DNA of 62,857 nucleotides, filler included. It is 6 parts of 6 records of this genome, joined end to end, with 100 filler letters (N's around TTAATTAATTAA, not from the genome) between each part and the next. Parts side by side here need not be neighbours in the genome. Positions count along the whole stretch, not along the records: positions 1 to 19,881 come from DRR723986_3121; 5 more parts are not named here. One strand, written 5' to 3'. Both the position numbers and the translations under genes were made by a program. Positions within the stretch are counted from its first letter, which is position 1. Every line of letters begins with the position of its first letter. Below, one piece after another: positions 1-62,857 of this stretch. Below the pieces are notes generated by a model. That model was not told the DNA's origin and searched no databases. It saw nothing but the letters and a program-made list of their open reading frames with translations.

Positions 1-513
1 CAGCAGCTTGCAGAGCGCGACGCGGCGGCGCTCACCACCGGAAAGATTGTCGACGGCTGCATCTGATGGCGGGCAGCGCAGGGCTTCCATCGCCATTTCC
101 ACCTGACTTTCCAGGTTCCACAGATCCTGCGCGTCAATCTCGTCCTGAAGCTGTGCGGCTTCCTCGGCGGTTTCGTCCGAGTAGTCCATCATCAACTCGT
201 TGTAGCGGTCGATCTTCGCCTGCTTGTGGGCAACACCTTCCATGACGTTTTCCATCACGGTCTTGGTGTTGTCGAGCTGAGGTTCCTGCGGCAGATAGCC
301 GACTTTCGCACCCTCGGCCGCCCAGGCCTCACCGGTATATTCCTTGTCGATACCGGCCATGATCTTCAGAAGGGTCGACTTACCCGCACCGTTCGGGCCC
401 AGGATACCGATCTTGGCGTCCGGGTAGAACGAGAGATGGATGTTGTCGAGAACCTTCTTGTCGTTATAGGCCTTGGACAGGCCATGCATGTGATAGATGA
501 ACTGGCGCGCCAT
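1..513 (-). CDS. ettA: Energy-dependent translational throttle protein EttA (ABC-F), 5' part; runs off the window edge
   Basis: Reverse strand from ATG at 513 reads MARQFIYHMHGLSKAYNDKKVLDNIHLSFYPDAKIGILGPNGAGKSTLLKIMAG (Walker A), with the signature LSGGERRRVAL near position 1. Confidence 0.93.
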   Translation of the reverse strand, partial: MARQFIYHMHGLSKAYNDKKVLDNIHLSFYPDAKIGILGPNGAGKSTLLKIMAGIDKEYTGEAWAAEGAKVGYLPQEPQLDNTKTVMENVMEGVAHKQAKIDRYNELMMDYSDETAEEAAQLQDEIDAQDLWNLESQVEMAMEALRCPPSDAAVDNLSGGERRRVALCKLL

Positions 514-848
514 GGGGCTCCGCTTCTCCGCTTTCAAAATCTGATGGGATTCTCAGGAATTCTGCGGCGTCTTTTAGGGGAAATGGCGCCCGGGGGCAAT
601 GGGGGGATTTGCCTGAGAACGCCTGTAGAGTTCGTCTCGCAATCAGGCATTACCTGTGCAATCGCAATTAGACCTCTTCCTTGGCCAACTTCCAGCCACC
701 CTCGCTTTGGGATAAGTGTCCTTTTCATTGGACAGTTTACGGACCGACTCCGATTACCAAAGTTTCCAGAAAGCACGCCGCCCCACTCGCGTTAAACGCC
801 GGCCGCTATATTCAGAATTGCAGTTACGCCCAAGAACCTGCCCACCCT

Positions 849-1001
849 GTCATTCCGGACAAGTGCAGCTACGCTGCATGCCGATCCGGAACCCAGCGTG
901 TCAGCGTGAGCAAAGCGAACACTCAATTTGCCGCGCATGGCGCGAAATATCTCTGGATTCCGGATCGGCGCTCGACACCTGTCTCACTTGTCCGGAATGA
1001 C
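849..1001. repeat. REP/MITE-like nested palindromic element (CGTC-tagged type)
   Basis: Perfect 17-bp terminal inverted repeat GTCATTCCGGACAAGTG (849-865)/CACTTGTCCGGAATGAC (985-1001), enclosing a second 17-bp inverted repeat (880-896/953-969) with one mismatch. Confidence 0.85.
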
Positions 1002-1153
1002 GGCGGAATACGCCGTTTCACAGATGAAGTGAGCCAAAAGCGCTTCGAGGGTGACGAAATTTGCGTACCAACTCTGCCCATTCGGCTCTTTTCTCCCCCA
1101 ACCGAAGACCTTAAGGTCACCTCACCTTTCTTCATCACCCCACCGGACCTGCC

Positions 1154-2107
1154 ATGACCTCCATCGATATTCTGATGCCCCGCCCGATGCTGCCGATCGT
1201 TCAGGAGCAGCTTGATGCCGCCTTCACCGTGCACCGGCTCTACGAGGCCGATAATCCGGAAGCGTTGCTGGCGGAAATCGGCGGGAAAATCCGTGGGGTT
1301 GCCATGGCATTCGGGCCGGTCAACGCCGAGTTGCTTGCCAAAATCCCGAACGCGGAAATCGTTTCCAGCTTTGGCGTCGGCTATGACCACGTCAACACGG
1401 ACGATTGCCTGGCGGCGAAGGTGATGGTGACCCATACGCCCGATGTGCTGACGGAAGAAGTTGCCGATACGGCGGTCGGGCTGATGATCATGACCATCCG
1501 CGAATTTGGCCAAGCCGAACAGTGGCTTCGCCGGGGCAATTGGGAAAGCAAGGGGCCCTACAGGCTGACCGGGGCGACCATGCAGGGGCGCACGCTCGGC
1601 ATCTTTGGTCTGGGGCGCATCGGCAAGGCGATTGCCAAGCGGGCCGAAGCCTTCGGCATGAAGATCCATTACCATGGACGCAGCAAACAGGACGACGTCT
1701 CCTACCCCTACCACGCAACGCCGAAGGCGCTGGCTGCGGCCTGCGACACGCTGATGGTGGTGGCGCCTGGTGGCGCGGAAACGAAACATGCGGTCAATGC
1801 GGAGGTGCTGGAAGCACTTGGGCCGGATGGTATCGTCATCAATATCGGCCGGGGCACCGTCATCGACGAGGCCGCATTGATCGCGGCCCTTGAAAACGGC
1901 ACGATCTACGGTGCCGGTCTCGACGTCTTCGAGAACGAGCCGCATGTGCCCGAAGCCCTTCTGAAACTGCCAAGGGTCACCGTACTGCCGCATGTCGGTT
2001 CCGCCTCGCAGGCGACCCGCAATGCCATGGGTCAGCTCGTGGTCGACAACCTGAAAAGCTGGTTCGAAACTGGCAAGGCCATAACGCCAGTGCCGGAAAT
2101 GCGCTGA
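1154..2107 (+). CDS. D-isomer-specific 2-hydroxyacid dehydrogenase (GhrB/HprA-like)
   Basis: GVGYD, GLGRIG Rossmann motif, NIGRG, LDVFENEP and LPHVGSA catalytic motifs. Confidence 0.92.
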   Translation: MTSIDILMPRPMLPIVQEQLDAAFTVHRLYEADNPEALLAEIGGKIRGVAMAFGPVNAELLAKIPNAEIVSSFGVGYDHVNTDDCLAAKVMVTHTPDVLTEEVADTAVGLMIMTIREFGQAEQWLRRGNWESKGPYRLTGATMQGRTLGIFGLGRIGKAIAKRAEAFGMKIHYHGRSKQDDVSYPYHATPKALAAACDTLMVVAPGGAETKHAVNAEVLEALGPDGIVINIGRGTVIDEAALIAALENGTIYGAGLDVFENEPHVPEALLKLPRVTVLPHVGSASQATRNAMGQLVVDNLKSWFETGKAITPVPEMR

Positions 2108-2167
2108 GATTGAGGGCATGCCAGGGCTGCTCGACAACCCGACCCAATTCTTTTCCCGGCTCAGTAT

Positions 2168-2195
2168 TTGACACGCCCGACTTGTGCCTTAGGTT
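2168..2195 (+). promoter_or_regulatory. Putative sigma70 promoter for the downstream structured RNA
   Basis: TTGACA (2168-2173), 16-nt spacer, TAGGTT (2190-2195); no convincing ORF follows on this strand. Confidence 0.55.
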
Positions 2196-2199
2196 TATG

Positions 2200-2500
2200 G
2201 ATCAAGCGCATCCTTTCTGCTTGCGATGCGCTTACCCGATAGGCGTGGATCCATCAGACCACATAAACCACGCCGGGATGCCGACTGGGGCGGCTGGTGA
2301 ACCAAAAGACGAATGCGTTCAGAAGCCTACTCAACACCGGCTGTTCGCCCGGATCCGTGAGCGGGTCCAGTTTGCCTGCGGAAGTGGCCCGTTTGCTCGG
2401 GGTACCTCGCAACGGCAGAAGACGACATCCCAGGTCGCAGAAGGTGGCTGGCGACGTAACCTCCGCCAGCACCCTGGGCCGGCCCCTTCCGGGCCGGTCC
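2200..2500 (+). ncRNA. Putative structured ncRNA (IS110 non-coding-end/bridge-RNA-like architecture, no adjacent transposase)
   Basis: Consecutive and nested helices: 2204-2212/2225-2233, 2242-2248/2268-2274, 2275-2283/2423-2431, 2288-2299/2335-2346 (G-U rich), 2359-2365/2388-2394, 2447-2453/2464-2470, and terminal hairpin 2476-2500. Confidence 0.6.
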
Positions 2501-2546
2501 GCACCGAAACACCTGTTGCTGAGGCAAGGCCCAAAACTGAACCTTC

Positions 2547-2900
2547 TCACTTCGTTCCACCGGCCGGGCACCTGAACGGTGTAAAGGTGCTGCCCATGTT
2601 TGCGCTGACGGTCATCATCGTCAGAATGTCGGCAAAGGCGAATTCGGCGGGTGTTTTCGGGCAAACGGCTTTCGCCGCGAAACACCCCCCTTCGATAAAG
2701 GCATCATGTTCGGCAACGAAACCGGGCCGCATTTGCGAACGACTGACATTTTCGAACGCCACCCGGACGATCTCCTGGTAGTAGGCGCATCTTCTGGTGC
2801 GCTTTTGTTCGCGTGTTTCCTCGGCAGATGCCTGGGAGAAAACAGCTACTACCGCGACAAGCGCCAACGGCAAGACAAACAAGGTTCTTGGAACGGACAA
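2547..2900 (-). CDS. Small secreted hypothetical protein with 4 Cys
   Basis: GGAG RBS 6 nt before TTG start; N-terminal hydrophobic signal peptide ending in ASA; directly downstream of bla on the same strand. Confidence 0.7.
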   Translation of the reverse strand: MSVPRTLFVLPLALVAVVAVFSQASAEETREQKRTRRCAYYQEIVRVAFENVSRSQMRPGFVAEHDAFIEGGCFAAKAVCPKTPAEFAFADILTMMTVSANMGSTFTPFRCPAGGTK

Positions 2901-2983
2901 GGCTGACTCCGTCGGAAGCTGCAGGACATTTCCAGAGGCAGAGGCGCCCGGGCGAATGAAGGGATCCGCCCGGACGAGAACAC

Positions 2984-3880
2984 TCAGTCGTGGAGACTTT
3001 CGGCAAGTGCGGCTGCGATATCGGCAATCGCCTTGTTGCGGTCGTCAAAGGAAGCGTCGGTCTGCGTGATATAGACCGCGATCACGACGGGCTCCCGATC
3101 GTCTGGCCAGATCACGCCGATGTTGTTGCGCGAGCCATTGGCCCCAGCCCCGGTCTTGTCGGCGACCGGCCATTCTTCCGGCAGCCCGGCACGCAAGGTC
3201 GCGTTACCCACCTTGTTGTCCAACAGCCAGCCTGTCAGCTGGGCTCTGGCGGTGGACGAAAGGGCATTGCCCAGAACCAGTTTCTGCAACGTGGCAACTG
3301 CCGCTGCCGGGGTGGTGGTGTCACGGGCATCGCCCGGCCGGCCTTCATTGAGACCCGGCTCCGCCCGGTCCAACCTAGTGATGGTGTCGCCAATACCCCG
3401 AAGGTAATCCGTGAGTCCTGCCGGTCCACCGACAGCCTCCAGCACGAGATTGGCCGCCGCATTGTCGCTGATCGCAACGGCCGCTTCACACAGTTCCAGA
3501 TAGGTCATTCCTCCGGAGCCGACCTTTTTCTCGGTAACCGGCGAATAGGAGACGAGGTCTTGCGAGCGGATCTTCACGCGGCGTTCCGGCTGAACCTCAC
3601 CCTGCTCGCCCTTTTCCAGAAGGGCGGCACACAGAAAGGCCTTGAAGGTGCTGTTGAGCGGAAAACGCTCGTCGGCGCGGTGGGTCCAGGTCTTGCCGGT
3701 TTCCGTATCCAGCACCGCTACCCCGATCCGGGCAGACAGTCGGCTCTCGGCACCGGTGACGGTTTTCTCAAGTGGTGCGGGTTCGAACCCGGCGGCGTGT
3801 GCCAATCCGGAAATTGCCGGAAACCCGGCAAAAAGGGCAAGGGAAAGCGTCAACGCGTTACGGCGTGTCCAGAGTTTCAT
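2984..3880 (-). CDS. bla: Class A serine beta-lactamase
   Basis: STFK (SxxK), SDN, DRAEPGLN (omega-loop E166) and KTG motifs; GGAG RBS before ATG 3880; twin-arginine-like signal TRRNAL. Confidence 0.95.
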   Translation of the reverse strand: MKLWTRRNALTLSLALFAGFPAISGLAHAAGFEPAPLEKTVTGAESRLSARIGVAVLDTETGKTWTHRADERFPLNSTFKAFLCAALLEKGEQGEVQPERRVKIRSQDLVSYSPVTEKKVGSGGMTYLELCEAAVAISDNAAANLVLEAVGGPAGLTDYLRGIGDTITRLDRAEPGLNEGRPGDARDTTTPAAAVATLQKLVLGNALSSTARAQLTGWLLDNKVGNATLRAGLPEEWPVADKTGAGANGSRNNIGVIWPDDREPVVIAVYITQTDASFDDRNKAIADIAAALAESLHD

Positions 3881-4007
3881 CTTCAACTCCAATGATGAAT
3901 ACAAACAGCCCGAACCGGTGTGGTGTGTCGCCCCCCGCACCATTCGTCTTCGGGACACCGCGACAGTGCCGCTGCCTCAGATATAACGCAAATGATGAAT
4001 ACTGAGG

Positions 4008-4033
4008 TTAGACATGAGTAAAACTTGGCCTAA
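4008..4033. promoter_or_regulatory. Possible AmpR/LysR operator
   Basis: Imperfect dyad TTAGACATGAGT-AAA-ACTTGGCCTAA in the divergent bla/ampR intergenic region. Confidence 0.35.
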
Positions 4034-4044
4034 GTTGGATCCGG

Positions 4045-4914
4045 ATGGACGTCTCGAAACTTCCGCTCAATGCCTTGAGAGCCTTTGAAGCCTCTGCAAG
4101 GCTCTGCAGCTTTACACGCGCCGGCCTGGAACTGCGGGTATCGCAGACTGCCGTCAGCCACCAGGTGAAGGCGCTGGAGGACGTGTTGCAGGTGTCCCTG
4201 TTCGAGCGCCTTCCGCGCGGCGTTGCCCTGACGGACGAAGGACTGGCGCTGCTACCTGTACTGAGCGATGCCTTCCGGCGGATGAGCGATGCGCTCAGCC
4301 GGTTCGAGGATGGCAACTACCGGGAGGTGCTGACGGTCGGCGCCGTCGCCACTCTCGCGACCGGCTGGCTGTTGCCCCGCCTTTCCGGCTTTGCCAGGGC
4401 CCATCCGCAGATCGATCTGCGGCTGAAAACCAACAACAACCGCGCGGACATTCTTGCAGATGGTCTCGACTGTTTCCTGCGCTTCGGCGACGGGGCCTGG
4501 CATGCCACCAACGCGGTCAAGCTGATGGACGCCCCGCTATCGCCTATCTGTTCACCTGGAACCGCTGCCCGGCTAACCAAGCCGGAAGACCTTGTGCACG
4601 AGCCCCTGCTGAGATCCTACAGGTTGGATGAATGGGCCATGTGGTTCCAGGCAGCGAAACTGCCGCCACCACGGGCGCGTGGCTGGATGTTCGACAGTTC
4701 TCTTGCGATGGTTGAAGCTGTCACGCAGGGCGCGGGCGTCGCACTGGTGCCGACAGCGATGTTCAGCCGCCCCCTCGCGTCCGGCGTGATCGTGCAGCCT
4801 TTCCAGACCAGCGTCCTGACGGGAAGCTACTGGCTGACCTGGCTGAAGTCGCGGGAGGAGACCAGCGCCATGCAGAAGTTCCGCTTGTGGATGCTGGAGA
4901 CGGTTTCCACGTAA
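4045..4914 (+). CDS. ampR: AmpR-type LysR transcriptional regulator
   Basis: LPLNALRAFEASAR HTH start, VSQTAVSHQVK, TNNNR, RFGDGAW and FDSS AmpR-like motifs; divergent from the beta-lactamase. Confidence 0.9.
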   Translation: MDVSKLPLNALRAFEASARLCSFTRAGLELRVSQTAVSHQVKALEDVLQVSLFERLPRGVALTDEGLALLPVLSDAFRRMSDALSRFEDGNYREVLTVGAVATLATGWLLPRLSGFARAHPQIDLRLKTNNNRADILADGLDCFLRFGDGAWHATNAVKLMDAPLSPICSPGTAARLTKPEDLVHEPLLRSYRLDEWAMWFQAAKLPPPRARGWMFDSSLAMVEAVTQGAGVALVPTAMFSRPLASGVIVQPFQTSVLTGSYWLTWLKSREETSAMQKFRLWMLETVST

Positions 4915-4933
4915 AAGGAGGCAATCGCTCACC

Positions 4934-5659
4934 TCAAGGCTTTCGCCCCTTCACCATTTCGCGTTTGCCGGCAAAGCCTTCAGCCTTTTCAATCTCGAAC
5001 CCGGCAGCCTGAAGATTGCGGCGAACCCAGCCGGCAGCCGTGTAAGTTGCCAATGTTCCACCATGGGCCGTCAGGTCAGCCGCCACCTTCAGAAGGTCCG
5101 CGTCCCAGAGCTCCGGATTGCGTGCCGGACTGAAACCGTCGAGAAACCAGGCATCGATGGGGGCAATTGCCGGTTCTCCTCCCTCGCCCTCACCTGCCAT
5201 TCCGGCGTTCAGCTCACCGATCAGCTCACGCGCATCGCCAATGCCGATCTGGAGGTTGGCTCCGCCAATTGTCAGGCTATTCCAACCCGTCTCGGGCGAC
5301 CAGGCCTGCAGCAGCTCATCTGCCAGCGGGGCCAGTTCGGGAAAGGCCGCAAGGGCCCGCGCCAGCTGTTCTCCCGTCATCGGGAACAGTTCGAAGGTCA
5401 CGAACGTCAGGTCCGGCCGATTGGTCCTTTCCTGCCACGCCGCAAGGGTGGTGAGGAAATTGAGGCCTGTTCCGAAGCCGAACTCTGCAATGGTGAAACG
5501 CTCGCAGCCATCGAACCGGCCAGGCAAGCCATTTCCTTGCAGAAACACGTGACGCGTTTCTGCAAGCCCCCCGGCCTTGGAAAAATACGTGTCGTTGAAG
5601 CCTTCAGCCCGGGGCACATCGCCCTGCAGCCATTCCAGATCCGGTGCCTTGATCGACAT
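4934..5659 (-). CDS. mnmD: tRNA 5-aminomethyl-2-thiouridine methyltransferase (stand-alone MnmC methyltransferase domain, MnmD)
   Basis: FNDTYFS, ETRHVFL, EFGFGTGLNF, WFLDGFSPARNPELW and KREM motifs. Confidence 0.88.
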   Translation of the reverse strand: MSIKAPDLEWLQGDVPRAEGFNDTYFSKAGGLAETRHVFLQGNGLPGRFDGCERFTIAEFGFGTGLNFLTTLAAWQERTNRPDLTFVTFELFPMTGEQLARALAAFPELAPLADELLQAWSPETGWNSLTIGGANLQIGIGDARELIGELNAGMAGEGEGGEPAIAPIDAWFLDGFSPARNPELWDADLLKVAADLTAHGGTLATYTAAGWVRRNLQAAGFEIEKAEGFAGKREMVKGRKP

Positions 5660-5763
5660 GATCTTGAGGTTTCCTTCGGGGCGCACCCATCAGCCTTTGC
5701 CATTTGCAACGCGTTCTCATAAGAGAGCCGACAGGATCAATCAATCTCAAAGGACCCCGCCCC

Positions 5764-6924
5764 ATGGCAGCAACCGACGCCGAAACTTTCGATGTTGCCA
5801 TTGCCGGAGCCGGTATTTTCGGTCTCGCTGTTGCCCGGGCAGCGATCGAGGCCGGGCTGAAGGTGGTCGTTCTTGAGAAAAGCTACGTTGGTGCCGGGTC
5901 CAGTGGAGGTGTGCTGGGGGCGTTGATGCCGCACATGCCGGCACGCTGGAACCCCAAGAAGGAATTCCAGTTCCAGGCCCTGCTGTGTCTGGAAGACCGC
6001 ATCCGCCAACTGGAAAGCCAAACAAGGCTTTCCTGCGGCTATCACCGTTGTGGACGCATCCTGCCGCTGACGACAACCGACAAGCTGGAGCACCATCTGG
6101 AGCGGGCGGAAGAAAGCAAGCTGCGCTGGCAACCTCAGGAAACCGGTTTTACCTATGTGGTTGAACCTGCCGGAAGCCGGTCTGACTGGCTGGACGCGAA
6201 TGCCGCTCCCTTCGGCATCGTCTATGAAACCCTTGCCGCGCGGATCTCCCCAAGGGCTTATCTGGCAAGCCTTGCCAGCTTCGTCCGCCAGAACGGCAGT
6301 CTGCGGGAAGGCGTTGAAGCGGTCGGTTACGAGGATGCAACACAGACCGTCCTGCTCGCCGACGGACATGCCCCCGTCAAGACACGGCAATTCGTCGTTT
6401 CAGGAGGATTTGCGGCTTTCGACCTGCTCGAAACGCTGACCGGCGAACGCATCGGACGTGGAGAGAAAGGCCAGGCCCTTGTGCTGGAGGGCAAGGGACT
6501 GGAAGACAGGCCAGCGATCTATTGCGACGGGCTTTACGTCGTGCCGCATGACGACGGTACCGTCGCCATTGGCAGCACATCCGAACGGGAATTCGAAGAC
6601 GCCGCCCCCTCACCAGCCCGTTCAACCGAACTGCTGGAACGCGCCACCGCCTTTTGTCCGCAATTGAAGGGCCGAGAGGTTCTTTCCGACTGGGCCGGTA
6701 TCCGCCCCCGCAATTATAGGCGAGACCCGTTGGCAGGAAAACTGCCTGGCTTTGACACCGCCTTCGCGGCAACAGGCGGCTTCAAGATATCCTTCGGCAT
6801 TGCACATCTGATAGCGGATGCCCTGGTGGCGGAGATGACTGGCAGAGAACCTGTTGTTCCTCTGCCAGAGACATTTCGCCCGGCGCACCACTTCGGCAGC
6901 GGCAGACTGGATGCAGATCGCTAA
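5764..6924 (+). CDS. FAD-dependent oxidoreductase (DAO family, MnmC C-terminal-like)
   Basis: GAGIFG dinucleotide fold, KGQ, WAGIRP and GGFKISFGIA; divergent from mnmD. Confidence 0.8.
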   Translation: MAATDAETFDVAIAGAGIFGLAVARAAIEAGLKVVVLEKSYVGAGSSGGVLGALMPHMPARWNPKKEFQFQALLCLEDRIRQLESQTRLSCGYHRCGRILPLTTTDKLEHHLERAEESKLRWQPQETGFTYVVEPAGSRSDWLDANAAPFGIVYETLAARISPRAYLASLASFVRQNGSLREGVEAVGYEDATQTVLLADGHAPVKTRQFVVSGGFAAFDLLETLTGERIGRGEKGQALVLEGKGLEDRPAIYCDGLYVVPHDDGTVAIGSTSEREFEDAAPSPARSTELLERATAFCPQLKGREVLSDWAGIRPRNYRRDPLAGKLPGFDTAFAATGGFKISFGIAHLIADALVAEMTGREPVVPLPETFRPAHHFGSGRLDADR

Positions 6925-7069
6925 AGGAGCTCGCGTTCACGCAATCGCCGACCGCAGAAGCCGACGGCGCGCATGCAATGAAAGGTTGTATATGCGATTG
7001 CGGGTGATGAGACATGACCGCGAACTTGACGCGGTTCGTTCAATCACAATCGGTTTACGCACCTGCTGC

Positions 7070-7165
7070 CTAGATGGCAGCAACCACCGCGTAAAGACCG
7101 TAAAGGCTGAGCGAAATCGTCCCCCAGAACAGGAGATTTTTCGCCACCAAAAATGGCAAATTCAT
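7070..7165 (-). CDS. 31-aa small membrane peptide (hypothetical)
   Basis: MNLPFLVAKNLLFWGTISLSLYGLYAVVAAI; single hydrophobic helix; purine-rich GGGTGG just before ATG. Confidence 0.55.
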   Translation of the reverse strand: MNLPFLVAKNLLFWGTISLSLYGLYAVVAAI

Positions 7166-7343
7166 AGACCCACCCTGATGAGCTGCATAGTCAGCCTGCT
7201 TCCTCCTCTCCACCCCAGAGGATTCAACTTCGGTTCCGGCTGTAGCTGCTCTCGCCATTTCGGCAATCCTTGAACGACTTAACCAATAGCCATCTGGAAC
7301 CCATTTCCATCGGCCACACACAGTACCGTTTACGTCGTAAATG

Positions 7344-7359
7344 GTTAAAACCCGTTTAA
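7344..7359 (-). promoter_or_regulatory. CtrA-binding box
   Basis: Minus strand reads TTAA-ACGGGTT-TTAAC, an exact TTAA-N7-TTAAC consensus. Confidence 0.6.
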
Positions 7360-7495
7360 GATTAACATGAATCTTTTCTTAATTTACAGCACAATGAAAT
7401 TGTTGATATGCACAAATTATGGCCCGGCCCGCGCAGCTCTTGCGCGTCCCTCCCTGCCGGTCTTGTTTGATCCGACCTGAAGGAAGCCCTGCAGC

Positions 7496-7981
7496 ATGAG
7501 CCTTGAAAGCGTTCGCAACCACCTTGCCAGTGCCGCCCCCGAACTTGAAGTCATCGTGACGGAAGACAGCAGTGCCACGGTCGACCTTGCCGCCAAGGCA
7601 CATGGGGTCGAGCCCGGACAGATTGCCAAGACGCTCTCGTTTCAGCTCAAGGACAAGATCTTTCTGGTGGTTGCCCGCGGCGATGCCCGCATGGACAACA
7701 AGAAGGCGAAAGCAACCTTTGGTGGCAAGGTGAAGATGCTGGGCCTTGATGAAGTGGAAACGCTGACAGGCCACCCCGTCGGCGGCGTATGCCCTTTCGG
7801 CCTTGCCCAGCCGTTGCCTGTCTACTGCGATGTCTCGCTGAAGGAATATGACGTGGTCATTCCCGCCGCCGGCGCGACCAATGCCGCCGTCAGGATACCG
7901 CCGGAGCGCATAGCAGAAATCACCGGTGCGGAATGGGTGGACGTCTGCCAGCCACCGCAGGATGCGTCACCGCAAGCATAA
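7496..7981 (+). CDS. YbaK/EbsC family aminoacyl-tRNA deacylase
   Basis: QIAKTL, TGHPVGGVCPFG and PAAG motifs. Confidence 0.88.
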   Translation: MSLESVRNHLASAAPELEVIVTEDSSATVDLAAKAHGVEPGQIAKTLSFQLKDKIFLVVARGDARMDNKKAKATFGGKVKMLGLDEVETLTGHPVGGVCPFGLAQPLPVYCDVSLKEYDVVIPAAGATNAAVRIPPERIAEITGAEWVDVCQPPQDASPQA

Positions 7982-8023
7982 GAGCCACATGAATCCAGAC
8001 GTTCGCCCGGTGCCTGCCAGGCG

Positions 8024-9037
8024 TTACGCCCGGTAATAGTCCCGGTACCATTCGACGAACCTGGCAACGCCTTCCTGCACTGTGGTCTTCGGTCGGTACC
8101 CCGTAAGGCTTTGCAGCAGATCCGCATTGGCCCAGGTCGCCGGAACATCGCCGGCCTGGATCGGCATGAGATTGCGTTCGGCGGTCCGGCCCGTAGCTGC
8201 CTCAATGGCTTCGATGAACTCGGTCAGCTGAACGCAGGTCGAATTGCCGATGTTGACCACTCGCCAGGGAGCAACCGGCGAAAGGCTGTCGCCTTCCTTC
8301 ACCCCTTCTCCCTCTGCCGGGCGAACAGGCACTGCGTCCATCAGCAGCCGGATGCCTTCGACGAGATCTTCCACATAGGTGAAGTCTCGTTTCATGTCGC
8401 CGTAGTTATAGACGTCGATCGGCTTGCCTTCGAGGATCGCCTTGGTGAACTTGAAGAGAGCCATGTCGGGCCGTCCCCAGGGCCCGTAGACGGTGAAGAA
8501 GCGGAACATCGTCACCGGAAGGTCGTAGAGATGTGCATAGGAATGCGCCATCGACTCTGTTGCCTTCTTGGTCGCCGCGTAGAACGACATCTGGTGGTCG
8601 GCCTTGTCGGTCTCCGCATAGGGCATTTCGGTGTTGGCGCCATAGGCGGACGACGTGGACGCCAGCAGCATGTGTTCCGGCGGAAAGGCCCTGGCTGCCT
8701 CGAGCAGCTCGAACGTTCCGCAGATATTGCTTTCCAGGTAGGAGCGCGGCGCTTCGATGGAATAGCGGACACCGGCCTGCGCTGCCAGATGAATGACAAA
8801 ATCCGGCCGCTCGGTACGGAACAGGGACATCAGCAGGTCCGGCGCCTCAACGCGGTCGTTCACCGGCTTGAAATGCTCGTTCTGCATCAGCATCTGCTGC
8901 CGGCGTTCCTTCAGGCGGACATCATAGTAATCCGTCATGGCATCGAGGCCGATCACCCGAAAGCCGTCCTTCAGCAGTCGGGTACACAGGTAAAAGCCAA
9001 TAAACCCCGCAGAGCCGGTCACCAGAACGGTTTTCAT
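8024..9037 (-). CDS. NAD-dependent epimerase (UDP-glucuronate 4-epimerase, CapI/LpsL-like)
   Basis: TGSAGFIG, HLAAQAGVRYS, YAATKK and RFFTVYGPWGRPDMA. Confidence 0.92.
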   Translation of the reverse strand: MKTVLVTGSAGFIGFYLCTRLLKDGFRVIGLDAMTDYYDVRLKERRQQMLMQNEHFKPVNDRVEAPDLLMSLFRTERPDFVIHLAAQAGVRYSIEAPRSYLESNICGTFELLEAARAFPPEHMLLASTSSAYGANTEMPYAETDKADHQMSFYAATKKATESMAHSYAHLYDLPVTMFRFFTVYGPWGRPDMALFKFTKAILEGKPIDVYNYGDMKRDFTYVEDLVEGIRLLMDAVPVRPAEGEGVKEGDSLSPVAPWRVVNIGNSTCVQLTEFIEAIEAATGRTAERNLMPIQAGDVPATWANADLLQSLTGYRPKTTVQEGVARFVEWYRDYYRA

Positions 9038-9400
9038 GATTTGCCCAAAGCCTTTCGATCAAAAATTCATTTTACAAAACGCGTAAGTAGGTCAGCCAAG
9101 TTATTAAAAGGCTTCGAAGGTTCGGGCAATGGCGAAGTCTGCCCGAACCATCTTGGCCACCTGGAACCGCGTCACTTACAGACACCACAACACCTAGTAC
9201 AAAATGGATTACCGCGGCGTGACACGCCCACAGAGCTTCTGAAAAACGACCGGTTCCCGAACGAAATTCCAGCTCGTCTGGCCGGCATATCGTATCGGTC
9301 CCACAAACGAAAAAGCCACCCGCGTCCTTGCAACGCGGATGGCTGTATTTCAGATGCCTGTGCAGGTCATCAGCCTGGCAAGGTCACCTTCGGCGTCTTG

Positions 9401-11335
9401 TCAGATGCCGCCGCCGTCGGCGGAGAAGCTGTTCAGGAACCCGCGCTTGCGCAGATACTCAACGATCTCCTCGGCAACTTCTTCCGGTTCCCGGCCGACG
9501 TTGCGAATATGAAGTTCCGGATTTTCCGGCGCTTCATAGGGGCTGTCGATACCGGTGAAGTTCTTGATCTCGCCCCGGTCGGCCTTGGCATAAAGGCCCT
9601 TCGGGTCGCGTTTGCGGCATTCCTCGATGGGCGTATCGACAAAGACCTCGATGAACTCACCGTCTTCCAGGAGATCGCGCGCCATCTGCCGCTCCGAGCG
9701 GAACGGCGAGATGAAAGATACCAGCGTGATCATGCCCGCATCCGCAAAGAGCTTGGCCACCTCGCCGACACGGCGGATGTTTTCCACCCGGTCGGCATCG
9801 GTAAAGCCAAGATCCTTGTTGAGCCCGTGACGGACGTTGTCGCCGTCGAGCGTATAGGTGTGCCGCCCGTCGACATGCAGTTTCTTTTCGACGATCGACG
9901 CGATGGTCGACTTGCCGGACCCGGAGAGGCCGGTGAACCAAAGGACTGCCGGCTTCTGACCGAGTTTTTCAGACCGGGCGTTCTTGTCGACGTCGAGGGC
10001 CTGCCAGTGAATGTTGCTTGCCCGGCGCAGCGCGAACCAGACCATGCCCGCACCAACCGTCGAGTTGCTCATCCGGTCGATCAGGATGAAGGAACCGGTT
10101 GTGTGGTTGGCCTCATAAGGATCGAACGGCACCGCGGAGGACAGTGAGAAATTGCAGAACGCGATTTCATTCAATGCCAGCGTCTTGCCGGCCACATGCT
10201 CGAACGTATTGACGTTGATCTTGTGCTTGATCTCGGAGACCGTCGCCGTCACCGTGCGAGTGCCGATCTTCATCAGATAGGGCCTGCCCGGCAGCAACGG
10301 CTCGTCCGACATCCAGATGACATGGGCGGCAAACTGGTCGGCAACATCCGGGCGATGTGCGGTCGATGTCAGAAGATCGCCGCGGGAGATGTCGATTTCA
10401 TCTTCCAGCGAAATGGTGACTGCCTCGCCGGCCCGGGCGGAGCTGACTTCACCGCTTGCGCCGATGATCGACTTTACTTTGGACTGCTTTGCCGGACCGG
10501 CAACCACCAGTTCGTCGCCAACCGACACCTGGCCGCTGGCCACCGTACCGGAATAGCCGCGGAAATCGAGGTTGGGCCGGTTGACCCACTGCACCGGGAA
10601 GCGAAACGGGGCTTCCAGCACATGTTCGCCCACCTGAACCGTCTCCAGGTGCTCCAGAAGGGTCGGTCCGGAATACCAGTCCATCTTGTCGCTGCGCCCG
10701 GTGACGTTGTCGCCATAGCGCGCCGACATCGGAATTGCCTGCAGGGTTTCGAAATCGAAGCCGTTGGCAAAGACCTCGAATTCCTTGCGGATTTCCTCAA
10801 ATCGTTCCTGGGAATAGCCGACAAGGTCGATCTTGTTGATGGCCAGCACAACGTGGCGGATGCCCAGCAGCGACGCGATGAAGGCGTGGCGACGGGTCTG
10901 GACCATCAGGCCGTTGCGGGCATCAACCAGCAGCACGGCAAGGTCGGCGGTGGAAGCGCCGGTGGCCATGTTGCGGGTGTATTGTTCGTGGCCCGGGGTA
11001 TCGGCAACGATGAACTTGCGCTTTTCGGTCGCAAAGAACCGGTAGGCAACGTCGATGGTGATGCCCTGCTCGCGCTCTGCCTCAAGACCGTCGACCAGCA
11101 GCGCCAGATCGATGTCCTCTCCCACGGTGCCATGCTTTCTGGAATCGCGTTCCAGCGCGGCCAACTGGTCTTCGAAGATCAGCTTGGTGTCGTAAAGCAG
11201 GCGGCCGATCAGGGTCGACTTGCCATCGTCAACGGAACCGCAGGTCAGGAAGCGGAGCTGGTCCTTGCTTTCCTGTGCCAGGATATAGTCGGTGACGGCT
11301 GTCTCTGCAGCTTCCTGTATGTTCTCGATCGTCAT
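9401..11335 (-). CDS. cysNC: Bifunctional sulfate adenylyltransferase subunit 1 / APS kinase (CysNC, NodQ-like)
   Basis: [38 protein letters not shown], then kinase domain [12 protein letters not shown]...DGDNVRHGL. Confidence 0.95.
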
Positions 11336-11336
11336 C

Positions 11337-12266
11337 TTAGAAATATCCTTCCCGCTTCTTCTTCTCCATCGACGCACTTTCATCCTTGTCGATGAGGCGG
11401 CCCTGGCGTTCGGATGTACGGGCAATCAGCATTTCGCGGACAATGGCGGGCAGCGTATCGGCATCCGATTCAATGGCGCCGGTCAGCGGGTAGCAGCCGA
11501 GCGTGCGGAAGCGGACCATCTTTTCCTCGATCTCTTCGCCGGGCTGCAGTTTCATGCGGTCGTCGTCGACCATGATCAGCATGCCGTCGCGGTTCACGAC
11601 CGGGCGCTTTGCAGCGAAATAGAGCGGCACCATCGGGATGTCTTCCGTCAGGATGTACTGCCAGATATCCAGCTCGGTCCAGTTGGACAGCGGAAACGCA
11701 CGGATGCTCTCGCCCTTTGCCACACGGGCATTGTAGAGGTTCCACAGTTCCGGCCGCTGGTTCTTGGGGTCCCAGCCGTGATTGGAATTGCGGAAGGAGA
11801 AGACGCGCTCCTTGGCGCGCGACTTTTCCTCGTCCCGGCGCGCGCCGCCGAAGGCGGCATCGAAGCCGTATTTGTTCAGTGCCTGTTTCAGCGCCTCGGT
11901 CTTCATGATGTGCGTATGAACCGAGGAGCCGTGGGAAAACGGGCCGATATTCTTTTCAAGCCCTTCCGGGTTGGTATGGACGATCAGGTCCATGCCGAGA
12001 CGCGCGGCGGTCTCGTCACGGAAGGTGATCATGTCCCGGAATTTCCAGGTCGTATCCACATGCAGCAGCGGAAACGGCGGCTTGGACGGATAGAATGCCT
12101 TCATCGCCAGGTGCAGCATGACGCCGGAGTCCTTGCCGATGGAATAGAGCATCACCGGATTGGAGAATTCGGCCGCGACTTCGCGGATGATGTGGATGCT
12201 TTCTGCTTCCAGCCGCTTCAGATTGCTGAGGCGCTCGGGCGAGATCCCGTGAGATTGCATGTTCAT
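11337..12266 (-). CDS. cysD: Sulfate adenylyltransferase subunit 2 (CysD, NodP-like)
   Basis: [46 protein letters not shown] and C-terminal KKREGYF; start codon approximate. Confidence 0.95.
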
Positions 12267-12347
12267 GTTCGCTTTTCCGTTTGGCCGGCGAACCGGCCGT
12301 ATCAATCGTTCGGCACGGGCCAACTGCCCGCGCAATTTTGCAAATCG

Positions 12348-13190
12348 TCAGGCAGCGGGCGCGACATCCCGCAGGAGGTTCCTGCACCCGGCTGCCAGAA
12401 AAAACGGGTTCCGCAGATCGTCCTTGCGGGCGTTTTCCGGCACCCGGTAGACAAAGTCCTCGCCGGTTGAAGCCAGAACGACCGCCCCGCCGGCGGCGCG
12501 TACAACTGCATCGCCGGCGGCAATGTCCCATTGCATCGTGGGCGCAAGACGGGGATAGAAATCGGCCCGGCCGGCAGCCACCCAGCACAGCTTCAGCGAC
12601 GAGCCGACGTTAAGCTGCTCGGCGACACTCAGCCGTGAAATCAGGGCAGAGGTTTCTTCCGAAAGATGAGAGCGGCTGGCGAGTACGCTGATGCCGTCCA
12701 CCGGCGGCGTGCGAACGGAGATAGGCGCAACATCGCTGATGCCGCCGTTCGCGATGGTTCCCTTGAAGGCCCTGGTTTCGGTTTTGCCGTTGTCCCGGAA
12801 TTCCCCACCCCAATAGATCTCTTCGAGGGCTGGTGCGGAAACCACGCCGAACACCGGGCGGCCATCCTCGATCAGGGCGATGTTGACGGTGAACTCGCCG
12901 TTCTTCTTCAGGAATTCCTTGGTTCCGTCGAGCGGGTCGACCAGGAAGTACCGCGCACCTGCCGCAGGCAGCTTGCCGGCTTCGACCGCTTCTTCGGCCA
13001 CCACCGGAATGTCGGGGAATTTTTCCGCAAGGCCCGCAAGAATGATTTCCTCGGCTGCCGCGTCGGCCTTGGTCACCGGAGACCCGTCGACCTTGTTCTC
13101 GACCTCGAAAGGTTCCGCGTAGATTTTGAGGATTTCCTCTCCGGCCCTCAGGGCCAGCCGGTTCAAGAAAGATATCTGGTCTTCAGTCAT
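12348..13190 (-). CDS. cysQ: 3'(2'),5'-bisphosphate nucleotidase CysQ
   Basis: SPVTKAD, LVDPLDGTKEF, GSSLK and WDIAAG inositol-monophosphatase-family motifs. Confidence 0.93.
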   Translation of the reverse strand: MTEDQISFLNRLALRAGEEILKIYAEPFEVENKVDGSPVTKADAAAEEIILAGLAEKFPDIPVVAEEAVEAGKLPAAGARYFLVDPLDGTKEFLKKNGEFTVNIALIEDGRPVFGVVSAPALEEIYWGGEFRDNGKTETRAFKGTIANGGISDVAPISVRTPPVDGISVLASRSHLSEETSALISRLSVAEQLNVGSSLKLCWVAAGRADFYPRLAPTMQWDIAAGDAVVRAAGGAVVLASTGEDFVYRVPENARKDDLRNPFFLAAGCRNLLRDVAPAA

Positions 13191-13495
13191 CGATGCCTCA
13201 ATTCGCGCCGGGAAATATTGCCCCCCGCGCTGTCCGCCCGCGTGGCTGTCCCGTAAATAGAAAGGTACAGTGTATCAATTCAAGGAATGGTGTTCCACGT
13301 TTTCGCCTGAATACAAAAAGCTCAGGTTTCTCTGACCCTCGCAAGGGAGCTTTTGTTGCTCCCAACATGGTCCTATGCAGGGCTTTACCTGACTGATCCA
13401 TACGTGGATTCACCGATTGGCAAGGGCTTTGCGCCTAAACTTACCCCAAATGGGGGTTAAAGTGCCCTTGGACACCATGAGAATGCGAGAAACCC

Positions 13496-14005
13496 ATGTC
13501 GGACGCCAAACCATTTCCGCACGCACCTGCGGATGAGAGCGCCAGCGAACAGATGCCGCGGGAGCGGCGGGCACGCGTGTTCAAGAAAGGCAAGATGGTC
13601 TTTCAAAACGGGCTGAGATCCATTCCCTGCATGGTGCGCAACATCTCCGAAGGCGGCGCTTTGCTGGAATTCGAGCAGGCCTACATGCTGCCCAAGGAAT
13701 TCGACCTTCATATCGACCTGGAAGACTATGAAGTCACCTGCGAACGCCGCTGGGAGGAAGGACTTCGCTGCGGCGTCCAGTTCATCGGCGAGAAAAGGCA
13801 TGTGGCCGCACAGCGCGCGCAAGTGCTGAAAAGCTCCGAAGAAGCGCTGAGAAGCGAACTCGATGAGCGCCGCGACAGCCCGGACAACTTTTTCCAGCGC
13901 CGCCACCAGGACGAACCACATGCTGACGAGCGCACCTCCGTGCGTCGCAACCGGCAGGACGCAAGTGCCGGCGCCGGCAAGCCGACCTTCGGCAAGAGGC
14001 GCTGA
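13496..14005 (+). CDS. PilZ-domain protein
   Basis: RERRAR (RxxxR) and NISEGG ([DN]xSxxG) c-di-GMP motifs; C-terminal FGKRR tail. Confidence 0.8.
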   Translation: MSDAKPFPHAPADESASEQMPRERRARVFKKGKMVFQNGLRSIPCMVRNISEGGALLEFEQAYMLPKEFDLHIDLEDYEVTCERRWEEGLRCGVQFIGEKRHVAAQRAQVLKSSEEALRSELDERRDSPDNFFQRRHQDEPHADERTSVRRNRQDASAGAGKPTFGKRR

Positions 14006-14193
14006 TACGCTGCGCGCGGCGAAATACGTCAGATACCCCTCCTCTTCGCGGTGTTCGACAGCCAGCCAGAAAGTGCACCCTGCCCCCAAGGCAGAATGCC
14101 GGCTTCCACGCCAGCCTCAAAATTCCTGGATATGATCCGACTTCCCGTCGTACCCTTTGAAGACCACGCCAAGGCGTGTTTCGAACCAGGATC

Positions 14194-14745
14194 ATGACCA
14201 GGAAACAGCCCGTGGCGACCCCCCTCTACGACATGAGCGTGCCAACCTTCCTGCAAACGGCACGCGCTGTCAGCGGGTTTCTTCAAAAGGCGGCAATCCA
14301 TTGCCAGCAGACAGGCACCGATCCGGGCGACTTCGCGACCGCGCGGCTTTATCCGGACATGGCTCAGTTCTGGTTTCAGATCGAGTGCGTCGACAATTTT
14401 TCCGTCTGGGGCCTGGAAGCAATGAGAACGGGTGCCTTCACCCCGCCGCCGCTTGTCGGACCAGCTCCATATGCAGATCTGCAGGACCGGATCGCGCAGA
14501 CAGTGACACGTTTGCAGGCCTATACGCCTGCCGAGGTAAACGACTGGTCGGGCCGGCCTCTCGACCTTGATCTGGTTCACATCAGCCCACGGCCGATGCC
14601 CCTGACATCGGAGACCTTTCTCCTGTCCTTCCTGCTGCCGAACTTTCATTTCCACGCTGTCACCGCCTACGACATCCTGCGCACGCGCGGCGTGCCCATC
14701 GGCAAGCGCGACTATGAGGGTCAGTTGCGTACGAGGCCGGACTGA
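14194..14745 (+). CDS. DUF1993-family protein
   Basis: ARLYPDM and LPNFHFHAVTAYDILRTRGVPIGKRDY motifs; start approximate. Confidence 0.85.
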   Translation: MTRKQPVATPLYDMSVPTFLQTARAVSGFLQKAAIHCQQTGTDPGDFATARLYPDMAQFWFQIECVDNFSVWGLEAMRTGAFTPPPLVGPAPYADLQDRIAQTVTRLQAYTPAEVNDWSGRPLDLDLVHISPRPMPLTSETFLLSFLLPNFHFHAVTAYDILRTRGVPIGKRDYEGQLRTRPD

Positions 14746-14920
14746 CGGCCCTCACCCTCCCCCTCACCCTCACCGGCAGAAACGGACGGGCTCGCCAACT
14801 GGAAAGCCGCGCAGGCCATTCATCCAGTTTCGGGGCCGTTTTCAAGACACCTGCGCAAACAGATATGGCCCACCGGGCAAAACCCGGCAGGCCATATCGT
14901 CAGCAGAGGTTCAAAACCTC

Positions 14921-15517
14921 TCAGGCCGCCTGGCGTTCACGCTCCAGCGTCCGCACGGTGGCCGGGCGTTCGCTGCACCGCTTCACCCAGTCACGGATCG
15001 CCGCGTTGTCCGGCAACATGTCCGGCAGCCACAGGAACGGACCGCTGCACAACAGGTCGACGGCGGAATAGGTTTCGCCAAGCAGGTAAGGCTGCTTTTC
15101 CAGCGTTTCCGCCAGCCGCGCGACCATCGTGTCGAAATCGCGCAGGCTCGCCTCCACGGCCGGATGCGTAAACTGGGCGAATTTCAGGATGATGACCGGC
15201 TCCATCACGCCCTGATAGTAGAACAGCCAGGACAGATACTCTCCGCGCCCCGGCTGGCCTTCGATCGGCCCCAGCCCGGCTTCGGGAAACTTGTCGGTAA
15301 GATAAAGCATGATCGCACCGCGCTCGCGGATCCCCTCGGCACCATCGACCAGGTAGGGCACCTTCTTTTCCGGATGCGGGTTGGATGCATCCGGCCCGCC
15401 CGAGCCATCCTGCCGGCGAACCGTCACTTCCTTCACCTCGACGTCGGCTCCCAGCTCTTCGATCAGGGTCACGATCGCCGAAGACCGGCTGTTGGGAGAA
15501 TGGTAAAGCGTCAACAT
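14921..15517 (-). CDS. Glutathione S-transferase family protein
   Basis: MLTLYHSPNSRS, HPEKKVPYLVD, ERGAI and YLLGETYSAVD; GGAG RBS. Confidence 0.88.
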   Translation of the reverse strand: MLTLYHSPNSRSSAIVTLIEELGADVEVKEVTVRRQDGSGGPDASNPHPEKKVPYLVDGAEGIRERGAIMLYLTDKFPEAGLGPIEGQPGRGEYLSWLFYYQGVMEPVIILKFAQFTHPAVEASLRDFDTMVARLAETLEKQPYLLGETYSAVDLLCSGPFLWLPDMLPDNAAIRDWVKRCSERPATVRTLERERQAA

Positions 15518-15589
15518 GGGAAAGCTCCTTTTCTTTGTGACGCCAGAGGTATAGCTTCCCCCTGCTGACAATTTACGGCAGGAGCAAAA

Positions 15590-16309
15590 ATGGCCCGCAT
15601 GGACAGGCTGATGCGCCTGATGGATACCCTCAGGCGCCTTCCCCAACCGGTCACCGCCGCGCGCCTTTCCGAAGAGACCGGCGTTTCCCTGCGCCAGCTC
15701 TACCGCGACATCGCGACCTTGCGTGCGGGCGGCGCCCTGATCGACGGGGCCGCGGGCGTCGGCTACACCCTGACGGAAGATCCCGTGCTGCCGCCGCAGA
15801 GTTTCTCCCGGCTTGAAATCGAGGCGCTGATGCTGGCGCAAAGCGGGCTGGACCAGATCGGCGACGAGACACTGAAAAAGGCCGGCCGCAACGCCATGGC
15901 CCGCATCATCGCCACCCTGCCCGACCGGCAGGCGCGCCAGGCCATGCACACGGTGATGCGCAGCTGGCGGCAGCCGGACAAGCGCCCGCCGGTGACAGTG
16001 GATCTCGACCTGTTGCGTGAGGCCTGCTGGGAGGAATTCAGCGTGATCATCACCTATCGTGACCTGCAGGAGCGGACGACCACAAGGGAAATCTGGCCGA
16101 TGGGCCTGTCCTACAGCGAAACCTCGCTGCTGCTGCTCGCCCATTGCCGCCTGCGGCAAGACTACCGCCACTTCCACGTCAGCCGGATCACCTCACTGGC
16201 GCCCGGCACCGAAAGCTTCCGCCCCAACCGGGTGGCCCTGCTGCGCGACTACATCCAGCAACGGGGATATGACCGGAACAGGTCACCTCGGCGCGGTGAA
16301 GTTGGGTAG
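15590..16309 (+). CDS. HTH-WYL domain transcriptional regulator (YafY family)
   Basis: VSLRQLYRDIATL HTH, GAAGVGY and AHCRLRQDYRHFHVSRI WYL-type motif. Confidence 0.9.
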   Translation: MARMDRLMRLMDTLRRLPQPVTAARLSEETGVSLRQLYRDIATLRAGGALIDGAAGVGYTLTEDPVLPPQSFSRLEIEALMLAQSGLDQIGDETLKKAGRNAMARIIATLPDRQARQAMHTVMRSWRQPDKRPPVTVDLDLLREACWEEFSVIITYRDLQERTTTREIWPMGLSYSETSLLLLAHCRLRQDYRHFHVSRITSLAPGTESFRPNRVALLRDYIQQRGYDRNRSPRRGEVG

Positions 16310-16381
16310 CAGGAGAGCTTGGAATAAGGTTGTTTCAAGATGCGGAGTTTTCGGGGTAGCTGGTCACAGGCGACGAAGTGA

Positions 16382-17128
16382 TCACGATACTTTCGGTTCA
16401 TCCTTGATAAGGAAGAGATCATCCCGGAAAAGGGATTTCAGTTCAGCGCGACGTTTCGAGAACCTGTCAAAGTCATTGACCACATCGTTGATATCTTCCG
16501 TAACCTGTACCAGGTACCCTCCTCCGATCCTCTGCACGGGAAACCCAGCAGCAGAGATCGCAGCCTCGTCAACTTCATGAACGAACCTACGACCATAGAA
16601 CATTCCCCACCCGATGTTGGGGATCTTCGCATCCACAATTGTAAAGGAGCGGAAGTAACTTTCTGGCGTGTTGGATTGGGCTGGTTCGTTATCGAACGAT
16701 GTAAAGCAATGGAGCATTGCTAAATCGGCATTCATTACTTCGCATATACGCGCTCCCAAATGACGCCAATCCGTTTTTTTGTGCAGTGGTGCATAAACGC
16801 TTAAACGCCCATCAAGAGTGTTTCCTCTTGCATCTTTGCGAGTATGATTAATTTCAGCTTCATATTTCGCGACCTTATTACGTTTCCAGCGAAGGCCAAT
16901 CGAAAATTCCGACAAAACCCCGTTTACCCGCATTTGAGCAACCTGTGCCCAGTAGGGTTCAACTTGTTCGACAGAAATGAATGGGCCTATTTTGTCGTCC
17001 CAATGAAAGAGGACTTCTGGGATAAGTTGTGTCCCAGTCTCTTCGAAAGCCGCCAGAACCTGCTTGCCCAAGGACCAATCAGTCGTCGGCTCCGAGCTGA
17101 TCGCGAAAAATTTTATCTCCGATGGCAT
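16382..17128 (-). CDS. Putative polymorphic-toxin immunity protein (Imm52-like), with IS-derived N-terminus
   Basis: C-terminal IPNIGWGMFYG...FPVQRIGGGYLVQVTED pattern resembles Imm52-type proteins; lower GC than the flank; family call from recall only. Confidence 0.5.
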   Translation of the reverse strand: MPSEIKFFAISSEPTTDWSLGKQVLAAFEETGTQLIPEVLFHWDDKIGPFISVEQVEPYWAQVAQMRVNGVLSEFSIGLRWKRNKVAKYEAEINHTRKDARGNTLDGRLSVYAPLHKKTDWRHLGARICEVMNADLAMLHCFTSFDNEPAQSNTPESYFRSFTIVDAKIPNIGWGMFYGRRFVHEVDEAAISAAGFPVQRIGGGYLVQVTEDINDVVNDFDRFSKRRAELKSLFRDDLFLIKDEPKVS

Positions 17129-17352
17129 CAGAACCGCATACTTCTTGCTTCAGTTGAAATAGGTCGCCTGGCTGATCCCGGCTTCCCAACAAATCTCAGC
17201 CACAGGGCCTCCTTTTTCCCCGAGCTCTACGAAGAACGCCTTCTGCGCGTCCGAAAACTTCGATGCATTCATCAATTCCATTCCTTCCCAGCTAGGAAAA
17301 TCGTCGCGGAAAACTCCAACCCAAATCGAGGGTGTTTAACGGGAGCACATCA
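17115..17352 (-). mobile_element. IS3-family remnant: left end plus decayed orfA
   Basis: Minus strand begins TGATGTGCTCCC (IRL) and from ATG 17272 encodes MNASKFSDAQKAF..[frameshift]..PVAEICWEAGISQATYFN*SKKYAVLMPSE. Confidence 0.85.
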
Positions 17353-17356
17353 GACT

Positions 17357-17776
17357 TCAGATGTAGTCGCCAAGTTTGATTGCTTTGAGGAGGTCCGGCC
17401 ATTTTCCTAAGATACGAATATCGTTTTCACCGCCTATATCGGGAGCCGATAGAAATAAAACTTCACCATCTCTTACAAAAAAACCGAACTGTGTTCCGCC
17501 TCCGTCTGACGCAAAAAAGTGATACTCTTCAGGATAGGCAAGAAAATTTGGCTCTTTAAACTTCGATATTTCTTGCCTTGTCCAGACTGCGAAGTACCCT
17601 TCGCCCAGCCAACCCTCAGCGCCGGAGTAATTCCTATAAAATTGGTTAAGTACAAAGTCTTCCCCAAGCTCTGGCCACACATCTGCTGCCAGTCCACCAT
17701 TTTGTTCAGGGCGTTTGTTGGGAATTACATCAAAGCTGTTCATTGCTGCAAGTCTCTTTGCAAACGATTCCACCAA
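17357..17776 (-). CDS. SMI1/KNR4 (SUKH) family immunity protein
   Basis: FYRNYSGAEG...YFAVW...FFASDGGGTQFGF SUKH-type motif; AT-rich. Confidence 0.7.
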   Translation of the reverse strand: MVESFAKRLAAMNSFDVIPNKRPEQNGGLAADVWPELGEDFVLNQFYRNYSGAEGWLGEGYFAVWTRQEISKFKEPNFLAYPEEYHFFASDGGGTQFGFFVRDGEVLFLSAPDIGGENDIRILGKWPDLLKAIKLGDYI

Positions 17777-17784
17777 GGTGTTAC

Positions 17785-18270
17785 TGACCTGCTCCCCCGA
17801 TTGTCCGCGTTCATAAGTTAGCTCTGTTCACGGTGTGATCTTTGCTGGACTGGTTTGCAAATCCATGGGGAGTGAGACCGTCGAGGCTCGTATGCGGTCG
17901 TTCCAGATTGTAGTCGATCTTCCAGTTTTCGATAATGTCCCGGGCGTGTCGGTAGCTGCGGAACAGATATTTCGTTGAGACATTCATCCCTTAGCCGACC
18001 GTTGAAGCTCTCGACAAAACCATTTTGCATCGGTTTTCCTGGCGCGATGTAGTGCCATTCGACGCTGCGGTCCTGCTGCCATTTGAGAATGGCGTTTCAA
18101 GTGAGTTCCGTACCATTGTCGCTGACCACCATTAAGGGATAGCGAGTGCGGCGCTCAGCGATCCCGCCCAGGTCCCGTGCGGCCCGGGACCCGGAGATCG
18201 AGTTGTCGACGACAGTTCCCAGACATTCCCGGCTGAAGTCGTCACAGCAAATATTTTGAAGTCCTTACAG
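17785..18270 (-). mobile_element. IS3-family remnant: decayed orfB integrase core plus right end
   Basis: DDFSRECL..VVSDNGTELT*..WHYIAPGKPMQNGFVESFNGRLRDECLNE..RPHTSL with stop and frameshift, ending in GGGGAGCAGGTCA (IRR) at 17785. Confidence 0.88.
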
Positions 18271-18353
18271 ATTCTACCTAAAATACATATCCAGCCGAAC
18301 GGCAGCATTCTGTTTTGAAATATTGTAAATAAACACAAAAAAATTTAAACACA

Positions 18354-18935
18354 CTAAGCAACCATACCTGCAATATGCCTCCAGCTTTCAGCATAGTCAT
18401 CAGAACCAACCTCAAGCGCCAACTCTATTATAGCGCTTGTTGGATTATCTGTTTCCTCAACTACAATTTTGTCTAAGGCACTTGCCAAAACAATAAAATT
18501 TTCAAATGTACTTGCTAAAGGCCTCACACGGGCACCCGGCGCAGTGGTAATATCTACAAAATAAACAGAACCGTCGCCATGATAAGGGCTCGCTTTTGCA
18601 ATCCCAATAACGTCTGCTTCAAATGAAGCTACGTTAACTAAATTGTCGGGAAGTAACGGATTTTGAAATTGTCCGTTTAGCTCTCTCAGTGAATCGAGAA
18701 CACTAACATTGTCTCCTGGACACAAATCAAAAAAACCTAATGAAACCCCCTCGACTTGGTACTGACTAACAAAATCAGTATAACTCCTAGATAAACCTAA
18801 ACCTCTTACAACTTGGTCTAACCCCACTAGTGGATTGACTCTTTCCTTTAAAATGGCTCCACCAAAGGATCTGATTTCTTGCTCTCTGCTGGAATAGTAT
18901 TCCAATGCTTCAGTAATTGTTTTGACCATAGGCAT
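18354..18935 (-). CDS. SUKH-like putative immunity protein
   Basis: LSRSYTDFV...GSVYFVD...RPLASTFENFI pattern typical of SMI1/KNR4-fold proteins; very AT-rich; start approximate. Confidence 0.6.
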   Translation of the reverse strand: MPMVKTITEALEYYSSREQEIRSFGGAILKERVNPLVGLDQVVRGLGLSRSYTDFVSQYQVEGVSLGFFDLCPGDNVSVLDSLRELNGQFQNPLLPDNLVNVASFEADVIGIAKASPYHGDGSVYFVDITTAPGARVRPLASTFENFIVLASALDKIVVEETDNPTSAIIELALEVGSDDYAESWRHIAGMVA

Positions 18936-19199
18936 CAATCTTGGAGATAGGCAAAAAGGTAACTTCGTGGGAATTGCGTTAGGAGCCACGCGAGAAAAAC
19001 ACTGAAATTATCTTTTAGTTCATATTATTTACAAGCTACTTTCAGCCTGACAAAATCAGCGCTCTCCAGAATAATTGCAATTACTTTTTTCAACCCAAGA
19101 CAGCTTCCGATAACAATGCGACCCCTAACTTAAGTCTTATGCTTAAATAAATTAATCAACTAAAACTAATTTTATGCAAATTAATAAACTAACCTCAGC

Positions 19200-19664
19200 C
19201 TAAACATCGTGAGTTTCGGGTTTATATCCCTGCTCAATTCTATCAATTAGAAGCGGTGCACTTATTATTCCGCGAAGTGAATATCGCAATTCAGAAGCTG
19301 TCAATTCTCGATCAAGCATCACTTCGTGTTCGCCGTCCCAAATCCACCAAGGCCCACATTGTCCGTCTGGCGCGACAACCCGCGTTCTAAATCTGGGAAA
19401 CTCGTAGTTGCAGTCCGAGACTGGGACATTCGCAACAATGGATAGCAAACCTTCATCTAAAGCAGCCTGAAGAGGAAAAAACGCATGAAATTGAGGTCTT
19501 CCTCGAACTAACTCGGAATAATCCTTGGGCGAAGTTGCATAAAACCCCTCAAATATCGACAAAAGAGAACCAAATCTTTGATTTTTATGTGTAAACTGAG
19601 CGTACACGACCCCCTTTGAAGTTAGAATCTGGACTACATCTCCAATTTTAGCCCGTTTTGCCAT
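19200..19664 (-). CDS. Putative immunity protein (Imm26-like)
   Basis: N-terminal KIGDVVQI..KGVVYAQ and WWIWDG pattern resemble Imm26-type proteins; family call from recall only. Confidence 0.55.
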   Translation of the reverse strand: MAKRAKIGDVVQILTSKGVVYAQFTHKNQRFGSLLSIFEGFYATSPKDYSELVRGRPQFHAFFPLQAALDEGLLSIVANVPVSDCNYEFPRFRTRVVAPDGQCGPWWIWDGEHEVMLDRELTASELRYSLRGIISAPLLIDRIEQGYKPETHDV

Positions 19665-19880
19665 TTAAAATCCTGGATACCTTTGCTGCCTCAAAAGCTC
19701 TGCACCACGAACTAGTGCTTGCTCGTAATTTGTCGTTTTATTGACTTTGGAAATTGAGTTGATTTTGTTGATGAGAGAACCGCCATTTTTGCTTAAGCAG
19801 TAGAGGTTGATGAGAACTTGCTCAACAGCCGCTTCCCGGTCCGCTTCTGCACGCAGGGCTTCGGCGCGGGCCGTGTCGCC
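19665..19880 (-). CDS. 3' end of an unknown ORF (candidate toxin tip), truncated by the contig end
   Basis: Open frame GDTARAEALRAEADREAAVEQVLINLYCLSKNGGSLINKINSISKVNKTTNYEQALVRGAELLRQQRYPGF*, with its TAA abutting the next ATG (TAAATG). Confidence 0.45.
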   Translation of the reverse strand, partial: GDTARAEALRAEADREAAVEQVLINLYCLSKNGGSLINKINSISKVNKTTNYEQALVRGAELLRQQRYPGF

Positions 19881-19881
19881 T

Positions 19882-19981
19882 NNNNNNNNNNNNNNNNNNN
19901 NNNNNNNNNNNNNNNNNNNNNNNNNTTAATTAATTAANNNNNNNNNNNNNNNNNNNNNNNNNNNNNNNNNNNNNNNNNNNN
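19882..19981. other. Artificial contig linker
   Basis: N44-TTAATTAATTAA-N44, with stop codons in all six frames. Confidence 0.98.
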
Positions 19982-20353
19982 CCCAACCGCCACGGCATCA
20001 ACAACGCCTTCTTGCCGATGGCAATGGGCGCAGGCATGACCTCTGCGATCATGAACCCTGTTGGCCTGCCGGTGAACGCCAAGAAGATCGAAGAGAAAAA
20101 GGCCGAACTGGCCGCGCTCGGTGTGGTTCTGCCCGAAGGCATGGACGATGAAACCTTTGTGCAGCTCTTTGGCATGGGGTCCACCCTGCCGCGTGCGGGC
20201 AAGGAAATGGAAGCGATCCGCGCCGCCAACTTCTTGTTCGACCGTGACCCTCATGGCGGAGCCTGGATCGAGTTCAACAAAGTTGCGCCCAAAGCCGGTC
20301 AGGAAGGCCGCGGCCGCGCGGGCCGTACTGGTGGCCGTCGCCGCCGCGCTTGA
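19982..20353 (+). CDS. Methyltetrahydrofolate:cobalamin methyltransferase (split MetH pterin-binding subunit), 3' part
   Basis: PNRHGINNAFLPMAMGAGMTSAIMNP...AIRAANFL and Arg-rich tail typical of the roseobacter split methionine synthase. Confidence 0.75.
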   Translation, partial: PNRHGINNAFLPMAMGAGMTSAIMNPVGLPVNAKKIEEKKAELAALGVVLPEGMDDETFVQLFGMGSTLPRAGKEMEAIRAANFLFDRDPHGGAWIEFNKVAPKAGQEGRGRAGRTGGRRRRA

Positions 20354-20372
20354 TCGGGTTGAAATGATTACG

Positions 20373-20404
20373 AAGGGCCCTCTGTTTTTGCAGGGGGCCT
20401 TTTT
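20373..20404 (+). terminator. Rho-independent terminator
   Basis: GGCCCTCTG/CAGGGGGCC stem followed by TTTTT, between convergent genes. Confidence 0.75.
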
Positions 20405-20410
20405 CGTGAC

Positions 20411-21625
20411 TTATGCTGCCTCACCTGCCAGCGCCGCAAAACTGCTGACCCGCCGCAAGCCGCTGATCAGACATACGGCAAAGGACAGGGCAAACGCCGC
20501 AAGCGCCAATGCCAATCCAATCTGCGGCCCCAATGTGCCGACCACCGTCCCCGCCACCAACGCTCCGACCGGCCGCACACCATAGATCGCCGTCTGGATC
20601 ACCGCGTTGATCCGGCCCAACATCTGCGGCGGTGTCACCACCTGCCGCAATGAGTTTTGCGCAATCAGCCACATCGCAGGTCCAAACCCGACAAAGAAGA
20701 ACGCGATATAGAGTGGCACGATGGCCTGCGCCTGCGCGGCGAAATAGACCGCGATCATGGCAAGCGCAGAACTGCCCGGACCAAACAGCAGCACACTGTT
20801 CGGGCGTACCCATGCGCCGATCCGGCGGATGGTCCATGTGCCCAGAAACCCGCCCAAGCCAAAGAAGGCCATCGCAATCCCGAAGGTTCCGGCAGGTGCC
20901 TCAAAAAGCGTTTGGACGGCTGGAACCATTGCCACCAAAAGAGCGGCAAAAGCAAAGTTCCAGAAGATCGCACAAAGCGCCACCGACAACAGCAGGGAAT
21001 GCCCGGCAACAAAGTGAACACCGTCGCGCAATTGTCTGATAAGGCTCAGGTGTTCTCTTCGTTGCTGGGCTTTGAAAAAGGGCAAACCGCGCAGCTGTCG
21101 CATCCCCCAGATCAGGACCAGAACCGCCAGCGGAAACAGCCAAAGCGCGCTATCGCCTGTTGCAATCACTCCCACCGCCAGCGGCACCAAAAAGGCGTTG
21201 AACGCGCGCGGCAATTCAATCCGCGCATTGGCAGCGGCCAGCGCGGAAACCGGCTCTGCGCGTGGTAAAATCGACAAAGCAGACAGGCCAAACAGGACAA
21301 CGCCAAATCCGGCCAAAGTGATGGAGGCGCCAAACAGCAGCAACGTTTCAAACGCAATGCCCACCGCAGCGCCCGCCGCTCCAACCACGGAAATCCCTAC
21401 CGAAACCAGCGCCAAACGGCGCAGGTCATGGCGATCCACCAACACGCCAAAAGGCAAAGAGCCCAACAAATGCGCCAAAGACTGGCACGCCACGAGCAAA
21501 CCAATGGTCTGTGCAGTGGCGTCAAACACCAAGGCGGCCAGAATTGGCAGGGCGACCAGTGCCATTTGGTCTGCAAAATGCATGGCAGCAGCCGCGCGGG
21601 TTAAAGTGGTCACAGCGGTTTTCAT
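20411..21625 (-). CDS. MFS transporter
   Basis: About 12 hydrophobic segments; GVLVDRHDLRR motif A; RQVVTPPQMLGRINA. Confidence 0.88.
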   Translation of the reverse strand: MKTAVTTLTRAAAAMHFADQMALVALPILAALVFDATAQTIGLLVACQSLAHLLGSLPFGVLVDRHDLRRLALVSVGISVVGAAGAAVGIAFETLLLFGASITLAGFGVVLFGLSALSILPRAEPVSALAAANARIELPRAFNAFLVPLAVGVIATGDSALWLFPLAVLVLIWGMRQLRGLPFFKAQQRREHLSLIRQLRDGVHFVAGHSLLLSVALCAIFWNFAFAALLVAMVPAVQTLFEAPAGTFGIAMAFFGLGGFLGTWTIRRIGAWVRPNSVLLFGPGSSALAMIAVYFAAQAQAIVPLYIAFFFVGFGPAMWLIAQNSLRQVVTPPQMLGRINAVIQTAIYGVRPVGALVAGTVVGTLGPQIGLALALAAFALSFAVCLISGLRRVSSFAALAGEAA

Positions 21626-21751
21626 AAATCGTCCTCAGATATTCCTGATCCGACCTTATGTGGCCTTGGCCGTGTGGCCGATCCGAATGATGCGCATTGG
21701 CTGCCATCCAATCCCACCTGCGTGAATGAAATCTGCGAAACCGCAAAACCG

Positions 21752-21767
21752 GTAACCCGGTATTAAC
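21752..21767 (+). promoter_or_regulatory. CtrA-like box upstream of the che operon
   Basis: GTAA-CCCGGTA-TTAAC, one mismatch to TTAA-N7-TTAAC. Confidence 0.45.
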
Positions 21768-21855
21768 GCACCGCCCTCTAGAAGGTTCTGACCCGACCCC
21801 AAAGTGGAGCGTTCTTTTATGTATATTGCAGTGTCAATTTGTGACCCGGTGCACT

Positions 21856-22131
21856 GTGACTGAACCGCTTTGCCCCGATGGAAAACTCGATGTCACAGCG
21901 GCGCCTGGACTTCATGCTTCGCTTTTGGGCTGCGACGGACGGGATGTGCAGGTGGATATGACCAGCGTCACGTCTATTGGCGCATTGTGCCTGCAAACGC
22001 TCATCGCGGCCGCGCGCAGTGCGCGGGATAGCAACCATGATTTTCAGATATCAAACACCAGTGATCAGGTTCTGGCTCAAATGGCCGCCATGGGCATGAC
22101 GCCCGAACTGATTGTGGAGGGATGCGCATGA
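21856..22131 (+). CDS. STAS-domain protein (che operon first gene)
   Basis: GKLDVTAA..VQVDMTSVTSIGALCLQTL; overlaps the cheY start (ATGA). Confidence 0.75.
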   Translation: MTEPLCPDGKLDVTAAPGLHASLLGCDGRDVQVDMTSVTSIGALCLQTLIAAARSARDSNHDFQISNTSDQVLAQMAAMGMTPELIVEGCA

Positions 22132-22493
22132 CCCTTGAAATTCTCGCCGTGGACGACAGCCGCACGATGCGCGACATGATCCGCCTGGCCCTGCTGCCCT
22201 CTGGATTTACTGTTCATACCGCCGATGACGGTGTGCACGGTGTCGAGGTCTTGGATGGTATCACCCCTGACGCGATCATCACCGACATCAACATGCCGCG
22301 CATGGACGGCTTTGGGTTTATTGATGCTGTGCGCGGGCAGGAAAAACACCGTTCCACCCCCATTCTGGTGCTCACAACAGAGGCCGCCCCGGAATTGAAG
22401 CAACGCGCTCGCGTGGCAGGTGCAACCGGTTGGATTGTCAAACCCTTTGACCCTGTAAAACTGGTCAAAGCGCTGCAAATGGTTGCGGGATAG
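22128..22493 (+). CDS. cheY: Chemotaxis response regulator CheY
   Basis: VDDS, TDINMP, LTTE and GATGWIVKPF; directly upstream of cheA. Confidence 0.9.
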   Translation: MTLEILAVDDSRTMRDMIRLALLPSGFTVHTADDGVHGVEVLDGITPDAIITDINMPRMDGFGFIDAVRGQEKHRSTPILVLTTEAAPELKQRARVAGATGWIVKPFDPVKLVKALQMVAG

Positions 22494-22502
22494 GAGGCAG
22501 GG

Positions 22503-24713
22503 ATGACCGTAGATAACGACCCAATGGCCGAAATCCGCGCCTCCTTCTTTATTGAAAGCGAGGAATTGCTTGAGGCGCTGCAAGATGGCCTGCAACTGAT
22601 GGATGACGGCGCTGCAGACAACGAGACCATCAATGTTGTGTTCCGCGCGGTGCATTCGATCAAAGGTGGCGCGGGCGCATTCGGCCTCGAAGGTCTGGTG
22701 CATTTTGCCCACCGCTACGAAACGGTACTGGATGAAGTCCGTGCAGGCCGGTTGCAGGTCGAAACCGAGGCCCTCAAAGTCTTCTTTCAGGCCGCTGATC
22801 ACCTCTCCGATCTGGTCCGCATCAGCCGGGACAATGACCCGCTGCCCGATGAAGAAACCGAAGTTCTGTTGAAGGCTCTTGATGCCTTCCTTGGCGACAC
22901 TGGCCCTGTGTCCGGCACCGCCGAAGAGGAGATTGAGTTTCAACCCATGGGCCTGTCCCTTGATCTGGATTTAGCAGGTGGCGATACCGCAGACCTGCCT
23001 GATCTGGACGCCTTGCCACCACTCGATCTTGGCCCTGTGACAACGACCTATGAGATCACCTTTGCGCCGCAGGCCGACCTGTTTGACACAGGCAATGAAC
23101 CTGCGACGCTGCTGCGCAATCTACAGCAGCTTGGCACCGCCAAAATCACATGTGACAGCAGCCGACTCCCTCCTCTTGATCAACTGCGCCCTGATGTTCC
23201 CCACCTCAGCTGGACAGTGATCCTTCAGACCGATGTCGAAGAAAGCGAAATCGTCTCGATCTTTGAATTCGTAGAGGGGCTGTGCCAACTCGACATCAAA
23301 AAACAGGGCGAGCCAGATAGCAGCGACCTACCGCCTCTTCCAGATCCACCCCCGGTTGAGCCCAGACTGGCTGAACACCCAGAAACATCGCCGCAGACCC
23401 CGATTGAGGTCACGCCGGCCCCACCAGCACCTGCTGACGATCCCGTTTCTACAGTCGCCGCACCTGCTCAACCCGCCCAAACCACGGCACCTACCGCTGC
23501 AAAATCAGTGGTGCGAGTCGATCTGGACCGCATTGAACGGCTGGTGAACCTGGTTGGGGAATTGGTGATCAATCAAGCCATGCTCAGCCAAAGTCTCGAA
23601 CATTCGGGTTTGTCACCCCATTCGGACGCGATGAGCGGTCTGGAAGAATTTCAGCGTCTCACCCGCGATATTCAAGACAGCGTCATGATGATCCGTGCGC
23701 AACCGGTCAAATCCCTTTTCCAACGCATGTCCCGGATTGTCCGCGAAGCCTCGGCCGCCGTTGAAAAAGACGTAAGGCTGGTCACTACAGGTGAGGCAAC
23801 CGAAGTCGACAAAACCGTGATCGAAAGACTGGCTGATCCCTTGACCCATATGATCCGCAACGCGGTCGATCATGGCCTTGAAACCAAAGAGGAACGACTG
23901 GCCGCGGGCAAACCGGCCCAAGGTAAAGTCAATCTCAGCGCCGCCCATCGCTCCGGGCGTGTCGTGATCGAGATCGCCGACGATGGCGCGGGCATTGATC
24001 GGCCCAAAGTGCTGCAACTCGCCATCGACAAGGGGCTTATCCCGCCGGACAGCAACCTCAGCGACAGTGAAATTGACAACCTTCTGTTTTTACCCGGATT
24101 TTCCACCGCTGCCACGGTATCAAACCTGTCCGGTCGCGGGGTTGGCATGGATGTCGTGCGGACCTCTATTCAGGCGTTGGGCGGGCGCATAACGACAACC
24201 TCCCTGCCCGGCCAAGGCACGACATTCTCTATCTCCCTGCCGCTGACGCTCGCCGTTCTGGACGGGATGGTCATTGAAGTGGCCGAAGAAACCCTGGTTC
24301 TGCCGCTCAACCTGGTGATCGAGACATTGACGTTGCAGCGCGGAGATGTGGAAATGGTGCGTCCCGGCCGCAACGTGGTGCGCGTGCGCAGTGGTTTTGT
24401 GCCGCTGTTTGATCTGGGCGCGGCGCTTGGCTACCGCCCCCCCCTGGACGATTTTGAGGGCTCCGTTGTGTTGTTGATTGCCAACGAAGATGAAACCAAC
24501 GCCGCGCTTTTGATAGATAACATCCTTGATCAACGGCAGGTGGTGATCAAAGGTCTGGACGAGAGCTTTTACCGCGCACCGGGCATTGCCGCGGCGACCA
24601 TCCTTGGTGACGGCCAAATTGCACTGATCCTCGACCCTTCTGACATCATCAGCACGGCCATCCCCAAACCCGGTTTGTCGCAAACCAGCTCAGACGCAGG
24701 AGTTCCAGCATGA
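22503..24713 (+). CDS. cheA: Chemotaxis histidine kinase CheA
   Basis: Hpt HSIKGG, LVGELVI, HMIRNAVDHG, SGRGVGMDVV and C-terminal CheW-like domain. Confidence 0.96.
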   Translation: MTVDNDPMAEIRASFFIESEELLEALQDGLQLMDDGAADNETINVVFRAVHSIKGGAGAFGLEGLVHFAHRYETVLDEVRAGRLQVETEALKVFFQAADHLSDLVRISRDNDPLPDEETEVLLKALDAFLGDTGPVSGTAEEEIEFQPMGLSLDLDLAGGDTADLPDLDALPPLDLGPVTTTYEITFAPQADLFDTGNEPATLLRNLQQLGTAKITCDSSRLPPLDQLRPDVPHLSWTVILQTDVEESEIVSIFEFVEGLCQLDIKKQGEPDSSDLPPLPDPPPVEPRLAEHPETSPQTPIEVTPAPPAPADDPVSTVAAPAQPAQTTAPTAAKSVVRVDLDRIERLVNLVGELVINQAMLSQSLEHSGLSPHSDAMSGLEEFQRLTRDIQDSVMMIRAQPVKSLFQRMSRIVREASAAVEKDVRLVTTGEATEVDKTVIERLADPLTHMIRNAVDHGLETKEERLAAGKPAQGKVNLSAAHRSGRVVIEIADDGAGIDRPKVLQLAIDKGLIPPDSNLSDSEIDNLLFLPGFSTAATVSNLSGRGVGMDVVRTSIQALGGRITTTSLPGQGTTFSISLPLTLAVLDGMVIEVAEETLVLPLNLVIETLTLQRGDVEMVRPGRNVVRVRSGFVPLFDLGAALGYRPPLDDFEGSVVLLIANEDETNAALLIDNILDQRQVVIKGLDESFYRAPGIAAATILGDGQIALILDPSDIISTAIPKPGLSQTSSDAGVPA

Positions 24714-25168
24714 CCGATACACAAAGCCCTCAATCTATTGAGCTTTTGACATTTCAACTGGCTGATCAGGAATATTCCCTTGATATCATGTCTGTCAGAG
24801 AGATCCGCGGCTGGACCCGTGCAACCCCGCTGCCACATGCACCGAAGTTCATGAAGGGGGTGATCAATCTGCGCGGCACCGTTCTTCCGGTTATGGATCT
24901 TGCACAACGGCTCGGCCTCGCGGCCCGTGAACAGAACGACCGCAACGTGATCATTGTGGTCAAGCATGAAGAGACCATGACCGGCCTTCTGGTGGATGCG
25001 GTTTCCGATATCATCGCGCTCACCTCGGATGATTTGCAGCCGCCGCCTGAATTGTCATCGGGTACCGCCAATGGAGTTGTGAATGCATTGACCCTGATTG
25101 ACGACCGGATGATCCGCGTATTGGACCTCGCCGCGACCATCAACGACACCGAGAGTGCAGCGGCATGA
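24710..25168 (+). CDS. cheW: Chemotaxis protein CheW
   Basis: VREIRG, GVINLRG and GLLVDAV. Confidence 0.95.
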   Translation: MTDTQSPQSIELLTFQLADQEYSLDIMSVREIRGWTRATPLPHAPKFMKGVINLRGTVLPVMDLAQRLGLAAREQNDRNVIIVVKHEETMTGLLVDAVSDIIALTSDDLQPPPELSSGTANGVVNALTLIDDRMIRVLDLAATINDTESAAA

Positions 25169-26016
25169 TCGCTTTGGCCCATAGCGAAGTTGCGCTTGAC
25201 CCGGACAGTTTTCGTTCAATCGCTGACTTGGCATATCAGGAAAGTGGGTTGACCCTCGTCGAAGAAAAGACCTCGATGATCCAGTCTCGCTTGCGTCACC
25301 GGTTGCGCGCCCTCAAACTGGCCGATTTTGCCGCCTATTGCGCTGTTCTAAAGTCCGATGCTGGTCGATCGGAACGGCGGCATTTGATTTCAGCATTGAC
25401 CACCAATGTTTCGCATTTTTTCAGAGAAGCACATCATTTTGATCAATTGGCTGACCTGTTCGATTCCCGCGCCGCAGCCCTGCGCGCCGGGGGGCGGATG
25501 CGCATTTGGTCGGCTGGGTGCTCAAACGGGCAAGAGGCCCTGTCTGCCGCGATCACCCTCGCAGAGCGGGCGCCGGATCTGCCAAAACTTGATCTGAAAA
25601 TCCTGGCGACAGACATTGATCAGAATGTGGTCCAATTTGCGCGGGACGCACAATACCCACAGCGGTTCATGCGCGGGGTGACGACTGAATTGCGCAGCAA
25701 ATATTTTACCGTCACGACTGAAGAGAATGGCGAGAAACTCTATTCCGTGGCCCCAACAACGCGCCAATTGATTCAATTCAATGCCCTTAATTTACTGGGT
25801 CAATGGCCCATCCGCACCAAGTTTGACGTGGTCTTCTGCAGGAACGTGGTGATCTACTTTGACGCGGAGACGCAAGAGCAGCTTTGGCCCAGATTTCTCG
25901 ACGTGTTGCATCCAGATGGCCTTTTGTTTCTTGGCCATTCTGAACGGATCGCAGAGCCGGAAAAGTTTGGATTTGAATGCATTGGTCCGACAACCTATCG
26001 GCCATTACCGCAGTGA
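25165..26016 (+). CDS. cheR: Chemotaxis methyltransferase CheR
   Basis: LTTNVSHFFRE, WSAGCSNGQE, ATDID, FCRNVVIYF and GHSE. Confidence 0.95.
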   Translation: MIALAHSEVALDPDSFRSIADLAYQESGLTLVEEKTSMIQSRLRHRLRALKLADFAAYCAVLKSDAGRSERRHLISALTTNVSHFFREAHHFDQLADLFDSRAAALRAGGRMRIWSAGCSNGQEALSAAITLAERAPDLPKLDLKILATDIDQNVVQFARDAQYPQRFMRGVTTELRSKYFTVTTEENGEKLYSVAPTTRQLIQFNALNLLGQWPIRTKFDVVFCRNVVIYFDAETQEQLWPRFLDVLHPDGLLFLGHSERIAEPEKFGFECIGPTTYRPLPQ

Positions 26017-26058
26017 AACACCGCCCGGCTGGGTAACGATTGAACAAGGAATAGACTT

Positions 26059-26445
26059 ATGGCGCTGCGCGACCAGATCCGCATCATGGTGGTAGACGAT
26101 ATGTCAACCAGCAGAGGTCTCATCACCCAGGCGCTCGATGGTTTTGGGGTGCGCAATGTGGCAACTGCAGAGAACGGCAAACAGGCATTGCATGCGCTGG
26201 CCAGCAAGCCTGCGCATTTGGTGATTTCAGATTACAACATGCCTGAAATGGACGGGCTGCAATTGCTGCAGTACTTGCGGGCGACACCGCAGACCAAGGG
26301 TGTTGGTTTTGTGTTGATCACGGGGCGCGCCGAACAACAAATCATCGATCACGGCAAAAAATTGGGCATGAATAACTATCTCAAAAAACCGTTTCAGCCG
26401 GATGATCTGCGCAATTGCATTGAGGCGGTGGTTGGCCGATTGTGA
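26059..26445 (+). CDS. cheY: Second CheY-like response regulator
   Basis: VVDD, SDYNMP and KKPF single receiver domain within the che operon. Confidence 0.8.
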   Translation: MALRDQIRIMVVDDMSTSRGLITQALDGFGVRNVATAENGKQALHALASKPAHLVISDYNMPEMDGLQLLQYLRATPQTKGVGFVLITGRAEQQIIDHGKKLGMNNYLKKPFQPDDLRNCIEAVVGRL

Positions 26446-26834
26446 TGCCCTTTTCGCCGCCCACCTTGCCCGCAACCCAACCATTGGTCGGGATCTTGCA
26501 CCGCATGTCATCCCATCTCGATGATCTTGCGGCGCGGGTCTACCACGTAGAACACGCGATTGGCGATGAGTTCTCGACCTCTGGTCCGCAAGCTGCGGAC
26601 ACCATTCATCGGCTTCAAACCCTTGATTTGTTGCGTCAATCTCTGGAAGACCTGTCACTTATGGTCCTCTATGTCAGTCAAGATGACGGAGTGTCAGGTC
26701 AAAACATTCAGAAAATCGGTCAACTGGTGGAAAGGCTTAGCCTTGATGCGACCAAGGCGCTTCTGACACCTCAGTACTGCCCGGTGAACCGTGGCACCTT
26801 GCCGTATGAGGACGGTGAAGTTGATCTGTTCTGA
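26445..26834 (+). CDS. Hypothetical protein, rhizobial CheT-like
   Basis: LQTLDLLRQ (DxxxQ) and C-terminal GEVDLF; last gene of the che operon. Confidence 0.55.
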   Translation: MPFSPPTLPATQPLVGILHRMSSHLDDLAARVYHVEHAIGDEFSTSGPQAADTIHRLQTLDLLRQSLEDLSLMVLYVSQDDGVSGQNIQKIGQLVERLSLDATKALLTPQYCPVNRGTLPYEDGEVDLF

Positions 26835-27051
26835 CACCTAAAATACCGGCTTCCATGCGTTATTTGGAATGAAATCACCCTCCGGCGATCCAGCCAACGT
26901 GGTACTGAGGTTGGCTTTGCCGGGAATGGCCACCCCATGCATCATCTCCAACAGAAAAGCGGCGAAGGCCGACCCATCGTTGAGCAGCACAACACCAACA
27001 AACCTTTTTCTCTTCGCAGTACCGGGTTGTCGGCCCGCTTGATCGGGCCCC

Positions 27052-27570
27052 CTATAGCAATTCCAAACCGTTTCCAGAAATCTCCGGGGGTGTCGCGGCG
27101 ATCGGCTCAGGCTGGACCTCCATACGCTGCATCCGTTGGCGGACTGCCCCCGTGCAAGGCCAGAAAACCAGATTTCGGGCGCTGTCGCCGCCCAAAGACT
27201 GGGCCTGGCATTCAATATTCTCACGGGCAAGGAATTCCAATGTAAAGGTAGCGTTCGCGGCTCCAATATCAGACAGGCCGCTTACCATTTGTGCGCCACC
27301 AAAAACCTTTGCCTTCAATCGGTTACGCATTGCACCCAGTTTCAACAAGTCATTGATCAGCAGTTCCAACTCATTCACACCTGCCAGTGCCGCCTGAGTC
27401 TCGCCCGTGACGCGGCCTGCGATCAACATGTGGTTCATACCCCCAGCCCGAACCACGGGATCCCACAGGCAACAGGCAACGCAGGATCCAAGCAGGGTTG
27501 AAATGGCCACATTCGGGTCATCCGACACCAGTCTTTGCCCCTGTGTTATCACGCTTTTGACTTCGCTCAT
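27052..27570 (-). CDS. cheD: Chemoreceptor glutamine deamidase CheD
   Basis: TLLGSCVA, GGMNHM, KVFGGA and IGAAN. Confidence 0.92.
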   Translation of the reverse strand: MSEVKSVITQGQRLVSDDPNVAISTLLGSCVACCLWDPVVRAGGMNHMLIAGRVTGETQAALAGVNELELLINDLLKLGAMRNRLKAKVFGGAQMVSGLSDIGAANATFTLEFLARENIECQAQSLGGDSARNLVFWPCTGAVRQRMQRMEVQPEPIAATPPEISGNGLELL

Positions 27571-27571
27571 G

Positions 27572-28648
27572 TCACATTCGCCCCTGATTTTCGTTGTGTT
27601 GGGCCACTGCCAGATTGATGGCATATCCCACATTTCTGAGCGGAACTTGCCGGTCTACAGCGCCAAGATCCCACGCTGCACGGGGCATCCCATAAACCAC
27701 CGAGCTTGCTTCATCCTGACCGATGGTCCTGCCGCCAGCCAAATGCACCTGGTGCATACCGTTAGCGCCATCGCGCCCCAGACCGGTCAAAATCACTGCA
27801 ATCATATCGGAATGATATACCGCAGCAGATGCAAAAAGCCGGTCAACGGAGGGGCAGTGCAAATCCGTCTCGCGTGCGTTTGAAAACCGGCAGGTCCATT
27901 TGCCCTTGATGCGGCAAATCTCACTGTGCAACCCGTTGGACGGCGCAAATCTGATCTGGCCATGCTCAAGCGGGCTATTCTCGGTCGCCAGCGCAACATC
28001 CTGGGGAAGTTGCCGGTTGAGCATCTCGACAAAGCTGGTGAGATAGGTCGCTGGCATATGCTGCACAATCAACGCCGCCGGTCCCTGTGGATGCAGGTCA
28101 GTTAACACCCGCTCAAGCGCCGTAACCCCGCCGGTTGAAGCCCCCATCAAGATCAAGGGGCAGGAAAAGCCATCACGGATCTGCGGCTTTGGCATACCCG
28201 GCAGGTCGGTTCGCGAGGGCCGGCGCATCTGGCCTTTGGCCGCGCTCCACAGACGGTGCCCGATGTCCTGTTTCACAAGGGGATCGCGTGGATCGACCGG
28301 GCAGAAAATACAATCCACCGCCCCTTTTGAGAGGGCAGCGATCGTCGCCTTGCAATGCTCGCGGCCACTGCCCACCCACAAAACCACCGGGGTCAGTTTT
28401 GGCACCATGATCTGGCGCAGCAGTTTCAGACTGCGTTGCGGTGCATCATCAAGAACAACAACAACGGCATCGGGCCTTCCCCCCGCAAGAAGCGCCTGCG
28501 GAGCATCTGCATGGTTTGTCTCAACCAGCAGGTTCAACTGTGGATGCTCGCGCAGAATGGCGCGCACCCAGGCCCGAAGATGCGGCGCGTCATCGACAAT
28601 GGCGATTTGCCGCACCAGGCCAATGGGCGCTTTCGACACGTCCCTCAA
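27572..28648 (-). CDS. cheB: Chemotaxis methylesterase CheB with divergent receiver domain
   Basis: GASTGG, VQHMP, PSVD, LTGLGRDGA and VVYGMP catalytic motifs. Confidence 0.88.
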   Translation of the reverse strand: MRDVSKAPIGLVRQIAIVDDAPHLRAWVRAILREHPQLNLLVETNHADAPQALLAGGRPDAVVVVLDDAPQRSLKLLRQIMVPKLTPVVLWVGSGREHCKATIAALSKGAVDCIFCPVDPRDPLVKQDIGHRLWSAAKGQMRRPSRTDLPGMPKPQIRDGFSCPLILMGASTGGVTALERVLTDLHPQGPAALIVQHMPATYLTSFVEMLNRQLPQDVALATENSPLEHGQIRFAPSNGLHSEICRIKGKWTCRFSNARETDLHCPSVDRLFASAAVYHSDMIAVILTGLGRDGANGMHQVHLAGGRTIGQDEASSVVYGMPRAAWDLGAVDRQVPLRNVGYAINLAVAQHNENQGRM

Positions 28649-29222
28649 AACGCTTTGATGGTGTGCGGCACCAAACCATCCCTTCCATTGGCTGCGGCTT
28701 TCCTCCTTTGGTTTTCGCGGTCTGGGGTGAACATCCTGTTAAGAGGTCACTGGATCGGCCCAATAATTGGCAACCTGCCCCGCGATTTGGCGCGGGCCCT
28801 GTCATATCTAGAGCAATGCTTTGCATCTGCTGATCGGGTTGGTTTTCGCGCTTTCCGGCCCAAACAGACGCCGAACAAATCCTTACGCCCCACTGTTCAA
28901 TTCGCAGGCGAGCCCTTGCTTGTCGTTCGGCCCACGCACCACGGCCCGAACAATCCAGCGCCCTGCGCCGAACAGATCAACACCAAACACAGAGCACAGC
29001 CATGCCCTTGCCGCCCTCTGGCAAGGTTCATGATCCGTATCGTTGGCAGATTGCGAGTGAGTGCGGATTGAGGATACCTCACCTCCCGCCTCCGACCTCG
29101 CGCCGACTGCATAGAGGTGGTTTCAAATTGCCGTCAAAAAATCGGGCATTCGGGGGCCGCCTTTTAACCAAGCGACAACGACCACTCTAAGCGATCCAGA
29201 CTGATTATGTAGAATGGGGTAA

Positions 29223-29261
29223 TGGCGGAGCGACAGGGATTCGAACCCTGGAGACGGTCTC
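29223..29261 (-). tRNA. tRNA-Ser, 3' portion only (truncated by the contig end)
   Basis: Minus strand GAGACCGTCTCCAGGGTTCGAATCCCTGTCGCTCCGCCA: long variable arm, T-arm, G discriminator and CCA; anticodon not visible. Confidence 0.85.
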
Positions 29262-29361
29262 NNNNNNNNNNNNNNNNNNNNNNNNNNNNNNNNNNNNNNN
29301 NNNNNTTAATTAATTAANNNNNNNNNNNNNNNNNNNNNNNNNNNNNNNNNNNNNNNNNNNN
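29262..29361. other. Artificial contig linker
   Basis: N44-TTAATTAATTAA-N44. Confidence 0.98.
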
Positions 29362-29362
29362 G

Positions 29363-30316
<954 letters not shown>

Positions 30317-30364
30317 CCGCCGCAAAGCGGTTGTGAGCCGACGAAGGATTGGTAAACGGTAGAG

Positions 30365-30391
30365 AGGCCCGGTGCGAAAGCCCGGGCCTTT
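30365..30391 (+). terminator. Hairpin, probable terminator after argG
   Basis: AGGCCCGG/CCGGGCCT stem followed by TT. Confidence 0.5.
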
Positions 30392-30416
30392 CTCGCGAGG
30401 ATCGGAGGGTACTGTC

Positions 30417-31427
30417 ATGAGAACCGCATTCGTCACCGGCTCTGCGGGGTTCATTGGCTTCCATCTGTGCAAGCGCCTGCTGGCGGACGGGTTCCGTGTC
30501 GTCGGGCTGGACGCGATGACGGATTACTACGACGTCGCCCTGAAAGAAGCGCGGCTGGCGCAGCTTCCGCCCGGGAACTTCACCCAGATCACCGGCAAGG
30601 TCGAGGATCCGGGCCGCGTGATGGAGATCTTCGCCACGCACAAGCCGGACGTCGTCGTCCACCTCGCCGCGCAGGCCGGGGTGCGTTACAGCATCGACAA
30701 CCCGCGCGCCTACCTTGAATCGAACCTCTGCGGCACTTTCGAGATCCTCGAAGCCGCGCGCGCACATCCGCCCGCGCACATGCTGCTGGCCTCGACCTCC
30801 TCGGCCTATGGCGCGAACGAGACGATGCCCTACCGCGAGACCGACCGCGCCGACCACCAGATGTCCTTCTACGCCGCCACGAAGAAGGCCACCGAAGCGA
30901 TGGCCCATTCCTACGCCCATCTCTTCGGGCTGCCGGTGACGATGTTCCGCTTCTTCACGGTCTACGGGCCGTGGGGGAGGCCCGACATGGCGCTGTTCAA
31001 GTTCACCAAGGCGATCCTGAGCGGGGAGCCGATCGACGTCTACAACCACGGCGACATGAAGCGCGACTTCACCTATATCGACGATCTGGTGCAGGCGATC
31101 CGCCTGCTGCTGGACGCGGTGCCCCAGCGGCCCGACGGCCCGGTGCCCGAGGGCGACAGCCTGTCGCCGGTGGCGCCCTACCGGGTGGTGAACATCGGCA
31201 ATTCGCAGGCGGTGCAACTGACCGATTTCATCGCCGCCATCGAAAAGGCCACGGGGCGCGAGGCGATCCGCAACCTGATGCCGATGCAGGCGGGGGACGT
31301 GCCCGCCACATGGGCGGACGCGTCGCTTTTGCAGGGGCTCACCGGATACCGGCCCGGAACCGCGGTAGATGAGGGCGTCGCGCGGTTCGTGGGCTGGTAC
31401 CGGGAGCATTACCGCCCCAATACCTGA
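30417..31427 (+). CDS. NAD-dependent epimerase (UDP-glucuronate 4-epimerase-like)
   Basis: TGSAGFIG, HLAAQAGVRYS, YAATKK and RFFTVYGPWGRPDMA; close homologue of 8024-9037. Confidence 0.92.
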   Translation: MRTAFVTGSAGFIGFHLCKRLLADGFRVVGLDAMTDYYDVALKEARLAQLPPGNFTQITGKVEDPGRVMEIFATHKPDVVVHLAAQAGVRYSIDNPRAYLESNLCGTFEILEAARAHPPAHMLLASTSSAYGANETMPYRETDRADHQMSFYAATKKATEAMAHSYAHLFGLPVTMFRFFTVYGPWGRPDMALFKFTKAILSGEPIDVYNHGDMKRDFTYIDDLVQAIRLLLDAVPQRPDGPVPEGDSLSPVAPYRVVNIGNSQAVQLTDFIAAIEKATGREAIRNLMPMQAGDVPATWADASLLQGLTGYRPGTAVDEGVARFVGWYREHYRPNT

Positions 31428-31437
31428 GGCGGGGCCG

Positions 31438-31851
31438 TCACTCGGCTGTGACGACCGACATCACAAGCTGTTCGTCGACGCGGATCGGGCCGTCTTCCTT
31501 GGCGCCCAGCGTGTATTCGAAGGCACCGGTGGTGGTGCCGCCGTCTTCGCCATGCACCATGAGCATCAGCATGTCGCCCGAGGCGACCTCTTCGGTCAGG
31601 ATCGCGGCGACGTCCATGTTCTCGCCCATCTTCAGGGGCGCGTAGCCGACCACGGGGCCGGGCTTCATGTCTTCGCCGGTGCGGTGAACGACCATCCAGC
31701 CATTCGCCGGGGCGACGACCTTGGATGCGGTCACGGTGCCGCCGGAAACGTCCTGGTCCATGGCCTCGACCATCGGTGCCATGCCATGACCGGCGGCAAA
31801 GGCGGTGGATGCGGCGGCGATCAGCGATGCGGCAAGAATGCGGGTTTTCAT
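31438..31851 (-). CDS. Secreted Met-rich hypothetical protein
   Basis: Signal peptide ending in AFA; GWMVVH and MLMVH motifs; 12 Met in 137 aa; AGGAGAG RBS. Confidence 0.8.
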   Translation of the reverse strand: MKTRILAASLIAAASTAFAAGHGMAPMVEAMDQDVSGGTVTASKVVAPANGWMVVHRTGEDMKPGPVVGYAPLKMGENMDVAAILTEEVASGDMLMLMVHGEDGGTTTGAFEYTLGAKEDGPIRVDEQLVMSVVTAE

Positions 31852-32054
31852 GTGTCAAACTCTCCTGTCGGGACAGGCCCTGTTGCCCGTCTTCATGCTC
31901 AAGCCACGAAAGCTCCGGCCGGAAAGTTTCGCCCGGCCGACGTTTTTCTGCGATGCCCCCGGTCACGGGCCGGTCACCATGCGGTGAAACCGCGTTGCAG
32001 CGCTTGTCAGACAGGGGGTCGGGGCGCAGGTTTCCGGGAAAAGGGAGATCCGTC

Positions 32055-32687
32055 ATGCTGTCCACCATAACCCGCCTTTCCGCGCTGGCGCTTGCCGCGC
32101 TCTTCACCGCCGACCGCGCAGAGGCGGCCGAGCTTTACGTCGCCGGAGGCTGCTTCTGGTGCGTCGAGGCGGACTTCGAGAAGGTCAAAGGCGTGTCCGA
32201 GGTGGTTTCCGGCTACATGGGCGGCACGGTCGCGGACCCGACCTACAAGCAGGTGACGCGTGGCGGCACCGGCCATTACGAGGCGGTGCGCATCGAATAC
32301 GACCCCGCGCAGGTCTCTGCCCGCCAGCTGTATGACCTGTTCTTCCGTTCGGTCGATCCGCTGGACGCCGGAGGCCAGTTCTGCGACCGGGGCGAAAGCT
32401 ACCGCACCGCGATCTTCGCCGACGGGGCCGACCGGCAGGCCGCCGAAGCCGCCAAGGCCGCGGCCAGCACGGCGCTTGGCAAGCCGGTCGTGACGCCGGT
32501 TCTGGACGCCGCGCCCTTCTACCTCGCCGAGGACTATCATCAGGATTATTACAAGGGCGACAATTCGGTCGTGACCCGCTTTGGCATCATCAAGCAGCGC
32601 GACGCCTACAAGCGCTACCGCGACGGCTGTGGCCGGGATGCGCGGGTGAAGGCGCTGTGGGGCAACGCCGCGCCCTTCGTCAACTAG
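32055..32687 (+). CDS. msrA: Peptide-methionine (S)-S-oxide reductase, exported
   Basis: AGGCFWCVE, GHYEAV, GQFCDRG and AEDYHQDYY; N-terminal signal peptide. Confidence 0.93.
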   Translation: MLSTITRLSALALAALFTADRAEAAELYVAGGCFWCVEADFEKVKGVSEVVSGYMGGTVADPTYKQVTRGGTGHYEAVRIEYDPAQVSARQLYDLFFRSVDPLDAGGQFCDRGESYRTAIFADGADRQAAEAAKAAASTALGKPVVTPVLDAAPFYLAEDYHQDYYKGDNSVVTRFGIIKQRDAYKRYRDGCGRDARVKALWGNAAPFVN

Positions 32688-33556
32688 GGGCGGAAGTCCT
32701 GGACGTCCTTGAGGTCCGGGATCACATCGGCGGCACCCATGCGCGTGACCATCAGTGCCGCCGCCGTCGACGCCAGTCCGATCGCCTGTTCCATCGGCAT
32801 GCCGCGATCCAGCCCGGCCATCACGTAGCCGGTGAAGGTATCGCCCGCGCCAGTTGTGTCCACCGGCGTGACCTTCTGCGCCGGAAAGCTGCGGGTCTCG
32901 CGCGTGTCGGTGTTGTGCCAGCGGCAGCCCTTGGAGCCCAGCGTCACGATGATGTCGCGCACCGGCAGAGCGCCCGCTTCGGTGCCGGTCGCCTCTGCCA
33001 GTTGCGCCGCCTCGACCTCGTTCAGGAACAGCAGGTCGAGCAGCGGCAGGACCTCGCGCACCGACTCCGCGTCGAAGGGCGCGGCGGCATGGGCCACCCG
33101 CATCCCCCGGGCCGAGGCAAGCTCTGCCGCCATCCGCAGGCCGTTGGTTTCGTTCTGGAACAGGAAGCTGTCGGCCTCCGTTGCCTCTGACAGCGCGCGG
33201 GAGATGTGGTCTTCGGTCAGGCGGCGGTTGGCGCCCGGCAGGATGATGATGTTGTTCTCGCCCGCGTCATCGACGGCGATCACGGCGTTGCCGGTGACAT
33301 CGTCCACGGTCGCGATGCCACGGGTATCGACACCGTATTCCATCATCCGTTCGACCGCCCAGCGCCCGTCGGCGCCGACGGCCCCGATGTGCAGGCAGCG
33401 TGCGCCCGCCCGGGCCGCGGCGACGGACATGTTGGCGCCCTTGCCGCCCAGCCCGCGCGTGAAGGACCGCGCCGAAAGCGTCTCTCCTGCTGCGGGCAGA
33501 TGTGGCACGCGGTAGACGAGGTCCGCGTTGATGGACCCAAGGTTGTAGATCGTCAT
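32684..33556 (-). CDS. rbsK: Ribokinase (PfkB family)
   Basis: GSINAD, GGKGAN, NEVEA and DTTGAGDTF. Confidence 0.85.
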   Translation of the reverse strand: MTIYNLGSINADLVYRVPHLPAAGETLSARSFTRGLGGKGANMSVAAARAGARCLHIGAVGADGRWAVERMMEYGVDTRGIATVDDVTGNAVIAVDDAGENNIIILPGANRRLTEDHISRALSEATEADSFLFQNETNGLRMAAELASARGMRVAHAAAPFDAESVREVLPLLDLLFLNEVEAAQLAEATGTEAGALPVRDIIVTLGSKGCRWHNTDTRETRSFPAQKVTPVDTTGAGDTFTGYVMAGLDRGMPMEQAIGLASTAAALMVTRMGAADVIPDLKDVQDFRP

Positions 33557-33610
33557 GGCACATCCTCCGTCGCTTGGGGGGAGGGTGGGCGCAGGCCCAC
33601 CCGTGGCACG

Positions 33611-35584
33611 TCAGCCGACCTTGCAGGCAGCCAGAACCGCCATGTTCAGGATGTCGTTGGCGGTCGAGTTGGTCGAACAGATCTGGATCGACTTGTCGAT
33701 GCCCGCAAGGATCGGCCCGATCACCGTGGCGCCCGCCATCTCCTGCATCAGCTTGACCGAGATCGAGGCAGAGTGCCGCGCCGGAACCACAAGGATGTTC
33801 GCCGGACCCGAGAGACGCTGGAACGGATAGCTGTCCTGCGCGCGGGTGTTCAGCGCCACATCCACCGTCATCTCGCCCTCGTACTCGAAGGACACGCCGC
33901 GCTTGTCGAGAACCTGCGGCGCGAGATGCATCTTCTCGGCCCGCTCGGACACCGGGTAGCCGAAGGTCGAGAAAGAGACGAAGGCCACGCGCGGCTCCAG
34001 CCCCAGATGCCGCGCCACGCCAGCCGCCCGTTCGGCGATATTGGCGAGGTCGTTCTCGTTCGGCCATTCGTGCACCAGCGTGTCGGCGATCAGCACGATC
34101 CGCCCCTTGTGCAGCAGCGCGGTGATCCCGGCGGCACCGTGTTTCGCGTCGGCGTCGAAGACGTGGTTGATCAGCTCCATCGCATGGGCCGACTTGCGCG
34201 TCGCGCCGGTGATGAGCCCGTCGCCATGCCCATGCGCCAGCATCAGCGCGGCAAAGACATGCCGGTCACGCGCCGCAAGCCGGTGGATGTCCTGCCGGTC
34301 CATGCCCTTGCGCTGAAGGCGGGTGTAGAGGAATTCCTTGTAGGTGTCGAAATGGCGCGTGTTGGCGGCGTTCACCACCTCGAGCTCGCGCACCGCGTCG
34401 CCAAGGCCCGCGGCCTCCAGCTTGGTCTTCACGTCGTGGTCGCGCCCCACGACCAGCGCCTTGCCGAAGCCCGAGCGTTGGTACATCACCGCCGCCCGCA
34501 GCACGCGGGGGTCGTCGCCCTCGGCGAAGATCATCCGGGCCTGCGCGGCACGCGCGCGGCTGTTGATCGACCGCAGGATAGAGGCGGTGGGGTCCATGCG
34601 CGACCTCAGCCCGGCCTCGTAGCCTTCCATGTCGACGATGGGACGGCGCGCGGCGCCGGTCTCCATGCCCGCACGCGCCACGGCGGGCGGGATGCGGTGG
34701 ATCAGGCGCGGATCGAAGGGCGTGGGGATGATGTAGTCGCGGCCGAAGGTCAGCGACTTGCCATAGGCCAGCGCCACCTCGTCCGGCACGTCCTCGCGCG
34801 CCAGATCGGCGAGGGCCTGCGCGCAGGCGATCTTCATCTCGTCGTTGATGGCGCGGGCGTGGATGTCCAGCGCACCCCGGAACAGGTAGGGAAAGCCCAG
34901 CACGTTGTTGACCTGGTTCGGGTAGTCGCTGCGCCCGGTGGCCACGATGGCGTCGACGCGGACCTCATGCGCCTCTTCGGGCGTGATTTCCGGGTCGGGG
35001 TTCGCCATGGCGAAGATCACCGGATTGTCGGCCATGCTGGCGACCATGTCCTGCGTCACCGCGCCCTTGGCAGAGACGCCAAGGAAGACGTCCGCGCCCT
35101 TCATGGCCTCTTCGAGCGTGCGGTGATCGGTTGCGACGGCATGAGCCGATTTCCACTGGTTCATGCCCTCGGTGCGGCCTTGGTAGATCACACCCTTGGT
35201 GTCGCACATGATGCAGTTGTCATGGCGCGCGCCCATGGATTTCAGCAGTTCCAGACAGGCGATGCCCGCCGCGCCGGCGCCGTTCAGAACGATCTTCACG
35301 TCCTCGATCTTCTTGCCGCTGATGTGCAGCGCGTTGATCAGCCCCGCCGCGCAGATCACCGCCGTGCCGTGCTGGTCGTCGTGGAAGACCGGGATGTCCA
35401 TCTGCTCCTTGAGCGTCTGCTCGATGATGAAGCATTCCGGCGCCTTGATGTCTTCGAGGTTGATGCCGCCGAAGGTCGGCCCCATCAGCTTGACCGCCTT
35501 GATGAATTCCTCCGGGTCTTCGGTGTCCAGCTCGATGTCGATGGAGTTCACGTCGGCGAAGCGCTTGAACAGCACCGCCTTGCC
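33611..35584 (-). CDS. maeB: NAD(P)-dependent malic enzyme with PTA domain, 5'-truncated
   Basis: GGINLEDIKAPECF, FHDDQHGTA, GAGAAG, ATGRSDYPNQVNN and C-terminal phosphotransacetylase-like domain. Confidence 0.93.
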   Translation of the reverse strand, partial: GKAVLFKRFADVNSIDIELDTEDPEEFIKAVKLMGPTFGGINLEDIKAPECFIIEQTLKEQMDIPVFHDDQHGTAVICAAGLINALHISGKKIEDVKIVLNGAGAAGIACLELLKSMGARHDNCIMCDTKGVIYQGRTEGMNQWKSAHAVATDHRTLEEAMKGADVFLGVSAKGAVTQDMVASMADNPVIFAMANPDPEITPEEAHEVRVDAIVATGRSDYPNQVNNVLGFPYLFRGALDIHARAINDEMKIACAQALADLAREDVPDEVALAYGKSLTFGRDYIIPTPFDPRLIHRIPPAVARAGMETGAARRPIVDMEGYEAGLRSRMDPTASILRSINSRARAAQARMIFAEGDDPRVLRAAVMYQRSGFGKALVVGRDHDVKTKLEAAGLGDAVRELEVVNAANTRHFDTYKEFLYTRLQRKGMDRQDIHRLAARDRHVFAALMLAHGHGDGLITGATRKSAHAMELINHVFDADAKHGAAGITALLHKGRIVLIADTLVHEWPNENDLANIAERAAGVARHLGLEPRVAFVSFSTFGYPVSERAEKMHLAPQVLDKRGVSFEYEGEMTVDVALNTRAQDSYPFQRLSGPANILVVPARHSASISVKLMQEMAGATVIGPILAGIDKSIQICSTNSTANDILNMAVLAACKVG

Positions 35585-35684
35585 NNNNNNNNNNNNNNNN
35601 NNNNNNNNNNNNNNNNNNNNNNNNNNNNTTAATTAATTAANNNNNNNNNNNNNNNNNNNNNNNNNNNNNNNNNNNNNNNNNNNN
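35585..35684. other. Artificial contig linker
   Basis: N44-TTAATTAATTAA-N44. Confidence 0.98.
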
Positions 35685-35685
35685 A

Positions 35686-36510
35686 ACCGACGTCAATCTC
35701 GACGGCATTCCCTCTGCGGTCGACGCAGGCGGCGTTCAGGGGGGCTGGTTGCAGACGTCCCCTGAGTATCACATGAAGCGGCTGCTGGCCGCAGGTTCAG
35801 GATCAATATTCCAGATTGCCCGAGTGTTTCGTAACGGTGAGCGCGGCAAACGTCACAATCCGGAATTCTCCATGCTGGAGTGGTACCGCGTTGGCTTTGA
35901 CGATCAACAACTGATGCGGGAAGTCTCGGATCTGGTCTGTGGCTGGCTGGAGTGCTCGCCTCCGGTAACCCTGAGCTACCGTGAGGCGATGCAGTCCATT
36001 GCGGGTATCGACCCGATGACCATCACCGACCGGGACCTTGAACGCTACTGTGAACAGTGGCTGGAGCCGGAACAGCTGGCCGGCCTCGGCCGGGATGGCT
36101 GCCTGGATCTGGTGATGAGTTTCGTGGTGGAACCGGAATTGGGCCGAGAGCAACCGGTTTTCATTAACCGCTATCCCGCCTCTCAGGCAGCTCTGGCGCG
36201 CATCTCTGAGCATCAGGGCTTTAGAGTGGCGCACCGGTTTGAGCTCTACATCAATGGTCTCGAGCTGTGTAACGGTTACTGGGAGTTGACGGATCCGGCC
36301 GATCAGCGAGCCCGTTTTGCCGCGGATAACCGGCTCCGGCGTGCCAGTGGCAAGCCGGAGATGGCGCTGGACGAGCCTTTTCTTGCGGCGCTGGAGACAG
36401 GCCTGCCGGAATGCGCCGGTGTGGCCATGGGACTCGACCGGCTGTTGATGCTCAAGCTGGGCAGTCGCAATATTCAGGACGTGATTGCGTTTCCGATTGA
36501 GCGGGCCTGA
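35686..36510 (+). CDS. epmA: EF-P lysine aminoacylase EpmA (GenX/PoxA), 5'-truncated
   Basis: LQTSPEYHMKRLLA, FRNGE..HNPEFSMLEWY, ELCNG and GVAMGLDRL. Confidence 0.93.
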   Translation, partial: TDVNLDGIPSAVDAGGVQGGWLQTSPEYHMKRLLAAGSGSIFQIARVFRNGERGKRHNPEFSMLEWYRVGFDDQQLMREVSDLVCGWLECSPPVTLSYREAMQSIAGIDPMTITDRDLERYCEQWLEPEQLAGLGRDGCLDLVMSFVVEPELGREQPVFINRYPASQAALARISEHQGFRVAHRFELYINGLELCNGYWELTDPADQRARFAADNRLRRASGKPEMALDEPFLAALETGLPECAGVAMGLDRLLMLKLGSRNIQDVIAFPIERA

Positions 36511-36516
36511 GCCCTG

Positions 36517-37377
36517 CTATTTGACGTTCAGTTTGCCGAAGGCTTCACCCAGCTGTACCGTTTTCTCGGCCACCTGGTTCGGTTGCCATTTAACTGCACC
36601 CTTGGGCATCACCAGCACGACGGTTGAGCCCAGGCGGAAACGGCCCATTTCCTGACCTTTTTCAAACGTAACGGCATCGTCTCCGTGGTACTGCCATTGC
36701 ATAACTTTGCCGGAATTGGGCACTACCACGCCGGCCCAGGTGGTTTCCACGCTGCCCACAATCATCGCGCCGACCAATACCATAGCCATGGGGCCCGCCT
36801 CGGTGTCGAACAGGCAAGCCACCCGTTCGTTTCGGGCGAACAGGTTCGGCACATTTTCGGCGGTTACCGGATTGACTGAGAACAGCTTCCCGGGTACGTA
36901 GACCATTTCTTTCAGGGTGCCAGCCATGGGCATGTGAATACGGTGGTAATCCTTGGGCGACAGGTAAATAGTGGCGAACTCGCCTTCCCGGAAGGGCTCG
37001 GCCCGTTCGTCATCGCCGCCGAGCAGTTCAGTGAGACTGAATGACTGTCCCTTGGCCTGGAATACACGGTCTGTGCTGATCTGGCCAATCTGGCTGATGG
37101 CGCCGTCCACCGGGCTGGTGAGGGTTTCCGGTGCGGGGTCTATGGTGCGAGCGCCCGGCTTGAGTGCACGGGTAAAAAACGCGTTGAACGTGGGGTAGGC
37201 GGTAAAGTCTGGCTCAGCGGCCTCGCTCATGTTCACGCCATAGCGGCCGATAAACCATTTGATCACACGGTTTTTCAGGGCTGGAGTGCTCTCGCTGTCG
37301 GCCAGACGGCCTGCCAGGCGGGAAACCGCCAGCTGGGGTGTGACGTATTGGCTAAGAACAAACAGTTTATCAAGCAT
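36517..37377 (-). CDS. psd: Phosphatidylserine decarboxylase
   Basis: FNAFFTR, YLSPKDYHRIH and the self-cleavage motif RLGST. Confidence 0.94.
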   Translation of the reverse strand: MLDKLFVLSQYVTPQLAVSRLAGRLADSESTPALKNRVIKWFIGRYGVNMSEAAEPDFTAYPTFNAFFTRALKPGARTIDPAPETLTSPVDGAISQIGQISTDRVFQAKGQSFSLTELLGGDDERAEPFREGEFATIYLSPKDYHRIHMPMAGTLKEMVYVPGKLFSVNPVTAENVPNLFARNERVACLFDTEAGPMAMVLVGAMIVGSVETTWAGVVVPNSGKVMQWQYHGDDAVTFEKGQEMGRFRLGSTVVLVMPKGAVKWQPNQVAEKTVQLGEAFGKLNVK

Positions 37378-37572
37378 TCCGGGAGACTCTTGCGATCATA
37401 AAGCGCGGTAGTCTACCAAACCCGGCGCAGTGTATAGAAATTGTTTCACAGCTTCGCTGTTACGGTTGATGCTTGCTATTATCAGATCACATTTTGGGTG
37501 TTCCCGGCTGAGCCAGCTTCGGGTAGTAACCGGCCCCGGCCGTTAACCAGACAAAAGGCGTGCATAGTCACC

Positions 37573-38424
37573 ATGTTATTGATCATTGGAGCTGTGGTCG
37601 TTGTTGCGTGCGTTCTTGGTGGGTACGTTCTGCACGGCGGCAATCTGGCGGTTTTGTGGCAGCCGACAGAAATCCTGATTATCGGCGGAGCGGCCGTTGG
37701 TTCATTTATCATCGCCAACCCGTTACACACGGTAAAAGAGGTGTCTCAGGCGTGTATCCGGTTGCTGACCGGGTCTCCTTTCAATAAATCCTATTACATG
37801 GATTTGTTAAGTCTGCTCTATGAGGTGTTCGACAAGTCCCGCAAGCAGGGCGTCATGGCCATTGAGGAGGACATCGATAATCCGGAGTCGAGCCAGATCT
37901 TCGGTCGTTATCCGGCGATTATGAAATCCCGGCACCTGCTGGATTTCATCACCGATTACCTGCGCATCATCAGCTCCGGCAATATGGCGCCGCATGAGCT
38001 GGAAGGCATGATGGAAAACGAAATCGAAAATCGACAGCACGAGCTTGAAGAGCCTGCTCATGCGGTCAACAAGATTGCTGATGCTCTGCCAGGGCTGGGT
38101 ATTGTTGCCGCCGTGCTCGGGATCGTTATCACCATGGGGTTCCTCACGGAAGGGCCGGAGAAAATCGGCTTGAGCGTTGCGGCGGCACTTGTTGGTACCT
38201 TTCTGGGCATCTGGATGGGGTATGGTTTTGTCGGGCCAACCTCGATTGCGCTTGAGCATGCCGCCAAGTATGAGCTGAAAGCCTACGAATGTGTTAAATC
38301 GGCCATTGTCGCGACGGTGTCAGGACAGGCTCCCCAAATGGCAATCGAATTTGGGCGCAAGGCACTCCCTACCGAAAAGCGACCGGGATTTCAGGAGCTC
38401 AATGACCACGTTCGCTCAAAGTAA
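37573..38424 (+). CDS. motA: Flagellar stator MotA
   Basis: WQPTE, PGLGIVAAVLG, AALVGTFLG and EFGRK. Confidence 0.94.
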   Translation: MLLIIGAVVVVACVLGGYVLHGGNLAVLWQPTEILIIGGAAVGSFIIANPLHTVKEVSQACIRLLTGSPFNKSYYMDLLSLLYEVFDKSRKQGVMAIEEDIDNPESSQIFGRYPAIMKSRHLLDFITDYLRIISSGNMAPHELEGMMENEIENRQHELEEPAHAVNKIADALPGLGIVAAVLGIVITMGFLTEGPEKIGLSVAAALVGTFLGIWMGYGFVGPTSIALEHAAKYELKAYECVKSAIVATVSGQAPQMAIEFGRKALPTEKRPGFQELNDHVRSK

Positions 38425-38454
38425 CAAAAAGCCTGGTTAGCCTCGGAGAGTATC

Positions 38455-39414
38455 TTGGAAGAACAGCCGATCATCATCAAACGCAAGAAAAAGGTTGTCG
38501 GCGGGCATCACGGCGGCTCCTGGAAAGTTGCGTTTGCTGATTTTGCGACCGCGATGATGGCGTTTTTTCTGGTGCTCTGGCTCACCGCCACGGCGAGCCC
38601 CGAACAGAAAAGGGCGGTCGAAGGCTACTTCAAGGATCCTGTTGGCTTTACCGAAGGCGGCTCGCCCAACCCGGTAGACCTTGAGGGCAGTGCCTCGGTC
38701 ATCGAGGAATCTACGCAGGATCAGGAGGCCAGCACCATTCAGATTGAAGACGAGGTGGTGGATGAACTGGCGGACACTCTGGAGCAGCGCCGAATGCAGG
38801 AGCTTTTCCAGGAGTTGCAGGAACGGATCGAGCAGAATCAGACCCTGCAGGAGTTCAAGGATCAGTTGCTGATCGATATTACCGACGAAGGCCTGAGAAT
38901 TCAGATTGTAGACCGGTCTGGTCGGCCCATGTTCGACAGTGGCCGGGCAGAGTTGAAGTACTACTCTCAGGACATTCTGTTTGAGTTGGCCAAGACCCTG
39001 GGGTCAGTCAACAACAAGCTCAGCATCACAGGTCATACCGACGCCACGCCGTTTAGTGGCCGACCGGGCTACACCAACTGGGAGTTGTCGGCGGATCGCG
39101 CCAACACAGCGCGTCGAGCGCTGGTGGCTGGCGGCGTCCGGCTGGAACAGATCGCCCGGGTGGTGGGATTGAGTGATTCGGTGCTGTTCGACAGGAGCAA
39201 CCCCACGGCGCCGGTGAACCGCCGCATTTCCATTATTGTTCTGAACAAAAAGACCGCCGACAGTATCGAGACCGGGGCAGGGCGCTCCGATCAGCCGCTG
39301 ATTGATCTTACTCGCCCGACGGAGGAGCAGGAGCAGCAGGCTCTGGAACAGCTGGAAGGTGGCGACTGGTTCCAACCGAAAGAAGAGCCCGCTCCGGGTG
39401 AGCTGAATTGGTAG
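38455..39414 (+). CDS. motB: Flagellar stator MotB
   Basis: HGGSWKVAFADFATAMMAFF and OmpA-like GHTD..NWELSADRA..NRRI. Confidence 0.94.
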   Translation: MEEQPIIIKRKKKVVGGHHGGSWKVAFADFATAMMAFFLVLWLTATASPEQKRAVEGYFKDPVGFTEGGSPNPVDLEGSASVIEESTQDQEASTIQIEDEVVDELADTLEQRRMQELFQELQERIEQNQTLQEFKDQLLIDITDEGLRIQIVDRSGRPMFDSGRAELKYYSQDILFELAKTLGSVNNKLSITGHTDATPFSGRPGYTNWELSADRANTARRALVAGGVRLEQIARVVGLSDSVLFDRSNPTAPVNRRISIIVLNKKTADSIETGAGRSDQPLIDLTRPTEEQEQQALEQLEGGDWFQPKEEPAPGELNW

Positions 39415-39430
39415 CGTTGGTTCTGTGGGT

Positions 39431-40486
39431 TCAGGTGAGCTTGAGACCACGAGCCTGCTGATCGGTCATATCCTGAAGGATGCGATGAAAGCTCTTCAGG
39501 CGTTCCGCTGAAATCTCGCCAGCCTCGGCTGCTGCGTCCAGAGCGCAGCCCGGATCTCCCATGTGCCGGCAATTGCGGAACTTGCAGAGCCCGATCAGCG
39601 GCCGGATTTCCCGAAAGCCGTATTCCACTTCCTGCGGCGTCATGTGCCAGAGACCGAACTCCCGGATACCCGGAGAATCGATCAGATCGCCCCCCCCGGG
39701 CAGGTGGAACAGTTTTGCCGTGGTGGTGGTATGCACGCCTTTGCCGGTACTCTCGGAGACCGCGCCCACCCGTAGCAGTTCATCCGGTAACAGCGTCTGA
39801 ATGATGGAAGACTTGCCCACGCCGGACTGACCCACAAAGACACTGGTCTGATTCCGCACCAGAGCTTCTACTTCCGGGGCTGGCGTGCCTGCGGTTTCTG
39901 CGGCTGAAGTGCGCGCCACCTCATAGCCCAGCGCCTGATATCTGGCCAGCAGGGCTTCGATCTGATCCCGGTTGTCGTCGTTAATCAGATCTGTCTTGTT
40001 CAGCAGGATTACCGCCGGAATGTCAGAGCTTTCAGACGCCACCAGATAACGATCGATCAGGTTGTCGTGGGGCTCGGGCTCGGGGGCAATGACCAGAATG
40101 ATATGGTCGATATTGGCGGCCACCGGTTTTAGCGCGCCAAAGTTGTCCGGGCGCTGCAGCAGGTTTTCCCGTTCACAGCGGGCAACAATCACGCCGGTTT
40201 TGCTTTTGCCCGGGCGCCAGACCACCCGGTCTCCGGTCACCAGGCTGTCAATGTTGGCTCTGACGAAACAGCGGAACACCTGCCCGGATTCCGGGCCTTC
40301 AAGCGCCTCGATATCCAGTTGCTGGCCGTAGTGAGCAATCACCAGTCCATTCTGCTCAGGACCAAGCTCACCGGCGGCGGCTTGTTCTTCCACCGCTTTT
40401 TCCTTGCGTGCAGCTCTCACCGTCCGTTCTTTCTGGATCTTTTCGATGCGCCATTGCTGGCGTTTGTTCAATCGTCGTTTTGCCAT
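39431..40486 (-). CDS. rsgA: Small ribosomal subunit biogenesis GTPase RsgA
   Basis: NKTD, GQSGVGKSS, HTTT, DSPG and CKFRNCRH..C zinc site. Confidence 0.95.
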   Translation of the reverse strand: MAKRRLNKRQQWRIEKIQKERTVRAARKEKAVEEQAAAGELGPEQNGLVIAHYGQQLDIEALEGPESGQVFRCFVRANIDSLVTGDRVVWRPGKSKTGVIVARCERENLLQRPDNFGALKPVAANIDHIILVIAPEPEPHDNLIDRYLVASESSDIPAVILLNKTDLINDDNRDQIEALLARYQALGYEVARTSAAETAGTPAPEVEALVRNQTSVFVGQSGVGKSSIIQTLLPDELLRVGAVSESTGKGVHTTTTAKLFHLPGGGDLIDSPGIREFGLWHMTPQEVEYGFREIRPLIGLCKFRNCRHMGDPGCALDAAAEAGEISAERLKSFHRILQDMTDQQARGLKLT

Positions 40487-40591
40487 CTGCGTTCAATCGG
40501 TTAACCGGCGTTTGGGTATCACATCATACGTGAATCGTGGACAATACACAGAACTTCATCCACCCGACAAAACGGCATAGGTAACAGCGAG

Positions 40592-41134
40592 ATGAGTAAC
40601 GGCGACCGCCTGATCTGGATTGACCTGGAAATGACCGGTCTGGATCCCGAGCAAGAACGCATTATCGAGATGGCCAGCATCATCACCGACTCCCAGCTGA
40701 ATATCGTGGCAGAGGGGCCGGTGATTGCAATTCACCAGCCTGACAGCCTGCTGGAGCAGATGGATGAATGGTGCACCCGCACCCATGGTGCCAGTGGTCT
40801 GACCCAACGGGTCAAAGAGAGTACCATCAGCGAGGCAGAGGCCGAGCAGCAAACCCTTGAGTTTCTGGGCAAACATCTGGAGCCAGGCCAATCCCCGCTC
40901 TGTGGCAACAGTATTGGTCAGGATCGGCGGTTTCTGGTGAAATACATGCCCAAACTGGAAGCCTTCTTCCACTACCGCAATCTCGATGTCTCAACGGTAA
41001 AGGAGCTGGCCCGTCGCTGGCGCCCGGACGTGCTGGAAGGAGTCAAGAAACAGGGCAGTCATCTGGCTCTGGACGATATCCGTGACTCCATCAATGAACT
41101 GCGTCACTACCGGGATCATTTCTTCAAGCTATAG
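40592..41134 (+). CDS. orn: Oligoribonuclease
   Basis: [19 protein letters not shown] and HLALDDI. Confidence 0.96.
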
Positions 41135-42217
41135 TCCGTGCTGTTTCAAGGCCCAGGCCACGTGCTCGCGGACCAGTTCCGACGGGTGGTCGGCCCGGGC
41201 TTTGAGTGCCTCCACCACCGGAATAGTGCTGGGGGCGTTGCCCAGTCCCACCGCCAGATTCCTGAGCCAGTTTTCATAGCCGGTGCGCCGTATTGCTGAC
41301 CCTTCCGTGCGCTTCAGAAACTCCTGCTCGGTCCACAGGAACAGCTCTGCCAGGGATGAATTGTCCAGACCATGCCTCGGTTTGAAGTCTTCCTCGTCGG
41401 TGGGCTTGTTGAACTTGTTCCAGGGGCAGACCAGCTGACAATCGTCGCAGCCGAATACCCGGTTGCCCATTAGTGAACGCAGCTCCTCCGGGATCGGTCC
41501 TTTCAGTTCAATAGTGAGATAGCTGATGCAGCGCCGGGCATCCAGTAAGTGAGGGCCTACAAAGGCGTCGGTCGGGCATACGTCCAGGCAGGCAGCGCAA
41601 GAGCCGCAGTGTTGGCTGTCGAACGGTGCATCCAGGGGCAGAGGCGCATTGGTGAAGATTTCTCCCAGAAAAAAGAACGAACCGGTTTTGGGGTGAATCA
41701 GCATGTTGTTTTTGCCAATCCAACCCAGTCCGGCTCGTTGAGCCAGTCCGCGCTCAAGTACCGGCGCGCTGTCGACAAATGCCCGGTAGTCATAGCCGCT
41801 GACAGCCTCGTCAATCCATTTTGCCAGCGTGGCCAGGCGTTTGCGCATCAGTTTGTGGTAGTCGCGCCCCAGGGCGTAGCGAGTAACGTAGGCCCGTTCC
41901 CGGTCAGTAAGCACTTGTTTCGGGTTGTCAGGTGCTGGCAGGTAATCCAGTCGGACGGAAATGACCCGGGTGGTCCCGGGTACCAGGGAGTCGGGTGTGT
42001 AACGTTTGTCGCCATGGTCGGCCATGTAGGCCATCTGGCCGTGGTAACCTGCTGCCAGCCAGCGCTGCAGGCGTTCAGCGTGAGGCCCCGTCTCCGCCTG
42101 GGTAATCCCTGCATCGGAAAAGCCCAGCTCCCGTGCCCACCGGCGGATCTGTGCGGGCAGGTCCGCGAGCTCTGTATGGAGCGTTTCTGAAGCTGGGTGT
42201 TCTGGAGTAACGGCCAT
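41129..42217 (-). CDS. queG: Epoxyqueuosine reductase
   Basis: [22 protein letters not shown] and [12 protein letters not shown]. Confidence 0.95.
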
Positions 42218-42353
42218 AGTGGACTGCTTGCAGGTGCGGCCCTGCGAAGATTTAATTTGATTAAGTTATGACCTTTTTTCCTGTTTTGCTATGCTTTACA
42301 GGTATCTGGCCAATTTTCTTAAACCGGTTTCTGTATCTGGGAGTTCCCGGCAA

Positions 42354-43916
42354 ATGCCCTCTGTTTCCGAGCACAGTCTACCAGAAGCGCTCTATTCCGC
42401 CGACTCGGTGCGGGCGATGGATCGCTATCTGATTGAACAGCAGGGGGTGGATGGCTTCGAATTGATGCAAACGGCAGCTAGATCGGCGTTCCGCCATCTG
42501 GTGGCATTCTGGCCTGGTGCGCAGCCTGTGCTTGTGTTGTGCGGAGCTGGCAATAATGGCGGTGATGGTTACCTGGTGGCCGCCAACGCTAAGCGTCATG
42601 GCATTGATGTGGCGTGTGTTGCCGTGGCGCCGACGGAAAAGCTCACGGGCGACGCCCGGTCTGCGTGCCAGAAAGCCCGGGCCGATGGTGTCGAGATTCT
42701 TGAAGGCAGTGCCCTGTCCGATGCCGATTTGCAAGCGCGGATGGATAGCGCTGCGGTGGTGGTAGATGCCATGCTCGGTACCGGAGTAACCGGCGCGCCC
42801 AGGGAGCCCTTTGCCAAGGTTATTGGTCAGTTGAACCATTCCGGAAAGCCTGTATTGGCAGTGGATTTGCCGTCCGGCCTGGATGCCACAACCGGTGCCG
42901 CGACAGGGGATGTGGTGCATGCCGATGTGACGGTCACTTTCATCGGCGCCAAGACTGGCCTCTTCACCGGCGCAGGCGCGGGTGTCTGTGGTCAGGTAAT
43001 GTTTGAAGCGCTGGGGGCGATTAACGCCGGTCAGCAGAGTGGGGAAATGCCCCTGGCCGAGCTTTATCCCTGGACGCGATGCCAGTCCTGGTTGCCGGAA
43101 CGCCCTGCTAACGCCCACAAGGGCATGTTCGGTCATGTCCTGGTGGTGGCGGGAGATCACGGTTTCGGCGGGGCGGGCATCATGGCTGCAGAGGCGGCCT
43201 GCAGGGCCGGCGCCGGGTTGGTGTCATTGGCCACCCGGCCGGAATACGTTACCGCTGCGCTGGCTCGTTGTCCGTCGTTGATGGTCAGGGGTGTAACCCA
43301 CGGGTCTGAGTTGCCGGCTTTACTGGAGAAACCCGATGTCGTGGTCTGCGGACCCGGGATCGGCCAGTCCGCCTGGGGACAGCAAATGCTGCAGCAGGTT
43401 ATTGCCAGTGGCAAGCCCAGAGTGTTGGACGCAGATGCACTCAATATCATGGCCGACCGCGCCCCGTCGCCGGCGGACAACCATGTGCTGACGCCCCACC
43501 CGGGAGAAGCGGCCAGGCTGCTGGGCTGCAGTGTTCAGGAAGTCGAGGCGGACAGGATGAGAGCGGCAGCACGAATACAGAAGCTGTGGCATGGCATTGT
43601 CCTGCTCAAAGGTGCGGGTACGGTTGTTGCCACCGGCAGCGGAGTGCCCGGCATAATACCGGGCGGTAATCCGGGGATGGCGACAGGGGGCATGGGCGAT
43701 GTGCTGTCGGGCATCCTGGGGGCGTTTCTTGGGCAAATTCCGTCCGCCCGCCAGGCGGTAATGGCTTCAGCGGCTTTACATCTGGCGGCCGCGGATGAGG
43801 CGGGGCAGAATAAAGGCTATATGGGGCTGCTCCCGGCTGATGTGATCGAAGCCGTGCCACAGGTGCTGGTAAGGTCGGAGCGGCCTGAATGTTTTAGTGA
43901 CCGGGGGAATCGATGA
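42354..43916 (+). CDS. nnr: Bifunctional NAD(P)H-hydrate epimerase/dehydratase
   Basis: [25 protein letters not shown] and GMGDVLSG. Confidence 0.93.
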
Positions 43917-44410
43917 GTATTTTTGGTAATGAACGCCGGTTGTTTCTGGAAGATGAGGCCGAGACGGAAAAACTTGGTGGTGAGTTGGCCCGGTTGGCCA
44001 GTCATGCCCGGGAAGGCCTCACCGTTTTTCTCGACGGCGAATTGGGGATGGGCAAGACGACCCTGAGCCGTGGTGTTATGAGAGGGCTTGGCCACGAGGG
44101 TGCCGTCAAGAGCCCGACCTATACACTGGTTGAACCCTACGAACACCTGGAACCACCGGTGTACCATTTTGATCTGTACCGGCTGGGTGACCCCGAGGAA
44201 CTGGAATACATGGGAATCCGGGATTATTTTGCCAGCCAGAGCATCCGGATTATTGAGTGGCCGGAGCGTGGTCAGGGAGTCTTGCCTGATCCGGATCTGG
44301 AAATCCATCTTGAACGGGAAGGTCAGGGGCGCTCTGTGGTATTGCGCGCCCGTTCGGAGCTTGGGGCTTCCTTGCTTAATGAAATAGAACTGATAGGGCC
44401 GGATTCATGA
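43913..44410 (+). CDS. tsaE: tRNA threonylcarbamoyladenosine biosynthesis ATPase TsaE
   Basis: [26 protein letters not shown] and IEW. Confidence 0.95.
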
Positions 44411-45738
44411 AAATCTTGGTGATTATGGCGCTGTTGCTTTCAGCCAGTACAGTTTTGGCCGGTACCCGTGTCGAGGGGGTGCGTTTGTGGCCGGCTCCGG
44501 ATCATACCCGCCTGGTGCTGGACACTGCCGGTCTGGTTGAGCACAACGTATTCTCTCTGAGTGGACCGTCCCGGCTGGTTATTGATCTGAAGGGTGCTGC
44601 TCTCGGCACGGATTTCAGCAAGGTCGACCTTTCCGGCAGCCCCATTCAGCGTATTCGCAGCGCGCCAAGGAATGGTAACGATTTGCGGGTGGTGCTGGAT
44701 CTGAAAAGTGATATCAAGCCTCGCAGCTTTGTGCTGGAGCCGAATCAGCAGTATGGCCATCGTCTGGTGGTCGATTTGATTGATGAACAGGGCAGCCGTC
44801 TCGATCGGGCGACGAGCCCGACGGTGACCCAGGATTCTGCCGGTAAGCGTGACATTATCGTGGTTATCGACGCCGGTCATGGCGGCGAAGATCCGGGCGC
44901 AATCGGGCCCCGGGGGACCCGGGAAAAGGATGTCGTGCTGAGAATGGCAAAGCGTCTGGCCGATCTGATCAACCAGCAGAAAGGGTTCACTGCCAAGCTT
45001 ACTCGGACAGGCGATTATTACGTGGGCTTGCGGAACCGCACCTTGCTGGCCCGCAAGTATAACGCGGATCTGTTCGTGTCGGTGCACGCCGATGCCTTCA
45101 GAACGCCGCAGCCACGGGGAGCATCCGTCTTCGCGCTGTCTCAGCGCGGTGCCACCAGTGAAACGGCTCGATGGCTCGCCCAGAGCGAGAACCGTTCAGA
45201 TTTGATCGGTGGTGCCGGCGGTGTCTCTCTGGATGGCCGTGATGACATGCTGGCCGGGGTATTGCTGGATCTCTCCATGACCGCAAGTATCAACGCCAGT
45301 CTGGGGGTTGGAGATTCCGTGCTGGGCCGGTTGGGCCGTGTGGCCAAGCTTCACAAACAGGGGGTGGAGCAGGCGGCATTTGTGGTTTTGAAGTCGCCGG
45401 ACATCCCCTCGATTCTGGTGGAGGCCGGTTTCATCTCGAATCCGACCGAAGAGAAGAATCTTGCGTCCGAGTGGTACCGCAACAAGCTGGCCAACGCCAT
45501 TTTCGATGGCATCGAGCAGTATTTTCGTCGCACACCACCTCCCGGCACGTTGCTGGCCTGGGAAAAACAGCAAAATCGGGGTGGCACCGACGTCAGCCAG
45601 TACCGGATACAGCGAGGTGATACTCTCTCGGGCGTTGCCCGGGAGAATCAGACCACCGTCAGCGAGCTGATGCGCTTTAACGGGATGAACGATGATCGTG
45701 TTATGGTAGGGCAAACCATTCGCATCCCCTCATCCTGA
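44407..45738 (+). CDS. amiB: N-acetylmuramoyl-L-alanine amidase (AMIN-amidase-LysM)
   Basis: [30 protein letters not shown] and C-terminal LysM; syntenic position between tsaE and mutL. Confidence 0.9.
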
Positions 45739-45758
45739 TCAAGAGGTAGTCCCCGGAT

Positions 45759-47648
45759 ATGCCCCACATCCAGTTACTGTCCCCCCGGCTTGCCAACCAG
45801 ATTGCTGCCGGGGAGGTGGTAGAACGTCCTGCTTCTGTTGTTAAAGAGCTGGTTGAAAATGCCCTGGATGCCGGGGCCTCGCGCGTCGATGTGGAGATCG
45901 AGCAGGGTGGGGCAAAACTTATCCGGGTGCGTGACGACGGCTCCGGTATTGAAGAGGCGGACCTTCCTCTGGCCCTGAGCCGGCATGCCACCAGCAAAAT
46001 CCTGACCCTGGATGATCTTGAGGCCGTGGCCTCTCTGGGATTCCGGGGTGAGGCATTGGCCAGTATCAGCTCCGTGTCACGCCTGACCCTCACCTCCCGT
46101 ACCGAGTTGCAGGAAGCGGCGGCCCGTGTTGAGGTGGAAGGTCGCGACATGGATGCTCGCATCTCACCGGCGGCCCATCCCGTGGGTACCACCGTTGAAG
46201 TGAGGGATCTGTTCTTCAATACTCCTGCCCGGCGCAAATTCCTGCGCACGGAAAAAACCGAATTCAACCACGTTGAAGAGTGTGTTCGCCGTCAGGCTCT
46301 GAGTCGGTTCGATACCGGTTTTACCCTGCGTCATAACCAGAGAGTGGTGCAAAGCCTGCGCCCTGCTGAGACGGATCTGGACAAGGAGCGTCGGATTGGT
46401 TCGCTGTGTGGCCAGCAGTTTATCGACAATGCGGTGGTTATTGATGCCGAGGCCACCGGGTTGCGCCTTTGGGGTTGGGTGGCGCTGCCGACCTTTTCCC
46501 GCAGTCAGGCAGATCTGCAGTACTTTTTTGTGAATGGCCGGGTGATCCGGGACAAACTGGTCGCCCATGCAGTTCGCCAGGCCTACCGGGACGTTCTGTA
46601 CAACAACCGTCACCCTGCATTTGTGCTGTACCTGGAGGTAGATCCGGCTACGGTGGATGTCAACGTTCACCCAACCAAGCATGAGGTTCGGTTCCGCGAC
46701 GGCCGGCTGGTTCACGATTTTATTTTCCGGACTCTGCATCGAGCCCTGGCGGATGTACGCCCGGACGATCATCTCCGTGGGGCGGCGGCCCAATCCTTTG
46801 GTCGTGAGTCTGCGGTTGTTGAACCCGAGCATTCGGCTGGCGGTTTCAGTGCCCCGGGTACATCGGGACCCTGGCCCACACAGTCACGCACTGAGGCTTA
46901 TCCGTCGTCGCCCGGGCAGTCACCCCAGCAGGAGTGGCGGGCCAGTGATCAGATGGCGTTTTACCAGTCGTTGAATGAGGGTGGCGGTGTTTCAACCCCC
47001 GTTGCCCGGGCAGAAATGCCAGCGGCGTCAGCTTCGGTTACGCCGCCCAGGGATGATGCGGAAGAGCCGCCACTGGGTTATGCGATTGCCCAGCTGCACG
47101 GAATCTACATTCTGGCCCAGAGCCGTGCCGGCCTGATCGTGGTGGATATGCATGCCGCCCATGAGCGTATTACTTATGAGCGCATGAAGCGGGCCCTGGT
47201 CGAACAGGATCTTAAGAGCCAGCCTTTGCTGGTGCCCCTGTCACTAGCAGTGAGCCAGAAAGAGGCGGCGCTTGCGGAGAGCCATGGTGAAGAGCTGCAG
47301 CACCTTGGTCTGCAGATTGAGCGTATCGGGCCAGAGACGTTGGCAGTGCGGCAGATCCCGGCATTGCTCCGAGGGGCAGACACTGAGCAGCTGGTGCGCG
47401 ATGTGCTGGCAGATCTGATTGAGCACGGCCAGAGTGATCGCGTTGAAGCGGTCACCCATGAATTGCTCGGCACCATGGCCTGCCATGGGTCGGTGCGGGC
47501 AAACCGGCAGCTCACGATTCCAGAAATGAATTCGTTGCTTCGCGATATGGAAGCAACGGAGCGCAGCGGACAGTGCAACCATGGCCGTCCCACCTGGACC
47601 CTGGTCACCCTGTCTGAACTGGACAAGCTGTTTCTGCGGGGGCGCTAA
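45759..47648 (+). CDS. mutL: DNA mismatch repair protein MutL
   Basis: [19 protein letters not shown], endonuclease motif [12 protein letters not shown] and CNHGRP. Confidence 0.97.
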
Positions 47649-47651
47649 GCG

Positions 47652-48689
47652 GTGATTCCCGATAACCGCTCCCAGCAGGGTTCCTTGCCGCCAACGATCT
47701 TTCTGATGGGGCCGACTGCGTCTGGCAAGACCGATCTTGCCATTGAGCTCTGCCGTACGTTGCCCTGTGAAATCATCAGTGTGGATTCCGCGATGGTTTA
47801 TCGTGGCATGGACATTGGCACTGCCAAACCTTCGCCTGAAGAACTCGCCCTGGCACCACATCGATTGATCGATATCTGTGATCCGGCGGAGACCTATTCC
47901 GCGGCGGATTTTCGCCGCGATGCGTTGGCGGCCATGAGCGAGATATCTGGCCGTGGCCGGATCCCGTTGCTGGTGGGTGGCACCATGATGTACTTCAAGG
48001 CATTGCTGCATGGCATGTCGAATCTGCCTTCGGCAAATCAGGCGCTGCGGGCAGAAATTGAGCGGGAAGCCGAACGCGATGGCTGGGGCGCCCTTCATGA
48101 GGAGTTGGCAGAAAAAGATCCCGACGCTGCGCGCCTGATTCATCCTAACAATCGCCAGCGACTGATGCGGGCCATTGAGGTGATCCGGCTTACAGATAAG
48201 CCGATCTCCTCGTTCTGGCAGTCAGAATCGGGAACTTCCGGGCAGCATCCGCAGTCTGGTATTGAGGATTACACGTATTTTACCAGCTGGCAGGCAGACG
48301 AAAGCGCTGGCCTGCCGTATACTGTTTTTCAGTTTGCCCTGGCGCCTGCCGAGCGCTCTGTGCTGCATTCGCGGATACAGAAACGGTTTCTGGCAATGCT
48401 GGAAGCAGGCTTCCTTGATGAAGTCCGTGCCTTGATGGCGCGGGGTGATCTCAGCCCCGATCTTCCCTCGATGCGTTGCGTGGGTTATCGACAGGCCTGG
48501 GATTACCTGTCAGGCAACGAGGATTACGACAGCTTTGTTGCCAAGGGCGTTGCCGCCACCCGTCAGTTGGCGAAACGGCAGCTTACCTGGTTGCGAAAAT
48601 GGCGAGATGTGCACTGGCTGGACTCCGCCGACCCGCAAGTGGTGCTGGATACCTTGAAAAAATCCGGGCTTCACACCACATTTAACGTT
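47652..48689 (+). CDS. miaA: tRNA dimethylallyltransferase, stop codon not reached before the contig end
   Basis: [28 protein letters not shown] and [11 protein letters not shown]. Confidence 0.95.
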
Positions 48690-48789
48690 NNNNNNNNNNN
48701 NNNNNNNNNNNNNNNNNNNNNNNNNNNNNNNNNTTAATTAATTAANNNNNNNNNNNNNNNNNNNNNNNNNNNNNNNNNNNNNNNNNNNN
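48690..48789. other. Artificial contig linker
   Basis: N44-TTAATTAATTAA-N44. Confidence 0.98.
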
Positions 48790-48790
48790 C

Positions 48791-51145
48791 TGGATAGAAG
48801 CTCAGTTTCGCCGCGGCGATCTGCTGTTTATCGATGGCCGATACCGGGAAGCCGAGCAGGCCTTCGGCGAGGTTACTCTGGCCAGCCAGGAGCGTATGGC
48901 CGATGCCTCATTTCTGGTGAACGCGTATTACATGAAGGGCTGGAGTCTGTTCAAGCAGGCGCAATACCAGGAAGCCCTGTTCAGCTATGTAGAAGTGCTT
49001 GATTTGGTGATGCCTGAGGGGCAGCCGGTGGAAGATGTGGATCAGCGGAGCCAGACCCTGATCGAGGATCTGTTCCGGGTCGTAGGGCTGTCCCTGTCTT
49101 ACCTTGATGGCGCGGAAACCCTGCAGGCGTTGTTTCGCCAGACGGGCGGGCGTCCATACGAAATTCTGGTTTATGACCGCTACAGTGGGCTTTTGGTCGA
49201 GAGGGAACAATACGGTGACGCCATCGACGTATTTGAAGCCTTCATAGAAGACCACCCTGCGAGTCCCTGGGCGCCTCGCTACCACATGCGGATTATCGAT
49301 ACCCTGGAACTGGCCGGTTTCACCCGTACTGTGCCTGAACGAAAGGCCGACTTTGTGAGCCGTTACGGAATTTACAGCGCCTATTGGCAGTCAGCGGGCC
49401 CCGATGCGATGGGTTTCATTGAGCAACAGCTGGAGCAGCTTCTGCCTGAGCTGGCAGACCGTCAGTATCTGTTGGCGGGGGAAGTCATGGATGAACAGCA
49501 GGCTAACGATCACTACCGCAAAGCCGCCAGTTATTACGCCGAGTTTGCCGCTACCTTCCCGGATCATCCCCGCACACCGGAGCGTCTGTTCCTTCTGGGT
49601 GAAACCTATCTGGAGTTGGAAGACTGGGCGGAAGCCATCGCCGCTTTCGAGCGTGTGGCCTATGACTACCCGCAGGTCACCGTATCCGGGCGGGCAGCCG
49701 AAGCCGGCTACGCGTCGGTTCTGGCATTCCGTGAGTATTCAATAACCTGGAACAGTCTACCCATATCAGAACAGGCGGCTTATCAGGAACTGCAGCAGTT
49801 GAATCGGCTGCGGTTTGCAAATGCATTTCCCGAAGACCCCAGGGCCCCGGCGGTGTATTACATTGCGCTGCAGCAGGAGTTTGACCGGAACAACTGGGAA
49901 GAGACCGTCAATATGGCGGCCCGGCTTGTGACCTGGCAGCCCACGCCTTCCGCTGAGTTAACGACAGAAGCCTTGCTGTTGTCTGGCCACAGTCTCTCTG
50001 AACTGGCCCGATACTCCGAGGCGGAGCAGGCTTACCGTGATGCCCTGGCGACCATGGCAGAGGATGATGAGCGAAGAAGCGGGGTGCGTGAAAACCTGGC
50101 CGCTGCGGTCTATCGGCAGGCCGAGCAGTTGGCCGATGCCGGTAATGTGGAAGCTGCCGTCGGCGAGTTCCTGCGAGTCGGTGCTGTGGTTCCGGAATCC
50201 GCACTAAGGGCAAACGCTGAATACGATGCCGCCTCACTTCTGATAACCGCCAATCTCTGGGAACCGGCCATTGGTGTGCTGACCAGTTTCCGAAGGGCTT
50301 TCCCGGACCACGAATTGATTGATACGGTCCCGGCAAAACTGGCGTTGGCCTATCGTGAAACGGCGCAGTGGGAGCGAGCAGCCGACGAATTGCGACAAAT
50401 GGTGGCTCTGGCGACAACGCCGGAAGAGCGAAGAGAAAACCTGTTGATTGCAGCAGAGCTGTACGATCAGGCCGGAAACTGTGGCAAGGCCATCGATACC
50501 TGGCGGAATTACGCCAACAGCCATCCCGAGCCGGCCGATGTCTACATGGAAGCGGCCAATCGGCTGGCTGAGCTCTATCAGGAAGCTGATGACAACGTAA
50601 AAAGAGATTACTGGTTGCGCAAGCAAATGGAAACGGTGGACCGGAATCCGGACGCGGCGGACGACCGCATGCGCTACCTTGCCGCGTCAGCCTCGGCCAT
50701 TCTCGCCCGCGAAGCGCTTGCCCGGTATGACAGCATTCGCCTGACGTTGCCACTGAATGAGAGCATGACTGCAAAGACCGATGCGCTGGAACGGGCAGTC
50801 AATGCCTACAAGAAAACCGCCAGTTACCGCCTTTCGTCATTCGCTACCGAGGCCGGTTACCAGATTGCCCATATCTATGGACGCCTCGGTGCCGATCTGA
50901 TGGATTCGGAGCGGCCCACCGGGTTGAGCGAGCTTGAGCTTGCCCAGTACGAGCTTTTGTTGGAAGAGCAGGCCTATCCATTCGAAGACAACGCCATCGA
51001 TATCCACGAGCAGAACATCCGGCGGGCCCGGGAGGGCATTTTCGATGAGTGGGTCAAGCGCAGCTACGAGGCCCTGAAAGTCCTGCTGCCAGGGCGCTAC
51101 CGGAAGGAAGAAGTGACCTCGGGGGTTGTCTATGAACTTGATTAA
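48791..51145 (+). CDS. Large tetratricopeptide-repeat protein, 5'-truncated
   Basis: Frame open from the contig start (WIEAQFRRGDLLF..); multiple TPRs; C-terminal LLEEQAYPFEDNAIDIHE. Confidence 0.85.
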   Translation, partial: WIEAQFRRGDLLFIDGRYREAEQAFGEVTLASQERMADASFLVNAYYMKGWSLFKQAQYQEALFSYVEVLDLVMPEGQPVEDVDQRSQTLIEDLFRVVGLSLSYLDGAETLQALFRQTGGRPYEILVYDRYSGLLVEREQYGDAIDVFEAFIEDHPASPWAPRYHMRIIDTLELAGFTRTVPERKADFVSRYGIYSAYWQSAGPDAMGFIEQQLEQLLPELADRQYLLAGEVMDEQQANDHYRKAASYYAEFAATFPDHPRTPERLFLLGETYLELEDWAEAIAAFERVAYDYPQVTVSGRAAEAGYASVLAFREYSITWNSLPISEQAAYQELQQLNRLRFANAFPEDPRAPAVYYIALQQEFDRNNWEETVNMAARLVTWQPTPSAELTTEALLLSGHSLSELARYSEAEQAYRDALATMAEDDERRSGVRENLAAAVYRQAEQLADAGNVEAAVGEFLRVGAVVPESALRANAEYDAASLLITANLWEPAIGVLTSFRRAFPDHELIDTVPAKLALAYRETAQWERAADELRQMVALATTPEERRENLLIAAELYDQAGNCGKAIDTWRNYANSHPEPADVYMEAANRLAELYQEADDNVKRDYWLRKQMETVDRNPDAADDRMRYLAASASAILAREALARYDSIRLTLPLNESMTAKTDALERAVNAYKKTASYRLSSFATEAGYQIAHIYGRLGADLMDSERPTGLSELELAQYELLLEEQAYPFEDNAIDIHEQNIRRAREGIFDEWVKRSYEALKVLLPGRYRKEEVTSGVVYELD

Positions 51146-51701
51146 GACCTGTGGTCTCTGTCTTTTGCTGTCAGTCGCGCTGTCTGGATGTGTCACGGCC
51201 CCGACGCCGCCAGAATCTGATCCTCAGGTCGAGCAGGCTGTCCTCGAGGCGTCATTCAGCGAAGCGGTCAAGGCCATGGAGCAGGGCAACTTTGCCGAAG
51301 CCCGGACCGTTTTTGAACAATTGGCCCGGAACTATCCGGACAAAGCCGGCCCCATGGCCAACCTTGGCATCATTGCTTTCCGGGAAGGGGACGCCGATAG
51401 CGCGAAAGAATGGTTTGAGCGCGCGCTGGCGGTTAATTCCGAACAGGTCCAGGCTTTGAATCATCTGGGCGTGATTGCCCGAAATGCCGGAGAATTCGAT
51501 GAGGCGGAACGGTATTACCGAGCTGCGTTGGCGGCGGATCCGGATTACGCGCCTGCGATTCTTAATCTGGCCTTCCTGCTGGATATCTATCTGGGTAACC
51601 CTGCCGATGCGATCGAACTCTATGAGCGTTATCAATCGGCTGCCAGAGAACCGCACCCGAGACTGGAAGACTGGATATTTGATGCGAAAAACAGAATCTG
51701 A
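51132..51701 (+). CDS. TPR lipoprotein
   Basis: Lipobox LSGC followed by TPRs (ANLGI, NHLGVI, NLAFLLD). Confidence 0.85.
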   Translation: MNLIKTCGLCLLLSVALSGCVTAPTPPESDPQVEQAVLEASFSEAVKAMEQGNFAEARTVFEQLARNYPDKAGPMANLGIIAFREGDADSAKEWFERALAVNSEQVQALNHLGVIARNAGEFDEAERYYRAALAADPDYAPAILNLAFLLDIYLGNPADAIELYERYQSAAREPHPRLEDWIFDAKNRI

Positions 51702-51716
51702 TTTGGACAGGTTGAT

Positions 51717-52028
51717 ATGAAACGTCTTTCGCCGATCATTCTGGCCGCTTCCGCTCTGATAGCTGCGGCGCCCATGCTTTACGCCCAGGACACCCCGGGT
51801 GTGGTAACCATCGAAGGTACCCGCATTCGTGGCGACCAGGAAGTGCCCACGGTCATGTATCTGGTGCCCTGGCAACCACCGGAAGTTGAACAACTTCGGG
51901 CGCCAGACGAGCGGCTCATGGTTAATCAGGGGATTGCGCCGCTGGAACGATATGAATTCCAGAGGCTGGTGCAATACCACAACGAATTCCTGAAACAGAC
52001 ACAACCGGCAGATGAATCGCCAGAGTGA
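51717..52028 (+). CDS. Small secreted protein (GltF/CglF-like)
   Basis: Signal peptide; IEGTRIRGDQEVPTVMYLVPW motif. Confidence 0.65.
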   Translation: MKRLSPIILAASALIAAAPMLYAQDTPGVVTIEGTRIRGDQEVPTVMYLVPWQPPEVEQLRAPDERLMVNQGIAPLERYEFQRLVQYHNEFLKQTQPADESPE

Positions 52029-52161
52029 GACATTCCTCACATCTGCTCTGTGTTCTTGCGCAAAAATAAACAAACCCTCACACAGACTTGCGCGAACTTA
52101 CCCTGTCCGGGCGAGCTCGCGAATAGACTGATCTGAAAACGGACCATGGAGTGCCCAGAAA

Positions 52162-52869
52162 ATGATCGATACCGCCGTTCGCTTCTTCCAGGAAGGTGGC
52201 TTTTTTATGTTTCCGATCGCCGTTGTGCTGATCATCGGACTCATTGTTGCCATTGAACGTTACGTCTACCTTTCCGCCCAGAAACTGACCAACCGTCGGG
52301 ATTTCAACCGCCTGCATCAGATGATTGCAAAGCGCGATCTGAAGGGCGCCCTGAATTACACTCAGGAGTCCGGTAGTGCCATGTCCACCATGATCGGCTT
52401 CGGCCTTCAGCGCCTCGCCCGCCGCCAGGGTCGCGAAGAGATCGAATACGCCATGGAAGAGGGGTTGCTGGATGTTATGCCTCGGCTGGAAAAGCGCACA
52501 CAGTACCTGGCAACACTGGCCAACATTGCCACGCTGCTGGGCCTGCTTGGTACCATTATCGGTCTGATTGCTGCCTTTACCGCAGTAGCCGCAGCGGATC
52601 CGGCCCAGAAAGCCAGCCTGTTGTCCCAGAGCATCTCGGTCGCCATGAACACTACAGCGTTTGGCCTGATGTCAGCCATTCCGATGCTGCTGATCCATTC
52701 GCTGCTGCAAACCAAGACCAACGAGATTGTTGATAGCTTCGAGATGGCCGGTATCAAGGTTCTGAACCTCCTCAGCGATGGCTCCGGCAACAAGTCCGGT
52801 GCACAACCACAGGGTCAGACTGCCGCTGCGACGGCACAGGTCGCGACACCGGCCGGTAGCCCGGCCTGA
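52162..52869 (+). CDS. MotA/TolQ/ExbB proton channel protein
   Basis: ATLLGLLGTIIGLI and ISVAMNTTAFGL. Confidence 0.92.
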   Translation: MIDTAVRFFQEGGFFMFPIAVVLIIGLIVAIERYVYLSAQKLTNRRDFNRLHQMIAKRDLKGALNYTQESGSAMSTMIGFGLQRLARRQGREEIEYAMEEGLLDVMPRLEKRTQYLATLANIATLLGLLGTIIGLIAAFTAVAAADPAQKASLLSQSISVAMNTTAFGLMSAIPMLLIHSLLQTKTNEIVDSFEMAGIKVLNLLSDGSGNKSGAQPQGQTAAATAQVATPAGSPA

Positions 52870-52894
52870 TAACCAGTCAGAAGGATGTCAGGCC

Positions 52895-53407
52895 ATGAGA
52901 CGGAAGCATCGTCGCCTACAAAGTGAGGCAGATCTCGACATCACGCCCTTCATGAATCTCATGATTGTGCTGGTGCCGGTATTGCTGCTGAACATGGTGT
53001 TTGCCCACACCAGCGTTCTGGAACTCAACTTTCCGACCGGCGAGAGCCTGTCGGCAGAGCAGGCCGAAGAACTGCAGATCCAGGTTGTGATCTATGAAGA
53101 TCGTCTGGTTGTTGCAGACAACCAGGGCGGCGTCATCAAGGACATACCCCGGCGTGAGGGCGAGTATGATTTTGCTCTGCTCAAGGATGTCATGAAAGAG
53201 ATCAAGAGTCGGGTGCCGGACAAAAAGGATGTGATCATCATGCCGTCCCGGCAGACCTCCTATCAGTCTCTGGTTTCCGTTATGGATACGGTGCGCTCCT
53301 ATGAAGCCGTAGTGGCTGGCAGTGTTGTCGAGGCAGAACTGTTCCCCGAAATCTCCCTCGGAGATGCACCTGCCCAGGCCTCGGGCTCCGCGGAGGTAAG
53401 TTCATGA
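52895..53407 (+). CDS. ExbD/TolR family protein (AglQ-like)
   Basis: LDITPFMNLMIVLVPVLL TM segment with Asn where Asp is usual; YQSLVSVMD; ELFP. Confidence 0.85.
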   Translation: MRRKHRRLQSEADLDITPFMNLMIVLVPVLLLNMVFAHTSVLELNFPTGESLSAEQAEELQIQVVIYEDRLVVADNQGGVIKDIPRREGEYDFALLKDVMKEIKSRVPDKKDVIIMPSRQTSYQSLVSVMDTVRSYEAVVAGSVVEAELFPEISLGDAPAQASGSAEVSS

Positions 53408-53904
53408 AAGAATCCGCGAAAGCCCGTCGTCTGAAACGGCATTACCGGCGCAACAAAAGCCAGGGAAAAATGAACCTGGTGTCGCTGATGGATATTTTTA
53501 CCATCCTCGTGTTCTTCCTGATGGTGAACTCTTCGTCTGACGTACAGGTACTCAACCAGAACAACACCATCAAATTGCCCGATTCGACTGCCCAACAACC
53601 CCCGGGTGATGTACTGGCACTAACCGTGACCGACCGGGATATCCTGGTGAACGGCCGGCTGGTGGTGAAACGCGACGCGTTCCAGACCTTCGAGGGGCAG
53701 GTTGAGCCATCGCTGAAGCAGGAGCTCGACTACCAGGCCAGTCGTTCGTCGGCGCCAGCACCGGAGGCAGGTCGCCCCATTACCATTCTTGCGGACCGGG
53801 AACTTCCTTACGAGCTGCTCAAGAAAATCATGTCCACCTGTGTGGACGCCGGTTATGCCAGCATTTCCCTGGCGGTTAATCAGCGCACGGAACAGGGGGC
53901 CTGA
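53404..53904 (+). CDS. ExbD/TolR family protein (AglS-like)
   Basis: MNLVSLMDIFTILVFFL and ADRELPYELLKKIM. Confidence 0.88.
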   Translation: MKESAKARRLKRHYRRNKSQGKMNLVSLMDIFTILVFFLMVNSSSDVQVLNQNNTIKLPDSTAQQPPGDVLALTVTDRDILVNGRLVVKRDAFQTFEGQVEPSLKQELDYQASRSSAPAPEAGRPITILADRELPYELLKKIMSTCVDAGYASISLAVNQRTEQGA

Positions 53905-53909
53905 AGCTA

Positions 53910-54890
53910 ATGGATTATCGCTACGGATTGCCCTGGAATCAGGAGAGGGGAGAGCGCAAGAGACTGTTTGCGGCGGCGGTTGTCGTGGTGCCCCTGTTTC
54001 TGATTTTCGCGGGCTATGTGAGTTGGGTTGAGTTGCCGGAACGGGATCGGCAGGAACAGGAAGCCTTGCCGCCCCAGTTGGCGAAGCTGATTGTTGAGAA
54101 AAAGGAGCCACCCAAGCCGGTATTGCCAGAGCCCGAGCCGCCAAAGCCTGAGGAAAAGCCGGTGGAGCAGGCGAAGCCTGAGCCAAAACCAAACCCCGAA
54201 CCCGCTCCAGCGCCGGTTGTTCCAGAACCGGAAGTGGCTGAAAAACCGGAACCAGAGCCCAAACTGGAAGAGGTGGCCAAGGCTCGGGAAAAGGCGAAAA
54301 ACACCGGTATTCTGGCCATGGGCACCGAGCTGTCGAAGATCAGTTCGCTGGCGGAATCGGTCAAACTGGATAGTCCGGTTACCAATACGGCCGAGCCGAT
54401 CGCCAGGAAGACCGGTGATACCCTGGCTTCCCGCGCTACTGAAAACACCCGCAGTAGTGGTGTGAATGAAACCGCTTTGAGCCGGGAAACCCGTGAGCTT
54501 GCCCTGGCAGAACGGGAGCGCGCGGAGGTGGCCGAGGCGGAACGTGTGGCTGCGGTAAAAGAGACGGTGCGCAGGGAGCAGCAGGAAACTGCCTCGAAAT
54601 CGCGTAGCCGGGAGGAGTTGCGCCGCACCATGGATGCCAACAAGTCCGCCATTTACAGCATCTACAATCGCGAGCTGCGCCGAAAACCCTCGCTGCAGGG
54701 CAGTATCACGCCCGAACTGGTTATCGAGCCGAATGGTGCGGTGTCCAGTTGCTCGGTTGTGGAGTCAACACTCAACGAACCGGCACTTGAGAACAAGATC
54801 TGCAACCGGTTGCGGCTGGTAGACTTTGGAGCACGACCAGGAGTCGACAAGACCACCATTCGTTATCCGATCGAGCTGTTGTCGAGCTGA
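53910..54890 (+). CDS. TonB-like energy transducer (AgmX/PglI/GltG-type C-terminus)
   Basis: N-terminal TM, Pro/Glu/Lys linker, C-terminal YNRELRRKPSLQG..C..C..F TonB_C-like domain. Confidence 0.85.
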   Translation: MDYRYGLPWNQERGERKRLFAAAVVVVPLFLIFAGYVSWVELPERDRQEQEALPPQLAKLIVEKKEPPKPVLPEPEPPKPEEKPVEQAKPEPKPNPEPAPAPVVPEPEVAEKPEPEPKLEEVAKAREKAKNTGILAMGTELSKISSLAESVKLDSPVTNTAEPIARKTGDTLASRATENTRSSGVNETALSRETRELALAERERAEVAEAERVAAVKETVRREQQETASKSRSREELRRTMDANKSAIYSIYNRELRRKPSLQGSITPELVIEPNGAVSSCSVVESTLNEPALENKICNRLRLVDFGARPGVDKTTIRYPIELLSS

Positions 54891-54902
54891 CGGTTGGCTC
54901 CG

Positions 54903-54934
54903 GATCAGGGGTGGTGACAGGATCACTCCTGATC
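54903..54934. terminator. Hairpin between convergent genes
   Basis: GATCAGGGGTG/CACTCCTGATC stem. Confidence 0.5.
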
Positions 54935-56657
54935 AGGCGCTTTCGACCGTGTGGGGCGCAAACAGCTTGTAACGGTTTCGCCCCTCCCGCTTGGCACGAT
55001 ACATGGCGATGTCGGCGCCGTTGATCAGTTCCTGAACGGTGGTACCGTCTTCCGGATACAGGCTGATGCCAATGCTTGAACCCACGTTTATCTGGTTGCC
55101 GTTGATCTGATAGGGCCGTTTGTTTGCTTCAATCAGCCTGTCGGCCACGGCAAACACGTCGGACAGCCGTTCCATCTCCGGTAGCAGCACAATAAACTCG
55201 TCGCCTCCAAGTCGGGCGAGTGTGTCGTCTTCCCGCAGGCAGTCTTTTACCCTGGTAGTGAACTGAAGCAACAGGTCATCCCCCACCGCATGGCCCAGGG
55301 TGTCGTTCACTTCCTTGAAACGGTCCAGATCCATAAACATCACTGCAAGCAGCATTTCCTTGCGATGGGCATGGCGAATGGCGTGCTCCAGCCGGTCTTC
55401 CAGCAATCGTCGGTTCGGCACACCGGTGAGGGCATCGTAGTAGGCAAGCTGTCGGATCTGTTCCTCGTTCCTGCGATTTTGCGTGATATCCGTGAACAGG
55501 CCCGCGTAGTGTGTGGTATTGCCGTCATCGTCGGTGATAGCCGTAATGGTCAGAAGTTCCAGATAAAGCTCACCGGTTTTTCGGCGATTCCAGATTTCTC
55601 CGCGCCAGTAGCCGTGGGTTTCCAGGGAATTCCACATGCGCCGGTAGAACTCGCTGTCGTGGCGCCCGGATGAGAGCAGATCCGGTGACCGACCGATGAC
55701 CTCCTCGGCGGTATAACCGGTCAGTTGGGTGAATGCCGGGTTGACGAATTCAATGCAGACGTCTTTGTCGGTCACCATAATGCCCTCAAAAGACGATTCA
55801 ATGACCCGCTCCGCCAGTTGCAGGGTTCGCCTGGATTTCGCCAGGGCCTGATCCCTTTGTTCGAGGGCCTCGCGAAGATCGTCCAGATACATCTGCTCAG
55901 CCCCGGTCAGCATGTCGTGGTAACCGATCAGGCCGGTAACCTCTCCAAGCTGATTGACCACGGCAAGATGGCGGATGCGATGATCTATCAGCAGATCACG
56001 TGCGTGAATCAGCGGGTCTTCTTCGTTTACGGTGAGAAGAGGCCGGGTCGCCAATTCATTGACCAGGGTGTTGCTGGTGTGGCGGGCAATAAACCGGACC
56101 ATATCCCGCTCGGTCAGAATCCCCAAGCCTTCCTCGCCGCAATCGACCACCACCGCATCGGCATGATGGCGATGCATGTAACTGGCCACTTCCGCCAGAG
56201 ACTGGTCGCCCCGAACCACCAGTGGCGGGCGCGGTACGGCCGCCCGCACTTCCCGAAGTCGCAAGTAGGGTTCCAGGCCCTGGTTGAGGGCCAGATCGGT
56301 TTGGGAAAGGATACCGACCGGTTTGCCACTACTGTTAGTCACCAGAAAATGGCGTTTTCCGGTATCACGCAAACGAACCGCGGCTTCACCGGCATCCAAA
56401 GTCTCGGGCAGGGACAGCACAGGTGAGCTCATCACCGTACTTACCGGCTGCCGGAATGTTTCAGGGTCTGTAAAGTCGATCGCCAGGGCGTCATGTTCTG
56501 TCCAGATACCAACAACCGTTCCGCCGTCGGTAATCAAAATGGAACTGACCGAGGTTTCGGACATCCGGGCAGCCGCATCGGCAATGGTTGTGTCCAGCTC
56601 ACACTGAAGCAGGACGCCCGTGTGCATAATGCGTGATATCGGAAGCGGCTGCCCCAT
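54933..56657 (-). CDS. Diguanylate cyclase (4xCBS-PAS-GGDEF)
   Basis: GIWTEHD and GILTERD CBS motifs, VNPAFTQLTGY PAS, RxxD I-site and intact GGDEF; AGGAG RBS. Confidence 0.92.
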   Translation of the reverse strand: MGQPLPISRIMHTGVLLQCELDTTIADAAARMSETSVSSILITDGGTVVGIWTEHDALAIDFTDPETFRQPVSTVMSSPVLSLPETLDAGEAAVRLRDTGKRHFLVTNSSGKPVGILSQTDLALNQGLEPYLRLREVRAAVPRPPLVVRGDQSLAEVASYMHRHHADAVVVDCGEEGLGILTERDMVRFIARHTSNTLVNELATRPLLTVNEEDPLIHARDLLIDHRIRHLAVVNQLGEVTGLIGYHDMLTGAEQMYLDDLREALEQRDQALAKSRRTLQLAERVIESSFEGIMVTDKDVCIEFVNPAFTQLTGYTAEEVIGRSPDLLSSGRHDSEFYRRMWNSLETHGYWRGEIWNRRKTGELYLELLTITAITDDDGNTTHYAGLFTDITQNRRNEEQIRQLAYYDALTGVPNRRLLEDRLEHAIRHAHRKEMLLAVMFMDLDRFKEVNDTLGHAVGDDLLLQFTTRVKDCLREDDTLARLGGDEFIVLLPEMERLSDVFAVADRLIEANKRPYQINGNQINVGSSIGISLYPEDGTTVQELINGADIAMYRAKREGRNRYKLFAPHTVESA

Positions 56658-56710
56658 GGGCACTCCTGTTATTCTTGGTCTGTCTGTTGCGAAGAATTCG
56701 GTAAAAGTGA

Positions 56711-56810
56711 NNNNNNNNNNNNNNNNNNNNNNNNNNNNNNNNNNNNNNNNNNNNTTAATTAATTAANNNNNNNNNNNNNNNNNNNNNNNNNNNNNNNNNN
56801 NNNNNNNNNN
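56711..56810. other. Artificial contig linker
   Basis: N44-TTAATTAATTAA-N44. Confidence 0.98.
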
Positions 56811-56838
56811 CATTGTTGTCGCGAACACTAACCTGCAT
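56811..56838 (-). CDS. rpsU: 30S ribosomal protein S21, first 9 codons
   Basis: Minus strand MQVSVRDNN with AAGGTGG RBS; divergent from a COQ9-family gene. Confidence 0.85.
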
Positions 56839-56952
56839 GTGGTTGTCACCACCTTTCTAGGATAAAGTTGCAATGATTTGCAGGAAACCGGCCTATAGCA
56901 AGCCCATCTGGGTTTGTCGAGTCTTTCATCCCTGCACAAAAAGGAGCCCGCA

Positions 56953-57651
56953 ATGACCGATCCACAGCCAGAGCCAAAGACCCAATTGTTGAACGCTGCC
57001 CTAGATCATGTGCCCTTTGATGGTTGGTCAGAGGCGTCATTTGCCGCCGCCGTGAAAGACAGCGGTGTTGATCCGACTGTGGCGCGGGCGATCTGTCCGC
57101 GCGGTGCAGTTGATCTGGCGGTGGCCTATCATCATCGCGGTGATGCGGTGATGTTGGAGCGTTTGCAAAACGAAGATCTGGATGCCCTGCGGTTTCGCGA
57201 CCGGATCGCGCGTGCGGTGCAGTTGCGGCTGGAGGTGACCACCGACAAAGAGGTCGTGCGCCGCGGCACCACCCTGTTTTCGCTGCCGCATCATGCGCCC
57301 GAAGGGGCCAAACTGGTCTGGGGGACATGTGATGCGATCTGGACCGCGCTGGGCGACACGTCCGAAGATGTGAACTGGTACACAAAGCGCGCTACGCTCT
57401 CGGGGGTATATTCCTCTACCTTGCTGTTCTGGCTGGGCGACACCAGCGAGGGGCATCAGGCCACTTGGGATTTCCTTGACCGGCGCATCGACAACGTCAT
57501 GCAGATCGAAAAGGTCAAAGCGCAGGTGCGGCAAAGCCCGACACTCAGCAAATTGTTGGCCGGTCCAAACTGGGTTCTGGGCCAGATCAAAGCGCCCACA
57601 CGGTTTCCCAAGGGCGATTTGCCCGGATCATGGACCGCGCCGCGCGATTAG
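56953..57651 (+). CDS. COQ9-family (rpsU-divergently transcribed) protein
   Basis: HVPFDGWS, DAIWTALGDTSEDVNWYTKR and FLDRRI; AAGGAG RBS. Confidence 0.92.
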   Translation: MTDPQPEPKTQLLNAALDHVPFDGWSEASFAAAVKDSGVDPTVARAICPRGAVDLAVAYHHRGDAVMLERLQNEDLDALRFRDRIARAVQLRLEVTTDKEVVRRGTTLFSLPHHAPEGAKLVWGTCDAIWTALGDTSEDVNWYTKRATLSGVYSSTLLFWLGDTSEGHQATWDFLDRRIDNVMQIEKVKAQVRQSPTLSKLLAGPNWVLGQIKAPTRFPKGDLPGSWTAPRD

Positions 57652-57737
57652 GCCCCAAACCATGGCGCGCGGCCTGCTTTACTTCGGGCCGCGACCTGTT
57701 AGGCAGTGCGCCAGTGAACAGCCGGCCCTAGATCTCT

Positions 57738-58472
57738 ATGACTGACCCCAGCGCACATTTGATAGATATGCAGGCCATCGGCTTTACCCCCGAAGGCAAG
57801 CCGGTGTTGGCGGATATTGATCTGCGCAGCAACGCCCGCCGCATTGGCGTGGTTGGGCGCAACGGGTCTGGCAAAACCACTTTGGCGCGGATCATGGCCG
57901 GATTGATCGCGCCAGACGCAGGGCAGGTGTGTATCGCAGGCATTGATGTGGCCAGGGACCGCAAGGCGGCGCTGGGTGTGATCGGGATATTGTTCCAGAA
58001 CCCCGACCACCAGATTATTTTTCCCACGGTCGAAGAAGAGCTAGCCTTTGGTCTGCTTCAGCAAGGCCATCCCAAAGAAGAGGCTGGCCGGATCGTGGCG
58101 GACACCCTTTCCAGTTTCGGCAAAAGCCATTGGGCCAAGGCCGCAATCCATCAGTTGTCGCAAGGCCAGAGGCAGCTTGTGTGCCTGATGTCCGTGCTGG
58201 CCATGCGCCCAAAGGTGATTATTCTTGATGAGCCGTTTGCCGGTCTGGACATCCCGACAACCCTGCAATTGCAGCGGACCTTGGATGCCATTGATCTGAC
58301 GCTGGTCCACATCACCCACGATCCCGCCGTGCTGACGGGATACGACGAGGTGCTTTGGATTGATCAAGGCAAAACCGAAATGATTGGTGGTGCCGCGCAG
58401 GTGTTGCCTGCCTTTCAGGACCGTATGACCCAGATCGGAGCGGGTGATGATCTCTCTGACCTCACCGGTTGA
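57738..58472 (+). CDS. bioM: ECF transporter ATPase BioM
   Basis: GRNGSGKTT, FQNPDHQ, LSQGQ and LDEP; next to bioN and bioY. Confidence 0.85.
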   Translation: MTDPSAHLIDMQAIGFTPEGKPVLADIDLRSNARRIGVVGRNGSGKTTLARIMAGLIAPDAGQVCIAGIDVARDRKAALGVIGILFQNPDHQIIFPTVEEELAFGLLQQGHPKEEAGRIVADTLSSFGKSHWAKAAIHQLSQGQRQLVCLMSVLAMRPKVIILDEPFAGLDIPTTLQLQRTLDAIDLTLVHITHDPAVLTGYDEVLWIDQGKTEMIGGAAQVLPAFQDRMTQIGAGDDLSDLTG

Positions 58473-59043
58473 AACGCGGGCACATGGCTGGCCTGCGGGG
58501 GCCAAGCTGGCCGGGTTATGCGGTGCGACGATGGTGCTTTTTGCGGTCCAGAGGCTTGATTGGCACCTTGGGTTTCTTGCGGCTGCGTTGGTCATTTATG
58601 CGATGCCGGGGCGGCAATTCTTGCAAGGCGGCATGCGGCGTTTGCGGGTGCTCTGGCCATTTGCTGTGATTATCCTGCTTTGGCACTTCTTCACACATGA
58701 TATGGCCAGCGGCGCGGTGATCGTATTGCGGATGATCACGGCCGTTGCTTTGGCAAACCTTGTCACAATGACCACCAAACTCAGCGATATGATTGTGGTT
58801 GTGCGCTGGCTCTGCGCGCCTCTGCGCCGGTTTGGCGTGCAAACACGCAGTATCGAACTTGCCATTGCTCTGGTCGTCCGCTTCACGCCGGTACTGGCGC
58901 AAAAAGGCCAGACACTTGCGCTGGCTTGGAAGGCCCGCGCCGCCCGGCGTTTGGGCTGGCGTGTGATCACGCCCTTTGCGGTTCTGGCCATTGATGATGC
59001 CGAACATGTCGCCGAAGCCCTGCGGGCACGGGGCGGGCTGTAA
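58447..59043 (+). CDS. bioN: ECF transporter T component BioN
   Basis: Hydrophobic protein with two ARx motifs (WKARA, LRARG). Confidence 0.85.
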   Translation: MISLTSPVETRAHGWPAGAKLAGLCGATMVLFAVQRLDWHLGFLAAALVIYAMPGRQFLQGGMRRLRVLWPFAVIILLWHFFTHDMASGAVIVLRMITAVALANLVTMTTKLSDMIVVVRWLCAPLRRFGVQTRSIELAIALVVRFTPVLAQKGQTLALAWKARAARRLGWRVITPFAVLAIDDAEHVAEALRARGGL

Positions 59044-59123
59044 CGCAATAGCGGTTGACCTTACCGTGCCAGCGTCCTACCGCTGCGCCCAACATGCACT
59101 AAAATGCAAATGACAGGATTGAT

Positions 59124-59669
59124 ATGGAACGTTCCCTCACGCTTATCGCCCTTTTCGCCGCGCTGATTGCGGCACTGGGCCTGGTCCCGAAATTCGACCT
59201 CGCCTTTGGCGTGCCGATCACAGCGCAAAGCATGGGCGTCATGCTATGTGGTACGGTTTTGGGCGCCAAGCGTGGCGGTCTGGCGGCGCTCTTGTTCATT
59301 GGGCTGGTCGCGCTGGGTCTGCCGCTTTTGGCGGGGGCGCGTGGCGGTTTGGGTGTCTTCGCAAGCCCCACAGCCGGTTTTGTCATCGGCTTTCCGATTG
59401 CGGCCTTCGTGACAGGTTTGGCCATGCAACAGTTCCGCGCTTTGCCAATCGGCTGGGCCGCTGGCGTTGCGGCGGTCCTTGGCGGTGTGGTCGTGCTTTA
59501 TGCCTTTGGTATTGGTGGCCTGATGATCATGCTGAACAAAGGTCTGCTTGAAGCCTCTGGGCTGGTGCTGGCGTTTGTGCCGGGTGATCTGATCAAGGCC
59601 GTTCTGGCCGGATTTATCACCGCAGGTCTGGCCAAGGCGCGCCCTGCAAGCCTGCTTTCACGTTCCTAA
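59124..59669 (+). CDS. bioY: Biotin transporter S component BioY
   Basis: VPITAQ, GLPLLAG, PTAGF and FVPGDLIK. Confidence 0.93.
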   Translation: MERSLTLIALFAALIAALGLVPKFDLAFGVPITAQSMGVMLCGTVLGAKRGGLAALLFIGLVALGLPLLAGARGGLGVFASPTAGFVIGFPIAAFVTGLAMQQFRALPIGWAAGVAAVLGGVVVLYAFGIGGLMIMLNKGLLEASGLVLAFVPGDLIKAVLAGFITAGLAKARPASLLSRS

Positions 59670-60761
59670 AAGCAGCGCCGTACCAAGGCCACCGGCCGCT
59701 GCTATCGCGGCAAGGCCGGTGCCGCCGCCGGATTGGATCAACTCGTGGTAAAGACGCACCGCGTTGATCGCCCCTGATGCGCCAATGGGATGTCCCCGCG
59801 CCAAGGCTCCACCGCCACGGTTGACAATCGCGGGGTCCAGTTTCGCTCCTTGCACGCAGGCGATGGCCTGCACGGCGTAGGCCTCCATGATCTCGGCGGC
59901 GTTGATCTCTGCCGCGCTGAGGCCATGGCGGGCCAGAGATGTCTGGATGGCGGCCACAGGGGCAAGGCCGGGGCACTCTGGCGTTCCGCCGCGTGTGGCC
60001 CCGCCAATCACCCGTACCATGGGCGACGTCAGCCGCGCCGCAACTTTCCGCGAAACCACCACACAGAACGCCGCGCCATCCGCGGCGACAGCCGCATTGG
60101 CCGCTGTGATGTCACCCGTAATCACCTTGGCCCGCTTGCACAGGACCGGGCTGAGGGCGCGGGCAAAACTGTCGGACTGCAACCCGGCGATAGGGATCAC
60201 TTCAGAAGATCGCGCCGTTCCCGCCAATGCCTTGGCATGGCTGGCCACGGCCCAGTCGTCTTGGGCCTGCCTGCTGATGCCATGAGATCTGGCCAAGGCC
60301 GCCGCTGCAACTGCCATGTCAGGGTCGCGGTCCGGCCAAGGGGTGAAGGGCGCCTGATCATAAGGTTCAGATGCGCGGCCATCGGCAAAGGTCTGGTGCC
60401 GTAAAGGGCGGCGCGAATAGCTTTCTGCTCCGCCTGCGACAACCACATCGGCATGGCCGCTTTGCACCATCATCGCGGCCAGCAGGATCGCGTCGAGACC
60501 ACCGGCACATTGCCGGTCCGTGCTGAGCCCCGCGACGTGTTCCGGCAGGCCAGCCGCCAGCGCGGCGATGCGGGCAGGGTTGCCGCCGCCGCCCAAGGCG
60601 TTGCTCAAGATCACCTCGTCTACGTCTTGCGGGGCCAATCCAGCCTCGCGCAGGGCGGCATTGATCACCGGCGCGGCCAGATCATGTAGCGCCAATGCGG
60701 ATAATGCGCCGCCGCGCGGGGCAACAGGGCTGCGGCAGGCGGAGGCAATAAAACCGGTCAT
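59658..60761 (-). CDS. Thiolase-family protein (atypical active site)
   Basis: NPAR, DRQCAGG and GGALARGHPIGASG; MEAY in place of NEAF and AAAGG in place of CxGGG. Confidence 0.88.
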   Translation of the reverse strand: MTGFIASACRSPVAPRGGALSALALHDLAAPVINAALREAGLAPQDVDEVILSNALGGGGNPARIAALAAGLPEHVAGLSTDRQCAGGLDAILLAAMMVQSGHADVVVAGGAESYSRRPLRHQTFADGRASEPYDQAPFTPWPDRDPDMAVAAAALARSHGISRQAQDDWAVASHAKALAGTARSSEVIPIAGLQSDSFARALSPVLCKRAKVITGDITAANAAVAADGAAFCVVVSRKVAARLTSPMVRVIGGATRGGTPECPGLAPVAAIQTSLARHGLSAAEINAAEIMEAYAVQAIACVQGAKLDPAIVNRGGGALARGHPIGASGAINAVRLYHELIQSGGGTGLAAIAAAGGLGTALLLGT

Positions 60762-61996
60762 GCCTGATCCTCGACCCATTTCGACAGTTTCGGCAGATCA
60801 ATTTTCCCCGAGCCAAGCAGCGGCAGCGCGGGGTGAAACAAGACCTGCTTGGGCGCAACCAACGGGCCAAACCGTTCGCGGCACAGCCGTTGCACTTCTG
60901 CAGCCAGATCTGCATTGGCTGGGCCTTCAAGCACTGCAATCAAACGGTGGCCGCGTACAGGATCGGGACGCGGCAGGATGGCACAGGCGGCAATTGGGGT
61001 CGCTGCACAGATCTGCGCCTCGATCTCTTCGGGAAAGACGGTCTGATCCGCGATTTGCAGCATCCGTGTCTTGCGGCCCATCAGGTATAGATGGCCCGTG
61101 CAATCAAGACGGCCCATTTCCCCAACACTGAGGAAGCCATCGCGCAGCTGTGTGTCATCGGCATGGCCCAAGGCGTAGCGCTCAAACAGATAGGGGCTGC
61201 GCACCCAAACCTCGCCAATCTGCGTGGTTTCCCGCCCAGTCTCGTCGCGAATTTGGATCGTCACACCGGGGTAGGCTTGGCCGACAGATGCAAGCGGTGT
61301 GTCCGGACTGGAAAGCGTAATAAAGCTGGTCTCGGCTGCGCCATAGAACACCCGTATCGCGGCATTGGGGCAGAGGTTCTGGACGGTCCGTGCCGTGCTG
61401 TCATCCAATGAGCCGCCGCCACAAAGGATCAACCGGATCTGAGGCAACGGCTCGTCTGATGCGCCAAGCGCCAATAAGCGCAATTGGGTAGGCGTTGCGT
61501 AAAGGATGCTGATGCGTTCTGCGGCCAAGACGGAAGCTTGCCTGCGGATCGGCACGGGGTCGAGTGCAAATGCATCAAGGCCAAGATGCAAGGCTTCCAG
61601 CACGCCATAAAGCGCGAGCGAATGGCTCAGCCTGCCCAAGACCGCGATACGGTCCTGGGCGGTATAGCCAAAAAGCCGGCGGTTGGTGTCAAAACTGTCG
61701 ATCCAACTGGATTGCCGGCGCAAGATGCCCTTCGGCTGGCCGGAAGAGCCTCCCGAAAGCGTTATGAATTGATCAGGCTCAGAGGCAAGCCCGGCCGGGT
61801 CGATACCCTCGTAAAGACAAAACCCCCGACCGCTTTGCAATGCCGCCCCAAGGGCGGGCAAGGCGTCTGCCGTGTTGGCGGCATGTATGGCGCAGAAATG
61901 CGGCGTGGGGGGGGAAACGGAGCGCGGCACAGGTTCGGCCCCGGCAAAGAGCTGCGCATCGGGGTGCCAGCGAAAACCTTGCTGATTGTGTGTCAT
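60758..61996 (-). CDS. AMP-dependent acyl-CoA synthetase-like protein
   Basis: SGGSSGQPKG, FYGAAETSF and SGKID adenylation motifs; overlaps the thiolase start. Confidence 0.85.
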   Translation of the reverse strand: MTHNQQGFRWHPDAQLFAGAEPVPRSVSPPTPHFCAIHAANTADALPALGAALQSGRGFCLYEGIDPAGLASEPDQFITLSGGSSGQPKGILRRQSSWIDSFDTNRRLFGYTAQDRIAVLGRLSHSLALYGVLEALHLGLDAFALDPVPIRRQASVLAAERISILYATPTQLRLLALGASDEPLPQIRLILCGGGSLDDSTARTVQNLCPNAAIRVFYGAAETSFITLSSPDTPLASVGQAYPGVTIQIRDETGRETTQIGEVWVRSPYLFERYALGHADDTQLRDGFLSVGEMGRLDCTGHLYLMGRKTRMLQIADQTVFPEEIEAQICAATPIAACAILPRPDPVRGHRLIAVLEGPANADLAAEVQRLCRERFGPLVAPKQVLFHPALPLLGSGKIDLPKLSKWVEDQA

Positions 61997-62125
61997 TGCG
62001 CCGCCTGTGCCTATCACTGGCGTTCCTATCAAATTGCCGGGCAAAAGGCCAAGTGTGACAATCGGGGTGTGCATCGCCTGTTTGCGCATTATGTTGACCG
62101 CAACCCAAGACCCAAAGGATAGCTG

Positions 62126-62857
62126 ATGCCCGAAACCATGCGTGCGATTGAGATCACCCAACCCGGCGGACCGGATGTTTTAAGGCCCACTGAGCGCCCG
62201 ATGCCGCAGGCAGGCCCAGGTCAGGTGGTGCTGAAGGTGGCCTTTGCCGGCGTGAACCGCCCCGATGCCCTGCAACGGGCTGGGATGTATGCGCCGCCGC
62301 CAACGGCAAGCGATTTGCCGGGGCTTGAGGCCTCCGGCGAGGTGGTTGCCCTGGGGGCTGGCGTGTCTGACCTGCGCATTGGCGATCAGGTCTGCGCGTT
62401 GCTTCCGGGTGGTGGCTATGCCGAATATGTCGCGACCCCGGCGGCGCATTGCCTGCCCGTGCCAAAGGGCATGGGGATGAAAGAGGCGGCTTGCTTGCCC
62501 GAGACGTTTTTCACGGTCTGGTCCAACGTGTTTATGCGCGGCGGGCTGAAGGCAGGTGAACGGTTTTTGGTGCATGGCGGATCATCCGGGATTGGCACGA
62601 CTGCGATCCAGCTGGCGCATGTGAAGGGCGCGCGCGTGTTTGCGACCGCTGGAACGGATGCCAAATGCGCGGCCTGCGCTGAGCTGGGGGCGGAAGCCGC
62701 GATCAACTACCGCGATATGGATTTTGTGGACGTGATGCAGGCCGAAGGCGGCGCCGATCTGATCCTTGATATGGTCGGCGGCGGGTACATTCCGCGCAAT
62801 CTCAAGGCCTTGGCCGACGATGGGCGTCTGGTGCAGATCGCGTTCCTGCAGGGGCCG
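62126..62857 (+). CDS. NAD(P)H:quinone oxidoreductase (PIG3 family), 3'-truncated
   Basis: MRAIEITQPGGPDVL, AGVNRPD, PGLEASG, PETFFTVWSN and HGGSSGIGT. Confidence 0.92.
   Translation, partial: MPETMRAIEITQPGGPDVLRPTERPMPQAGPGQVVLKVAFAGVNRPDALQRAGMYAPPPTASDLPGLEASGEVVALGAGVSDLRIGDQVCALLPGGGYAEYVATPAAHCLPVPKGMGMKEAACLPETFFTVWSNVFMRGGLKAGERFLVHGGSSGIGTTAIQLAHVKGARVFATAGTDAKCAACAELGAEAAINYRDMDFVDVMQAEGGADLILDMVGGGYIPRNLKALADDGRLVQIAFLQGP

Follow-up and report, generated by a model that had tools for sequence, protein, structure and literature searches.

We consider it probable that the DNA analysed here (hereafter the window, 62,857 nucleotides including filler) carries, on its + strand, a gene for a small non-coding RNA that stands alone and is restricted to one species. 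The RNA, at about 2213-2447, accumulates three orders of magnitude above the level of the flanking DNA or mRNA in one library. It appears to be non-coding and to have a promoter of its own, and its detectable relatives are apparently confined to one Roseibium species. The original prediction had proposed an orphan, promoter-driven RNA of IS110 bridge-RNA type at this position. The promoter-driven, non-coding, structured RNA of the + strand agrees with the contig depth in run X9, with the promoter hexamers and with the G-U pairs of the predicted fold, but the link to IS110 is not supported. The features are given in Table 1.

The locus belongs to a marine Roseibium bacterium. Read directly from the sequence, the gap between the two convergent genes extends from 2108 to 2546 (439 nt), as had been claimed (~440 nt). 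The product of the upstream gene, named from our reading of the sequence, is D-isomer-specific 2-hydroxyacid dehydrogenase-like, and the gene is 94% identical to that of Roseibium aggregatum IAM 12614. The 117-aa protein encoded downstream matched no Pfam family, and its gene is also present in other Roseibium species that are without the RNA. Between the dehydrogenase gene and the -35 hexamer, the final 18 nt of the spacer (2150-2167) were invariant in the alignment of copies. What this site carries differs among Roseibium species, some having no insert and others a small gene or a chemoreceptor cassette of 3.1 kb; the proposed comparison with relatives for an empty site thus found both empty and other-cargo states in sister species. 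The only repeat in the flanks, a direct one of 9 nt (2072-2080 and 2523-2531), is roughly what chance would produce, and no insertion signature above chance was found around the RNA.

Table 1. Features of the RNA locus and its flanks (positions along the window)
Feature	Position	Strand	Description
Dehydrogenase gene	1154-2107	+	317-aa ORF; upstream flank, context marker outside the RNA
Spacer after dehydrogenase stop codon	2108-2167		Fast-evolving; 11/60 sites vary in 5 copies
-35 hexamer TTGACA	2168-2173	+	Invariant in 5/5 copies
Promoter spacer, 16 nt	2174-2189	+	Carries all 5 variable promoter sites
-10 hexamer TAGGTT	2190-2195	+	Invariant in 5/5 copies
RNA body	2202-2447	+	From promoter-predicted 5′ end and contig depth; ends are hints
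5′ hairpin 1	2204-2212/2225-2233	+	Predicted; 9-bp perfect stem, 12-nt loop
Hairpin 2, GGCGTGG/CCACGCC	2242-2248/2267-2273	+	Predicted in MFE folds
Core domain	2272-2435	+	Predicted closing helix 2272-2283/2423-2435; consensus, MFE and centroid folds
Arm 1	2287-2299/2335-2350	+	Predicted; 4 G-U pairs; interior 2300-2334 A-rich, mostly unpaired
Core hairpin	2351-2368	+	Predicted; UGAG tetraloop in this copy, UCAG in every other one
Irregular core hairpin	2371-2419	+	Predicted in consensus, MFE and centroid folds
Two GC-rich 3′ hairpins	2442-2475, 2476-2500		Predicted; between the converging units; 4/58 sites vary
Secreted-protein gene	2547-2900	-	117-aa ORF; downstream, convergent; secretion predicted

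RNA from the stretch for which a transcript had been expected was abundant in X9, which is one run of one sample from a size-fractionated RNA library, represented as contigs with k-mer depth. Summed contig depth was 145,093, 584,803 and 266,923 in the bins 2184-2277, 2278-2371 and 2372-2465, respectively, and was at background in the bin 2466-2559; at position 2359 it was 527,644, over 44 contigs. The long contigs of the two flanks break within the locus: the left one, 21.7 kb long, stops at 2242 and has a depth of 139.3, and the right one, 4.8 kb long, begins at 2418 and has a depth of 104.6. The contig depth of this sample thus reveals a discrete, abundant species at ~2213-2447, with most of the depth from ~2250, although contigs cannot show ends, strand or calibrated level. 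Judged by its thousands-fold rise above the genome's own background in this one library, the RNA probably ranks with the bacterium's most abundant small transcripts. X1, X2 and X4 carry the locus on flat long contigs and therefore have no say on expression. X2 is without cover at 2748-2935.

The TTGACA-N16-TAGGTT motif of the original prediction was found at 2168-2195 and is a putative sigma-70-type promoter belonging to the RNA itself. All five variable sites of the region 2168-2201 (2175, 2176, 2180, 2185 and 2189) fall in the spacer between the two invariant hexamers, an arrangement with a chance of about 0.016 over the 34 positions. The site was missed by a simple consensus scan for promoters, since its -10 hexamer matches the consensus at only three of six positions. 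The 5′ end predicted from this promoter is at about 2201-2204.

The predicted fold retained most of the elements that had been described. Both 5′ hairpins and the two further 3′ hairpins were located, with the variable sites of hairpin 1 (2219 and 2224) both in its loop, and the closing helix around 2275-2283/2423-2431 was present in every fold computed. Arm 1 appeared in the centroid and two-sequence consensus folds but was absent from the window's own MFE, and for arm 2 the proposed 2359-2394 stem did not form, the hairpins at 2351-2368 and 2371-2419 being predicted instead. The four G-U pairs of arm 1 correspond to C-A mismatches on the - strand, in line with the claim that G-U pairs favour folding of the + strand. 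The region 2200-2505 folded with a z-score of -3.2 (0/100 shuffles as good), derived mostly from the two GC-rich hairpins, while the body (2202-2447) gave -1.5 on the + strand (14/200 shuffles as good) and -1.8 on the - strand. The case that the feature stands above chance therefore rests on its expression and conservation pattern, not on folding energy. The 3′ hairpins (2442-2500) have a U-tract on neither strand and lie outside the abundant RNA species, and they are likely insulators or terminators of the converging units. No Rho-independent terminator was listed by the scan on the + strand at 2442-2500, and the abundant species ends ahead of these hairpins without one.

By analogy with known small RNAs, the RNA most likely acts in trans. 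Transcription would start near 2202, and trimming of the primary transcript on its 3′ side, ahead of the hairpin at 2447-2470, and possibly on its 5′ side too, would leave a stable multi-branched core of ~200-235 nt with a riboregulatory role. An mRNA or a protein would most likely make contact with the A-rich, weakly paired stretch inside arm 1 (2300-2334). RNAduplex against 14 start regions in the window returned whole-length artefactual duplexes; a single region did better than 99 of 100 shuffles, short of significance for 14 trials.

A stable protein-bound RNA, acting as an RNP scaffold or sequestrator like 6S, Ms1 or CsrB instead of a base-pairing riboregulator, is possible though unlikely. 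Both ends would in that case be processed to a core whose 5′ and 3′ parts are paired, and the MFE of 2202-2447 indeed pairs 2233-2240 with 2433-2446 as a terminal helix. The abundance in X9 is in the range expected of housekeeping RNAs, the abundant species ends at ~2447 without a terminator hairpin, and a length of ~200-235 nt and a multi-branched shape are atypical for Hfq-type sRNAs. However, GGA motifs show no enrichment (by hand count ~5 in 250 nt, versus 4-5 expected), a genuine 6S RNA is encoded elsewhere in the sister genome G116, and core RNP RNAs are rarely limited to a single species. A reading of the RNA as founding member of a class not yet described is unlikely too. It would then be a newborn or recently acquired stable RNA at housekeeping abundance, serving an unlinked protein as its RNA subunit, scaffold or guide. 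Both of its ends would be trimmed, leaving a multi-branched core of ~200 nt, and it would not be an ordinary antisense riboregulator. If this were true, the locus would document the birth of an sRNA gene with unusual clarity, because the RNA occurs in one species and the cassette site has empty and other-cargo states.

No match to a described Rfam family was found, either in the whole window at gathering thresholds (0 matches) or in 2050-2950 at E up to 10, where only two chance matches appeared, and ARAGORN found neither a tRNA nor a tmRNA in the window. The candidates rejected include 6S RNA, which had no Rfam match here and lies elsewhere in G116 (75 bits); tmRNA, which had no match in the window and is carried by G116 at another locus (alpha_tmRNA, 296.7 bits); and a pseudogene remnant, for which six-frame tblastn against the syntenic loci gave no match. 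Among the 132 genomes of the family, BLAST found a full-length match in G116 only, as a single copy at the same locus; the remaining BLAST matches were eight short ones of 23-48 nt. The covariance model of the core (R1) likewise matched G116 only among these genomes, again as one copy, found nothing in 39 loci, and gave E-values of 0.29 or worse in 10 further loci with filters off. No relative was found in 401 genomes of the order (just three short matches, all within the 3′ GC-rich hairpins), in 61 genomes around G001 (one 29-nt match, no full-length one), in five Roseibium genomes searched by DNA, in 72,556 plasmids or, by DNA, in phages. An exact 33-mer was absent from genome_contigs and a 22-mer from viral_contigs. 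A 22-mer scan of metagenomes retrieved three contigs with 96.6-97.0% identity, which all represent the same locus and therefore add no diversity. All five DNA copies are at one and the same locus, and these results indicate that the detectable relatives are probably confined to one Roseibium species. In the portions of the literature covered, no relevant paper on Roseibium or Labrenzia small RNAs was found.

We compared the five strain-level copies, which are ~97% or more identical to each other. Ten of the 246 sites of the RNA body were variable (4.1%), compared with 11/60, 14/41 and 13/83 sites in the adjacent spacers (16-34%), and the Fisher p-value of 1e-7 for this difference is overstated because the copies are related. 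Body and promoter hexamers together were 4-8 times less variable than the adjacent spacers and varied no more than coding DNA, indicating that the apparently non-coding body is conserved more strongly than the neighbouring spacers. At this level of identity, double changes were found in none of the 112 predicted pairs. Four single changes (2282, 2343, 2404A>T, and 2409 in X1) break predicted pairs, and in G116 and L121, G2290A together with an inserted A converts G-U pairs to A-U pairs, a change that favours the + strand as the transcribed one.

This pattern bears on the idea that the RNA is expressed but functionless filler, produced by a fortuitously strong promoter or as the leader of a lost cassette gene in a recombination-prone spot. 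The variable cargo of the site among Roseibium species, the limitation of the RNA to one of them, and the lack of covariation, with some variants disrupting predicted pairs, are as filler would have them. Nevertheless, the low variability of body and hexamers relative to the adjacent spacers is not, and a lost gene left no trace at the protein or DNA level; we regard filler as quite unlikely.

It is very unlikely that the abundant RNA derives from the - strand, for example as a processed 3′-UTR fragment of the mRNA of the 117-aa gene. Contigs carry no strand information, and the - strand folds about as well as the + strand (z -1.8 versus -1.5). Ends joined to sequences that we take to be Illumina adapters occur in X9 at 2213, 2303, 2304, 2325, 2341 and 2402, and all six listed junctions have a single orientation, with read 2 on the + strand. 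If the adapters are what we presume, this orientation fits a + strand RNA in a dUTP-type library, whereas in ligation-type stranded libraries it would mean a - strand RNA. Against a - strand origin, the stretch that would link the RNA to the 117-aa gene (2466-2546) is at background depth, and no promoter-like hexamers were found by eye on the - strand at 2450-2510. In addition, the conserved hexamers with their variable spacer fit a + strand promoter, arm 1 would have to carry its four C-A mismatches, and the left end at 2213 would fall in a hairpin loop.

The view that this RNA is a bridge RNA of IS110 type, or what is left of one, is not supported. We judge it highly improbable that it is a bridge or seek RNA of this kind, whether free-standing or domesticated, or that it represents a non-autonomous derivative of an IS110 element and is served in trans. 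The genus does have IS110 recombinases (35 PF01548 matches in G062 and one in G116), and there is a loose architectural likeness, with a closing helix and arms that contain internal loops. The proposed likeness to IS110 left ends did not withstand comparison: among 30 IS110 loci from four Roseibium genomes, the best BLAST match spanned 24 nt with an E-value of 0.85, and model R1 matched none of 18 IS110 loci. Rfam 15 gave no match even on 11 true IS110 loci, and this homology test therefore covers local elements only. The window contains no IS110-type ORF, and tblastn with the ORFs of the 30 loci produced one 26-aa chance match 15 kb away. Homologues upstream of IS110 transposases, as had been suggested, were not seen, the sole match in the family being the same locus of G116, whose only PF01548 match is ~1.46 Mb from the RNA. 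Nor was there similarity in plasmids or in 533 other genomes of the family and order, and one copy in G116, with every copy at the same locus, is not the distribution of a mobile or multi-copy element.

The loops, which had been expected to match genomic sites, did not do so above the control. In G116, the two loop strings of 14 nt find 0 and 3 additional sites with one mismatch, versus 2 and 4 for the reversed control; this comparison was made without a donor element, and split short guides could escape it. The proposed complementarity to the REP-like repeat at 849-1001 was within chance, the longest loop match being 7 nt where shuffles usually gave 7-9 nt. Durrant et al. 2024 (PMC11208160) describe bridge RNAs as encoded at one of the non-coding ends, left or right, of IS110-family elements and adjoining the RuvC-like/Tnp recombinase gene, and bioRxiv 10.64898/2026.10.21.760802 likewise puts them at a non-coding element end that adjoins this gene. 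The neighbours of the present RNA are the dehydrogenase and small secreted-protein genes, not a recombinase. For annotation, the lesson is that a label such as 'IS110-like orphan guide' should not rest on shape alone.

The statement that the gap holds no credible ORF was upheld. Pfam matched none of its five ORFs, and a protein-level search of 132 genomes returned chance-level matches only. The two long frames used as protein queries reached just 18-23 bits, the best match being antisense inside a 675-aa gene whose translation, judged by eye, resembles a penicillin-binding protein. Two of the five copies carry a 1-nt insertion at 2289/2290 that breaks the longer frames, and a TGA/TCA stop-codon polymorphism is present at 2359; both argue against coding, consistent with a non-coding RNA. 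An mRNA of a small protein is extremely improbable, since the frame from the ATG at 2313, for example, although ~48 codons long in the other copies (2359 = C), has 15 codons here and so a strain-dependent length, no convincing Shine-Dalgarno sequence was found by eye, the indel interrupts the longer frames, and no Pfam match was obtained.

The RNA is probably a young sRNA without known kin that stands alone at a cassette site of variable content; it is unannotated, matches no known family and occurs in one species only. The same site is empty in sister species or holds another small gene or the chemoreceptor cassette, which provides a dated natural before-and-after comparison for studying the origin and fixation of a new regulatory RNA gene.

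In comparison with known systems, the RNA resembles the bridge RNAs of IS110/IS1111 elements, as described in PMC11208160, in being a structured ncRNA (~180-250 nt there) with a sigma-70-like promoter and stems enclosing internal loops. It differs from them in lying outside any IS as a single copy without an adjacent recombinase, in its dissimilarity to local IS110 ends, and in that its loop strings found no target- or donor-like complementary sites above the control. Like 6S RNA (RF00013), it is very abundant, ~200 nt long and possibly has paired and processed ends, but it is predicted to be multi-branched, not a rod with a central bubble, and has no Rfam match. Stand-alone trans-acting sRNA genes of Alphaproteobacteria include AbcR1/2, MmgR and NfeR1. 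Compared with these and with the horizontally acquired 'island' sRNAs known from enterobacteria, the present RNA is about twice as long (~200-246 nt), has no hairpin-plus-U-tract terminator, its mature species seeming to be without the downstream hairpins, and has no Rfam family or homologue outside one species. It nevertheless shares with both groups a putative sigma-70-type promoter of its own, an intergenic position, a structured and apparently non-coding transcript, high abundance and a narrow phylogenetic range.

The candidate small RNA gene at 2202-2447 (+ strand) is a real, highly expressed orphan. Its transcription was assessed by comparing contigs of four RNA-library runs (X1, X2, X4 and X9) over 1150-3960. 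In X1, X2 and X4, the locus lies on long, flat contigs, which are uninformative on transcription. In X9, a size-fractionated RNA library, a 21.7-kb contig on the left ends at 2242 (depth 139.3), a 4.8-kb contig on the right starts at 2418 (depth 104.6), and hundreds of short contigs lie between them. Summed depth was 145,093 in the bin 2184-2277, 584,803 in 2278-2371 and 266,923 in 2372-2465, and was back to 104.6 in 2466-2559; point depth was 5,038 at 2224, 527,644 at 2359 and about 300,000-350,000 at 2409-2413. Many molecules starting at 2213 and ending at about 2447 are expected to break the contigs at 2242 and 2418 when these are built from 31-letter words, and the bin means are compatible with an RNA end near 2447-2449. 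Adapter sequence was directly joined before 2213, 2303 and 2304 and behind 2325, 2341 and 2402; contigs used as data cannot show ends, strand or calibrated level, and these ends are hints only. The approximately 1,000-5,000-fold excess in X9, one sample, argues strongly for an abundant small RNA at the locus.

The promoter of the original prediction, TTGACA-N16-TAGGTT, is read directly in the sequence and was correctly placed (see the table of features). We aligned five copies, all of the same locus: the window, the sister genome G116 and three metagenome contigs. All five variable sites within 2168-2201 (2175, 2176, 2180, 2185 and 2189) fell in the 16-nt spacer, for which the probability by chance is about 0.016, and both hexamers and 18 nt upstream were invariant. 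Such a pattern is characteristic of a functional + strand promoter.

Features of the RNA locus in window coordinates
Feature	Position	Strand	Length	Basis or remark
Intergenic gap holding the RNA gene	2108-2546		439 nt	between dehydrogenase (+) and convergent 117-aa ORF (-)
-35 TTGACA	2168-2173	+		window sequence
Promoter spacer	2174-2189	+	16 nt	between the two hexamers
-10 TAGGTT	2190-2195	+		window sequence
Hairpin 1	2204-2233	+		predicted folds; robust
Hairpin 2	2242-2273	+		predicted folds
Closing helix	around 2275-2283/2423-2431	+		predicted; robust in all folds
Two GC hairpins, 3′ side	2442-2475 and 2476-2500			predicted folds; robust
117-aa ORF	2547-2900	-	117 aa	signal-peptide-like N-terminus by eye; no Pfam family

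In the same five copies, the RNA body was variable at 10 of 246 sites (4.1%), compared with 11 of 60 in the spacer after the dehydrogenase gene, 14 of 41 in the spacer before the 117-aa gene, 13 of 83 in the next intergenic region and 6.7-7.8% in three coding regions. The difference from the three spacers gave a P value of 1e-7 by Fisher's test, which is overstated because the copies are related. A coding gene or gene remnant was ruled out, and the earlier view that the gap has no credible ORF holds. Pfam gave no match in five ORFs covering the region, six-frame comparison with the syntenic loci returned nothing, and two long frames used as protein queries against 132 genomes of the family gave only matches of 18-23 bits; the best protein-level match was antisense inside a 675-aa gene (penicillin-binding-protein-like by eye). 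In addition, a 1-nt insertion at 2289/2290 in two of the five copies disrupts every frame, and G at 2359, where every other copy and all four runs carry C, creates a TGA in the sole short ATG frame (2313).

Inspection of the predicted folds confirmed the proposed hairpin and closing-helix coordinates. Common to all folds are hairpin 1, hairpins at 2351-2368 and 2371-2419, the closing helix and the two 3′ hairpins. Arm 1 (2287-2299/2335-2350) appears in the centroid and consensus folds and is absent from the window's own MFE fold, and what had been described as a single second arm resolves into the hairpin 2351-2368 plus the irregular hairpin 2371-2419. Folding of 2200-2505 gave z = -3.2 on the + strand (matched by none of 100 shuffles) and -2.7 on the - strand; the corresponding values for the body, 2202-2447, were -1.5 (14 of 200 shuffles as good) and -1.8, and that of the G116 copy of the body was -2.4. 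Folding energy alone is weak evidence, and the expression and conservation pattern is much stronger evidence for a more-than-chance feature. Compensatory double changes were found in none of 56 pairs of the two-sequence core and none of 112 pairs of the five-sequence alignment, which says nothing either way because the copies are at least 97% identical. Single changes fall in loops or bulges (2219, 2224, 2359 and 2413), convert G-U to A-U (2290 and the inserted A) or U-A to U-G (2404A>G), or disrupt predicted pairs (2282, 2343, 2404A>T, 2409 and 2368).

The promoter is conserved, the non-coding RNA is very abundant and its sequence is constrained. Transcription would start near 2202, and a stable core would remain after cleavage or trimming of the transcript ahead of the 2447-2470 hairpin and possibly also downstream of hairpin 1. 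The pair of GC hairpins has no U-tracts and would insulate the converging units; the RNA would act in trans. We favour a trans riboregulator in which the A-rich, weakly paired interior of arm 1 (2300-2334) contacts mRNA or protein; target prediction for it gave nothing usable. Its main rival, a protein-bound RNP or sequestrator, agrees with the abundance of the RNA and the missing terminator, and we regard it as rather unlikely. An idle transcript is more doubtful still.

Arm 1 of the favoured riboregulator holds four G-U pairs, the - strand equivalents of which are C-A mismatches, and in G116 and the metagenome copy L121 two of these pairs become A-U through G2290A and the inserted A, lengthening the helix. 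These pairs and changes and the promoter pattern point to the + strand. All 6 of the adapter junctions listed (12 further ones exist) are oriented alike, read 2 lying on the + strand; given the presumed adapter identities, this likewise corresponds to + strand RNA in dUTP-type stranded libraries. That the abundant RNA comes from the - strand is very improbable.

The first 16 kb of the window is Roseibium DNA (Stappiaceae, Alphaproteobacteria); the dehydrogenase (1154-2107, +) is 94% identical to its R. aggregatum IAM 12614 counterpart, and 608-4046 and 6001-16308 are collinear with G116 at about 97%. Beyond the 117-aa ORF lie a class A beta-lactamase-like ORF and then a LysR-type ORF, named by eye from translations. 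Two of the five aligned copies (L121 and L122) differ at 14 positions within the 31 nt at 2508-2538, immediately ahead of the 117-aa gene's stop codon; this looks like a small replaced patch rather than point divergence.

BLAST and the covariance model found the RNA gene in 1 of 132 Stappiaceae genomes, and the search of 401 genomes of the order did not find it, giving only short matches to the GC hairpins. Its known copies, from G116, from three metagenome contigs and from the contigs of the four RNA runs, are 95.7-97.3% identical over the compared stretch and always have the same context. In Roseibium, the interval that separates the dehydrogenase gene from the beta-lactamase/LysR pair is a cassette spot of variable content, and the empty site sought in relatives was found in some species, where the dehydrogenase is directly followed by the beta-lactamase-like gene (loci L008, L017, L019-L021 and L064). 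In L016, about 85 nt containing an ordinary terminator separate the dehydrogenase gene from the 117-aa gene, and in L009 the latter is preceded by another small gene; the contents of the site in L009, L015 and L016 differ downstream of position 4948. R. aggregatum IAM 12614 and two relatives (L004-L006) carry a 3.1-kb insert after the dehydrogenase (4951-8075 in L004), with a 664-aa ORF (methyl-accepting chemotaxis protein-like by eye) and a second ORF of 171 aa (secreted-protein-like by eye). None of these alternative fillers resembles the RNA gene, which is therefore young and either came from an unsampled source or arose in place. The transcript is striking and unannotated, and its gene offers a clean example of a young sRNA gene at a cassette site, but orphan sRNAs are common.

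The window itself looks composite: collinearity with G116 (97%) covers 1-16308, the part 20001-35684 is collinear with neither G116 nor G001 (a 4.0-Mb comparison genome), and 35685-40000 is 97% identical to G001, which matches 1-6000 in one gene only, at 71%. The genes in 35685-40000 are of housekeeping types (malic enzyme/PTA, a class II aaRS-like gene and PS decarboxylase), and the composite reflects either chimeric assembly or a large, very recent transfer. A low-GC patch at 16000-20000 (41-51%, about 58-60% elsewhere) starts where the G116 collinearity ends, and its ORFs 16382-17128 and 18354-18989 have no Pfam family. At 849-1001, nested inverted repeats have 17-nt arms, the outer pair (849-865/985-1001) perfect and the inner (880-896/953-969) 94% complementary. 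These repeats are part of a dispersed palindromic repeat family (about 165 nt) of MITE-like or REP-like appearance, which has 44 matches in G116 and 35 in R. aggregatum IAM 12614, counted on both strands.

Rfam 15 gave no match in the whole window at gathering thresholds, and only two chance matches around the site at E up to 10; ARAGORN called neither tRNA nor tmRNA. 6S RNA and tmRNA were rejected, as G116 carries its own 6S RNA and alpha-type tmRNA at other loci. The original reading as an IS110 bridge RNA failed each test applied. The best BLAST match against 30 IS110 loci of four Roseibium genomes was 24 nt (E 0.85), the core covariance model matched 0 of 18 IS110 loci, and no IS110-type ORF occurs in the window. 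G116 carries a single copy of the RNA gene, and its lone PF01548 (IS110-family) match lies about 1.46 Mb from that copy; R. aggregatum IAM 12614 has at least 35 such matches. The two large loop strings, which in a bridge RNA would pair with target and donor DNA, matched no more additional genomic sites than the reversed-pattern control did, and their complementarity to the REP-like repeat at 849-1001 was no better than chance. Plasmids, phages and viral contigs showed no similarity to the RNA gene. Rfam matched none of 11 true IS110 loci, and the bridge-RNA comparison covers local IS110 loci only. PMC11208160 and bioRxiv 10.64898/2026.10.21.760802 both place bridge RNAs next to the recombinase gene, within the element's non-coding end. 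The RNA gene described here shows no relation to IS110.
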